NCBI RefSeq assembly: GCF_039654945.1 | Contig: NW_027361891.1 | Location: 8,060,001 to 8,124,000, forward strand | Source of the DNA: Dendrobates tinctorius | Lineage: Eukaryota | Direction: 5' to 3' | Length of the DNA stretch: 64,000 nt | Part shown: piece after piece, positions 1 to 64,000 of the stretch | Layout of the letters: the number at the start of each line of letters is the position of its first letter | How positions within the stretch are numbered: the first letter of the stretch is position 1 | Notes under the pieces: generated by a model | Told to the model about the DNA's origin: nothing | The model's database searches: none | What the model saw: the letters and a program-made list of their open reading frames with translations, nothing else | Translations under genes and position numbers: made by a program

Positions 1-2206
1 CAGTGAGAAAGTCACTACGGTGGTGGACATGGGCCAGAAATCTCCAGGTCGGTGTCTTATGGACAACCTCTCTATACGTGGTACTCACCACAGACGCCAG
101 TACGTGGGGATGGGGAGCCCACGTAGAAGGGAAGATTTTCCAGGGGAGATGGCCGGCAGAGTTCGGAAACAGATCCTCCAACTACAGGGAGCTCTACGCG
201 GTCTGGGAAGCTCTGTTGCGGATCCGTCCAATATAAAGAATCGACACGTCCGGGTGTTATCTGACAACACAACAGCAGTGTCATTCCTGAAACACCAAGG
301 AGGACCCAGGAACCAACCCCTCCAGGCCTTAGCGGGAAAAATATTCTCTTGGGCAGAAAGAACAGTGCTCTCGGTAACGGCAGTCCATCTAGAGGGCTCT
401 CTGAACGTGGTGGCAGACTACCTAAGCAGATAACAGGTCTACCCGACGGAATGGGAATTGAACGGAGAAATTTTTCATCAGCTGTGTCAACGTTGCAGAA
501 CCCCCAGTATAGACCTGTTCGCAAATCAAACGCAAAGGTCTCCAGATTTTATTCCCTGAACCCGGCAGACCACCCAGAAGGACGCCCTGAGCCAGACTTG
601 GAAAGAACCCCTCTCGTACGCATTCCCACCACTGGCTCTCATACCGACAGTGTTAAGGAAGATCCGCGAGGACCGCGCAAAAGTAGTAGTGGTGGGTCCA
701 TACTGGCCGAAGAGAAGTTGGTTTTCCCTACTGGGAGCCATGGCAGTGGGAAACCCGGTCGAGCTATCTCCACCAGGGCCCGATCTGCCACCAAAATCCA
801 GCAAGACTTCACCTCTCAGCTTGGATCCTGAAAGGAACATCTTAAAGGCAAAGGGCTTATCAGACCAGGTCATATCTACCCTACAGGCCAGCAGGAAGCC
901 GGTTACATCCGCAATATACTGGAAGATGTGGAAGAGGTTTTGTCTGGACGGTGGCAGGTCCGACCTCCCTAGTATTTTAAACTTCTTACAGGCAGGGTTT
1001 GATAAAGGTCTTAAGCCTAGCGCTTTAAAAGTTCAAATTTCGGCCTTAAGCTCATATTTCAATTACCAGTTAGCATCTCATCCCTTGGTAATAAGATTTG
1101 TAAAGGCCATGCAGAGGCTTCGCCCCATGATTAGACCGCTCACCCCGCCTTGGCACCTTGGCCTGGTACTCAGGTTCTTATGTAGGGATTCCGGCATTCC
1201 CGGTAAGGAGATGTCTATCTCAACTCTCACCCGCAGAACAGCCTTCCTCGTAGCCATTACTATAGCCAAAAGAATTGGAGAGATCCAGGCCCTATCCACT
1301 AGAGACCCATATCTCCAGATCAGAGAAGACTGTATAGTTCTGAGATCAGACCCGGCATTTATCCCAAAGGTAGCCTCCCAGCAAAATATAAACCAGGAGA
1401 TAGTGTTACCATCATTTTGTGACAATCCACGGAACGAGAAAGAGCAGCGTCTTCACTCGCTGGATGTGAGACACGCGGTTATGAATTATTTAGAAGTCAC
1501 AAACAGTTGGCATATCGACCCAAATCTATTCGTCCTTTTTTGGGGTAAAAATAGTGGGAAAAAAGCCTCTAAGGCAACTATCGCCAGATGGATTACGTCA
1601 GTAATCGCCGACGCATATCAAGCGGAAGGCGCAAACCCGCCAGATACACTAAGGGCCCACTCTACCAGGGCAGTATCGGCCTCATGGGCCGAATGGACGG
1701 GCGCCTCGGTTGATCAGATCTGCACGGCAGCAACCTGGGCCAAACTTAATACTTTCTGCAAGCACTATGAGCTTGATGTGACGGCTAGTCAGCATACCGC
1801 ATTTGGGAGAAAGGTTCTCCAGGCGGTAGTCCCACCCTAGGGGAGGTGCTTTGGTACTCTCCATGGTGCTGTCAGGGGGACGTCCTGGAAAGTGGGTATT
1901 GGACCTACCGGTAATGATGTTTCCAGGAGTCCATCCTGACAGCACGGGTAGTTCCCTCCCTGTTATACTATGCTATATTATGTTATATATGTCATATATG
2001 CTGTAATATGATTGTACCATTAAAATTTTACGTGCATTATCCACATTGTGATACTTGTCAAATCACTGAGGGAGATGGGTGGGGCGGAACCTTTTAACCT
2101 CTCGTGTGCTTTTCCTGTCCCTGTAAAGAGGAGGAGGACGTCCTCCATGGTGCTGTCAGGATGGACTCCTGGAAGCATCATTACCGGTAGGTCTAATACA
2201 CACTTT
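1..2206 (+). mobile_element. DIRS1-type retrotransposon A (3' half, cut by the window; frameshifted RNase H/MT, YR domain)
   Basis: RNase H motifs TTDAS and SDNTTAV; MT remnants; tyrosine recombinase with RAHSTRA...HY ending at 1840. Internal complementary region (ICR) at ~1858-1945 pairs with the right terminus ending ...taatacacacttt. Confidence 0.93.
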
Positions 2207-2303
2207 CTCCTACGCCTCATTGGGGGACACAGACAGTGGGTGTTATGCTGCTGCCACTAGGAGGACACTAAGTAAACCAGGAAAAAAGTTAGCTCCTCCC
2301 CTG
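2204..2303 (+). mobile_element. Isolated left-terminus fragment of a D/F-like DIRS family
   Basis: tttctcctacgcctcattgggggacacag...tgctgctgccactaggagg...aaaaaagttagctcctcc matches the left ITRs at 33098 and 61677. Confidence 0.8.
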
Positions 2304-3262
2304 CGGGACATATTGTAATTATTTTTTTTTTTTTTAGTACTGTTTGCATATAAATAAGTTTGTAATTTTATATATCTTTTTACTGTTTCACACAAATGTA
2401 AGTGGTAATACCCCACTTCTGTCTTCTCTCACAGTTGTCTGACAGCCGTAGATCGGCCCTTTTCCTTGCTAGATTGCAGGAGCTGTAAATAGGATCTCTC
2501 ACCAGGACAGTCCTTGCTATTTTATTATACTTGTTGCTCTCTTGAGTGTTGCGGATTTTACCATCCAATTCATAAAGATCAGCAATTTTGGTCTTTATGA
2601 AGAGTTGTTTTACAGTCAGATGCTCCTGATTCATTTAAAAGGCACATGTCTCTTAAAGAAATCAGGAGCGTGTGACAAGAGCTGTCTTCCTCTGTGCGCC
2701 GGACCACAATTCTTACTCCAGTCAGACTGAAGCAAAATTTCTGGCGTAAAAGTAAGCCCCTGCTTGGCATAAATTCGGCAAGCTGTGATGTCTGACCCCT
2801 GTACCACCCAGGGTTCCTCAATTTAGGCCATCTGGGAAAAATTGGTGGTAAATGCCAAAAGTTGCCAAATTTTTGCGCAACTTCGAGTCACGCAAAAATG
2901 TTGCGAAGTCTAAATTTCACCACTTATTGGGTGCTGGTTAACTATTGTTTTAATTTGAAAGAGTTAGACTCTAGAAGCATCAACCAATACCTCATGACAG
3001 GAAAAGGCTTTAAAAAAGAATGCAAATGGATGAATTGGGGCTTGTATCTATACCTATGGATAGAATTGCAGCTGAGATACGCTATGCAAAATTTCTGAGT
3101 AACATTTTTTGCCTATTCACAGGGAAGCACACCTATAGAGTACTAGCATTAGGCAGAATATTGTGTGAATGCTGACTTGGATCAGGCAGCATAGTCTCAG
3201 ATCTGCTTTCATTTGTTGTAATGAGTGTATTTTTTTTTCTTTCATAAATTTCCCTTCATCAG

Positions 3263-3334
3263 GCACCAAATGCCAGTGAAAAAATGATTATGGACAAATT
3301 ATTCGAGAAGGATTCGCTTGTAAGACAGAGCCAG
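3263..3334 (+). CDS. NUP107: NUP107 internal exon (APNASEKMIMDKLFEKDSLVRQSQ)
   Basis: 72-nt exon with cag| acceptor and |gtatgt donor, phase 0/0. The peptide resembles vertebrate Nup107 (..DSLVRQSQ) and joins the next exon in frame. Confidence 0.93.
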
Positions 3335-4369
3335 GTATGTTGGTGTCCTTCGAGGCATCATTTGAGGTAGCTAGTAAATTTCTTATATTTATGAAATAAA
3401 TAACTTTGTTCCTCCAGTAGTATACCTGCTAAATGGGATGTAGACTTTTAGGATATTTTTTTTACGTGTTTTGGGCCCTTGAATTTTGATTGACACGTGT
3501 CCAGATCCTGAAACACCCGCCTGTTGTTCAAAAGACCTCTTAAAGGTGTGCAAGTTAGGATACAGAAGTTCACAACTACTGCCCGAGTACGAGCACACAG
3601 CAGAGTATGGATGTAGTAGAAAGCCTATGACTTCTGGGGCGGGGGCGGTGCAGATGGAGATCTCTCAGCACCAAGATCTTGGGAGATGAGATTTCAGCGC
3701 TGTCACACATCGGAACACCCCTCATCCCAGCCTGCATCATCACCCCACTCCTGCCTCCTCCAGCAGCGACCCTGGGACCCCGCTTCAGCGCAGCCACCAC
3801 CCCCGGTAAGCAATAAGATGAATGGATTATAAGAAGCACAATTTTGAAAAAAAAATAAAAATTTCCTATTCTCAAAATTTGGGGTGCGTCTTATAATCCG
3901 AAAAATGCAGTAAGTAAAAAATATTTTATTTAACATAGCAAATTCAAAGACTAAACAATAAGGAATAAAAACTGAAAAAAAACAGTGAGGAAAAGCAGGA
4001 TTATAATAGATAAGCCGGATTACTTACCGGTAATGCTCTTTTAATGAGTCCACGACAGCACCCACTGGAGGTATCGGATCCGCCCATTTGGAACAGGAAA
4101 CCCTACAGGAAAGATAAAAGGGGCGGTCCGCCTTTCCTCCTCAGTTTTACGTTTCAGAGTACCAGAAGGACCGCCAAGGATTAGGCAATGTTCTCTTATT
4201 TTAACATCTTTCTTATCCATTATTTGGTAATACTTTAACTATTGATATCTTTTTAGGGGGGGAAGTGAACGGGTGCTGTCGTGGACTCATTAAAAGAGCA
4301 TTACCGGTAAGTAATCCGGCTTTTTACTCTTCGCCACGACAGCACCCACTGGAGAGATTCCAGAGACCA

Positions 4370-5800
4370 TCACCTGGGTGGGACCACCGTGCCAAGGATA
4401 GTCCTGCCAAAGCTTAAGTCAGAGGTTGATGAAAGATCAAGTCTGTAGTGGTTATAGAAGGTAGAAGGGGATGACCAAACTGCCGCCTTACATATAGTTT
4501 CAATCGGAACATCTCCCTTTTCCGCCCAAGAGGTTGCCATTGCCCTGGTGGAATGCGCCCTGATGTTCCCTGGAGGATCTTCGTTTTTTGCGGAGTAGGC
4601 TAAACGAATGGCCTCTCTGATCCACCGGGAAATGGTGCTCTTCGTGACTCCATACCCCTTCTTACAGCCCTGAAATGAAACAAATAGGGCCCTACTCTGC
4701 CTCCAACTGTTGGACCTCTCAATACATTTTAGGACAGTTCTTTTGACGTCCAGAGTATGGAACCTCTGCTCTTCCGGAGTAGAGGGATTTTTATAGAAGG
4801 TTGGGAGGAGTATCTCCTGAGATCTATGATATTTTGTTGCCACTTTTGGCAGGTAGGCAGGGTCTGGTTTTAATACCAATCTGTCTTGGTATTCTTGAAA
4901 AAAAGGTGGATCTATTGACAAGGCCTGAATATCACCCACTCTTCTAGCTGAGGTTAGTGATACTAAGAGGGCCATTTTAAGTGCTAAGTATTTGAAGGGT
5001 ATTGTGTCGATCGGCTCAAAGGGGTCTACCGTTAGGGCGTCTAAGACCAGATTTAGATCCCATGTAGGGACGGAGGGTATGTGGATTGGAGTTATTCGTT
5101 CACATGCTGTAATAAAACGAGTTATCCATTTGTTGCCTGCTATATTATGGCCATATAGTGCTCCTAATGCCGATATTTGTACTCTCAGTGTATTTACTGC
5201 TAAGCCTAAGTCTTTCCCCTTCTGCAGAAATTCCAAGATTGGGATTATCGGAACTTCTGTTGTATGAGGTACTGTATGGAATTGAAGAAATTTTTTCCAT
5301 ATTCTAATGTAAATCTGGGTCGTGGACTGTTTTCTACTTTGTAGTAGTGTAGCAATTAAGGACTCCGAGAATCCTCTTGTCCTCAATAACTGCCTCTCAA
5401 ATTCCACGCCGTCAAGTGCAAGCTGAGCACTTGAGGGTGGAAAAAGGGGCCTTGGGAGAGTAGATTGGCAGTCGGAAGGACCCAAGGATCTGTTATCGAC
5501 ATAATCTGCAGCCACGAAAACCACGGTCTTTTTGGCCAGAACGGTGCTATTAAGATTATTCTTGCTTTGTCGTCTCTGATCTTCCGAATTACTTGAGGTA
5601 GGAGGATCAATGGAGGGAACGCATACGCTAGGTTGAAATTCCATGGAACTAGAAAGGCGTCCAGTATGTTTGGGTGATCTGACGGAGATAGGGAGGCAAA
5701 GGTTTTTATCTGCCTGTTCTCCCTTGTGGCAAAAAGATCCACCTCGGGTTGTCCCCATGCGGCTACTATGTCCCTGAAGACCTTCCGATTGAGGCACCAC
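4370..5800 (-). CDS. DIRS B ORF3: tyrosine recombinase
   Basis: SARRVGD (R), RAHSTRA (HxxR), W and HY catalytic residues. Overlaps the MT region of ORF2. Start codon uncertain. Confidence 0.95.
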   Translation of the reverse strand: MVPQSEGLQGHSSRMGTTRGGSFCHKGEQADKNLCLPISVRSPKHTGRLSSSMEFQPSVCVPSIDPPTSSNSEDQRRQSKNNLNSTVLAKKTVVFVAADYVDNRSLGPSDCQSTLPRPLFPPSSAQLALDGVEFERQLLRTRGFSESLIATLLQSRKQSTTQIYIRIWKKFLQFHTVPHTTEVPIIPILEFLQKGKDLGLAVNTLRVQISALGALYGHNIAGNKWITRFITACERITPIHIPSVPTWDLNLVLDALTVDPFEPIDTIPFKYLALKMALLVSLTSARRVGDIQALSIDPPFFQEYQDRLVLKPDPAYLPKVATKYHRSQEILLPTFYKNPSTPEEQRFHTLDVKRTVLKCIERSNSWRQSRALFVSFQGCKKGYGVTKSTISRWIREAIRLAYSAKNEDPPGNIRAHSTRAMATSWAEKGDVPIETICKAAVWSSPSTFYNHYRLDLSSTSDLSFGRTILGTVVPPR

Positions 5801-7428
5801 TCTCCTTGTCGTAGAGTGTGACGGCTTAGGAAGTCTGCCTTTTGATTGCTCTCGCCTCTTATATGAAGGGCCGAGAGGGACAAAAAATAGTTTTCTGCTA
5901 AGTTTAAAATTTTTGCCGCTGAAGACATCAGAGTCTCTGATCGAGTTCCTCCTTGTCTGTTTATATATGCCACTGTGGTGGTATTGTCCGACAGGATCCT
6001 TACATGCTTCTGTTGGAGCTGCGGAAGGAAGTTGTATAGAGCATAGAACACTGCAGTCAGTTCTTTTAAATTAGATGAGTAATCACATTCCTCTTTACTC
6101 CACCTTCCCTGATAAAACCCATTCTCCATGTGGGCTCCCCAGCCCTGGGGACTGGCATCGGTGGTTACAATACAGGATGGAACTATAACCCATGGGACTC
6201 CTGAACATAAATGGTCATCGTCTAACCACCACTCTAGGGAAGTCAAGACTTTTTGTGACAGGGTTATTTTGCTCTGTAAACGACCACTATGTCGCTTATC
6301 CTCCTGGAGGATCTGGTGTTGTAGTGTACGGACATGGTACTGGGCCCACCGGACTGCCGGGGTGCAAGAATTTAGTGATCCTAATAGTGACATTGCTCCT
6401 CTTAAGGATACACGTGGTTTATCTATAGCTGCTTGTATTTTTTGTTTTGTGAGGATGATTTTTACCTGGGGTAGTAGACATCTCTGGGTCAAGGAATCTA
6501 GTTGAAATCCTAGAAATGTCTGGAGAGATTGCGGATCGAGTCTGGACTTTTGGATATTGATGATCCAGCCAAGGCTCTGAAAAGAGGAGACTGCGTCAGT
6601 CACGCGTTCAGTACATTGTTTGACTGAATTCCCAATTACTAGGAAGTCGTCTAGATATGGTACAATTAGTGTGTCCTTTTGGCGAAGGTAGGCCATCACT
6701 TCTGCCATCACCTTGGTAAATATTCTTGGTGCCGTGGAAAGCCCGAAGGGCATGGCCGCGTATTGGAAATGACGAATCCTGCCCTCGACTTCCACTGCGA
6801 CTCTTAGGTATTTCTGGAATCTGTTGTGTATAGGGAGATGATAATAAGCATCTTTTAAATCAATCCCTGCCATTACGCAATTTGGGAAAAGAAGCTTTAT
6901 AGTGGATCTAATCGATTCCATTTTGAACTTATAATTTTTTATAAATGAATTTAGCTTCTTTAAATTAATAATGGTTCTAAATGTACCGTCTGGTTTAGAC
7001 ACCAAAAACAGGGGAGCGTAAAAGCCTCTACCCTGTTGTTCCTCAGGGACGTCAACTAAAACTTTTTTAGCTAGCAGGACTCGAATCTCGTCTTCGAGAG
7101 CCTTTTGCTGAAGTGAGGAATTAAGGCGAGTTATAACAAAGAACTCATAGGGGATTCGAAGGAATTCAATCTTTATTCCTTCCTTGATTATATTCAAAAT
7201 CCATGGGTTTAACGTAATTTGTTCCCATTTGGTAAAAAAAAATTTTAATCTGCCCCCAACCGGTGGGTCTAAACTTTTAATTTTTTTCTCTCCTATATGT
7301 TGGCCCTCTGAAGATGGTACCCTTCTGCTTTTCGTCTTTCGTGGCCCATCTCGTTCTGTCCAATTGTCTTCTTCTCCCGAATGGCCGTCTTTTAAAGGTT
7401 TTCCTATAAAACGGAATGGGAGAATCAC
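5383..7428 (-). CDS. DIRS B ORF2: reverse transcriptase / RNase H / DAM-like methyltransferase
   Basis: RT motifs DLKDAYYH, MPFGL, YLDD; RNase H motifs TTDAS, SDNTT, ADFLSR; MT motifs DLFA and YAFPP. Start codon uncertain. Confidence 0.95.
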   Translation of the reverse strand: MILPFRFIGKPLKDGHSGEEDNWTERDGPRKTKSRRVPSSEGQHIGEKKIKSLDPPVGGRLKFFFTKWEQITLNPWILNIIKEGIKIEFLRIPYEFFVITRLNSSLQQKALEDEIRVLLAKKVLVDVPEEQQGRGFYAPLFLVSKPDGTFRTIINLKKLNSFIKNYKFKMESIRSTIKLLFPNCVMAGIDLKDAYYHLPIHNRFQKYLRVAVEVEGRIRHFQYAAMPFGLSTAPRIFTKVMAEVMAYLRQKDTLIVPYLDDFLVIGNSVKQCTERVTDAVSSFQSLGWIINIQKSRLDPQSLQTFLGFQLDSLTQRCLLPQVKIILTKQKIQAAIDKPRVSLRGAMSLLGSLNSCTPAVRWAQYHVRTLQHQILQEDKRHSGRLQSKITLSQKVLTSLEWWLDDDHLCSGVPWVIVPSCIVTTDASPQGWGAHMENGFYQGRWSKEECDYSSNLKELTAVFYALYNFLPQLQQKHVRILSDNTTTVAYINRQGGTRSETLMSSAAKILNLAENYFLSLSALHIRGESNQKADFLSRHTLRQGEWCLNRKVFRDIVAAWGQPEVDLFATRENRQIKTFASLSPSDHPNILDAFLVPWNFNLAYAFPPLILLPQVIRKIRDDKARIILIAPFWPKRPWFSWLQIMSITDPWVLPTANLLSQGPFFHPQVLSLHLTAWNLRGSY

Positions 7429-8638
7429 TGAAGGCCTTTTTTCTTTCTTTTGCCTTGGCGAGAATTTCGTCTAAGGCTTTTCCGAAGAGGAACTCACCCT
7501 CGCATGGGGTTGCACTAATTTTGGATTTTGATTGTGCATCCCCTTTCCAGCTTTTTATCCAAAGCGCGCGTCTGGCGTTATTCACCAGGGCTGCCGACCT
7601 TGCTGCAAGTCTTAGGGTGTCCGCTGAAGCGTCTGCCATAAAGGCAGCTGCCCCTCTTATCAACGGGATGGCTGCACGCAGTTTCTCCCTTGACACTCTT
7701 TGCTCAATCTGCTGGTCTAATTGATCTAGCCATACCAGCATTGACCTAGCAGTACATGTGCTGGCTATTGCGGGTTTGAATACCCCGGTGGTGGACTCCC
7801 AGGACCTTTTGAGCGAGGATTCAGCCTTTCGGTCCAATGGGTCTGCTAACAATCCTGCGTCCTCGACCGGGATCGAGGTTTGTTTGGAAGTGGAGGATAT
7901 GACAGCGTCCACCTTTGGTATTTTAGACCATTTTAATAGATCTTCATCAGTGAACGGGTACTTCCGTTTTGAAGCGGATGGGAGAAAACCCCTCTGGTCG
8001 TGTTTTTCCCATTCCCTTTTGATGAGATCTTTAATTGCCGGTATTACTGGAAATGATCTCCTCTTTTTTTCTGCCAATCCCGCAAACATAATGTCCTGCG
8101 CGGTCTGGGCTCCCCTTTCCTCTTCACACCCCATAGTATTCCTAACCGCTTTTACCAGGTTATCTACGCTGTCCAGAGGAAAACATGCGCGTCCTTCCGC
8201 CTCCGAGGATGATGATGAGGACGTGGATGCGGAGCCTGAGTTTAACCCCTGTTCTTCCTCTGACTCTGAACTGACAATAACCTGTTTTCTATGCCTGGAC
8301 TCTGCGGGAGTGCTGGCGCGGTTGATGGCTTGTATTTCCTCCCTAATTATGGCTCGGATATCCTGAGAAGATATCGTCGGCCCCTGCCTGGTCTCTTTCA
8401 TGCATTGTTTGCAGAGTTTTTTGGGGTAGGAGTCAGGGAGAGGCTCTGAACATAATGCACATTCTTTATGTTTTGTTTTTCCTTTTTTCTTTGACGGTTC
8501 AGATGGCTGAGACGGTTTGGATCGGGTTTCTGCTGCCTCGCTCCTGCGGGCAGTCTCCGTCCTGGCGCTGCGGTCCCTGGTGGAGTTGCCCCCAGCTGAA
8601 TCCCCTGCTGGGGTTTGCGACTCTGCGGGGGACGACAT
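7277..8638 (-). CDS. DIRS B gag-like ORF1 (453 aa, CxxC-x12-CxxC)
   Basis: ATG-initiated ORF containing CALC..CKQC. Homologous to the gags of C, D and E (DPLDRKA, RRALW.K.W.GD, LFG..LD). Confidence 0.92.
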   Translation of the reverse strand: MSSPAESQTPAGDSAGGNSTRDRSARTETARRSEAAETRSKPSQPSEPSKKKGKTKHKECALCSEPLPDSYPKKLCKQCMKETRQGPTISSQDIRAIIREEIQAINRASTPAESRHRKQVIVSSESEEEQGLNSGSASTSSSSSSEAEGRACFPLDSVDNLVKAVRNTMGCEEERGAQTAQDIMFAGLAEKKRRSFPVIPAIKDLIKREWEKHDQRGFLPSASKRKYPFTDEDLLKWSKIPKVDAVISSTSKQTSIPVEDAGLLADPLDRKAESSLKRSWESTTGVFKPAIASTCTARSMLVWLDQLDQQIEQRVSREKLRAAIPLIRGAAAFMADASADTLRLAARSAALVNNARRALWIKSWKGDAQSKSKISATPCEGEFLFGKALDEILAKAKERKKAFSDSPIPFYRKTFKRRPFGRRRQLDRTRWATKDEKQKGTIFRGPTYRREKN

Positions 8639-9217
8639 GTTCCAATGTTGCAGCGCTGCAGCGCTGTTTTATCTGTATCGTTGCCCCGGAAGTCGCCCTG
8701 TCACAGGGCGCATGCGCCGCGTCATCGCCATCTTACCCCGGAAGTTCAACCATTACTTCCGGGGTATGGGAGCGTCGGGCGCCGGCCTGCTCCCGCGCCA
8801 CCGCTATTAACACACGCGGCTCGCGCGCACATGGCCTCACCATCCACGCTATACCCCCACCGATGGGAATGGGGGGGGGAATCTCCCGGATGCCAGACCG
8901 GCGCGCTCCCTGGTAAGACCGGGCGGCCCTCCCCGGACCCGGCCATTACCACTATGCCACCAGACGAGGGGGGAGCCGTCAAAAGGAGTCTCCCCCGACG
9001 CTGCCTCCGGACCGCAGCCCCTGCCGTTCCCGAAGAGACCGCACAGGCGGATGCATGGCCCAGGTAAGATCCTGCAGGATCCTGCTCCATTTGGAACAGG
9101 AAACCAAAACTGAGGAGGAAAGGCGGACCGCCCCTTTTATCTTTCCTGTAGGGTTTCCTGTTCCAAATGGGCGGATCCGATACCTCCAGTGGGTGCTGTC
9201 GTGGCGAAGAGTAAAAA

Positions 9218-10145
9218 CTAGATTATGGCCCGATGCTATTGCATCGGGAGGATGCGATAGCATCACACCTCTTGCCATGTTAACCCTCAACTCACACACT
9301 CCTCTCACCATCTCCACTCATGTCCACTCACTCTTTCACTCCACATACGACCCCTTCTCTCACTCTGTCTCTCATACTCACGTCGTCATCGCCGCTGCTC
9401 CATGATCCCCGACATCATCTTCCGCCGGCGCCATCCTGGATCCAGACGTTGTCCACGCCGGCGACATGTTCTTGCGGCGACGCCATCTTGAGTATCGTGA
9501 AATCCCGCGATACTCAAGATGGCGTCGCCGGAAGAACATGTTGCCGGCGTGGACGACGTCGGGATCCAAAATGGCGTCGGCGAAATCTCGCAAGTTTTCG
9601 CCGACGTCATTTTGGATCCCGACGTCGTCCTCGCTGGCGACATGTTCTTGCGGCGATGCCATCTTGAGTATCGCGGGATTTAGCCGATCCAAAATAGCGT
9701 CGCCACAAGAACATGTCGCCGGCGTGGATGCCGTCGGGATCCAAAATGGCGTCGGCGAAATCTTGCGAGATTTCGCCGACGCCATTTTGGATCCCGACGT
9801 CCTCCACGCCGGCGACATGTTCTTGCGGCAACGCCATCTTGCTTATCGCGGGATTTCGCGATACTCAAGATGGCGTTGCCGCAAGAACATGTCGCCGGCG
9901 TGGAGAACGTCTGGATCCAGGATGGCGCCGGCGGAAGAAGATGTCGGGGATCGTGGATCAGCGGCGATGACGGCGTGAGTATGAGAGACGGAGTGAGAGA
10001 GAGGGTCGTGAGTGGAGATGGTGAAAGGTGAGAGGTGTGGTGTGTTGAGGGTTAACATGGAAAGAGGTGTGCGGTGACGTCACCGGTTACAACTGGATGG
10101 AAGTTGTTACAACCGGAAGCTGCTTAGGGCATTTATTCTTACAGA
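9218..10145 (-). mobile_element. Non-autonomous Helitron H1 with nested palindromic interior
   Basis: On the minus strand it starts A|TC (10145) and ends CTAG|T (9218), with an 8-bp hairpin cccgatgc/gcatcggg 11 nt from the end. No TSD. Confidence 0.8.
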
Positions 10146-10752
10146 TAATCCATGTACTGTTAAGTCTTAATCAACGAACATTGTATGTAATCAATACAAT
10201 AATTCCAAATGATAAAAGATACATGTGAAAAGAATAAGAAAGTAATGGGGTTGGAAGGAATACACAGGGCCACTTTACTTATGGATAAGTACTGCTTTTT
10301 GATGTCATACTCAGAAACTAACTCTTGGGACATATAGTGGGTCTTATATAGTATGGTAAAAGCTTTCAGTTTCTTTTTGGCTAACCATCATTGGGATGTG
10401 AATTTCAGTGTGGTCACTGGATGTTTAAATACGGTTTTCTTATTTTCCTATGTTCTTCATGTATACCTTATCCATTGGAATTATGGTATTGCTTACATTT
10501 TATGTTTGCTGATTAATAACTTCTAACAGTGCATGGATCTACGGTATATCCATGTGCTGCTTTTCCTCCCCCTTTTTTTTTTTTTTTTTTTTTCTGCACT
10601 GTGGACCTTGTTTATCTTTTTTGCATTTTTTTACCCTATGTAATAAAAATTTTATATATTAAGTAAAAACCTATTTTATTTGAGTTTTATGACTCAATAC
10701 ATTTCTAAATAAAATAGGCTATACTATATTATTACACTTTTAGTTTCAATAC

Positions 10753-13095
10753 ATTTTTATTTAGAAACTTATTAAACCAAGTCCACGTTATGAACTCCCT
10801 TGCAAGGGAGTGTAAACTAACATTTTAACATACATTCAATAATAATAATTTCAAATAATATAAGGGAAGGCAGGACATAGACAGGGGTAGGGAAAGGCAC
10901 ATAGGATTTAATTATAGAATATCCAATAATCTATAATGGTATTGTCAATAACCAATCCAGGGCGTTTAAAGCGGTTATGCAACCCACTATTGTAGGATCA
11001 TATATGAATCCTGTCCCAGGCCGTGACCAGTTCCCAATTGGCTACAGAGAGAGCCTTAGTGCTTGATCCAGTCGATATCTGAGTGAAGCTCCATCCAGGG
11101 ATGCCAAATCCTGAAGAAAGAATCCCATGTGTCGGTTCTAGTTGCTTCTAAACTTTCACATAACATAATGTCGTTCATCTTCTCTTTCACCATAGATATT
11201 GACAGTGAGGTCAACTTCCATTTTGCCGCAATGTGGATTTTAGTGGCCTTACATAAGTAGTTTACTAGCTTCTGAGAGCTTTTTGGAAGTTGGGAAGGCC
11301 TGGTTCCCAGTAAAAGGGTAGAAGGTTCCAGAACAACCGGTCTACCATACATCTGTGCTATCAGACATTTCACCTTCTCCCAAAGCCCAGAAACCACCGT
11401 ACAAGACCACCAAATATGTTTCATGTCACCAGATTATCCACAGCCCTTAAAACAGTCTCCCGAGACGTTAGGAAAGATGCTATGAATTTTTTCCGGTACA
11501 TAATAGACTGTGCAATAGTTTTAAGGAGGTCTCCACAGCTGTCATACCATTCATCAATTGACTGTTCAAACCTCAGATCCTCCTCCCATTGTAACATATA
11601 CTTCTTCAATTTTTTATCATTTTGTGGAGAATTTATAGCATAGTAGGTCAATGAAATTGTTCCCCTGCCCAAAGGGTCATTTAGACATTTATTTTCAAAA
11701 CTCGTTGCCCTGAGAGTAGTACCGCTCGGGAGGATCTGCTTTGCAAAGTGGAAGATCTGGTTCAATCACATTACCTCCCTAACTGGAGGTTCAAATTTTT
11801 GAACAAATTCTTGTCTGTCAAGTAATATATTAAATGGGGAACACAAATGTTTAAGTATACGAGAACCCTTCAGCTTCCACCAAGAAAAAATTTGTGACTC
11901 AAGGCCTGTCGGGAACATGGGGTTTTGTAATATAGCTGTCAGGGGAGAAGGGCTTGATTGTAAGTTATATTTAAACCGACTTTCCTCCAAAGAAGCAAAG
12001 AGTGGACTGTAAAAGGAACCACATTCATTAACCCCCGTGGAAGTTGGTCTGTGGTTCACATTAGGCGTGATAAAGAGAATGGTTTAGAGAGAAACGATTC
12101 CAGAATAACCCATCTCGGACTATTGGGATATGAACACGTACTTATTAATTGAGCAATCTGTGCCGACTTGTAATAGTGTAAAATTAGGGAGGGATAAACC
12201 CCCTTCTTTTCTGTGACGGAACATAAGTTTTTGCGCAATTCTGGGTTGTCTTCCTAGCCAAAGAAACTTAGACATCATAGAGTGTAAATGAGTGAACGTT
12301 CTGGCTGGTACCATAATTGGGAGGGACCTAAATAGATATAAGTAGCGAGGCAGTGATTCCATTTTTAATGCATGTATTCTGCCGAGCCAGGATAACTTTG
12401 AGGAAGCCCATCTATCCAGGTCTCTCTGGAAGTTTTGGATCAGTGGAGTGTAATTCCACCTAAACAGAGTTGACCTGTTGTCTGTAAAGTTGACACCCAG
12501 ATATGTTAGATAATGTTCTTTGTGTATAAACCCAAAATGGGATGCTATATTAGTTTGCACTGTCTTAGGAAAATTTATAAATAATGCTTCGGACTTATCA
12601 ATGTTAGGCTGTGTGCCCACGTAGCGTTTTTTAAGCGTTTCTGCATAGCTTTTAGACAAGCGATTCTGCTGCAGAAACGCTTAAGAAAAGCATCCAATTG
12701 ATTTTTAATGAAAAACGCACATGTGCCAATGGTGCATTTTTAACCGCTGCGGAAACGCTTAGCAATTAAAAACGCAGCATGTTCATTAATTTTGCGGCAT
12801 CACATACCATCAGTTATATGGGCAAACACGCTTAGGAAAACGGATGCAAAAACTCTTGACAAAAGCGTGTTTAAAAAACGCATGCGTTTTCCCGGGAGCA
12901 GGGTGTGCGATTCTGCTCAGGTTTATTCTGCTTCAGAATCGCTACGTGGGCGCACAGCCTAAATCTTTCACCCTGAGTTCTTCTCAAATTCGTGAAGGAG
13001 AGAAAACAAGTGAGGGAGAGTAGTGTGGGGACTTATTAATGTTAGCAGGAGATCATCTGCAAAGAGGCTGACTTTATATTGGTTTCCCATATTCT
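10753..13095 (-). mobile_element. 5'-truncated, decayed L1-clade LINE (ORF2 RT C-terminus to 3' UTR)
   Basis: VSLFADDLLL at ~13050; YLGV, LSWLGRI, GGL.LP and HIWWSC fragments with stops and frameshifts; A-rich tail near 10755. Confidence 0.85.
12607..12959. mobile_element. Harbinger-type MITE inserted in the L1
   Basis: TIRs ggctgtgtgcccacgtagcg / cgctacgtgggcgcacagcc, flanked by tta and taa. Confidence 0.8.
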
Positions 13096-13193
13096 TAGGG
13101 CCCAGATTATTACACTTTTAGACTGTTTTGGTTTACTCGTTAGGTTCTAGCTGACAGACTTAATAATATACATTTGTTCTCTTCCCTTTTTAG

Positions 13194-13282
13194 CTGGTAG
13201 TAGATTGGCTGGAAAGTATTGCCAAGGATGATGTCGGTGATTTCTCTGAGAATATTGAGTTTTATGCTAAAGCAGTATACTG
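13194..13282 (+). CDS. NUP107: NUP107 internal exon ([30 protein letters not shown])
   Basis: Polypyrimidine-tag acceptor and gtatgt donor; 89 nt, phase 0/2. Contains the characteristic [12 protein letters not shown] motif. Confidence 0.96.
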
Positions 13283-13322
13283 GTATGTAAAATATAAAAG
13301 TGGACGACATCACTGTTATTAA

Positions 13323-14030
13323 CCCCTAGTTACTGTGTCCATTTTGGCCTTTGTGACCAAGCTACAATTCTGACATGTCACTTTATCACTGGAATGCTTC
13401 TGTACATCCCAGTAATTGAGTCAGTTTTTCATGACACATTGTACTTAGTCAGTGGTAAATTTTGATCATGTTTTTTTTTTTTTATGAAAATTTAGAAAAG
13501 ACACGAGTTTTCAATCTTTCAAAGTTTATATCCTTAACTGTTTTGTTTATAATGCACAGTAAAGTTATAAAATGTCTGTCTACATTAGGGCAGCATCACT
13601 TTTCAAATGTCCTTTTATTTTGTTCGAAAGGGATAAAAAAAAAATGCTGCTAAAATTTTTCCTATTAAATGTACAAAATCTGATTTTTTTTTTTTTTGGA
13701 CCTATTCAATTATAAAGTGTCTTCTGAAATAACATTTTAACAGCCGCACCCCTCAGTTTATTAAAAACTGCTGTCAGGATGTTTAAGTCTTCAGGTTGCA
13801 TCACAAGAATTTGCTCAAAGTGGAATGAAAACAAAATATTAATGCACCCTAAATTTTTCATGTTCACAAGGGATAATAGGGGAAAATGGACCCCACAATA
13901 TATTGCTCAATTTCTCCCAAATGTGGCACTAGTCCTATAAAAGCAGAATCCCTCTCCTCCACAAATGACCTTATTTTGGAAACTAAACCCCTCAAGAAAT
14001 TCACGAGTGCCTTTTTTTTTTTTTTCAAAA
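13323..14030. mobile_element. Decayed one-ended copy of the TTAA/piggyBac-like family
   Basis: Starts ttaa|cccct and follows the sequence at 32356-33090 and the internal repeat (ttttggaaacta.acccc). Confidence 0.6.
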
Positions 14031-14398
14031 GCGCATTCATTAGCAAAAGTCACAATTAGTCCTCTAGTTTCCCTAAATAGCCTTCTTTCCTGGCGAAACT
14101 CAGGTCCGAAATACAGAACAGGATTCCGCAAGCCTTCCGAGCCATAAGTTCTGTGAAAATGCACAATCGAGATCTCCCTGTAACTCAATGCTGCCATATA
14201 TTTAGTAAGTTGCTGCCAAACAGTAACCACATAATGTTGTTCAGTAACCACTTGGTATAGTATTTGGCAGTGCTGGGTTAGTGCAAAGATGGAAATCTTG
14301 TGACAACTTGAAATATCTTGATCTTTCACAACAAGGAGAGACATGGAGTTATGTGGGATTCTGCTATGCATGCCATGATCTGACAGTCTGGAGACTTA

Positions 14399-14787
14399 AG
14401 GTACTGTCACACTAACCAATATCGCTAGCAATATCGCTATAACTTGTGACGCTATAGCGATATTGCTAGCGACATCGCTGTGTCTGATACTTACCTACGA
14501 CCCGCTCCCCCGCTGGTTATAGCTGATCGCGCGAGAACGTCCTGGACCGCTTCTCGTCGTCAGCTTCCTGCGGCGCTTCCTGTGTAGACGAGCGTGGACG
14601 CGGGCGGGAGGACGTCAGGATCGCCTAGTGTGACAGGTAAGGAGCGACCCCCGTCCCCAGCGATGTCGCTGGTGAGATCTGCCTGTGTGGCAGCTCACTA
14701 GCGACCACTTAGCGATGTACCAGCGATCCTGACCGCGTCATATCGCTGGTCGGGATCGCTGGCACATCGCTAAGTGTGACAGTACCT
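14399..14787. mobile_element. Harbinger-type MITE
   Basis: TIRs aggtactgtcacact / agtgtgacagtacct; TTA duplication; internal atcgct repeats. Confidence 0.8.
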
Positions 14788-14862
14788 TTAGACCTGACTT
14801 TTTCTAGAAAGTCTGGTCTTTTAGGGGGAACATTATCTTTGTACTTTGTTAGCCAGTAGATT

Positions 14863-15088
14863 GAAGAATATTTAGAATTTAGAGTCCTCAGTGGTTGATA
14901 CTTTTTAATGGCTAAGTGAAAAGATGGTAACAAATTGCAAAGCTTTTGAGACTACTCAAGTCTCTTCATCAGGTTTGACCTGATGAAGAGACCTGAGTAG
15001 TCTCGAAAGCTTGCAATTTGTTACCATCTTTTCAGTTAGCCATTAAAAGGCATCAACCACTGAGGACTCTGAATTCTAAATATTCTTC
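14863..15088. repeat. Foldback with ~110-bp arms, Penelope-like, carrying hammerhead core motifs
   Basis: Near-perfect inverted repeat around tttga (14974-14978). The right arm reads ctgatga-a-gagac..gtctc-gaaa-gctt. Confidence 0.7.
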
Positions 15089-15539
15089 TACCATCAGTTT
15101 GTCATCCGTGATTTCCACATATAGATAAACAAATTACAAAGCTGCTCCTCTCCACTGCAATGTTAATCAAGGACAACAAACAGGCACACTGACATCCTTG
15201 TGCTGTTAGTGATTATCACCGACCCATAGACTTGGATTGGTACTTGTCATCTGTAATGCCAGTAAAAAAATGTACATTTCTCTGTGATCTTTGCACGGAC
15301 ACACGGTCTGCAAAAAAAAAAAAAAAACGTGGACATGTGAGCAGCTTAGACCAGTGGTGGCCAATTGATTTTTTCGAGGGGGCACTTGAGAGACCATGAC
15401 TGTTGTGGAGGGCCGAACCAATAGCTTGAAATTAATTCTACTCAATATTTATTAATATTGTATCACTTAATATTGAGCAGAATTAAGTATGCTGACACGC
15501 CCCTATATACAGCATGAGCCTCACACAGCCTACTACATA

Positions 15540-15637
15540 TAATAATAATAATAATCTTTTTATATAGCGCTAACATATTCCGCAGTGTTTAACAGTTTGC
15601 ACACATTATCAGCACTGTCCCCGATGGGGCTCACAAT
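15540..15637 (-). mobile_element. L2/SINE 3' tail fragment
   Basis: (aat)n followed by tatagcgc..acatattccgcag, the same tail as the L2 at 21928. Confidence 0.6.
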
Positions 15638-15644
15638 ACATATG

Positions 15645-16400
15645 CGGCATGAGTCCCACACAGCCTCCCTATATACGGCATGAGCCCCACACAGCCTCCC
15701 CACGTACGGCACGAGCCCCCACACAGCCTCCCCACGTACGGCATGAGCGCCCCACACAGCCTCCCCACGTACGGCATGAGCGCCCCACACAGCCTCCCCA
15801 CGTACGGCATGAGCGCCCCACACAGCCTCCCCACGTACGGCATGAGCGCCCCACACAGCCTCCCCACGTACGGCATGAGCGCCCCACACAGCCTCCCCAC
15901 GTACGGCATGAGCGCCCCACACAGCCTCCCCACGTACGGCATGAGCGCCCCACACAGCCTCCCCACGTACGGCATGAGCGCCCCACACAGCCTCCCCACG
16001 TACGGCATGAGCGCCCCACACAGCCTCCCCACGTACGGCATGAGCCCCCACACAGCCTCCCCACGTACGGCATGAGCCCCCACACAGCCTCCCCACGTAC
16101 GGCATGAGCCCCCACACAGCCTCCCCACGTACGGCATGAGCCCCCACACAGCCTCTCCACTAACGGCACGAGCGCCCACACAGCCTCTCCACTAACGGCA
16201 CGAGCGCTCCACACAGCCTCTCCACTAACGGCACGAGCGCCCCACACAGCCTCCCCACGTACGGCACGAGCGCCCCACACAGCCTCCCCACGTACAGCAC
16301 GAGCACCCCACAAAGCCTCCCCACGTACGGCACGAGCGCCCCACACAGCCTCCCCACGTATGGCATGAGTGCCCCACACAGCCTTCCCATAGCCTCCCCA
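15645..16400. repeat. 32/33-bp minisatellite (gcatgagcgccccacacagcctccccacgtacg)n, roughly 22 copies
   Basis: Direct tandem repeat without spacers, inside the hAT-type element. Confidence 0.95.
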
Positions 16401-17495
16401 TGTGCTGTACGTCACCCCCATAGAATCACCATGTTCACCCCCATAGAATCCCCATGAAAAAAAAAAAAACTACATACTTGCCTCGGTCCCGTTCCCAGGC
16501 GCCCTGCTTCTGCTGCTGTCTCCAATGCGTTGACTCTACGGCGGTACACAGCTGACGCGATGAAATGACGTCATCGTGTCAGCTGTTTCAGACACTGACT
16601 GGTGGAGGAAGTGGCCAGAGGGCCCTCCTCCACCAATGCTTTCTGCGCCTAGGGAGACAGCGAGCGGGCGGCACGGTGTGGCCGGCGGACCTCAGGTTTC
16701 CAGCCCCACAGCTGTCTCGGTCCACGGGCCAGACTGAGACAGCCAGATGCCCAGGTCTGGCTTAGACAACTAGAATATGTAAAAATCATTGATGGAACAC
16801 GTATGTGAAAAATGGACTTCTGAATGAGGCTACTTAAACCTTTCTTAAATGAAAAGAGCAACCCCTAACTGGTTTTGGGTAGTTTTTAAAGAGGACCTTT
16901 CACTGGGTCAAAAATAGCCTGCTTTTTGCTCTCACTTTATTCCTCATGCTCTCCTCCGTATTCCACTTTTTTCCATAAATATAGCCTTTTTATTTAGTGC
17001 TATGTTTTATGGTCTTTATGAAGGGTTGTTAATTGCAGAGCAGCCTAGACCTGTGGCCCCAGAGAATCTTGTTAGCCATGTCCCCTTGTTAAAGATTTCT
17101 AAAAATCCGCACTGAAGTCCAACATCTATACAAGCAAATTGTGGATTTTAGAACAGAAAAAAGCTGAATGCTTGGAAGCGTGATAACACAGAGGGGATTT
17201 GCCTTGAATGGAGTGGTGTCGGCTCCCGAACCCACTCCCTACACATCCAGTGTCTGCAGTATATAGAAGGGGTTACTAAATCATTTTGAGTCTGTAATAG
17301 TCTATTGACATTTGACTGAGATCTTTTACAGTGCACACATCCTGCAGTACTGGTCATGCAGGCAAGAGGGCATCGGCACTTCTGTGGTTAGAGATAGGGA
17401 TATTTTTTAGCCACTTATGCACTTATAACCTACTTTGCCTGAGAAATAAGATGTTTAACCTTTGGTAACCAAGCTTTCATTTGTTTTGTCTTTAG

Positions 17496-17571
17496 GGAAA
17501 ATACCCTACACACACTAAAACAGAAAAGCTTTTCAGTACTGGGGAGCAAGCGACCATTAGTCACAGAACTG
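17496..17571 (+). CDS. NUP107: NUP107 internal exon (W-ENTLHTLKQKSFSVLGSKRPLVTEL)
   Basis: tttag| acceptor and |gtatgt donor; 76 nt. Completes the TG|G Trp codon; WENTLHTLKQ motif. Confidence 0.96.
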
Positions 17572-17673
17572 GTATGTATAAACCAGTCATCGAATTTTAA
17601 CATATGGAATGTGCTTTCTCTAAAATAAGGTATCATCAAGGTATCAAAAAAGCTCTGACAGGTTAAATAAGTT

Positions 17674-18521
17674 AACTCAAATTCTGACTAACCTAAAATA
17701 TACAATCGAACGAAGAGATCCATTTAATAATATAATACTTTATTGGTAACAGGATAAAAACCATATTGAAAAAAGCAAGATGAGCTAAAAGTAGCAGAGT
17801 GCCCAGTAGAGGGGGTTCAATGCGTGTGTCCTGTTTAAAAGGGTGTATAATATGTTAATATATACAGTAAATAGTATAAAGATGATAACCACCCAAATAA
17901 TGATTAAGGCTAATGAAAAAGAAATACACTCCTAAATAGATGATAAAGGTCTGTAATTATCAGAATAGAGTGAGGTATCCTTATGAAGAAGCTGAAATTG
18001 TCAAATGTGCGTCGGGGTGAGGGGGGAACATCGGGTCTGTTCTGCAGGTAATACTTTTTGACCTTTCACTGAGGTAATGATCATTTGCAGCTTATACCTA
18101 CTGGTTATTTAACATGTATGGTGCATTATAATCCTGACTGATGTTTTTGTAAGCTGTATTTTCCCTACATAGGGATACCTCACTCTATTCTGAATATTAC
18201 AGAAAGACGCTTTTTAGCCATATCTTCAACTTGTATATTGGTGTCCTTTATGATCTGAGTGTATTTCTTTTTCTTTGGTCTTAATCATTATTTGGGTGAT
18301 TATTATATTTATACTATTTACTGTATGTATTAACATATTATACACCCTTTTACACATGACACACACAATGAACCCCCTAGTGGGCACTCTGCTACTTTTA
18401 GCTCATCTTGTTTTTTTCTGATCTTTTAATATGGTTTTTATCCTGTTGCCAATAAAGCATTGTATTATTAAAAGGATCTTATCGTTCGGCTGTAAATTTT
18501 AGGATAGTCCGAATTTGAGTT
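17674..18521. repeat. Imperfect inverted repeat with ~310-350-bp arms
   Basis: 17674-17985 is the diverged reverse complement of ~18168-18521 (e.g. caagatgagctaaaagtagcagagtgccc vs gggcactctgctacttttagctcatcttg). Confidence 0.85.
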
Positions 18522-20218
18522 GATTTGTTTGAAGTGCCATTATATCTATATTTATATTTTGGACCCATTTGTATTGAATCAGGTTAAAGACTTGGAGAGC
18601 TTCTTCTCATACCACTCGCTTGTCCCCCATAAAATAATAAAGCTTATACACACCTCCCATGCTGGTGCCGTGATTGTGTCGGCTCCTCGGGCTCCCGTGC
18701 TGCTGTTGTGACACGTGACGCCGGCTCTCGATCAGGACTGGCGGTCACTCTCCCCGCCGCCTTTCGTATTGAGCAGGAAGAGGAAGTCCAAGATCAGCTA
18801 CAGCCCGGACATCATCTTCATGATCGATCTGTCCGATGGTAGGGACAGTGACACCAGCGGCACGAGAGCCTCGGGGAGAGGGAACGGAACGGCGCCTGCA
18901 AGGGAGGTGAGTACAGGCTTTATTTTATCCATGCCAAACATTTGGATCTAGAAGTGGTAGTGGAAACTCCTTTAACTTTAAAACATTAATGCATAACTGA
19001 TATTTGAGCAACTGTGCTGTTGTAATTCCTCATCCTTTTCAAGATATTTTCCTGAGAACAAGTCTTTTTTTTTTTCTTTTTTTTTTAATATTCAGGGACT
19101 GGAAACTTTCACATAATTAGTACTGCTCTGAACCGAATAGTGTATATTGATCAGGAATAGCAGCGTTTTGGACTCTGCTAACCTCCCTGCATCCAAAATG
19201 CTGTATTTTACATTAGAGGCACAGTGGAGGGGATTTATAGAAATGCCATGCCCACTGTGCTTCTAATTATATAAACTGCATAAACTTGCCCACGGTGCTG
19301 GTTTACAAGCCGTAGCATGTCAATTTGACAGAAATTTTCACAATAGAATGTATTGGATGCGATAAATCCACACGGTTCAGTGATCACATGCAGATTTACC
19401 TGTGTGATTAGAACGCATCATTTTGGACGCAGCGAAAATACTCTGAATCCAAAGTGCTGCTACTTCCTGATCTTGGCCACGTACCCTAAGATGTAGCTGC
19501 TTGTGTGTTCGTGTTTTATTTTGCAGTACAGACTATTTAGCATCCAGTCTAGGTAATCTGTGACCCATTGTGACAGCTAATAGGCATCTGTTCTCATTCA
19601 AGCATAGCAAACAAGTGTCTTGAAAATTAGAAACATTTGTAGATGAAAAACCTCTTGAAACTTGCACAATTTTGAAAAACATTCTCATATGGTGTCTATT
19701 GAGCTCTGAAAAGCTTGTCCTGTGTAAGATTTCAACAGGAATTACACAATCCATTTATCTTATGGTGGTGCTGCACATCGCCAAATATTATGTATATATT
19801 ATAATTTTGAATACTCCCTGCATGGTTCCCCAGAGATTACAGCTGTATACTATGTCTCGGCAGGGGGTCTTAATCATGCCTTTAGATTCTCATCCCTTCC
19901 TTTTCTTCTGCTACCTATTATTGCTTATATCAGAACTGGACACTTGACCCTCTTGTTTATATTATTTTTATCGTAATTACTAAAAACTCTATTATTTAGA
20001 TGCACTTTTGCTTTTACTTATTTAGTTACAACAGGGTTTTGCTCATTTTGTCCTTTGCAGGTTTTATGTTTTATGGCCAATGTCAACATGCATTTATATG
20101 CTACATGTGTATCAACTCAAACCAAGCTCAATTTTTGTGTTTATTTTTATAGTAATGCAGACTTCTACACATCAGTAAAAAAATGCCTTTTTTATTATTT
20201 CCTTTAAACTTGCCATAG

Positions 20219-20332
20219 GATCCTGATGCTCCCATAAGACAGAAACTTCCCTTGGATGATCTTGATCGTGAGGATGACATCAGACTTCTGAAGTATCTGT
20301 TCACCTTGATCAGAGCTGGCATGACTGATGAG
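20219..20332 (+). CDS. NUP107: NUP107 internal exon ([38 protein letters not shown])
   Basis: catag| acceptor and |gtagat donor; 114 nt, phase 0/0. Contains the Nup84/Nup107 (L)DPDAPIR motif. Confidence 0.97.
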
Positions 20333-20946
20333 GTAGATCTTTAAAATTGAGTTGCACAGAATATAATCCCATAATGTTAGACTTGGGATAGAAGCAACAT
20401 GTTTTTCACAAATCAGCTTGGCTTTCAGTTTAATATTTGTGAAGTTTTACAGGTGAATCTGCGGTTTACACGCAGAATCTTACCATCATTGTTAGTCAGT
20501 TTGAAAACTTTATCACCAATACAAAAAAGACTATAACTACAAACGATGGAGGCTATAATGCAAATGAAAAAACAATCTTTATTATAAGGCAGACCTTAAC
20601 ATGAGTGCACACAAGGTGGCGACAAGCAGCAGGAAGAGATATAGTATACATACGTAGGTCAAAAGGTTTATAATATGTACAGGGCCAACGTCCCCACCTG
20701 GGCAAGTGCCCGGGGCCCTGAGCAAGCGTGAGGGGGCACTTGCCATCGGGGACACCAGCACAATATGGTGCCTGTTATCATTCCCTGTTGGTCACAGGTC
20801 CAGTGTCTTTTGACTCTCAAATCTCAGGGCAGAGAGTGCAATGATGTCGCTACAGCGTGCTGAGCAGTGCAGAGCCAGAATAGGCTGAAGGCACCAGAGC
20901 TGCACCCAGCAGGGAAGGGGAGAGGTAAGGATTTCAAACAGTTTAA

Positions 20947-21260
20947 AGGAAATCTGTCACCTATTTTTTCGAGTATCAGCTGCCGGCACTGCCATCAGGG
21001 GCTTATCTACAGCATTCTGCAATGCTGTAGATAAGCCCCCGATGTAACCTGAAAGATAAGAAAAATGAGTTATATTATACTCACCCAGGGGCGGTCCAGT
21101 TTTGGTCTGATGGGTGTTGCGGTCCGGTCCGGCGCCTCCCATCTCCCAATGGTGACGTCCTCTTCTTTGCTTCCTGTTGTGGCTCCTGCGCAGGCGCACT
21201 GCTCTGCCCTGTTGAGGGCAGAGCAGAGTACTGCAGTGCGCAGGCGCCGGGAGAGGTCTG
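20947..21260. mobile_element. Partial TTAA-flanked (T2/Kolobok-like) MITE
   Basis: ttaa|aggaaatctgtcacc terminus and the internal palindrome ggggcttatctacagcatt..aatgctgtagataagcccc. Other end not found. Confidence 0.45.
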
Positions 21261-21499
21261 GTGCATCAAAACTCCAACTTGTTGTGTTCGACGCAGGTCG
21301 CCGCATCGTCAAAACAACGCATGCGGAGGCATCCGCATACATCCGCACGGCCTGCGTACCCAATGCTAAAGATAGGTACGCAGGCTGCATGTGGACATAG
21401 GCGGAGCTGATCGGAGGAGGTGCGGCAATGGGCAGAGCTTCACGAGGAGGAAGTCCGCAGCCCTCCGCAGCTTGGCCATCCGCAAATGTGAACCTAGCC

Positions 21500-21890
21500 T
21501 TAAGTTTCATACAGTGGATGCAGACTTTATACACATGGTATGGGGATGTCCAGTTATCCTGTCTTTTTGGAACAAGGCAACCTCGTTGTTGACCTCTCTT
21601 GTACATACTCCCATCCCTTTGAATACATTAGTGTGCTTATTTGGTGTGCTGGAGGAAGAGATGTGGGGACACCATGTTACAATCTTTCTGAGAGAGACAC
21701 TTTTCTTAGTGAGGAAAATATTAGCCTTACGCTGGATGGGTAATATGCATCCATCTCTCAGGGCCTGGATTGAGTTAGTAAACTCAATTATACCTTATGA
21801 GCGAACATTATACCAGAATAGGGCTGCTTAGGGAAATTTAATAAAATTGGGTATATGGAACTCATCGCACCTCACTATAGCATCACGTAG
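21500..21890 (+). mobile_element. L1-clade ORF2 C-terminal fragment
   Basis: DADFIHMVWGCPV...FW motif (tail of the L1 zinc-knuckle region). Confidence 0.65.
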
Positions 21891-21927
21891 TTAATGACCT
21901 AGCTCCAATATGATATAGTGGTAAAGT

Positions 21928-23066
21928 AATAATAATAAATTTTATTTTTATAGCGCCGACATATTCCGCAGACAATAGACATTACAGCATAACAATAATC
22001 ACATACAGTAGATTATAACAAATAACAAGAGGAGTGAGGGCCCTGCTCGCAAGCTTACAGTCTATGAGGAAAGAGGTAGACACGAAAGTTGGGTGGTAAC
22101 AGTTGCTCTGATTGTATGGACCAGCCATAATGTTAAGTGTGTAACAGTACAGACACAGAGGGCTAATGGATGCATAAAGCATGTGGGAACATGATGCTGG
22201 GAACCTGGTTATGGTAAAAATTTTGGCTCTGCCACACAGGGATAGGTTAGGTTAATGTGTTGAGGCGATAGGCCAGTCTGAATAAATGCGTTTTCAGGAC
22301 ACGCTTAAAATTGTGGGGATTGGGGACTAATCGTATTGACCTGGGAAGTGCATCCAAAGAATTGGCGCGGCACGTGTAAAGTCTTGGAGACGGGAGTGGG
22401 AGGTTCTGACTATTGAGGATACTATCTTCAAGTCATCAGCAGAACGGAGGGCGCGGGTAGGGTGGTATACTGAAACAAGGGAGGAGATGTAGGGTGATGC
22501 TGAGCCATGGAGGGCTTTGTGGTTGAGGGTAATAAGTTTATACTGAATTCTGGAGTGGATGGGTAGCCAGTGTAATGACTGGCACAAGGTAGAGGCATCG
22601 GTGTAACGATTGGTGAGGAATATGATCCTGGCTGCAGCATTCAAGACAGATTGGAGAGGGGAGAGTTTGGTAAGAGGGAGACCGATTAGAAGAGAGTTAC
22701 AATAGTCGAGACGAGAATGAATAAGAGAAACAGTAAGAGTTTTTGCAGAGTCAAAAGTAAGAAAAGGTCGAATTCTAGAAATGTTTTTGAGGTGCAGATG
22801 ACAAGAGCGAGCCAGTGATCGAATGTGGGGGGCAAAGGAAAGCTCGGAATCAAGTATGACCCCAAGACAGCGGGCATGTTGCTGGGGAGTAATAGTGGAA
22901 CCACACACAGAAATGGCAATGTCGGGTATAGGTGCATTAGTAGCGGGAGGAAACACCAGGAGTTCAGTCTTTGACAGGTTCAGTTTCAGATATAGTGAGG
23001 ACATGATATTAGACACAGCGTTTAGACAATCGCCAGTGTTTTCTAGAAAGGCTGGCGTGATGTCAG
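21928..23066 (-). mobile_element. 5'-truncated L2-clade LINE
   Basis: LKLNLSKTELL, CLGVILDSELSF, SRLDYCNSLL and LHWLPI motifs; 3' tail ctgcggaatatgt.ggcgctata...(tta)n. Confidence 0.88.
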
Positions 23067-23086
23067 TATACATTGTATACTGTGTG

Positions 23087-23162
<76 letters not shown>

Positions 23163-23166
23163 CATA

Positions 23167-24384
23167 CACTCACTGGCCACTTTATTAGGTACACCTGTCC
23201 AACTGTGTGTTAAGACTTAATTTCTAATCAGCCAATCACATGGCGGCAACTCAGTGCATTTAGGCATGTAGACATGGTCAAGACAATCTCCTGCAGTTCA
23301 AACCGAGCATCAGTATGGGGAAGAAAGGTGATTTGAGTGCCTTTGAACGTGGCATGATTGTTGGTGCCAGAAGGGCTGGTCTGAGTATTTCAGAAACTGC
23401 TGATCTACTGGGATTTTCACGCACAACCATCTCTAGGGTTTACAGAGAATGGTCCGAAAAAGAAAAAAAATCCAGTGAGCGGCAGTTCTGTGGCCGGAAA
23501 TGCCTTGTTGATGCCAGAGGTCAGAGGAGAATGGGCATACTGGTTCGAGCTGATAGAAAGGCAACAGTGACTCAAATTGCCACCCGTTACAACCAAGGTA
23601 GGCAGAAGAGCATCTCTGAACGCACAGTGCGTCGAACTTTGAGGCAGATGGGCTACAGCAGCAGAAGACCACACTGGGTACCACTCCTCTCAGCTAAGAA
23701 CAGGAAACTGAGGCTACAATTTGCACAAGCTCATCGAAATTGGACAGTAGAAGATTGGAAAAACGTTGCCTGGTCTGATGAGTCTCGATTTCTGCTGCGA
23801 CATTCGGATGGTAGGGTCAGAATTTGGCGTAAACAACATGAAAGCATGGATCCATCCAGCCTTGTATCAACGGTTCAGGCTGGTGGTGGTGGTGTCATGG
23901 TGTGGGGAATTTTTTCTTGGCACTCTTTGGGCCCCTTGGTACCAATTGAGCATCGTTGCAACGCCACAGCCTACCTGAGTATTGTTGCTGACCATGTCCA
24001 TCCCTTTATGACCACAATGTACCCAACATCTGATGGCTACTTTCAGCAGGATAATGCGCCATGTCATAAAGCTCGAATCATCTCAGATTGGTTTCTTGAA
24101 CATGACAATGAGTTCACTGTACTCAAATGGCCTCCTCAGTCACCAGATCTCAATCCAATAGAGAATCTTTGGGATGTGGTGGAACGGGAGATTCGCATCA
24201 GGGATGTGCAGCCGACAAATCTGCGCCAACTGTGTGATGCCATCATGTCAATATGGTCCAAAATCTCTGAGGAATGCTTCCAGCACCTTGTTGAATCTCT
24301 GCCACGAAGAATTGAGGCAGTTCTGAAGGCAAAAGGGGGTCCAACCCGTTACTAGCATGGTGTACCTAATAAAGTGGCCAGTGA

Positions 24385-24387
<3 letters not shown>
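23167..24387 (+). mobile_element. Tc1-like DD36E (Incomer-type) transposon, intact
   Basis: Perfect 29-bp TIRs cactcactggccactttattaggtacacc; 1221 bp; embedded in (TA)n on both sides. Confidence 0.95.
23315..24355 (+). CDS. DD36E transposase, 346 aa
   Basis: HTH-type N-terminus; WSDESRF, FQQDNA and SPDLNPIE motifs; 36 residues counted between the second D and E. Confidence 0.95.
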
Positions 24388-24464
<77 letters not shown>

Positions 24465-24562
24465 TACATATATTATATACTATATATACTGTACATTGTA
24501 TACAAAGTATACATTGGCTCACACTACACAGTAGCATAATATTATTAACAATATGGAAATTA

Positions 24563-27500
24563 TTTTCCAGGTCACCACCTGACAGCACACTGGAGGACGT
24601 CCTTCTTATCTGTAGTGGGACAGGAAACCACGAGAGTTTAAAAGGATCCTCCCCCTACCATCCATTAGTGTTTTTCCTGTCCCACTGCGGATAGGAACGA
24701 TGAGAGAAGATCCGACCGTTCCACGCAGATGGTTAGGATTGGGGGGCCCAGCCTTTCCCTTCCTACCGCAAGAAGTCTTCTGCTGACACCCGACAGAGGG
24801 TCCCTCAGCCCATCCAGTGTAGCGCTGCTCGTGGAGACTGGGTCGCTTCCTCCTGATGGGGTCTCTTGACCCCAGACACCGGAGCCCGGACCGTCTCTAT
24901 GGAGTCTTCCGGCCCCACAAGCGGACCCCGGCAGCAGATCACCGCACTTTCTCCCCTCCGTGGGACGCGGTCAGGAACACGGCGCCGTGCCGGGGGACCG
25001 GGGCGCGTCATCAGAGCGGGAGCGTGCCACAGACCGGGGGCGCGTCACTTCCAGTCGCGTCATCAGCCGGGGCGCGTTGCTTCCGGTTGCGTCGCACTGC
25101 GTAACTTCTGGTCGGCGACTGCCCGGCGTCACAAGCCGCAGGCGGTATAGGCCCACCAGAGAGGTGGGCAGGCTCCAAGGAGAGGATTGGCAGCACGGAT
25201 CGGCAGCGCGCAACAGGCAGCGGTACGCAGGGCTCTGCTGCAGTTGGAGGAGCCGGACGCGGTTCCCAAGGTTTACACGTCTGTGTCTTTACAGCACAGG
25301 CAGCCACAGTATTCCTCTCTACCAGGATGGAGGAGGAAAAGACTGAGACGGGAGCAGAGAGCCAGGGTCACGTGAGTAGCCTCAAAAGAGAGGTCGCTGC
25401 AGGGCCCCAGTAAGACACACCTCACAGAGCACGTATTTTATATGTTCCAGGGGGAACCTCCACCTCAGAGAGAAAGGAGCCCAAGAGGAAGGATAAGAAG
25501 TGTCCAGTTTGCTCTAAGAAGCTAAAGGACACGTGGCAAAAAAACCCTCTGCGATGCATGTACAAAACACATAGTGGGGGAGGAACAAGCTACACTCATG
25601 TCTAACATGAGAGCAATAATTAGGGAAGAAGTACAGGCCTCGGTATCCAGCCTAGCCACCTCCCAGACACCGCAGGTGAACCCCCAGTTATCCAAAAGGA
25701 GGCAGAGGGAATCTGACACGTCTTCCGAAGATATCCTGTCCGAATCAGACGCAGAAGTGGAGGAAATCAGAGAGCACCCAGAAAGGGGAAGGAAATACCT
25801 TTTCTCATCAGGGGATACGGACGAGCTACTGGGGGCAGTGCGGCAGACTATGCAGATTGAGGAACCCCCGGCTACCCTCTCAATACAGGACGAGATGTTC
25901 GGGGGGTTACGCTCCCAGACTTCGATGGTCTTCCCAGTAAACACCCATATACGGGCAATGATATTGGACGAATGGGAGGAAGCAGAGAAGAGATTGACTA
26001 TCCCCAGAGAGTTCAGACTTCGCCTGCCGTTGGACCCAGAGGAGGTCAAGGTTTGGGAGGAGGTCCCTAAGATAGACAGCCCAGTGGCGAAGGTATCAAA
26101 AAAGACGGCGATTCCTTTCGAGGACTCCTCAAGCTTGAAGGAGCCCCTAGATCGGAAGGCAGATGGACTCTTAAAAAGGGCCTGGGAGAGTTCAGCAGCG
26201 GTCATAAAAATGAATATAGCCGCGACATCAGTGGCACGCTCCATGCATCTATGGATAGATGATTTGGAGGAGCACCTGTTAGATAGAACTCCGAGAGAAA
26301 CTATCCTGAGGTCCCTCCCCTTACTAAAATTAGCTACTGGGGTTTTGGCTGACGCCTCGGCGTAGTCTGTTAGGTTCACGGCCAGAAGCCAGTCCTTGTC
26401 CAACACAGCCAGAAGGGCTATCTGGCTTAATAGTTGGTGACATGCAGTCAAAGAATAAGCTATGATCAATTCTCTTATCGGGGGGGGGTAGAGTTTTCGG
26501 GCCCGTGCTCGATGATATCTTGGAGAAGGCATCAGATGAAAAAAAGGGGTTCCCTGAAGAGAAACATAAAAGATACCAGCCCTTTCGTAGACCCCGTTAC
26601 AACCAAAGAACGGACTACAGAGGGAAGGGGAAGTCGGGTCGATGGAGCTACCCCAAAGGGGGCGAGGGTAGAAGTAGGAATAGAGATATCATCTTCTCCG
26701 GCCCAAGGTCCAGCTCCCGAAAAAAATGACGCAACCAGAGTAGGGGGGCGATTGCTCAAGTTCAGGGGAAAATGGCAGGAGGTTACCTCCAGCCCCTGGG
26801 TACTACAAGTCATTTCTCTGGGGTACAGGATAGAATTCAAGTCCCTGCCCCCAAACAGATTTTTAGTGACCAGTTCTCGACTCAATTCATCTTCCCCCAT
26901 GTGGTTGGACATCCAGGATCTCCTGGAGATGGAAGCAATTACGCCAGTACCCGCCCAGGAAGAAAGGAGAGGACACTACTCGAGCCTCTTCGCAATAAAA
27001 AAAACCCTCTGGGGAGACCAGAACCATAATAAATCTCAAGCCCCTAAACAAGTGGGTAGCATACAAACGCTTCAAAATGGAATCAATAAGATCCACGTTT
27101 CCGCTTCTGGGAAAAGCGGCTGTAATGTGCACGCTCGATCTAAAAAGCGCGTATTACCACGTCCCCATCCACCCAGATCACCAAAAATATCTTAGGTTTG
27201 CGGTCGAAAGGAACGGCAGGATACACCATTATCAGTTTCGCTGCCTACCCTTCGGCCTAGAATCAGCCCCAAGAGTCTTCACAATAGTAATGGTAGAAGT
27301 ACTGGCCTACCTAAGAGCCCGAAACATCACGGTGGTCCCGTATCTAGACGACTTATTATAGCCGATTCAGCAACCCAGCTCAGAGTCGACTGTCAGTCCT
27401 CAATCTCCACGCTGCAGAGTTTGGGTTGGATCATAAATTGGTCAAAGTCAGATCTCATACCCAAGTCCAGAATAACCCTTTTTGGGGGTCATGCTAGACT

Positions 27501-30500
27501 CTGAAAGAAGAATGTCCTATCTACCAGTCGAAAGCAGGCCAGCATGCCAAAGAAGATTTGTCAGTTCTCAAAAAACCGGGTATCGATCAGGGACGCAATG
27601 AGAGTCCTGGGGCTGATGACTTCGTGCATTTCCTGCGTCAGATGGAGTCAGTTCACTCCCGCGACCTACAACGGGCAGTCCTAGCGTCCTGTGACAGAAG
27701 GCAGAGCTCACTGGACAAGAAAATACAATTAGTCCCCCGGGCCAGAAGGTCGCTGTTGTGGTGGACCATTCCGAGAAACATAAAAATCGGTGTCTCATGG
27801 GATCAGTCCCCGGAGGTCATGGTGACAACGGATGCGAGTTTGTACGGCTGGGGCGGACAAGTCGCAGAAAAATACTACCAGGGACGATGGAGTCCAGAGG
27901 ACAGCAAGAAATCCTCCAACTTCAGAGAACTACACGCAGTCTGGAAGGAACTGCTTGTCGGCTGGTCTCGCGTAAAGAACAAGCACGTCAAAATACTGTC
28001 AGACAATACCACGACAGTAGCCTTTCTCCGCCACCAAGGCGGACCAAGACACCCGACACTGCAGGCCTTAGGAGAGCAGATCTTCAGATGGGCAGAGAGG
28101 GAGGTCCTCTCAATCTCAGCCGTGCATCTGGAGGGCACCCGGAACCAGGTCGCGGACTTCCTCAGCAGAAGAAGAATAACCGCAACAGACTGAGAACTCA
28201 ACGACGAAGTGTTCAGCAGCCTGTGCGACCATTGGGGACAAACGGAACGCAAAAGTCAGGGCCTTCTACTCCCTGAACCTCTGGGACACCCGACAGGGAT
28301 AGACGCTCTATCACAGTCCTAGTTATAAAAGGATAGGGAAAATGAAGGGAAGTCAGCTCACCAGTCTCAGTTGCGATCCATAATCCTCCTGCGCATGGAG
28401 TCACCTTGATCAGGGGGCGTTGACTGAAGCAAAATAAAGGATGGAATCTCCAGCGCTGGACTTCAGTTAAAAATTAATCATTTATTATAAATTCTTAAAA
28501 TCGGACAGAAAAAAGTATGAATAAGGACATACAGGCAGAAGGGGTCTCTGGTGGTCTCCAACCAACGCGTTTCGACCTAGAGGGTCTTACTCATCGTTCA
28601 CACTAGACCAGTACTGACAACTACAAATAATACAAAGACTGGTAAATCACAGGTGTTGGACAAAAGAATTAATGAAAATAGGGAGTATCCCTATCAGTTA
28701 ACTCTTGCAAAACACTCAGCCTAATGTGGAGCTGAAATATACATTACCCTTTTACCATTAGTAAATGAAATAATGTAAACAAAAACTTATCGGAAAAACA
28801 GGAAAAAATAAAAACTAATGAAAAGATATAAGAATATAATGAATGGCAAAAAAATAAAATAAATCACAGTCCTGGAGCAGAGGCCTGTTGTAGGCCTTCC
28901 CTCCTCTAGCTCTCATTCCACGGGTCCTTAGGAAAATCTGCGAGGACAGAGCCAGGGTCATATTGGTGGTCCCCTATTGGCCAAGAAGAAGTTGGTTTCC
29001 CCTACTAAGGAAAATATCGGGCGAGGAACCCATTCTCCTTCCAAGAAGAGAAGACCTCCTCCATCAGGGTCCGGTCCTACACCAAAGGCCGGAGGCACTC
29101 CAACTATCAGCCTCGATCCTGAGTGGCAGGTCCTAAGAGCAAGGGGTCTATCGGACGAAGTCATTTCTACACTACAAGCAAGCAGAAAACTCGTGACCGC
29201 AGCAATATATAACAAGATCTGGAAAAAGTTCTGCAGCTTTTGTGGAGAGGCGACAATCAAAACTGACCAACCCAACATCCCGAAGATACTTGATTTCTTG
29301 CAGGCAGGGTTCAAAAAGGGCCTTAGACCCAGCACTCTGAGAGTGCAGACCGCAGCCTTGAGCGTGTTCTATGACACAACCCTATCATCACACCCGTTGA
29401 TAGCCCGGTTCTCGAGAGCGGTACAGAGGCTTAAACCCTTAATAAGAAAGACCGTCCCTCCCTGGGACCTTAACCTAGTCCTCAATGCGCTATGTAAACA
29501 GCCATAACAGCTAGGAGCAGAGATAAATATTGGTAATCTCTCACTCAAAACAGCCTTTCTGGTAGCAGTTACCTCAGCCAAGAGATTAGGAGAACTGCAG
29601 GCCCTATCGACCCAAGACCCCTACTTACAAGTATTTAGTGACCGATTAGTCCTAAGACTCGACCTGGCCTTTCTACCCAAGGTTATCTCAAACTCAAACA
29701 TGAATCAGCAGGTAGTATTCCCTTCCTTTTTTCAGTCCCCCAAGAATAACAGGGAAAAAGCGTACCATAACCTGGACGTAAGGGAAACGGTACTCGGGTA
29801 TCTGGATGCAACCAGACCCTGGAGGCAGGACAACGATCTTTGTCCAATATAGAGGCCCGAATAAGGGTAAAAAGGCGTCGAAATCTACAATAGAAAGGTG
29901 GATTAGATCCACTATTAGCATAGCCTATAGAGCACAAGGTCAGAATCCCCTGGGGAGCCTTAGAGCCCACTGAACTAGGGCCATGGCTGCATCATGGGCA
30001 GAGAGGGGGGGAGCCTCGGCAGAACAGATCTGCAGGGCAGCGTCTTGGGCCAGTCTTAGTACTTTCTCCAAGCACTATAAACTAGACGTGACATCCACAC
30101 AATTAGCATTTGGGAGAAAAGTACTCCATGCAGTAGTCCCGCCCTAGGACCAATATCCTTTGGTACTACTCCAGTGTGCTGTCAGGTGGTGACCTGGAAA
30201 ATGGTAATTAGACCTACCGGTAATTGTGTTTCCAGGAATCCATCCTGACAGCACTATTAGTTCCCTCCCGATCACACTTTCCATACAACTGTGATGTAAC
30301 ATGTGTATGAAGAATGTTGGTTTAAATAAAGACTATGTTTGCATCCATCCAGATGTTACTTTGTGAAATCACTGAAGGATGGTAGGGGGAGGATCCTTTT
30401 AAACTCTCGTGGTTCCCTGTCCCACTACGGATAAGAAGGACGTCCTCCAGTGTGCTGTCAGGATGGATTCCTGGAAACACAATTATCGGTAGGTCTAATT

Positions 30501-30507
30501 ACCGTTT
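24563..30507 (+). mobile_element. DIRS1-type retrotransposon C, full length but decayed
   Basis: Left end ttttccaggtcaccacctgacagcac; ICR ~30170-30254; right end ...taattaccgttt. gag, RT (YLDD), RNase H and YR fragments carry stops and frameshifts. Confidence 0.93.
28321..28862 (-). mobile_element. Insertion in DIRS C, probably Penelope-like
   Basis: 11-bp TSD atcacagtcct (28310-28320, 28863-28873). Minus-strand motif gatgagtaa-gacc..ggtc-gaaacgcgt. The insertion is certain; the family assignment is tentative. Confidence 0.6.
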
Positions 30508-30668
30508 ATTTTGGCAGTAAGGTAGTTTTAGTGTTCTATTTTAAGAATAGGAACTTTAGATGTACTGTAATATTTCGAGTTCTCTGACCAAGTATGTGTA
30601 GTAGGATTTGTATTACCCAAAACTCGTATCCACTTACTGTTTTACATAACTATTATGATGAGCGAGTA

Positions 30669-32294
30669 CAGTTAGGTCCATATATATTTGGACAGAGACA
30701 ACATTTTTCTAATTTTGGTTCTAGACATTACCACAATGAATTTTAAACAAAACCATTCAGATGCAGTTGAAGTTCAGACTTTCAGCTTTCATTTGAGGGT
30801 ATCCACATTAAAATTGGATGAAGGGTTTAGGAGTTTCAGCCACCCTGTTTTTAAAGGGACCAAAAGTAATTGGACAGATTAATTGTAAATAAAATGTTCA
30901 TTTCTAGTACTTGGTTGAAAACCCTTTGTTAGCAATGACTGCCTTAAGTCTTGAACTCATGGACATCAGCAGACGATGTGTTTCCTCCTTTTTGATGCTG
31001 TGCCAGGCCTTCACTGCGGTGGTTTTCAGTTGCTGTTTGTTGGCCTTTCTGTCTGAAGTTTAGTCTTTAACAAGTGAAATGCATGCTCAATTGGGTTGAG
31101 ATCAGGTGACTGACTTGGCCATTCAAGAATATTCCACTTCTTTGCTTTAATAAACTCCTGGGTTGCTTTGGCTTTATGTTTTGGGTCATTGTCCATCTGT
31201 AGTAGGAAACGACGACCAATCAGTTTGGCTGCATTTGACTAGATCTGAGCACACAGTATGGCTCTGAATACCTCAGAATTCATTTGGCTGCTTCTGTCCT
31301 GTGTCACATCATCAATAAACACCAGTGACCCAGTGCCACTGGCAGCCATGCATGCCCAAGCCATCACACTGCCTCTGCCGTGTTTTACAGATGATGTGGT
31401 ATGCTTTGGATCATGAGCTGTACCACGCCTTTGCCATACTTTTCTCTTTCCATCATTCTGGTAGATGTTGAACTTGGTTTCATCTGTCCAAAGAATGTTC
31501 TTTCAGAACTGTGCTGGCATTTTTAGATGTTTTTTTAGCAAAGTCCAGTCTAGCCTTTTTATTCTTGATGCTTATGAGTGGCTTGCACTGTGCAGTGAAC
31601 CCTCTGTATTTACTTTCATGCAGTCTTCTCTTTATGGTAGATTTGGATATTGATACGCCTACCTCCTGGAGAGTGTTGTTCACTTGGTTGGCTGTTGTGA
31701 AGGGGTTTCTCTTCACCATGGAGATTATTCTGCGATCTTCCACCACTGTTGTCTTCCGTGGGCTCCCAGGTCTTTTTGCATTAATGAGTTCACCAGTGCT
31801 AGCTTTCTTTCTCAGGATGTACCAAACTGTAGATTTGCCACTCCTAATGTTGTAGCAATTTCTCGGATGGGTTTTTTCTGCTTTTGCAGCTTAAGGATGG
31901 CTTGTTTCACCTGCATGGAGAGCTCTTTTGACCGCATGTTTCCTTCACAGCAAAACCTTGCAAATGCAAGCACCACACCTCAAATCAACTCCAGGCCTTT
32001 TATCTGCTAAATTGAGGATGACATAACGAAGGGATTGCCCACAACTGTCCATGAAATAGCCTTGGAGTCAATTGTCCAATTACTTTTGGTCCCTTTGAAA
32101 ACATGGTGGCACATGTTAAGGAGCTGAAACTCCTAAACCCTTAATCCAATTTTAATGTGGATACGCTCAAATGAAAGCTGAAAGTCTGAACTTCAACTGC
32201 ATCTGAATTGTTTTGTTTAAAATTCATTGTGGTAATGTCTAGAACCATAACTAGAAAAATGTTGTCCCTGTCCAAATATATATGGACCTAACTG
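30669..32294 (-). mobile_element. Decayed Tc1 transposon with long (~210-bp) TIRs
   Basis: ta|cagttaggtccata...tatggacctaactg|ta. Minus-strand fragments EDRRII..KRRLH..KPL; disrupted by frameshifts and internal deletion. Confidence 0.88.
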
Positions 32295-35200
32295 TATATG
32301 CTGATTTGGTCATATGCAAAATGTGTATGTTTGCCCTTATTTATTTGTTGTTTAACCCCTTAGTGACAGAGCCAGTTTGCAGCTTAATGACCAGGCCAAT
32401 TTTTACAATTCTGACAACTGTCACTTTATGAGGTTATAACTCTGGAACGCTTTAATGGATCATGCTGATTCTGAGATTGTTTTTTCGTGACATATTGTAC
32501 TTCATGTTAGTGGTAAAATTTCTTTGATATGTCTTGTTTATTTATGAAAAAAACGGAAACATGGTGAAAATTTTGCAATTTTAAAACTTTAAATTTTGAT
32601 GCCCTTAAATCAGAGAGATGTGTCACACAAATTTCTTAATAAATAACATTTCCCACATGTCTGCTTTACATCAGCACAATTTTGGAAGCAAATTTTTTTT
32701 TTTTGTTAGGAAGTTATAGGGGTTAAAAGTTGACCAGCGATTTCTCATTTTTACAACAAAATTTACAAAACCATTTTTTTTTAGGGACCACATCATATTT
32801 AAAGTCATTTTGAGGGGTGTACATGACAGAAAATACCCAAAATTGACACCGTTCTAAAACTAGACCCCTCAAGGTGCTCAAAACCACATTCAAGAAGTTT
32901 ATTAACCCTTTACGTGCTTCACAGGAACTAAAGCAATGTGGAAGGAAAAAATTAACATTTAACTTTTTTTTGCAAAAAATTTGCTTCAGAACCAATTATT
33001 TTTATTTTCACAAGTGTTAAAAGAGAAAATGAACCACAAAATTTGTTGTGCAATTTCTCCTGAATACGCCGATACCCCATATGTGGGGGTAAACCACTTT
33101 TCTCGTTCGCCTTATTGGGGGACACAGAGACCTTGGGTGTATGCTGCTGCCACTAGGAGGCTGACACTATGCACAAAAAAAGTTAGCTCCTCCTCCGCAG
33201 TGTACACCCCACCGACCGGCAGAGAATTCCTCTGTTTAGCTTAGTGTCAGTAGCAGGTGGACACGGGTCTTTTATTAGACCCATATCTACCTCGTCGTGC
33301 GTCGTTCCTTTTCAGGTTCTACGGAGGGATACAGAGTGAAAAGTCACATCTGTACTCCCACATGGAGTCTGCAAGTACGGCGTGTACTGCCACCCCGTAT
33401 CCTTGCAGTTCTCCGCGGCAGGACCAGCCAGACGGACGCCGACACCAAGACGTGCCAGCGACTCCAGGGGTCCTTGTCGCCAGTCTCCCTCCCACTCGCC
33501 TACCAGAGCCTGTCGGTTGGATGAGACGCAAGACTTCTTCAGACAGGTAACGGATCGTGGATGGGTGAGTATTAGGCCCCGGCTTCATATTTATTTACCT
33601 GGCTGCCCATTCCCGACGGTCACCTCTTCAATGGTCACAGGGGTAGGCGCTGCGGTCGCTCGCAGTCGCCACAAGGCTATAGGCAGCTCAATGTTGCTGG
33701 GCATCCCCCCCTTCCCTCCCCCCTTTCTGGGTACAGGGAGCACAGGGTTTTTTCCCATTGGGAGCGACTTGCGACTGCGGCGTTCCACTTTTTCGGACCT
33801 CCGCGCCGACCCCCTGCTGACAGGCGGCCGCCGCAACTAATTTAGGCCCCGGCTTCAGTTCGGGCCTACCGCTGCGTCGCGGCCATGCCCCCCGCCCCTT
33901 TCTTCTAAGCGGGCTTCTCTCCCGCTCTTCCCAGGCCCTCCCACCGCCTGTCCTTCACCTGCCCAGCCTGTTATTGGCTAGAGGGCGGTGAATCGTTAAC
34001 CCTGCGTGGTGCTCCGCCCTCCCTCCTCTCCTAAGGCGCGCTTTTTCTCAGGACGGCGCCATTTTCCCAGCCTGTTAGCCGGGCACCAGCTCCTCACTGG
34101 ACAGCATCTTCTCCAGCTGGTTTTTTTCAGGAGGTCTGTCGGCCGGATTTCGCTCTAACCTGCATCCATTGACAGGTCGCAGAGCATCGCTTCTGGGGAC
34201 ACCGGACCGTGAGTAGCTCTGCACTGCAGACTGACCCTTCTCCGCCCTCTGTCCCCCAACCTTCCGGCATTACCTCAGCTTTTCACTATGTCTAAGTCTG
34301 ATCGTACCCGCTCTACCGCCCCCCCCTGCACTTTAGTCAAGTACTTTGCATGTTCTTCGTGCAATCGCAAACTTCCCTCAGGCCAGTCCACTCCCCTCTG
34401 CCTGGATTGTAGCAATCCAATTCAGCCTGACGCCGTCCAGGATCCATCTGCGGCCCCAGGTGAGAGTGAGCCCCCCATGCCTGGCTGGGCCTCCTTGCTA
34501 TCTCAATCAGTGGCAGACCTCACCAAGGGTGTCTCCGTCCCTGGTGGCCGTTCTTGATAGGTTGCCCCTGGACTCTTCAGCAGGGCCAAGCAGGTCCCAA
34601 ATTGTTCCATCTGAATCAGCCAGCGGTAGTCGCAAAAGACCCAGGCAAGATTCCCAGCCGGAATCCTCTCCTAGTCCCATCTCACCGCATAGCCCTTCTC
34701 ACCAGCCTCTCTCTCGGGCCTCCTCTCCCGAGTCAGGGGAAGCGCTTTCGGACAGGTCATCTGAGGGGATTTTAGAGCTGGATTCAGACCAGGATGCAAG
34801 CATGAAGGTCACAGTGCAGGACCTCATTGCTGCGATCCATCATACCTTCGATATTGCTGACTCCCCTGCGAAATCCTCAGATCAGGAGGTTTCGTTCAGA
34901 CGGGCAGAAACTCCCTCCAGGGTTTTTCCTTTCCATTCCCAGTTTGGGAAAATTTTTACCAAGGAAAGAGAGGATCCGACCAGACGCTTTCAAAGAGGAA
35001 AACGTCTCGGCATACTCTACCCATTTGCTAAGGAGCTCACGGACAACTGGTCGGCCTCTCCCTCGGTCGATCCGCCCGTGTCCAGGCTATCCAATAACAC
35101 GGTTCTCCCGCTTTCAGGCGTGGCGTCCCTAAAGGATTCTAATGACAGGATTATAGAATCCCTGGCGAAGTCTGCCTTTGAAGCGGCTTCAGCGGCGGTG

Positions 35201-38012
35201 TGTCCAATCTTTGCTTCATCCTGGACAGCAAAGACCATAGCCACGTGGGCAGACGACCTTCGGCAGGGCATCTTAGATAAGGCGCAATCGGAGCATTTGG
35301 CCAATCTCGCCAATCAGATCTCCCATGCTGGGGACTATCTTCTCTCCGCTTCCTTGGATGCTGCATCCTGTGCAGTTCAGGCGTCAAGCAACGTTATTGC
35401 AATTCGACGTACAATTTGGCTAAAGGCATGGCAAGCGGACTTGTCTTCTAAAAAGTCCCTCACTAACCTGCCTTTTCAGGGGGTGCGCCTCTTTGGGTCC
35501 CAATTGGACCAGATTATTAAGGACGCCACCGGAGGCACGAGTTCACTCCTCCCTCAGTCCAAGCCTCGCAGACCCCCACTAAGGCGTCAGTTTCGACCCT
35601 TTCGGACTTTCCGCCGTTTCAATACGGCGGACAACTCCTCCAGCCAACAGAGACCGAAGGCTCGCCAGGAGAGAAGGAAAGTTTCCTTCAGACCCACTCC
35701 TTCCTGGCGACCCCACTCCTCCCAGAGCAAACCATCCAGATCTAGATCTGGACGGTCTACGTCAGCATGACTATCATCGGGCACGCGAGGGGCCTTTCCA
35801 ATTGGGAGGTCGACTTCTTTCCTTCAGGGACGTTTGGCTGGCCGCCGTGGAGGACGCCTGGGTCAGGGAGGTTGTATCCTCAGGATACAAGATAGAGTTC
35901 GTCTCTCTCCCACGGGATCGTTTCTTCGAATCCCGGCCTCCAAAGGATCCAGCCTTGATCCCGGGGTTCTCTACAGCTATCGCCGCTCTCCTCAGTTCCG
36001 GGGTGATTGTGCCCGTTCCCGAATCGGAGCGCTTCACGGGGTTCTACTCGAACCTGTTTGTAGTGCCGAAAAAAGACGGCGCAGTTCGACCCATCTTGGA
36101 TCTCAAGCTGCTCAACAAGAGGGTCCGCCTTCGCCACTTCCGCATGGAGTCGCTTCGCTCGGTCATCGCCTCCATGGAGGAGCAGGAATTCATGTGCTCA
36201 ATAGACATCCAAGATGCCTATTTACATGTTCCAATTTTCTCCGGACATCAGAAGTTCCTGCGCTTTGCGATTCGACAGCACCACTACCAGTTTGTCGCAC
36301 TGCCCTTCGGTCTTGCCACCGCTCCCAGAGTCTTCACGAAGATCATGGCTGCGTTGATGGCTTTGTTGAGAGTCAGAGGCCTCGTTCTTTTCCCGTACCT
36401 AGACGATATTCTGATCAAGGCTCCCTCATTCCAACAGGCTCACCAAAGTTTGTCAATCGTCCTGGACACTCTTTCCAATTTCGGGTGGATCGTCAACAGG
36501 AAAAAGTCCTGTCTGGTTCCTACCCAACGCCTGGTCTTTCTAGGTCTTCTGTTCGACACTCGTCGGTCAAGGGTCTTTGTCCCACAAGAAAAGATTCTCT
36601 CTCTGCAGCTGGAAGTACGATCGCTGCAGACCTCGCGATTCCCATCCCTCCGTACAGCCATGAGGGTTCTGGGAAAGATGGTCGCGGCGATAGAGGCAGT
36701 TCCCTTTGCCCAATTTCACGCCAGGCCTCTCCAGCAGGCCATTCTGTCGAAGTGGAACAGGTCGCCTCGGTCCCTGGATCGCCCTGTCCATCTTTCTTAC
36801 CGGATCAAGCGGTCTCTCAACTGGTAGTTGTCGTAACCTCTCATTCTGTCGGGTCGATCCTTCCTTCCCATTCACTGGCAGATAGTAACCACAGATGCCA
36901 GTCTCCTCGGTTGGGGTGCTGTGTTCCGCAACCACACTGTTCAGGGTCGATGGTCGGATCGGGAATCAGCGCTACCGATCAACGTTCTGGAGATTCGAGC
37001 GATCCATCTTGCTCTGGTCCACTGGGAAAGGCTCCTCAAGGGACTGCCGGTACGGATTCAGACAGACAACGCCACAGTGGTGGCATATGTCAACCGCCAA
37101 GGGGGAACACGGAGTGTTTCAGCCCTGGCGGAGGTGTCCAAGATTCTTCGTTGGGCGGAGATTTCCGTCCCGACAATTTCCGCGGTTCACATTCCCGGCG
37201 TAGACAACTGGGCCGCCGATTTTCTCAGCCGCGAGGGTCTCGCAGCGGGAGAATGGTCCCTACATCCGGAAGTGTTTCATCTGCTCTGCCTTCGGTGGGG
37301 AACCCCGGATGTAGACCTCATGGCGTCTCGCCTCAACAGGAAAGTCCCACAATTCGTGTCCAGGTCTCGGGACCCTCTGGCAGTGGGCGCCGACGCCCTG
37401 GCCGTTCCTTGGTCCCAGTTCGAACTTCCCTACCTGTTCCCTCCTCTGCCTCTTCTTCCCAAGCTGTTGAAGAAGATCAAGGCAGAAGGACTTCCGGTCA
37501 TTCTCATCGCCCCGAATTGGCCCAGAAGGTCTTGGTTCGCGGACATTGTCAACCTTCTCGCGGACGCCCCCTGGAAGCTTCCAGACAGAACAGATCTGCT
37601 GTCTCAGGGTCCGATTTGCCACCCCAATTCTCGGCCGCTCAATTTAACGGCGTGGCTGTTGAGACCGAGGTTCTGAAACGAGCAGGATTTTCCGACCACG
37701 TAATTCAGACCATGATCCGAGCCAGAAAGCCATCATCTTCCAAGATTTACTACCGTACTTGGAAGGCCTTTTTCACTTGGTGTGAGACCAATGACGTCGC
37801 GCCCATGTCCTTTTCGCTCCTTTCAGTCCTAGCGTTTCTTCAGGCAGGATTGGATGCGGGGCTTGCCCTCAGTTCCCTGAAGGGTCAAGTTTCGGCGCTG
37901 TCCATTCTGTTTCAGAAAACGTTGGCTTCCCGTCCTCAGGTTAAGACCTTTCTTCAGGGCGTGGCTCACACGGTCCCGCCGTACCGGGCGCCCGTGGATC
38001 CATGGGATCTTA

Positions 38013-41000
38013 GGCTACTTTCACACACCAGGTTTTCGGCGTCAGGCGCGATCCGGCGTCGTGCCGGAATGCCGGATCCGGCAAATGTTTTGTAAAACCT
38101 GAAGTGCCGGATCCGGTTTTCTGCCGGATCCGTCTTGTTCTTGACAGACAAAACCGGATCCGTCTCATCCGGTTCATCCGTTTTTCTATCCGTTTTTCGA
38201 CGGATTACGCCGGATCCGGTTTTTAAAATTGACCCTTGTGGCCTTCCGAACGGGATTGGCTACTGGAAAACTAGATATAGCATGTTCCTACAGCCCTCCT
38301 TTGACAGGTTGTAGAGAAGAAAGTGCAGGTTGGAGAGAAGAGCAAGTTACTGGCGAAGATGGATGTTGTCATTGGAAATATTACCACTAGAAGTTCTGTG
38401 ACGGTTTCAGGGACAATTTTCCACTATACTTTATGTCACCTCAAGGCAGAGTACACTGGGATGACAGAGTGTGAGAGATTTTTGCCCTAAACTTGTGTAC
38501 CTTCTGGACCAACAGTATATACCTTTGCCAACCAAAGTTGGCTATCTTGTCATGGTCTTACTATTTTTACCTTTAGGCCACAGGTGTGTACCTGGTTGTG
38601 TTTTATGCAAAGTATTTCACCTTTTAACAAAAGTTGTGTACATTGGTAGGAAATCACCAACAATAAACACAACTTTTTAGGTGTAATACTTTCCTTCAAA
38701 CACAACCAGGAACACAACTGTGGCAAAAAGCTAAAATTTACCCACAGTTATATACCTGGTTTTGAATACCTTTTTACCTTTGAAATACCCTGTATTTAAC
38801 CTATTTTTAAAACATAGTTCGCCGCAGAAAGAAATGACAGACAACCATTGTGAAACGATAATTTAACTTTTATTTAAATTTTTTTTTTTTTGTAAAATGT
38901 TTTTAAAGTGCAAAAAACTTTTTTAATAAAGGTTTTAAACCCAATGGGTATTTTTATTACAAAAAACACACATTACAAATCTGTGTACTGTGGGGTGGAA
39001 ATACTGCTGGAGGGGCTGCGGGACACTTCGACACTGGGTGTGTAGAGAGAGGACTGGGATCGTGGTGGGGAAGGAACAGTTAGAGGTGAAGGTGTGGAAA
39101 AAGCTACAGAATGGGTGGACATGTGGGAGGCAGAAGAGGTGGTGGGCGGTGGAGTGGAGGGTTGGGCAGGGACTGTATGGGGAAGGAGTTTGGTACGGGG
39201 AAGGAGTTTGGTACGGGGCAGGTTGCTGGAAGTGGGGAGATGTCTGGTACTGGGGAGGTTGCTGGTACTGGTGAGGTTGCTGGTATGTAATAGGAGGGGG
39301 AGGATGGAAAGTGGCTGGAGGGGGTGCAGATGTAATAGGAGGGGGAGGATGGAAAGTGGCTGGAGGGGGTGCAGATGTAATAGGAGGGGGAGGATGGAAA
39401 GTGGCTGGAGGGGGTGCAGGTGGAGGAACTACAGTGGTGGGAGGTGGAGGTTGGGAGGTAACCTGCTGTAGAGCACCGTGGCACGAATGCATTACATGCA
39501 TCTGCTGGGTAGGAGATAGTGTTGCCATGCGCTCCACAACAGACCTGAAAAAGGTGTGGTTTGGCGAAGATCTTGCTTCTGAATGCATGGTTTGCAGAAG
39601 TGTCTTCACCTCCAGAATGCTGGAGTTGATCTGCTGAAAGCCTGCGGAGATTTGCTCTGACAAGACTTTGAGACAGTTCTGGAAAGATGCATTCAGATGC
39701 AAGAACTCTTGCGCATAACTCTTTTCCTGACCCCTCTGCCGCTGCCGCCCAGTACCCGCAGGTGTACTAGAGGTGGCAGGGGCAGAAGGGTGGGGTAAAG
39801 GGAAAGCGATCTCCTCACCAGCAGCTTCATGTAATGTAGGCGGCCACGATGCTCCTGTGCTGGTGGATGGGACAGATGGGTCGAATGTGTGGGAAGGCTG
39901 GGAAGGTGCAGATGTACCGGGGCGGTCGAAGTGTCCCTCGGTGCCGGTCTCCTCAGGGATCGCCTCAGAAGGGTCCAATCGTGCAGGCTCCCGAGTGCTG
40001 CTCACCGTGCTGTGTAATAAAGAGAAAAAAAACAATTAAAATACTGACATGGTATGGCCCTGGCTGAAAAAAAAAAATTACATCTAACATTTTTTTCACA
40101 TGTGGTGTGTAATATTTACCTTCTGGTGAGCATTGTTTCCCGGAGGAACGACAGGGCTTGTGCGTACTTGTACTTGCTCCTGCGTCCTCCAGATCCACTC
40201 GGGGCCCGCATCTCTTTATTGAACTCCTTCTTGAAACGATCCCTCACAGACCGCCACCGATTCACAATTCTGTTCCCTGAAACGAGAAAGGAGTGGTTAG
40301 TATACAACATCAGTGTTTCACAAACTCCAGTCCTCATGGTCCCCAGGGGTCATGTTTTCAGGATTTCCATAGTAAATAGAAATCCTGAACACATGATCCG
40401 TGGGGACCACGAGGACTGGAGTTCGGGAAACACTGGTTTACATCAAGCAACCGTTACTGTATATACTTACGCTCTTTAATCTGGGCCCGAGCTTCGAGGT
40501 CCTCCCAGCGGCCCACAAGGAGAGAACAGATTTCCTCCCAGAGTCGTCGGGTAACGATCAGGTCAGCGTGGCGGCGGTCAGCCATATTCCAGAGCGGCTC
40601 CCTTTCTCTGACGAGATCGATGAGGCGGTCCACATCAATCCCTCCATCCTCACCGTCAGAGTCGGGAGCACGCTGTGAAGGCTGTTAAAGAAAAAGACAA
40701 AAATAACATAATTAGCCTCCACAAAAGAAATGAAATAAAAAGTGCAAAAAAAAAAAAGCAAAAATATTTATACTTACACGCTGGTGACCGCCGCGTTGCT
40801 GTCGCCGACGACCCTGGGAGGCACTGCGAGGACCTCTTGGCCGAGCACCAGATTGGGAAGACTAGAGAAGAAAACAAAAAATGTTATGTCTTTGGATGTA
40901 GGCATTTGTTTGCTGTGTGTGGTCTGCAGAACATTGTTTTCTATGTGTTGTGTGTAGTGTGATGTTGTGTTTCTGCGTTTGATGCAAAAAACTTACGAAT

Positions 41001-41906
41001 TGTGAGCCCACTCCAGGTGTCTGTCCACCCCTTCCTTCTTCTTCTGGGAGCTCCTCTTCATCTTGTGATTCCTGTTTTGAAATAAAAGTCAATGAATAGA
41101 CATATATTACAGAGATGATGGATTTTGGAAATAAAAACTTACCGTCAAACGCTGACGATGCGAGGGAGGGCTCCCAGAAGAAGATGTGCTGTCCTGTTGA
41201 TGGCCAGACTCCATGGCTGTGGGTATTGCTGCTGCTGTTGCTGCTGCCAGTGATGCCATTTCTGCTGCTGCTGCTGCATCTCTTTGGCGGCTGTTGAATA
41301 AAGAGAAACAAAGGGCCAATGAATATCTTGATATTCCATGGCCCTAGTTTGGAGGAATGGGGGATTTCATAATTACCGTCTCTCATCTGCTGCTCGACTC
41401 CCCTCCTCAGCATGTTCCATTTGATGCTCCATTTGGGGTGGTGCTGATGGTGCTGCTGCTGCAGATGTCTGCTGCCTTCTCCTGCTCCTGGCTCTTGGCT
41501 TGGGTGGCATGTTGGGTGTGGCTGAGGGTCCCATTGTCTTGCTTTTATATATCTCCTGTGGGCAGAGCTACTGAGCATGCTCAGACCAAAAAACCGGATC
41601 CGGCGCATTGCGGCGCTCATAGGCTTTCATTGTGTGAAAAAGCCGGACGCGCCGGATCCGGCGTGTCCGGCTTTTTCGCCGGAGACAAAAAACGTTACAG
41701 TAGACGTTTTTTCCAGACGCCGGATCGCGACACATTGCCGGATCCGGCGAAAACCGGATGAAACGCATGGCCATCCGGCGCGATCCGGCGCAAATGCAAG
41801 TCAATGGGGGGGAAACCGGATCCGGCATTGCATTTCGCCGGATCCGGTTTCTGTCAAAAGCGCCGGATCGCGCCTGACGGCGAAAACCTGATGTGTGAAA
41901 GAGGCC
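38013..41906 (-). mobile_element. PIF/Harbinger element without a recognisable transposase
   Basis: TTA TSD; removing the element restores YR WDL|NLVL. TIRs ggctactttcacacaccaggttttcg / ggcctctttcacacatcaggttttcg; ccggatccg subterminal repeats. Confidence 0.92.
38935..41432 (-). CDS. Harbinger MADF (Myb/SANT-like) protein, about 7 exons
   Basis: Phase-compatible GT-AG exons: MEHQ..ERR | RQRD..QRLT | ESQD..GSQF | SSQS..HQR | (PSQ)RAPD..IDVDRLIDLVREREPLWN..RRLWEEIC (40672-40471) | NRIVNRWRSVRDRFKKE..YKY..LSFL (40276-40120) | last exon from 40009 with a BESS-like segment and Pro-rich tail. The true stop may be 38973 if the tail is frameshifted. Confidence 0.8.
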
Positions 41907-44515
41907 TTAATCTGGTTCTTGAGGTTCTGCAAGGTCTGCCCTTTGAACCCCTCAGGGATATTTCCCTTTCTCTCCTTTCTTGGAAGGTAGCCTTTCTGGT
42001 GGCCATCACCTCCGTCCGGCGCGTGTCGGAATTGGCAGCTCTTTCGTGCCGCTCTCCCTTTCTGGTTCTCCACCAGGATAAGGTAGTTCTGCGGCCTCCG
42101 CCCTCGTTCCTTCCGAAGGTGGTGTCCTCGTTTCACCTCAACGAGGATATCGTGCTCCCGTCCTTTTGTCCGAATCCAACTCATCCCCGAGAGCGGTCCT
42201 TGAACAAGCTGGACCTGGTTAGGGCGGTAAGAGTATATCTGTCTAGGACGACTTCCTTGCGAAAGACAGAGTCTCTTTTCATTATCCCTGATGGAGCGCG
42301 GAAAGGTCACCCGGCGTCAAAAGCCACCATTGCTCGCTGGATCAGATCGGCTATCCTGGAAGCCTACCGTGTTAAGCGTCGCGGAGCCCCTCCGGGTATC
42401 AGGGCCCACTCTACTCGAGCAGTGGGTGCCTCCTGGGCGGTGCGCCACAGAGCTTCCGCACTGCAGCTTTGCAAAGCTGCAACATGGTCATCGGTTCACA
42501 CGTTTGTGAAATTCTACCGAGTCCACACCTACGCTTCGGCGGACGCCAGCCTAGGTAGACGGATTCTGCAGGCCGCGGTGGTGAGTCCGCTGGCCTGATG
42601 GCAGTTTGTTTCCCACCCCAGGGACTGCTTTGGGACGTCCCAAGGTCTCTGTGTCCCCCAATAAGGCGAACGAGAAAACAGGATTTTTGGGTTGCTTACC
42701 GTAAAATCTGTTTCTCGGAGCCTTCATTGGGGGACACAGCACCCTCCCATGTTTTTACAGCTCCTGTTCTTACTTTGGTTGAATGGTTACAGTTGAGTTG
42801 TTTATGTTGTCAACCTATTCTGTTACTTCTCCTACTGCTTTCTCACTAACTGAGGAATTCTCTGCCGGTCGGTGGGGTGTACACTGCGGAGGAGGAGCTA
42901 ACTTTTTTTGTGCATAGTGTCAGCCTCCTAGTGGCAGCAGCATACACCCAAGGTCTCTGTGTCCCCCAATGAAGGCTCCGAGAAACAGATTTTACGGTAA
43001 GCAACCCAAAAATCCTGTTTTTCAGCGCACGGCAGAGCTTGCAAGGGGAAGGAGCGCCGTTTGACTTGTTCAACGCAGAAATTGGCTGGAATTGAGATCG
43101 GATGCCATGTTGCGTTTGGAGAGCCCCTGATGTTCCTAAACAGTGGAAACCCCCAACAAGTGACCCCATTTTGGAAACTAGACCCCTTAAGGAACTTATC
43201 TAGATGTGTGGTGAGCACTTTGAACCTTCAAGTGCTTCACAGAAGTTTATAACGTAGAGCCGTGAAAATTAAAAATCATTTTTTTTTTTTCCTCAAAAAT
43301 GATTTTTTAGCCCGCTATTTTTTATTTTCCCAAGGGTAACAGGAAAAATTGGACCACAAAAGTTTTTGTGCAATTTGTCCTGAGTAAGCTGATACCCCAT
43401 ATGTCGGGAGGAACCACTGTTTGGGCGCATGGGAGAGCTCGGAAGTGAAGAAGGGAAGAAGTGCAGAGCCCCTGATGTGACTAAACAGTATAAACCCCCA
43501 CAAGTGACCCCATCTTGGAAACTAGACCCCTGAAGGAGCTTATCTAGATGTGTGGTGAGCACTTTGAACCCCCAAGTGCTTCACAGAAGTTTATAACGCA
43601 GAGCCGTGAAAAGTCTTTATTTCCACAAAAGTGATTTTTTTTTTTTTTTTAGACCCCCAAAGTTGGTAAATAGTGGAAACCCCTCAATTCTTGCTCCAAC
43701 TCTAACCCCAACACACCCCTAATCCCAACCCTAATTCCTAATCCTAATTTGCCCTAACCCTAGCTCTAACCCTAGCACTAATGGAAAAAAAAAAAAAAAA
43801 AAATTTCTTTATTTTATTATGTTCGCCTAACTAAGGGGGTGATAAAAGGGGGGGGGGTTATTTACAATTTTTTTTATTTTGATCACTATGATAGTTCATC
43901 ATAGTGATCAATGTGAATGAATGGAATCTGCCAGCTGGAGCCTACAGGCTAGACCCCGGAGAAAATCCAACACTGGGGTCGCTGTTTACTTACTCCACAG
44001 CGCCGTGAATTCACGGCGCTGTGGTTTAAGTACCCTTAATTACCGTCGTTAAAAGGCGTATCGGCGGTCGTTAAGGGGTTAATAAACTAATTAAAAAGAA
44101 TATATATATAAAAAACAAAGTAGTCCATAAATGTATCATTCTAGTGGATATATGCCTATGCGATGGGCACCGTGTACTGGATATATATCACGTATAGGTA
44201 TGTATGTATGTGCCCGTATATTGATTTTGTCTATGATACAGCAAGTTCATAAGCTGACAATAAGCACACTAACCTGATTGCATCTTCTCCTGCTAGAATT
44301 TTGCCACGAGTGTGTATATAACTCTACAAATCATGATGTTAGTTAAATTAATACCTATATGTGATTATGTGATATAACAGGTGCATGGTGCCCATTATGT
44401 AGGGATACATCTGTTAGAGTGAAAAGTTTATGGGCTACTATGTTCTTTTATGTATTGCACTATGCACATTTTTGTGGCATTGAGTCCTACATGAGATTTC
44501 TGTAAATGTGTTTTA

Positions 44516-44993
44516 GGCCTGTTTCACACATCCGTTTGTCACCATCAGTCAAAATCCGCCGTTTTGCAAAACCGGATTCGCCATTTTTCTTGGCGGATCC
44601 GTTTTTTTTTCCCATTGACTTTCATTATCGGCGGATCTTGACGGATGGTCATCCGTTGGATCTGTTTTTTTTACGGATCCGCCAAAATTTTGGCGTCTGC
44701 TGACATGACAAGACGGACAATGCAACTTTTTTTTGGCTGGCCAGATTCGCATTTGTGATTGCGCATGCCCGGAAGCATTGCTTTTGCCGGAAATTTAACC
44801 CTAAATCCCGTTCTGGCGGCTGGTAAAAATCTCTCCCTCTCCCTCTCTCTCTCTCTCTCCCCCCCCCCGTCGCTGCATCCGTCAAAGCAACGGTCCAGTA
44901 GCACACGTCGCTTCCAAAGCAGTTGCGGATCCGTGTCCCGCCATTTTCGCGGATTGCAACTGATGCAAAAAACGTATGTGTGAGAAACAGGCC
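44516..44993. mobile_element. Harbinger-type MITE
   Basis: TTA TSD; TIR ggcctgtttcacacat, related to the ends of the element at 38013-41906. Confidence 0.82.
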
Positions 44994-45008
44994 TTATTTG
45001 TATGCATA

Positions 45009-46334
45009 CTAGTAGAATACCCGCGACTTTTCTCATGGAAAATGTTAAATTGTTGGTTATGGTAGCTAAAGTTAAATTTTCAGTGTCACCCTGAAATTGA
45101 CATTTTAAGAGTACTACAGTAAAAAAAATTTTCAACTTAAAATTTTTATTATTTTGGCATTTTACTAATTTGTCGTAACATTGATGTGAACAACTTTTTT
45201 TTTGTATTTCAACATTTTTATTGATTTTACATATTCAATACATATTATGTAGTATAAACTTACAACTGTCAATCCTTTTGTTCAGATGTTTCCACATTCC
45301 TTGCTTCAGCCTGCCTTATCCGATTCTTGTGAAGACGGCTTTCCCGTTGCTCTGATGTCTCAGCTGCCTTACATTTAACCTGTCTCATCCATTTCTTTTC
45401 AAGCTGCGAGTCACGTTGTTCACTTGTCTCAGCTCTTTGACACAATTTTGCTTTCTTAGCTTTTGGTTGAACTTGTCCAATAAATGGTCGTTTTTTGGGC
45501 GGCATTTTAAAAAACGGTCTCTAGTATTATGACCCTTTAGTAATCACCTGACACTGATAAGAGATGTAATAGGATGAATAGTAAATACAGAGCAGCCCTC
45601 ACACAATATTACTATGACATGAAGGAGCTCACATCTCGATAATGAAAACCACCTCACAGGCAGACTTGTCTAGTTGCCCATAGCAACCAATCAGAGCTCA
45701 GCTTTCACTTTACCTCAGCAGCTTCAGTGATGAAAGCTTCCTGTATAGTAAGCAATAATGACAATCTTACTATGAGGCATTTTTCGCCTCACCAATATTG
45801 CTGCTCAGTAATGTTTGCCCGTGTGCGTAGGTTGCATCCATCTGAGTGTGTTTGCATGCGTGTATGGCCCGTGAGTGTGTGGTGTGTATGTGGTATTTAT
45901 GGGGTAGTGTCTGTGTTGTGTGTGTCTTCTGTGGTCTGGTGTTTGTGTGGTGTGTTGTGGCATTTGTGTATTGTTGTGCTTGTGAGTTGGCGTATGTGTG
46001 CTGTGTGATGTTTGTATGGTGTTTGTGAAATGTTTGTGTGTTGTGGTGCAGCCCCTTTAGCAGCGACTCTTGGCGCCATCGCTATAATCCATCCCTGTCA
46101 GTCACAACTGTTGTTTTCCCCTCAGCACTTTTACTTTTACCTTCACATTTCCCCATTATATGTTTAGGGCCTAACTTTGGGGGCCCCAATCTCGTGATGG
46201 AGGGGGGGGATGCTAGCGAGATGTAATGTGTGCAGTATTCTGCTCCTGTGGGTTGAGAGGGGGCGGGCTAAATTTCACCCAAATTGGGCGAGAACTGTGG
46301 ATTTGTGTAGAGCAGGCTACTACAGATTGAGTTT

Positions 46335-46388
<54 letters not shown>
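45009..46388 (-). mobile_element. Non-autonomous Helitron H2 retaining a RepHel N-terminal fragment
   Basis: Minus-strand TC(TA)n start and CTAG|T end. ORF 45505-45269 has ETSEQRxxRL repeats typical of RepHel N-termini. The 3' hairpin is degenerate. Confidence 0.7.
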
Positions 46389-46389
<1 letters not shown>

Positions 46390-46479
46390 TAGCTGAAGAG
46401 CCCGGCCCGGGCATAGTAACTAACTACGGTTAGTTATAACAAATTATAATGATTATACCTATGTATGTATATCTATCCT

Positions 46480-46877
46480 ACATCGTCCCATCAGCCAGAG
46501 CCACCGGACTACTACTCCTAATATCCCTCATCATCCCGTCAGCCAGAGCCACCGGACTACTACTCCTAATATCCCTCATCATCCCGTCAGCCAGAGCCAC
46601 CGGACTACTACCCCTAATATCTCACATCATCCCGTCAGCCAGAGCCACCGGACTACTACCACTAATATCCCACATCATCCCGTCAGCCAGAGCCACCGGA
46701 CTACTACCTCTAATATCACACATCGTCCCGTCAGCCACAGCCACCGGACTACTACCACTAATATCCCACATCATCCCGACAGCCAGAGCCACCGGACTAC
46801 TACCACTAATATCCCACATCATCCCATCAGCCAGAGCCACCGGACTACTATCTAATATCCCACATCATCCCGTCAGC
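46480..46877. repeat. 48-bp minisatellite, about 8 copies
   Basis: Tandem units of atcccgtcagccagagccaccggactactaccactaatatcccacatc. Confidence 0.93.
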
Positions 46878-47772
46878 CTGGGGTCAGAACCAGAGCGCTA
46901 AGTGGAACGGTCCTAACTTCCATACCGAGGATCCCTTTAAGTGAGGCCTGGTGTCAGAACCAGAGCGCTGAGTGGATTTGCCCTGACCTGACTTGCATAC
47001 CAATGATCCCTTTAACCCCTTCACGACCTATGACGCCTTCGTAGGCGTCATGAAAAGCAGTGCCCAAACGACCTATGACGCCTACGTAGGCGTCATGCTA
47101 TAAATAGCCCCCCTGCGGGTCGGGTGACCGGGGTCACTGAAAGGTCACCCGACCCGCACACAAAGGACCCTTCAGAGTTAACACCTGGGGGTGTGGCTTA
47201 GCCCCCACGTGCCTACGATCGCTCTGATTGGCTGTTAAAAGTGAAACTGCCAATCAGAGCGATTGTAATATTTCACCAATGAAAATTGGTGAAATATTAC
47301 AATCCAGCCATGGCCGATGCTGAAATAGCATCGGACATGGCTGGACACCGAGACCCGACCCCCCCCACACCGACTGACGGCACCGATCGGCTGCCGCCAC
47401 CGTCTGACGGCACCGATCGGCAGCCGCCGTCATGATCTGCCCCTCCGCCTTCCCTCCGCCCCCCCAGCCCTCCGATCGCCCCTCCGATCACCCCTCCGAT
47501 CACCCACTCTCACCCTCCTTTGTGCCTCCGACCTCCCGCTATCCGTCCCGGTGTCCTGCCGTCCAGCGTCATGGGCGCCGCCATCTTGCAAGATGGCGGG
47601 CGCATGCGCAGTGCGCCGAATCGAATCTGCAACGCTGCAGATTCATTCATTTATTTTGATCACTATGATATACTTTCATAGTGATCAAAATAAATAAAAA
47701 GTAAATCACCGCCCCCCTTATCACCCCCATAGGTAGGGACAAATAATAAAATATATATTTTTTTTTTTTCCA

Positions 47773-48498
47773 TTAGGGTTAGGTCCAGGGTTAGGGCTAG
47801 GGCTAGGGTTAGGGTTGGACTAAGGGTTAGGGTTGGACTAAGGGTTAGGGTTGGACTAAGGGTTAGGGTTGGACTAAGGGTTAGGGTTGGACTAGGGGTT
47901 AGGGTTGGACTAGGGGTTAGGGTTGGACTAGGGGTTAGGGTTGGACTAGGGGTTAGGGTTGGACTAGGGGTTAGGGTTGGACTAGGGGTTAGGGTTGGAC
48001 TAGGGGTTAGGCTTGGACTAGGGGTTAGGCTTGGACTAGGGGTTAGGCTTGGACTAGGGGTTAGGCTTGGACTAGGGGTTAGGCTTGGACTAGGGGTTAG
48101 GCTTGGACTAGGGGTTAGGCTTGGACTAGGGGTTAGGCTTGGACTAGGGGTTAGGCTTGGACTAGGGGTTAGGCTTGGACTAGGGGTTAGGCTTGGACTA
48201 GGGGTTAGGCTTGGACTAGGGGTTAGGCTTGGACTAGGGGTTAGGCTTGGACTAGGGGTTAGGCTTGAATTTAGGGTTAGGGTTGAATTTAGGGTTAGGG
48301 TTGAATTTAGGGTTAGGGTTGAATTTAGGGTTAGGGTTGAATTTAGGGTTAGGGTTGGAATTGGGATTAGGGTTGGGTTGGGGTTGGGATTACGGTTAGG
48401 CTTGTGGTTAGGGTTAGAGTTGGGATTTCGTTAGGGGTGTGTTGGGATTAGGGTTGTGGTTAGGGTTATGATTAGGGTTGGGATTAGGGTTAGGGTTG
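47773..48498 (+). repeat. Telomere-like (TTAGGG-derived) 18-bp repeat array
   Basis: Blocks of ggttagggttggactaag, ..ggactagg, ggttaggcttggactagg and ggttagggttgaatttag. Confidence 0.93.
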
Positions 48499-48509
48499 GA
48501 GATAGAATT

Positions 48510-51200
48510 GAGGGGTTTCCACTGTTTAGGCACATCAGGGGCTCTCCAAACGCGACATGGAGCCACCATTTATTCCAGCCAATTTTGCGTTCAAAAAGTC
48601 AAACGGTGCTCCCTCCATTTCGAGCCCCGACGTGTGCCCAAACAGTGGTGTACCCCCACTTATGGGGTATCAGGGTACTCAGGAAAAATTGCACAACAAC
48701 TTTGGGGGTCTAGTTTCTCCTGTTACCCTTGGGAAAATAAAAAAAATGGGGGCTAAAATAATTATTTTTGTGGAAAAAAAAAGATTTTTTATTTTCACGG
48801 TTCTGCGTTATAAACTTCTGTGAAGCACTTGGGGGTTCAACGTGCTCACCACACATTTAGATAAGTTCCTTGGGGGGTCTAGTTTCCAAAATGGGGTCAC
48901 TTGTGGGGGGTTTCCACTGTTTAGGTACATCAGGGGCTCTGCAAACGTAACATGACGCCCACAGACCATTCCATCAAGTCGGCATTTCAAAACGTCACTA
49001 CTTCCATTCCGAGCCCCAACGTGTCCCCGAACAGTGGTCCCCCCCCATATATGGGGTACCAGCGTACTCAGGACAAACTGGACAACAACTTTTGGGGTCC
49101 AATTTATCCTGTTACCCTTGTGAAAATAAATAATAGTGGGCTAAAAATCACTTTTTGAGGAAAAAAATTTTTTTTATTTTCACAGCTCTGCGTTATAAAC
49201 TTCTGTGAAGCACTTGGGGGTTCAAAGTGCTGACCTCACATCTAGATTAGTTCCTTAGGTGATATAGTTTCCAATATGGGGTCACTTGTGGGGGGTTTCC
49301 ACTGTTTAGGTACATCAGGGGCTCTGCAAATGTAGCATGACGCCCACAGACCATTCCATCAAGTCTTCATTTCAAAGCGTCACTACTTCCCTTCCGAGCC
49401 CCAACGTGTGCCCAAACAGTGGTCCCCCCCCACTTATGGGGTACCAGCATTCTCAGGACACACTGGACAACAACTTTTGGGGTCCAATTTATCCTGTTAC
49501 CCTTGTGAAAATAAAAAATAGTGGACTAAAAATAATTTTTTGAGGGAAAAAAAAATATTTTTTTATTTTCACGACTCTGCGTTATAAACTTCTGTGAAGC
49601 ACTTGGGGGTTCAAAGTGCTCACCACACATCTATATTAGTTTCTTGGGTGATCTAGTTTCCAAAATGGGGTCATTTGTGGGGGGTTTCCACTGTTTAGGT
49701 ACATCAGGGGCTCTGCAAACATAACATGACGCCCACAGACCATTCCGTCAAGTCGGCATTTCAAAACGTCACTACTTCCCTTCTGAGCCCCAACGTGTGC
49801 CCAAACAGTGGTCCCCCCCACATATGTGGTACCAGCGTACTCAGGACAAGCTGGACAACAACTTTTGGGGTCCAATTTATCCTGTTACCTTTGTGAAAAT
49901 AAAAAATAGCAGGCTAAAAATTTATTTTTTGAGGGAAAAAAAATATTTTTATTTTAACGTCTCTGCGTTATAAACTTCTGTGTAGCACCTGGGGGTTCAA
50001 AGTGCTCACTATGCATCTAGATAAGTTCCTTAGGGGGTCTAGTTTCCAAAATGGGGTCATTTGTGGGGGAGCTCCAAAGTTTACGCACACAGGGGCTCTG
50101 CAAACACAACATGGTGTCCGCTAACGATTGGAGCTAATTTTCCATTCAAAAAGTCAAATGACGCTCCTTCCCTTCTGAGCCATGCCGTGTGCTCAAACAG
50201 TGGTTTTCCCCCACATATGGGGTACCAGTGTACTCAGGACAAACTGGACAACAACTTTTGGGGTACAATTTATCCTGTTACCCTTGGGAAAATAAAAAAT
50301 AGCGGGCTAAAAAATCATTTTTGAGGAAAAAAATTATTTTTTTATTTTCACTGCTCTGCGTTATAAACTTCTGTGAAGCACTTGGGGGTTCAAAGTGCTC
50401 ACCACACATCTAGATAAGTTCCTTCGGGGGTCTAGTTTCCAAAATGGGGTCACTTGTGGGGGAGCTCCAATGTTTAGGCACACAGGGGCTCTCCAAATGC
50501 GACATGGTGTCCGCTAACGATTGGAGCTAATTTTCCAATCAAAAAGTCACATGGCGCTCCTTCCCTTCCGGGCCTTGCAGTGCGCCCAAACAGTGGTTTA
50601 TGACCACATGTGAGATATTGATGTACTCAGGAGAAATTGCCCAACAAATTTTAGGATCCATTTTATCCTGTTGCCCATGTGAAAATGAAAAAACTGAGGC
50701 CAAATAAAATTTTTGTGAAAAAAAAAAAAAAAAAAGTACTTTTTTTTTTTTTTTTTACAGATCAATTTGTGAAGCACCTGGGGATTCAAAGTGCTCACTA
50801 TGCATCTAGATAAGTTCCTTGGAGGGTCTTGTTTCCAAAATGGGCTCACTTGTGGGGGAGCTCCAATGTTTAGGCACACAGGTACTCTTAAAACAAGACA
50901 TGGCAACCGCTAAACATTCAAGCATATTTTACATTCAAAAAGTAAAATGGCGCTCCTTGCCTTCTGAGCCCTGCCGTGCGCCCAAACAGTGGTTTATGAC
51001 CACATATGAGGTATCGCTGTACTCAGGAGAAATTGCCCAACAAATTTTAGGATACATTTTATCCTGTTACCCATGTGAAAATGAAAAAAAACTGATGCTA
51101 AAATAAAATTTTGGTTGGAAAAATTAAAATGTCCATTTTTTCATTCCATGTTGCTTTAGTTCCTGTGAAGCACCTGAAGGGTTAATAATCTTCTTGAATG
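48510..51200. repeat. ~390-bp tandem repeat, about 7 units, inside P2
   Basis: Unit marker tgtttaggcacatcaggggctct and variants recur near 48520, 48915, 49300, 49690, 50080, 50470 and 50865. Confidence 0.9.
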
Positions 51201-52498
51201 TAGTTTTGAGTAGCTTGAGGGGTGCAGTTTTTAGAATGGTGACACTTTTGGGTATTTTCTGCCATTTAGACCCCTCAAAGTGACTTCAAATGTGAGGTGG
51301 TCCCTAAAAAAAATGGTTTTGTAAATTTTGTTGTAAAAATGAGAAATCGCTGGTCAACTTTTAACCCTTATAACTTCCTAACGAAAAAAAATGTTGTTTC
51401 CAAAATTGTGCTGATGTAAAGTAGACATGTGGGAAATGTTATTTATTAACTATTTTGTGTCACATAACTCTGTGGTTTAACAGAATAAAAATTCAAAATT
51501 TGAAAATTGCAAAATTTTCAAAGTTTTCGCCAAATTTCCATTTTTTTCACAAACGCAAAAATTATCAACCTAAATTTACCACTATCATGAAGCCCAATAT
51601 GTCACGAAAAAACAATCTCGGAATCGCTAGGATGCGTTGAAGTGTTCCTGAGTTATTACCTCATAAAGGGACATTGGTCAGAATTGCAAAAAATGGCCAG
51701 GTCATTAAGGTCAAAATAGGCTGGGTCATGAAGGGGTTAATAGAACCCTGGGGTCAGAATCAGAGCGCTGAGGGATTTGCCCTAACTACCATACAGGAGA
51801 TCCCTTTAAGAGAGCCTGGGGTCAGTACCAGAGCATTTGAAGTAAATTGCCCTGACTTCCATACAGGAGATTCCTTTAAGAAAGGCCTGGGGTCAGTACC
51901 AAAGTACAGAGTGGATTTGCCTTAAATTCCATACCAGTGATCCCTTTAAGAGAAACTGGGCTCAGAACCACAGAGCTGAGTGGAAACGGTCCTAACTTCC
52001 ATACTGGAGATCCCTGTAACAGAGGCCTGGGGTCAAAACCAAAGCCCTGGATGGATTTGCTCTGACTTCCATACCAATGATCCCTTTAAGAGGGAAGATG
52101 TGCCTATATGATGGAGGATGTGTCATGTTGATATAGGCATGGGAGGGGGTGATTCATTTCTGTCATGTGCTCTCTGCTCCTTTCTGGGGGGCAGACAATG
52201 GCTGGGAGCTTATGTTCCCAGGGATGCTAGATTTCTTCCACCATGTCAGTGTCTGCTGAGGTGTTGTCAAGTGGGAAAACTTGCTCATAGCAACCAGTCA
52301 TAGCTCAGCTACATTTAACCAGCTCTGGTGAAATGAGAGATGCTTAGTGATTGGTTGGTAATACACACACACACATTCAGTTTTATATATAGAGATTATT
52401 ATAAACCTTTTGACCTATGTATATTACATCTCTTTCTGCTGCTTGTCGCGACCTTGTGTGCACTCATGTTATGGTATACCTTATAAAAAGGATTGTTT

Positions 52499-55400
52499 TT
52501 TATTCGGTCGTCCATGACAGCACCACCTAAGAGAGGGGATCCGCCCTTCAGGAACAGGAAACCTACAGATACAAAAGGGCGGCACCTCTCCCACGCATCA
52601 GTTGGTTTCCTGTTCCAAGAGGACCGGACTTCCTTCAGATCGTCCGTCATGGAGTCGTCGAGGGATTCACAGGCCGGCTGACCGACCCAGTCAAGCTCGG
52701 GGTCCCTGGAAGCGCCACGGTGGGGCCGGGTAGGTCGCCACGGCAGTGGTTGGAGCAGGTGGAGCAGAGGGTCCGGTGGACAGCCTCCTCCAGAGTGCCG
52801 GCACCAAGAGGTATGTATGCCGGGCCCCTCCTGGTGCGCTCCCCCCCGGGTCCGGTCTCCCTTTCCGTCCGTGCCGGCGGTTGCGCCCAGTCGGCGGGCG
52901 CAGGGCGGCGCACGTGGGGGCTTCAGGCATGTCTGAGCCGGGGGCGCCGTGCCGGCTCCTTTCCGCGCGCTCCCGCGGTCTCAGACGAGCGGCGGAAGGG
53001 GTGTGTGCTCGGCTGTCCTGGGTAGCGCGCGGTGCCCGTGGCGGGTGGGGGGTGGCCGGTGCATGCAGGGGGGAGGTCAAGGGGGAGTCCCGGGTGGGAG
53101 GTGCCGCGCCAGAACCCTGCTGACCCGGACACTAGGAGGCCTTATTAGGCAGGAGGTGACGCTGCTGGGGTGCTTCTGAAGGCCCAGCAATGGATACGAC
53201 AGAAGCCCCCATAGAGCAGCAGGACGAGGTGCAGGAGCACCCACAGAAACAGGCCACGGTAAAGCCTCATGCGAGTGGCCAGCAGAAGAAACAGAAACGA
53301 ATAAGCGAACAAAGCCACAGAAGTTCCTCCAGACTAAAGGACCCTCCTGCCTCCCTCCGTGATCCGGTACCTACCTCATCTGCATGGGTAAGAGATCTCC
53401 GTGAATGTACCCTGATGCAGTGTTCCCTTATGTTTTCCCGTAGCTTTCTTCCCCTGCGAAAAAAACATAAGCACAGGGAATGTGCCCTCTGTAGTTGCCC
53501 CTTGCCAAACGGCCACCCTAAAAAGTTGTGTCAGCCATGTGTGCGACAAACGGTAGGGGTGGAAGGGGACGGTGGCCCAGGGGTAGATTGACAGGCCCTT
53601 ACACTCTCCCCCGTCCATACAGGTAGCGGAAGAAACGCCAGACTTCACCACAAGCCTGAGGGAGATAATCAGGACAGAGATGAAGGCCCTATCTAAAAGG
53701 GATTCTTCTAGGGGAAGAGAATTTAGTATCTCAGGTTCGGAGTCCTCGGCCGCCCCTAGGAACGATGACTCCTCAGATTCCCCGGCCTCCACTTCGTCTT
53801 CTTCGGAGGAAGACTCGAGCCGATTCTGCTTCCCCTTAGACCAAATGGATCGGCTAGTTAAAGCAATAAGGTCCACCATGGGGGTAGCAGACGCCAAGCC
53901 AGAACTTTCGGCACAGGACGTGATGTTCGGGGGTCTAGATCCCAGAAAGCGCAGGGCCTTTCCATTAAATGATAAGGTCCAGAGCCTGATAAATAGGGAA
54001 TGGAAGAGACCTGAAAAAAGGGGCTCCTTACCACCTGCCTTCAAGCGGAGGTACCCGTTTGATGACCCAGTGGTAAACAGATGGGATAAGGCCCCTAAAC
54101 TGGACGCGGCAGTAGCCAAAGCCTCCAAAAAATCCTCCATACCGTTCGATGACATGGCCTCCTTAAAAGACCCGCTGGATAAAAAAGCGGATTCTTTCCT
54201 AAAGGGAACATGGGAGATGTCAGCAGGCGCTCTAAGACCAGCAATAGCTGCCACATGTACGGCCAGATCCATGATGGTCTGGCTAGATCAACTGGATTCC
54301 CAACTGACGGACGGAGCCTCAAGAGCATCCATTCGAAAAACTCTACCAATCATCCAAAGTGCTGCTGCTTTTTTGGCTGATGCTTCAGCAGACTCTGCAA
54401 GGATGGCGGCTAGGACCGCGGGTTTATCTAACGCAGCACGAAGGGCTCTCTGGTTAAAATGCTGGCCAGGAGATATCCAGGCCAGGTCACGACTCTGCTC
54501 CATTCCATGTGAGGGGGAATATCTGTTTGGCCCCGTCTTGGATGAACTTTTAGAGAAAGCCGGGGATGATAAAAAGAAGTTCCCCAGTCTGCCGAATCCT
54601 TCTTATAGACGTCCCTTTACCAGGAAAGGATATTTCCGTAGTAGGCCGTCCAGGGATCAGGGCAGATGGGATGACAAAAGGAGAGGTACAGAATTCATGT
54701 TCGGAGGAGGGGGGCGCCAGGAAGGTCCAGCACGTGACACTAAAAAGCCGCCCCAATGACTAGTTGCTCCGGTAGGGGGGAGACTAGCTGCCTTCTACCC
54801 AGCCTGGTCTATGATTTCTAGTAGTAACTGGATACTGGGGGTGATAGCTGTGGGTCTACGACTAGAATTCACCCGAGTTCCCCAAGATCGATTTAAGGTC
54901 ACCCCACTCAGGACTTCCACGTCAGAACAAGCTGCCCTGGAGGCCGAGGTTCATGATCTTTGCCGCAAGAAGGTCCTAACTATGGTTCCAGAGGGAGAAA
55001 AGGGGAAAGGTTTCTACTCCCCTCTGTTCCTGGTCCGCAAGCCAGACAGCTCCTTTAGGACTATAATAAATCTTAAGTCCCTCAACGAATTCCTGGTCAT
55101 ACGCCCGTTCAAAATGGAGACAATTAATTCAACAATAAAATTGCTGTTTCAAAATTGCTTTATGGTAGTGTTAGATTTAAAAGATGCCTACTACCATATA
55201 CCCATTCATACAGCTCATCAGCGTTTCCTCAGAGTGGCGGTTCAGTTAGATGGGTCAGTTCAACATTTCCAATATGCGGCCCTCCCCTTTGGGGTGGCAG
55301 TCGCTCCCCGAGTGTTTACTAAAGTGGTAGCGGAAGTTATGGCCCATCTACGTGAATCAGACATTCTAGTAGCCCCCTACTTAGATGACTTCCTGATTGT

Positions 55401-58037
55401 AGGGAAAACGGCGAAACATTCTGTGGAACAGCTACAAACAGCAATGTCTGCCCTAGAGCGGTTAGGATGGCTGCTTAACATCAAAAAATCTCGGTTACAG
55501 CCGGTGAGAGTCCAACAATTCTTGGGCCTGATCCTGGATTCTGAGAAACAGGAATGCCGTCTGCCTCCGGAGAAGCTTGTTCGCCTACACTATCAGGTCC
55601 TGAACGCTTCCAATAACCCTACCATGTCCCTCAGGAAAGCCATGTCCCTTCTGGGTTCTCTTTCGTCCTGTGTCCCAGCGGTCCAGTGGGCCCAGTTTCA
55701 TTTAAGAACACTACAGGGCGAAGTCTTAGTGCATCAAAGAATCCTTGGGGGTTACTTAGAGGGCCAGCTAACCTTGTCCCGAAACACAAGGGAGTCCCTA
55801 GAGTGGTGGCTAGACAAGGATAATTTATCCAGAGGGGTTCCCTGGGAGTATGACATCCCGCATAATCACCACGGATGCTAGCCCTTCCGGTTCGGGGGCT
55901 CATATGGGTGAGATTCTGGTCCAGGGCCTATGGGAGCATCATCAGATAGAAATGTCATCTAACCTGAAAGAATTGACAGCAGTAGAACAGGCAGCTAAGA
56001 GGCTACTTGTGTATCTACAAGGCCATCATGTGCGAGTGTTCTCCGACAATCAGGTCACCGTGGCTTATATCAACCACCAAGGCGGGACTCGTTCCAAACC
56101 CCTGATGAATGTGGCAGAACGGTTGTTCCGGCTAGCAGAGCGGCATTTTCTATCTTTAACAGCTCTACACATAAAAGGGAAAGAAAATATCACGGCAGAT
56201 TTCTTAAGCCGCAATCTGCTAAAACAAGGAAAATGGTCCCTAAAAACCTCCATCTTCGACCTGATTGTACAAAAGTGGGGACAACTAGAGGTAGATCTCT
56301 TCGCCACCATGGAAAACAGAAAATTAAGACAATTCTGCTCCCTAAATCCCAGAGAGAACCCCCTGGCGGTAGATGCCTTTCTGATAAAGTGGGACTTCAG
56401 GCTAGCATACGCCTTCCCTCCCCTATCGCTACTACCCCAGTGATGAGGAAAATCAGGAGAGACAGAGCAAGGGTTATACTTATCGCTCCATTTTGACCCA
56501 GGAGGGCATGGTTCTCATGCCTCAGGACAATGTCGGTGTCTGATCCTTGGGTCCTTCCGGACATCCCGGATCTCCTATCCCAGGGCCCAGTCTTTCATCC
56601 TCAGGTGGCTGGCCTACATCTGACGGCGTGGAGTTTGAACGGACACTGCTAAAAGAGAAAGGCTTCTCCCCAGACCTGATTAACACCCTACTTAAAAGTA
56701 AAAAAATCGTTACTACCAAAATCTATGTCAGAATTTGCAAGAAATTCCTTCAGGACTCTGCAATAGTCGCTGGGGGTTCAGCACCTATAAATCACATTTT
56801 AGAGTTTCTTCAGATAGGTCTGGATATGGGGCTTTCCACTAGTACCCTTAAAGTACAGGTATCAGCCTTGGGGGCCCTCTTTAGCTGCAACATCGCGGGT
56901 AATTACTGGATCAGTAGATTCATTAAGGCAGCAGGTAGATCCAGGCCAATAATCAAGGATAGATTCATGCCGTGGGACTTGAACCTAGTCCTCACGGCTA
57001 TGACTGAGGCTCCATTCGAACCTATTTCATCAGCTTCCATAAAAAACCTATCCCTTAAAGTAGCCTTCCTGATAGCTCTAAACTCAGCTCGTAGAGTAAG
57101 CGACATCCAGGCATTATCTAGGCGTCCTCCTTATATACAGTTTAAGGACGATAGGGTAATACTCAGACCTGATCCGGCGTACTTACCTAAGGTAGTTTCT
57201 AGCTGACACAGGAATTAGTCCTTCCATCCTTCCTCCCTAATCCAGCTAATGAGAAGGAAGAGAAACTACACACCCTAGATGTTAGGAAATGCCTCATAGA
57301 ATATCTGGCAGTTACCAATCCCTGGAGAAAAGATAATGCCCTGTTTGTCTCCCATCAAGACCCTAGGAAAGGTTGTAGAGTGTCAAAAAACACACTAGCT
57401 AGGTGGATTAGAGAGGCGATTTCAATAGCATACACCTCAAAAGGCAGGTCGCCACCCGGGAAGCTGAGGGCGCATTCCACCAGAGCCATGGCGACCTCGT
57501 GGGCCGAGAGATCAGAAGTCTCCATCGACCAAATATGTAAGGTGGCTACTTGGTCCTCTCCGAGCACCTTTTATAGTCATTATAGGCTAGACTTGGGTGC
57601 TTCCACAGACCTCTCTGTTGGTATAAGGGTGCTGCAGGCTGTAGTTCCTCCCTAAATAGTTATTACTCTCTGTAATTCTCTCAGGTGGTGCTGTCATGGA
57701 CGACCGAATAAAGTCGTAGTTACTCATCGGTTAACGGTATTTTTCGGAGTCCATGACAGCACCCGTATATTCCCTCCCTTTAGTTTAAAATTGGGGTGTG
57801 CACTTCTTCCTCTTATATGTACACGGGTAATTTAAATAGTCGTGTAAAGTATTGTATATAGATTATGCTATTAACGATTGTGGTCCTCTTGTGCTCTGTA
57901 ATCCAGCTGATGTGTGGGAGAGGTGCCGCCCTTTTGTATCTGTAGGTTTCCTGTTCCTGAAGGGCGGATCCCCTCTCTCAAGTGGTGCTGTCATGGACTC
58001 CGAAAAATACCGTTAACCGGTGAGTAACTACGACTTT
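52499..58037 (+). mobile_element. DIRS1-type retrotransposon E, full length, several frameshifts
   Basis: Left end tttattcggtcgtccatgacagcacc; ICR ~57686-57763; right end aactacgacttt. gag 53190-54759, RT 54760-55881, RH/MT and YR fragments to 57655. Confidence 0.95.
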
Positions 58038-60300
58038 CATTTGAATTATAGCCTCAATTGTTTGAGGTTATGCTGCTGTTATTTTTATTTGTGCAAACCA
58101 TTTGTGGCTGATCTTTGGTATTATAATTTGAAAACTTAGTGGATTTGTGTTAAAAGTGAAACCATGTTGCCACCTATACATTGAATGGAAATATACGAAG
58201 ATTTTCAGAACAGAAGAAGTTGGGTATTGATATTCTGGTTACAAGTAAGCTAAGCAGCAATACTCAATGTCGAGTAGCAGCTGCAAACAAGATTTCATAA
58301 TGTAAATATCATCTAAATATATTTAATATATTAAATATACTAAATATAAATGTCATCTAACTATATTAATAACCGGCTATAAATTCCTCCTAAGGCCATA
58401 TCTTGATTATGGGTTTCGGGTTTTGGCTCCACATTCTGTAAAGGATATTGGAAATAGGATATTGCCAGTTCAAAGGCGGGCTTGTTTAGCTTAGTAAAAA
58501 GGCGCCTCAGAGAAGATCTCATTTATATGTGTGATAAATACAAAGGCCTGACACATGATTTACCCCGCAAAGGACCTTACAAAGGACCAAGGGGCACTCA
58601 TTAGAGTGTAGCGGATAGGTGATTCTTTTGTGTAAATAGGAAAGGGTTCTCTGTAGTTAGAGCAGTTAGACTAGAAATACCGTACCACAAGAGGCAGTTA
58701 TGGCAGACACTGTAACCGTGTGTAATAAAGGGCTGAATGCTTTTCTCGCAACAAATGACATTGTGACTTATAAATAATCTAGCAATAGAAAATATCTGAC
58801 TGGTCAAGGAAGCCTGAACTTGATGGATCGATGTCTTTTTCTTTTTTTTTTTTTTCAACCTATGTAACTTTATAGCTGGATGCTTGTAGCCAGCCATTCT
58901 TTTTTTTAGCACATTGAGGTTTAGCCAGATATTGGGTACTAAGGTCCATTATCTCCTGTTCTGGACAGCATTGGGGGTAGGATCCTGCTGCAGCCAGTTA
59001 TTTTGTACTGATCACACTTTTTTTTTTTTTCATAAAGAATTCATACTGAAAATCCCTTATTGTGGCTGTATTTGCTGAATGTGCGAAGATTTCTGAAAGC
59101 AGCATTCATGTGTATGGCAAAGCCTTATCTATCTTAGAAAAGTCTGTAACAAAGGTGACACGTGTAAAATCTTCTTAGTGGTCTATAAACATGGACACAG
59201 GATGTAAAAGTGGCTGCAGAGCAGTATACAACTTTTTTTTTTCTCCTTTGTTGCGCAGATATTAGCAATCAGTATTTGCCGCCTAGTTAACACCCACTTG
59301 GCCTTAACAGAGGGTTATCAGCAGATAGCAACTCATTCAACAAGTACCAACCCCAATGAAAACACCCACTTGGCGTAAGTAATGTTAACTCTTTAGGTGC
59401 CAAAAACTTTGCTTATAACTCCGCTACAGAGAGGCGAAATAAAAAACCCCACCATTTAAATACCGCTCTGCAGCCACTATCACCTGGTGTGTCCAGTCTG
59501 ACATGTCAAATGTGGTGAAAGTTCCACGCAACTGATTTTTGACCACAGACCATATCAAAGTTCAATGTGCATAGAAATTTAAAAAAAAAATTTAGCAGTG
59601 TTTGACTCTTACAGGCTCTTTAGGAAACCTAATTGCAAAAATTGATTTTTAGCCCTAAATGCATGCATTTAAGACTAAAAGAAAAATAAATGGTCCACAA
59701 AGCTGTCCAGGAACGTATTCCCGTCATTTGCTGAATAAATAAAAGAAAATATTCTTTTTCTGTGGTGAAGATATGTAGTTATTTTGTACCTAACACCTGA
59801 TGGAACGCGTTTTAAAAATTCTGTCCCCACCTGACGCTATCAGTACTGCAAAAATAGATAACAAAGTGCACATAGAGCTATGCAATCGAGATCTTGGTTA
59901 AAGGGTTTGTCTGACAGCGAAATAAATATTGTCATGCATGGACTGATTAAAAAACCAATAAACTGAGGCATATTTCGCTTCCAGCGCAGGCCGCCCCGTA
60001 GATCTTCACTTGCTCTGAAGTCAGTTTTGCCCAGTCTGAAAGTCACAGCATCGCTGCTGCCATTTGAGTGCTATGCCTTCCAAAAGGGGCAGACACCTCT
60101 TCCGAAGCCAGTGCAGACCTCCAGGGCAGCCTGTGCTTGATCTGCAGATTCGCGAGATTCGGAGTATGCCTCACTTATTTAAAAAATGTATATATTTTAC
60201 AATTCGACAACCCCCTTTAATTGTCTTCTATATGGCTGTATTGTGCTTGTCTGGGATGACTGCTGTTAATCAACCAATAATATTTTCCTCCTTTCTTTAG

Positions 60301-60391
60301 GCACAGCGCTTGTGTAAAAGATGTGGTCAAGCCTGGAGAGCAGCAACATTGGAGGGGTGGAAACTTTATCACGACCCCAACATAACTAAAG
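60301..60391 (+). CDS. NUP107: NUP107 internal exon ([31 protein letters not shown])
   Basis: ctttag| acceptor and |gtagtg donor; 91 nt, phase 0/1. [11 protein letters not shown] motif. Confidence 0.97.
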
Positions 60392-60873
60392 GTAGTGTTC
60401 AATGTGGACCTTCAGATCTTTCCAGTTGTGAAATGTACTATTCTCTGGGTGTTCGTTTGTTTCCATGCCAAAGGACAGTCTACTCTTTTTAATATTACAT
60501 TGGGTTACATGATCAGTCTGGAAGATGGGGTGGGTGAGCATGAAGAGCAAGACAATTGGAAAGTATTAGTAATGAGCGAATGTGCTCTGATAAGGTGTTA
60601 TCCAAGAATGCTCAGGTGCTAACAAGTGACTTTCAAGACCCCGCGGCTGCATGTCTCACAGCTGTTCGACAGCCTAAACACATGCAGGGATTGCCTAACA
60701 ACCATCCAAGAGACATGCAGCCGCTATTTGTCTGTAAATAAAGATATTTAAGGAGCACGCTGAAGTCACACAGCACCCGAGCATGCTCGGATAACACATT
60801 ATCTGAACAGGTTCGCTCATCACTTGAAAGTGCTGAAAGACATTTGCTTTGTTTTGGTGTGCTTTTCATGTAG

Positions 60874-60950
60874 GTGGAGAATTGCAGCAAGTGGAAGGCA
60901 ATCCATATCGCTGTGTGTGGAAAGCTTGCTGTTGGCGGATGTCTGATGAT
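60874..60950 (+). CDS. NUP107: NUP107 internal exon ([26 protein letters not shown])
   Basis: tgtag| acceptor and |gtaagt donor; 77 nt, phase 1/0. VEGNPYR..WK..CWRM motif. Confidence 0.95.
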
Positions 60951-61529
60951 GTAAGTATTTGTAATATATCATTTATAGATGTTGAGCATGGGACCCTATT
61001 TAAAGTCCCTTGTCCTGTGATCTAGAACTGTTGCTGTGCTGGATTTGGCCAATTTAATCCATTATTTCAGTGGCTGCCTAGTCCAAACTAAAAATTTCTT
61101 TGCAGCGTGCCAGACCACGTCAACATCAGGGATTTTTTAAGCCATAGCAATCTACAGTAAATTTAGCTGGTTTTGATGTAATACCTGTCCTTATTAAACA
61201 TCCCGTTTTGTAAATCCGCACCGTGTGCACATACCCTAAGTCTCTGCATCTTTTCTGCAATAGTGTGTTCATTTAAACTAAGAATTTCATTACGCTAGGT
61301 GTCTTTAGTTGATGGCACTAAATTGGTGGGCAAGTCAGAATAAAACTGAGAGTCCATCAGTCCCCTGCCTTCCCAAGGACAGAATAGCACAGTGTGTTAC
61401 TCTTTTATAACTATTCAGGAGCATGATCAGTGACACAAATTACCATGAAGTTCAGCCAAAACCTTTTACTCTGTATTACTTTCCGTTCATACATAAGTCT
61501 TTTTAACTTTTGCCTGTTTTGTGTCTCAG

Positions 61530-61589
61530 GAGCAGTTCAGTAGATATGAAAGAGCGATTTATGCCACACTCAGTGGGAACCTAAAGCAG
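61530..61589 (+). CDS. NUP107: NUP107 internal exon (EQFSRYERAIYATLSGNLKQ)
   Basis: ctcag| acceptor and |gtatga donor; 60 nt, phase 0/0. YERAIYA.LSGNL motif. Confidence 0.96.
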
Positions 61590-61676
61590 GTATGAATTTT
61601 ACATTTTTACTTTGGATACAAGCATACATATGCTAGTTGTTCCAATGTTATACTGCTAATGATCATGATACAATCA

Positions 61677-64000
61677 TTTCTCTATTGCTTCATTGGGGGA
61701 CACAGGAACCATGGATGTATGCTATGCACATAAAGTAAGCTCCTCCTCTGCAGTATACACCCCACTGACTGGCACCAAGTTAATCAGTTTTAGCTTAGTG
61801 TCAGTAGGAGGTGGACACAGGTCTTTCATTAGACCCATATCTACCTCAGTGTGCACCTTTCTTTTTCAGGTACCTGGAGGGATCCAGTGTGATCAGTCAC
61901 TACTGTACTCCCACGTAGAGACTGAGTACGGCGTGTACTGCCACCCCGTATCCTCGTATGTCTGGCCGGCAGGACCACAGCCCCTAATACAGAAGCGTGT
62001 TCAGGTGATCCGGACACGGTCCTGCCTCCGTCCCATTCGCCCACCAGAGCCTGTCGGTTTGAAGGAGAAGCGGACGTCCGATCTTCACGGAGTGAGGCTT
62101 TGTGCACACGGAGTTTTTTGGCTCTGCGGATTTTGGAGTGAAATCCGCAGATAAATCCGCAGGACTAAAGTCCTGCAGTTTATCTGCGGATTTGCCTGCG
62201 GTTTTGCTCTGCGGTTTTACACCTCATAATGGATGAGGTGTGAAACCACAGCGTTTCTGCACAAAAAAATTGACATGCTGCGGATTGTAAACAATTGCAG
62301 CAAAACCGCGTGGAAAAATCCGCAGCATGTGCACTGCGTTTTCCAGTTTACCATTGAAAACAATGGTCCTGTACAACGCACCTAAATCTGCTGCGGACCC
62401 GCAGCAGAATCCGCACCGTGTGCACATACTCTGAAGGTGTTTTCTCTTTTTTTTTTTTTTTTTTTTTTCCTCCTCCCCTCCAGGACCCGGAGTAAAAAAA
62501 AAAACTTAGAAGATCAGGGAGATTGTGAAAAAAAAAAAAAATGCCCTTGCCTTTATTTCAATGGGGTATTCCCCTTTAATCCCCCTTTTCCGGTCTCATT
62601 GCTGGATCTCTGAACGAGATCCAGCTGATGCAGCAGCAGCCATTAGTCACATGACACGCCACATACCTGGCTCAGTGTTCTGCCCGCAGCTGCGCAAAAT
62701 GAGCAGTGTTTTTTCTGGCCTCTGCACCGCTCCGGCGGTCACCAGGCTTAATCTAGGCCGTGGCTTTCATTTGGGTCTATTCTCCACATTGGCTCCGCCC
62801 CCCGTCTGGCATGGGGCTACCTTTTTTGAGTGTTTTTAGGGCCTCTGCGCTGCTCCACCCTGCAACGGCGGTCACCAGGCTTAATCTTGGCCGTGGCTTT
62901 CATTCGGGCCTAGTCTCCGCAGTGGCTCAGCCCCCCGTCTTCTCAGTTCTTCGGGTGGGCTTTTCTCCCGCCCGTCACTCCTTCACGCCCGTCGCTCCTT
63001 CACTACTTTTTCCTGCTCCCAGCTTCTAGCTCCACCCACTCCTCCCGGCCACATCAGACAGGCTACGTTCGTCGCCATCTTTCTCCCCCCGATCCGGCGG
63101 TCAGCTTTGCTCCCTCTTCCTGTGTCAGAGAGCGGGCTTTTTCTCAGTGCGCCCACTCTTATGCAGCACGCAATTTTGCACATGGATCCCCTGCATCCTC
63201 CTTTCAGCGCCATTTTCCGGCGTGTGGATCCATACAGTGGCTTCTCCCTGCAAGACCTGCTCTTCTCTAGCTCACACAGCAGCATCTACAGCCTGGAAGC
63301 AGACTACAGGACAACTGCTCTTACTGTGAGTAGCTCTGCTCTGCAGACTGATACTCTCCTCTGCATCTTTTCTGTCCCCTAACCTTCTGGCATCAGTTAA
63401 TGGGTCTGATCATTATGCCTAAGCATAAAGGAAGGGCCTGCTCGTCCCTCTGCTTATTCCTCTTCTACTCTCGTCAGACACTTCACGTTGCTCTTCGTGC
63501 AAAACCAAACTCCCCTCAGGTCAGTCCTCTCCCCTCTGTCAGGACTGCAGCAACCCCACTGTGCCCACTGCCCAGGAGGCCCTTCCCACCCCAGGCGAGA
63601 CCGAGACCCCTATCCCAGGGTGGGCTGCTTCTCTGTCGCAGTCTGTGGCGGACCTCACCAGGGTGTCGCAGACGCTGGTGTCCGTGCTCGACAAATTGCC
63701 CCTTCCGGCTACCGCAGTCGCCAGTGGGTCGCAGGATTCTCTGTCTGGTCCTTCCATCACTGGCCGCAAAAGACCCAGACAGGAACACCGTTCTAGGTCC
63801 TCTTTCCGCTCCATTTCACCATCTGGTCTTTCACATGAAATCCCTCTTCCAGATCCTCCTCCCCTGAGTCAGGCGAAGCATCTTCAGACGGGCTTTCAGA
63901 GAATGATTCGGACCTAGATTCAGCACAGGCCTCTAACATGAGAGATATGGTTCTGAGCCTGATAGTTGCGGTCAGCCAGACCTTAGGCATCAAGGATACC
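61677..64000 (+). mobile_element. DIRS1-type retrotransposon F (5' part, D-related, decayed gag from 63415; cut by the window)
   Basis: Left end tttctctattgcttcattgggggacacag. Leader is colinear with D; the gag fragment IPGWAASLSQSVADLTRVS matches D. Confidence 0.88.
62096..62431. mobile_element. Harbinger-type MITE in the DIRS F leader
   Basis: 3-bp TGA duplication; TIRs ggctttgtgcacacgg / ccgtgtgcacatactc; internal tgcgg/ccgca repeats. Confidence 0.72.

What the first reader, a model, noticed from the sequence alone, without database searches (positions are those of the whole stretch)
53553..53622. Spliceosomal-type intron interrupting the gag ORF of a retrotransposon (DIRS E)
Seen: ACG|GTAGGG...TTGAC...ctctcccccgtccatacAG|GTA, 70 nt, phase 0, containing the stop of ORF 53190-53591. 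Removing it fuses that ORF to ORF 53680-54759, giving CQPCVRQT-VAEETPDFTTSLREIIRTEM. This is gap-free against element C's uninterrupted CDACTKHI-VGEEQATLMSNMRAIIREEV. A second candidate (|GTAAGA 53388...cgtAG| 53443) does not restore frame as written. Established: retroelements normally lose introns during reverse transcription, with few exceptions (some Penelope-like elements). Inference: together with C, D and F, these DIRS families keep minimal introns at different positions. That implies unspliced RNA is selectively reverse-transcribed while spliced RNA makes Gag.
Basis: partly seen in the sequence, partly recalled or inferred. Interest (0 to 1): 0.75.

Follow-up and report, generated by a model that had tools for sequence, protein, structure and literature searches.

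The report
Short intron inside frog DIRS gag
A jumping gene (DIRS retrotransposon) in a poison-frog-like genome carries a 70-base segment with every sequence hallmark of a small intron in the middle of its capsid-like gene. Other genomic copies carry the segment too, so full-length protein probably needs spliced RNA while the copied RNA stays unspliced. Splicing itself has not been seen.

Summary
Positions 53553-53622 are a 70-nt GT..AG segment in phase 0 that holds the stop of ORF 53190-53591. Without it, the zinc-finger exon (ends ..CVRQT) abuts the LAP2alpha-type gag exon (starts VAEETPDF..). This junction has no gap or overlap against 11 homologous frog DIRS gag proteins.

- **Signals:** the donor, two branch-point motifs, a 15/20 pyrimidine tract, CAG|G and three GGGG runs together occur by chance at fixed ends about 6e-6.
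- **Shared by other copies:** contigs from a DNA run, including one of high depth, cross the segment colinearly at about 90% identity with no gap. No copy lacking it was seen among the joints shown.
- **Lineage-specific:** five other DIRS families are continuous at this point.
- **Not shown:** no spliced junction appeared in contigs of three runs of unknown type, and no family-E DNA from other species could be fetched.

The scan has noted DIRS gag introns before on other DNA of this genome, and one follow-up supported a start-of-gag intron. Here the second candidate (53388-53443) looks like that older intron. It has homologous counterparts in element C and in another Logan contig.

Verdict: a probable real intron retained in a retrotransposon (about 0.6). 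This is a new variant of a known kind.

The parts
52499..52608 (.). Left inverted terminal repeat of DIRS element E
   Evidence: Inverted-repeat pairs I1 and I3: 99 nt, 95% complementary to 57900-57998.
53190..53387 (+). gag exon 1a: N-terminal low-complexity region from the ATG at 53190
   Evidence: ORF list and translation. It aligns with the N-termini of the frog DIRS gag models P0007, P0008, P0009 and P0011.
53388..53443 (+). Candidate intron 1 (56 nt, GTAAGA..CTGATG..pyrimidine tract..TAG). It probably corresponds to the older start-of-gag DIRS intron.
   Evidence: It encodes about 19 residues that no homologue has. It shares AATGTAC and CTGATGC with the 58-nt segment 142-199 of L001. It passes the same donor and acceptor criteria. 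Its removal leaves the frame off by one.
53444..53552 (+). gag exon 1b: basic stretch plus a C-x2-C-x12-C-x2-C zinc-finger-like motif, ending ..CVRQT
   Evidence: Translation. The cysteines are nearly invariant in alignment A1. It is 59% identical to residues 52-83 of A's gag.
53459..53465 (+). A7 homopolymer where the reading frame after candidate intron 1 and the zinc-finger frame are offset by one
   Evidence: A homologous A-run in element C (25538-25544) also sits at a frame break. I propose no correction.
53553..53622 (+). The finding: a 70-nt GT-AG intron-like segment (intron 2), phase 0, holding the TGA of ORF 53190-53591
   Evidence: Other genomic copies carry it colinearly (X1 record 1: 53529-53804, 0 gaps).
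53553..53587 (+). Donor (ACG|GTAGGG) and the G-run-rich 5' half (three GGGG runs)
   Evidence: There are six overlapping GGG in 35 nt. Only 0.18% of 35-nt windows in element E are as rich. G triplets are known enhancers of short vertebrate introns (PMC4463651).
53588..53602 (+). Two branch-point-like motifs: TTGAC (A at 53591, 31 nt from the 3' splice site) and CTTAC (A at 53601, 21 nt)
53603..53622 (+). Pyrimidine tract (15 of the 20 bases 53601-53620) ending in CAG, followed by G
53623..54759 (+). gag exon 2: LAP2alpha-type domain, open to the stop at 54757-54759. There is an internal ATG at 53680.
   Evidence: Pfam PF11560, E 1.8e-15. Best relatives are dendrobatid DIRS gag models, up to 70% identity.
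54760..56643 (+). Reverse transcriptase / RNase H region in three frame pieces, with breaks near 55845-55850 and 56413-56440
   Evidence: tblastn against intact element A and Pfam RVT_1 and RT_RNaseH hits. Indel variants at both breaks occur in other copies (table 4).
56233..57652 (+). Tyrosine recombinase region, with a frame break near 57206-57215
   Evidence: tblastn against A's recombinase ORF. That ORF has a weak Phage_integrase hit.
57677..57763 (.). Internal complementary region
   Evidence: Inverted-repeat pairs I2 and I3.
57900..58037 (.). Right inverted terminal repeat
   Evidence: Inverted-repeat pairs I1 and I2.

Best explanation
Positions 53553-53622 are a genuine short U2-type GT-AG intron inside the gag gene of a DIRS1-like retrotransposon family. 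The family has many copies in a dendrobatid-like frog genome. The intron lies four codons after a zinc-finger-like motif. Splicing would join that N-terminal exon to the LAP2alpha-type body of Gag. Unspliced RNA can encode only a 133-residue zinc-finger fragment, or a body starting at the internal ATG 53680. The genomic copies keep the segment, so the RNA that is reverse-transcribed must be the unspliced one. The intron is specific to this lineage, because other frog DIRS families are continuous at this point. It was therefore gained after those families split. Shown: the splice signals, the exact colinearity with homologues, and presence in other copies. Inferred: that it is spliced in vivo, that Gag comes from the spliced RNA, and that the template for copying is unspliced.
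For: - **Boundaries and frame:** exact ends, phase 0 and the internal stop were read directly.
- **Colinearity:** the end of exon 1 and the start of exon 2 abut with no gap or overlap against 11 homologues carrying the pattern C..C(I/V)..T(I/V).EE.P.F.
- **Chance:** a donor scoring at least 6/9 occurs at 0.8% of window positions. The full acceptor (YAG, pyrimidine tract, branch motif) occurs at 0.077%. The joint probability at fixed ends is about 6e-6.
- **Branch points:** two motifs lie 21 and 31 nt from the 3' splice site.
- **Length and G runs:** the length falls in the 66-85 nt short-intron class. The 5' half has three GGGG runs, and only 0.18% of 35-nt windows in the element are as rich. 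This is the known enhancer pattern of short vertebrate introns (PMC4463651).
- **Not private:** a DNA-run contig of depth about 500 covers 53529-53804 with 0 gaps at about 90% identity. Summed contig depth in the two bins holding the segment (8044 and 5478) lies within the range of the neighbouring bins. No skip-70 joint is listed in the DNA run.
- **Other breaks differ:** the copy's RT frame breaks show indel variants in other copies, whereas the 70-nt segment does not.
- **Exon 1 is intact:** it still has a complete zinc-finger motif.
- **A second intron-like segment:** one lies upstream and has counterparts in element C and in L001. Small introns in the 5' part of gag therefore recur in frog DIRS.
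Against: - No contig joining 53552 to 53623 appeared among the joints shown for three runs of unknown library type. Contigs of X5 and X13 cross the segment unspliced.
- The donor is only moderate (GTAGGG, 6/9).
- The copy itself is decayed, with three other frame breaks.
- I could not see the letters of other copies. Conservation of GT, AG and the branch point across the family is therefore untested.
- No family-E relative from another species could be examined at the DNA level.
- The body of Gag could in principle be translated from the internal ATG without splicing.
Confidence: 0.6

Rival explanations
1. The segment is a fixed but non-functional 70-nt insertion. An alternative form is a once-functional intron that is no longer spliced. 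In either case the subfamily spread anyway. It could have used Gag supplied in trans by other DIRS elements, or a shortened Gag started at ATG 53680 together with a separate 133-residue zinc-finger peptide. The splice-like signals would then be coincidental or relict.
For: No spliced junction was seen, and contigs of X5 and X13 (library type unknown) cross the segment unspliced. The internal ATG at 53680 opens a 359-codon ORF that holds the whole LAP2alpha domain. Intact DIRS copies that could supply proteins exist in the same window (element A). This copy is decayed.
Against: Donor, branch motif, pyrimidine tract, CAG|G and G runs all sit exactly at the two ends of the homology break, at about 6e-6 by chance. 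Exon 1 keeps an intact zinc-finger motif that would be useless if it were never joined to the body. With such signals, a Pol II transcript would be expected to be spliced at least in part (established knowledge of intron definition for short introns).
Confidence: 0.27
2. The two gag frames are joined by programmed +1 ribosomal frameshifting at GAU-UGA-C (53586-53592). The ORF1 stop overlaps the start of the open stretch of the downstream frame there. This would produce a Gag with a 23-residue linker encoded by the segment.
For: The downstream frame opens at 53587 and ORF1 stops at 53589-53591, so a one-codon window exists. A shift at a stop codon followed by C resembles known +1 sites (recalled knowledge, not tested).
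Against: The window is a single codon wide and could easily arise by chance. There is no stimulatory RNA structure (z about 0). The product would carry an insertion absent from all 11 homologues, whereas removing the segment gives exact colinearity. The splice signals would be left unexplained.
Confidence: 0.03
3. The segment is private to this copy: a late insertion, or an assembly artefact.
For: The copy has other frame breaks at which other copies show indel variants.
Against: Independent contigs from the DNA run and from two other runs (X5, X13) cover the segment colinearly with 0-2 gaps at about 90% identity.
Confidence: 0.02

Closest known systems
Ogre LTR retrotransposons of legumes (intron between coding regions)
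   Same: A retrotransposon keeps an intron within its coding part. Genomic copies retain it, and spliced RNA is used for translation. PMC3735527 cites it as 'Ogre splices between ORFs'.
   Different: Ogre is a plant Ty3/gypsy element. Its intron lies between ORFs rather than inside gag, and its splicing has been shown experimentally. Here the host is a vertebrate, the element is a tyrosine-recombinase (DIRS) retrotransposon, and splicing is not shown.
BARE1 and copia (small alternative intron giving a Gag-only RNA)
   Same: A small intron of about 100 nt associated with gag. There are separate RNA pools for translation and for reverse transcription. No DNA copies of the spliced form are found in the genome (PMC3735527).
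   Different: In BARE1 and copia the unspliced RNA already encodes Gag, and splicing only removes or disables pol. Here the unspliced RNA cannot encode full-length Gag, so splicing would be required rather than modulatory.
Penelope-like elements
   Same: Retroelements that retain introns after retrotransposition (PMC8557442).
   Different: PLE introns are ascribed to an unusual target-primed mechanism and mostly lie in the 5' UTR or pseudo-LTR. DIRS elements use a tyrosine recombinase and a free cDNA intermediate (PMC7192593). The intron here interrupts a coding sequence.
Retroviruses (unspliced genomic RNA, spliced subgenomic mRNAs)
   Same: The logic of keeping splice sites in the genome by packaging only unspliced RNA (PMC5035971 abstract).
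   Different: Retroviral Gag is translated from the unspliced RNA. Here Gag would need the spliced one, which is the reverse arrangement.
Start-of-gag intron of frog DIRS noted earlier in this scan (s1-376925)
   Same: Same genome, same element class, and a small GT-AG segment in the 5' part of gag. I saw its likely counterparts in L001 (142-199), in element C (25372-25450) and as candidate 1 in E (53388-53443).
   Different: That intron lies upstream of the zinc finger and is shared by diverged families. The 70-nt segment lies after the zinc finger and is absent at that position from all five other families examined here.

Membership tests
DIRS1-like tyrosine-recombinase retrotransposon | Reverse transcriptase / RNase H of retroelement type | tested here: met
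   RVT_1 at E 6e-18 and RT_RNaseH at 1.5e-5. The region is 54-58% identical to the RT ORF of intact element A.
DIRS1-like tyrosine-recombinase retrotransposon | Tyrosine recombinase instead of a DDE integrase | tested here: met
   tblastn to A's recombinase ORF gives 52-56% identity. That ORF has only a weak Phage_integrase hit, E 0.0013 and below the Pfam cut-off.
DIRS1-like tyrosine-recombinase retrotransposon | Inverted terminal repeats plus an internal complementary region | tested here: met
   ITR arms 52510-52608 and 57900-57998 are 95% complementary. The ICR at 57677-57763 is complementary to both ends.
DIRS1-like tyrosine-recombinase retrotransposon | ORF1 (gag-like) with a LAP2alpha-type domain, as in vertebrate DIRS1-like elements | tested here: met
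   PF11560 at E 1.8e-15. The literature link is PMC4495291 and PMC9210276.
U2-type GT-AG spliceosomal intron | GT donor and AG acceptor with flanking consensus | tested here: met
   ACG|GTAGGG matches the consensus at 6/9, and the acceptor is CAG|G.
U2-type GT-AG spliceosomal intron | Branch-point motif 18-40 nt upstream of the acceptor, followed by a pyrimidine tract | tested here: met
   TTGAC and CTTAC lie 31 and 21 nt from the 3' splice site. The tract has 15/20 pyrimidines.
U2-type GT-AG spliceosomal intron | Length compatible with vertebrate splicing | tested here: met
   70 nt falls in the 66-85 nt short-intron class described for human (PMC4463651). The G-triplet enrichment is typical of that class.
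U2-type GT-AG spliceosomal intron | Removal restores a continuous coding sequence that is colinear with homologues | tested here: met
   Zero gap and zero overlap against 11 homologues, with the exons aligned as separate rows.
U2-type GT-AG spliceosomal intron | Spliced junction present in RNA and absent from DNA | tested here: inconclusive
   No 53552 to 53623 joint was listed. The runs were Logan contigs of unknown library type, and contigs drop rare forms.
Intron-retaining retroelements (works like Ogre, PLE) | The intron is present in many independently inserted genomic copies | tested here: met
   Colinear contigs at about 90% identity, one of them of depth about 500, with no dip in summed depth across the segment.
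Intron-retaining retroelements (works like Ogre, PLE) | Splice signals conserved across copies and species while the interior drifts | not testable with these tools
   The letters of other copies were not retrievable. The protein searches were blank or marginal for this family, and the NCBI frog loci returned no DNA.
Programmed +1 ribosomal frameshift site | Overlap of the two frames with a shift-prone codon and a stimulatory element | tested here: inconclusive
   Only a one-codon overlap exists, and the RNA fold is not exceptional (z 0.1-0.7).

The most novel reading that the evidence does not exclude
Frog DIRS retrotransposons repeatedly gain small spliceosomal introns inside gag and keep them through many rounds of retrotransposition. 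Here a lineage-specific 70-nt intron has been added downstream of an older, shared start-of-gag intron. That would require a replication cycle that copies only unspliced RNA while Gag is made only from spliced RNA, the reverse of the retroviral arrangement. The introns might be kept because spliced transcripts escape host surveillance of intronless retroelement RNA, or because a signal needed for copying lies in or next to them.
Probability: 0.3. Interest if true: 0.8.

Novelty: new variant of a known kind. Interest (0 to 1): 0.6.

Why it matters
Retrotransposons are expected to lose introns, because they copy themselves through RNA. The known exceptions (Penelope-like elements, Ogre, copia/BARE) are few, and none is a tyrosine-recombinase element. 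The DIRS surveys held in the library (PMC3266345, PMC3783388, PMC9210276) do not mention introns or splicing at all.

A DIRS family with many copies that all keep a coding-region intron has two uses. First, it gives a natural system for asking how a retroelement separates its translated RNA from its copied RNA. Second, the intron is absent from sister families, so it is a datable case of intron gain in a vertebrate genome.

It also matters for annotation. ORF-based TE pipelines will call such gag genes broken or truncated when they may be intact after splicing.

Tried and rejected
**Fetching other family-E copies**
- The word search with the exon-1 ORF and with the first 113 residues of the exon-2 frame was blank.
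- The exhaustive representative search with the exon-1 ORF gave only two marginal hits.
- The metagenome scan found nothing.
- The best exon-2 relatives are only 70% identical.

**DNA of dendrobatid gag models**
- All six NCBI look-ups returned 'no DNA'.
- I tried to infer introns from gene range minus CDS length (excess 89-135 nt). I rejected this because the model resembling the uninterrupted element A also shows an excess of 102 nt, so the ranges may include UTRs.

**Gene models that start just after the junction**
- I considered that models such as P0001, P0002, P0012, P0019 and P0020 show the same interruption. I rejected this.
- In L001 the frame is continuous through the junction. The late start reflects the lack of an ATG downstream of the upstream intron-like segment.

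**Alternative in-frame acceptor for candidate 1**
- An AG at 53470-53471 would give an 84-nt intron. I rejected it because its upstream context is purine-rich and it is not the first AG after the branch motif (reasoning only).

**RNA structure as a packaging or frameshift signal**
- z-scores were 0.1-0.7, so there is no signal.

**Origin of the 70 nt**
- No other copy or fragment of it occurs in the window.

**RNA evidence**
- The single read-laying run showed no spliced joint. The nearby joints (53544>53586, 53558>53642, 53560>53672) do not use the predicted sites. They look like diverged or replaced stretches in other copies.

**Not done**

Full report
**What is there**

The window is TE-rich vertebrate DNA. 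tblastn with the three ORFs of an intact DIRS element (A, 4370-8638, minus strand) finds five further DIRS copies or fragments. Element E is one of them.
- E is bounded by inverted terminal repeats at 52499-52608 and 57900-58037, which are 95% complementary over 99 nt.
- It has an internal complementary region at 57677-57763.
- Its ORFs carry a LAP2alpha-type gag domain, RVT_1 and RNase H, and a recombinase region homologous to A's.
- These are the defining parts of a vertebrate DIRS1-like element (PMC4495291, PMC9210276).
- The nearest proteins in the public collection are gag models of dendrobatid frogs: Dendrobates tinctorius at 70% and Ranitomeya imitator at 68%. The genome is therefore from a related frog whose own proteins are not in that collection.

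- The GT is at 53553-53554 and the AG at 53621-53622. The segment is 70 nt long.
- The exon before it ends on a complete codon (phase 0).
- The TGA of ORF 53190-53591 lies inside the segment.
- The downstream gag frame is open from 53587 and is in frame with 53623.
- I aligned the two exons as separate rows, never joined, with the N-terminal parts of nine frog DIRS gag proteins, elements A and C of the window, and a Logan contig.
- Exon 1 ends (..KKLCQPCVRQT) in the column immediately before the one where exon 2 begins (VAEETPDF..). There is no gap and no overlap against the shared pattern C..C(I/V)..T(I/V).EE.P.F.
- The 70 nt are therefore exactly what is extra relative to the coding sequence.

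**More than chance**

- In this window, 0.8% of positions have a donor at least as good as ACG|GTAGGG (6/9).
- Only 0.077% have YAG preceded by at least 15/20 pyrimidines and a YTNAY motif 15-40 nt upstream. The joint probability at two fixed positions is about 6e-6.
- Two branch-like motifs lie 31 and 21 nt from the acceptor.
- The 5' half holds three GGGG runs. Only 0.18% of 35-nt windows in the element are as rich.
- G triplets are known enhancers of 5' splice-site use in short vertebrate introns, and 66-85 nt is a recognised short-intron class (PMC4463651).

**Not private**

Logan contigs of one DNA run and three runs of unknown type were laid on the whole element at 88% identity or more.
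- The family is abundant, with summed contig depth in the thousands in the DNA run.
- A DNA contig of depth about 500 covers 53529-53804 with 27 substitutions and no gap.
- Contigs of two other runs (X5, X13) cover 53474-53797 and 53489-53795 with two gaps each.
- Depth in the bins that hold the segment is no lower than in the neighbouring bins.
- No joint that skips exactly the 70 nt is listed for the DNA run.
- By contrast, at two of this copy's RT/RNase H frame breaks a large share of other copies differ by a small indel (table 4). Those breaks are therefore not fixed in the family, whereas no copy lacking the 70-nt segment was listed.

**Lineage-specific**

The junction is continuous in element A, element C, L001, L002 and the Logan protein P0025. 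The segment was therefore gained in the E lineage after these families diverged.

**What is not shown**

- No contig joins 53552 to 53623 among the joints shown.
- The three nearby joints use other positions and probably reflect diverged or replaced stretches.
- The library types of the three smaller runs are unknown, and contigs lose rare forms. This is absence of evidence only.
- I could not read the letters of other family copies, so conservation of GT, AG and the branch point is untested.
- No DNA of the sister families in other dendrobatids could be fetched.

**The second candidate**

- Positions 53388-53443 (56 nt) also encode about 19 residues that no homologue has.
- The segment passes the same signal criteria.
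- It shares AATGTAC and the branch-like CTGATGC with a 58-nt GT..AG segment that directly follows the start codon in L001. L001 is a DIRS contig whose gag is 46% identical.
- Element C has a 79-nt GTGAGT..TTCCAG segment at 25372-25450 after a 15-codon first exon. Its downstream exon begins like that of L001.
- This matches the start-of-gag intron that an earlier follow-up of this scan reported on another piece of the genome (s1-376925).
- In E its removal leaves the frame off by one. The offset lies between the acceptor and an A7 run at 53459-53465.
- Translation in the post-splice frame up to that run resembles homologues better than the genomic-frame translation does. This is my reading.
- C also has a frame break at a homologous A-run (25538-25544). 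The intact element A has lysine-codon A-runs at both places.
- I read these as homopolymer length changes in decayed copies, or as assembly slips. I propose no correction.

**Mechanism**

With these signals, a Pol II transcript of the family should be spliced at least in part.
- Spliced RNA would encode a Gag with an N-terminal zinc finger joined to the LAP2alpha-type body.
- Unspliced RNA encodes a 133-residue zinc-finger fragment with a 12-residue tail from the segment. It may also encode the body alone, started from ATG 53680.
- The copies keep the segment, so the template for reverse transcription must be unspliced RNA.
- How that choice is made is unknown. There might be a signal in or near the intron, separate transcript pools as in BARE (PMC3735527), or copying in the nucleus.
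- RNA folding gives no hint of a structured element.
- A +1 frameshift at GAU-UGA-C could formally join the frames. However, it would add 23 residues that no homologue has, and it leaves the splice signals unexplained.

**Comparison and novelty**

- Introns kept by retroelements are known in Penelope-like elements (PMC8557442) and Ogre. Small gag-associated introns are known in copia and BARE1 (PMC3735527).
- None of these is a tyrosine-recombinase element. In copia and BARE the unspliced RNA already encodes Gag.
- The DIRS overviews held in the library do not contain the words intron or splicing.
- I therefore class this as a new variant of a known kind.
- The scan has noted such DIRS gag introns before on other DNA of this genome: 26 notes and one follow-up.
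- Confidence that the segment is a real, spliced intron is about 0.6. The main rival, a fixed but unspliced insertion, is about 0.27.

Noticed in passing
window 53388-53443; L001 142-199; window 25372-25450: A second, older intron-like segment lies upstream of the gag zinc finger. It is 56 nt in E, 58 nt directly after the ATG in a Logan contig of another DIRS family, and 79 nt in element C after a 15-codon first exon. E and L001 share AATGTAC and CTGATGC inside the segment. C and L001 share the first downstream codons (GGG GAA ..).
   Followed up: partly
window 53459-53465 and 25538-25544: A7 homopolymers sit at reading-frame offsets in the gag 5' region of both E and C. The intact element A has lysine-codon A-runs at the homologous places (8483-8488 and 8417-8422). 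These are likely homopolymer length changes or assembly slips.
   Followed up: partly
window 4370-8638 (minus strand): DIRS element A has all three ORFs open: gag 453 aa, RT/RNase H 681 aa and recombinase 476 aa, with the usual overlaps. Its gag is uninterrupted from its ATG. It looks like a young, possibly intact copy.
   Followed up: partly
window 52637-53010: The stretch between the left ITR and the gag start has almost no contig depth in runs X5 and X13 (0-9), although it is well covered in the DNA run (2000-7700). Many differing joints map there, so it is a structurally variable leader among copies, or one that is not transcribed.
   Followed up: no
window 51770-52092: A tandem array with a 70-nt period and five copies of 77-100% identity lies just upstream of E's left ITR.
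   Followed up: no
window 23315-24355: An intact-looking Tc1/mariner transposase ORF of 346 aa, with HTH_Tnp_Tc3_2 and DDE_3 domains.
   Followed up: no
window 35834-38095: A 753-codon ORF with no Pfam hit overlaps the RT frames of DIRS element D. The RT homology to A lies at 35802-37673 in other frames. Another note of this scan (s1-383021) flags it as overprinted.
   Followed up: no
window 25451-25545: In element C, the first half of the zinc finger lies out of frame with both flanks, and that stretch holds a stop codon. There are therefore two frame switches that cancel each other within about 90 nt.
   Followed up: partly
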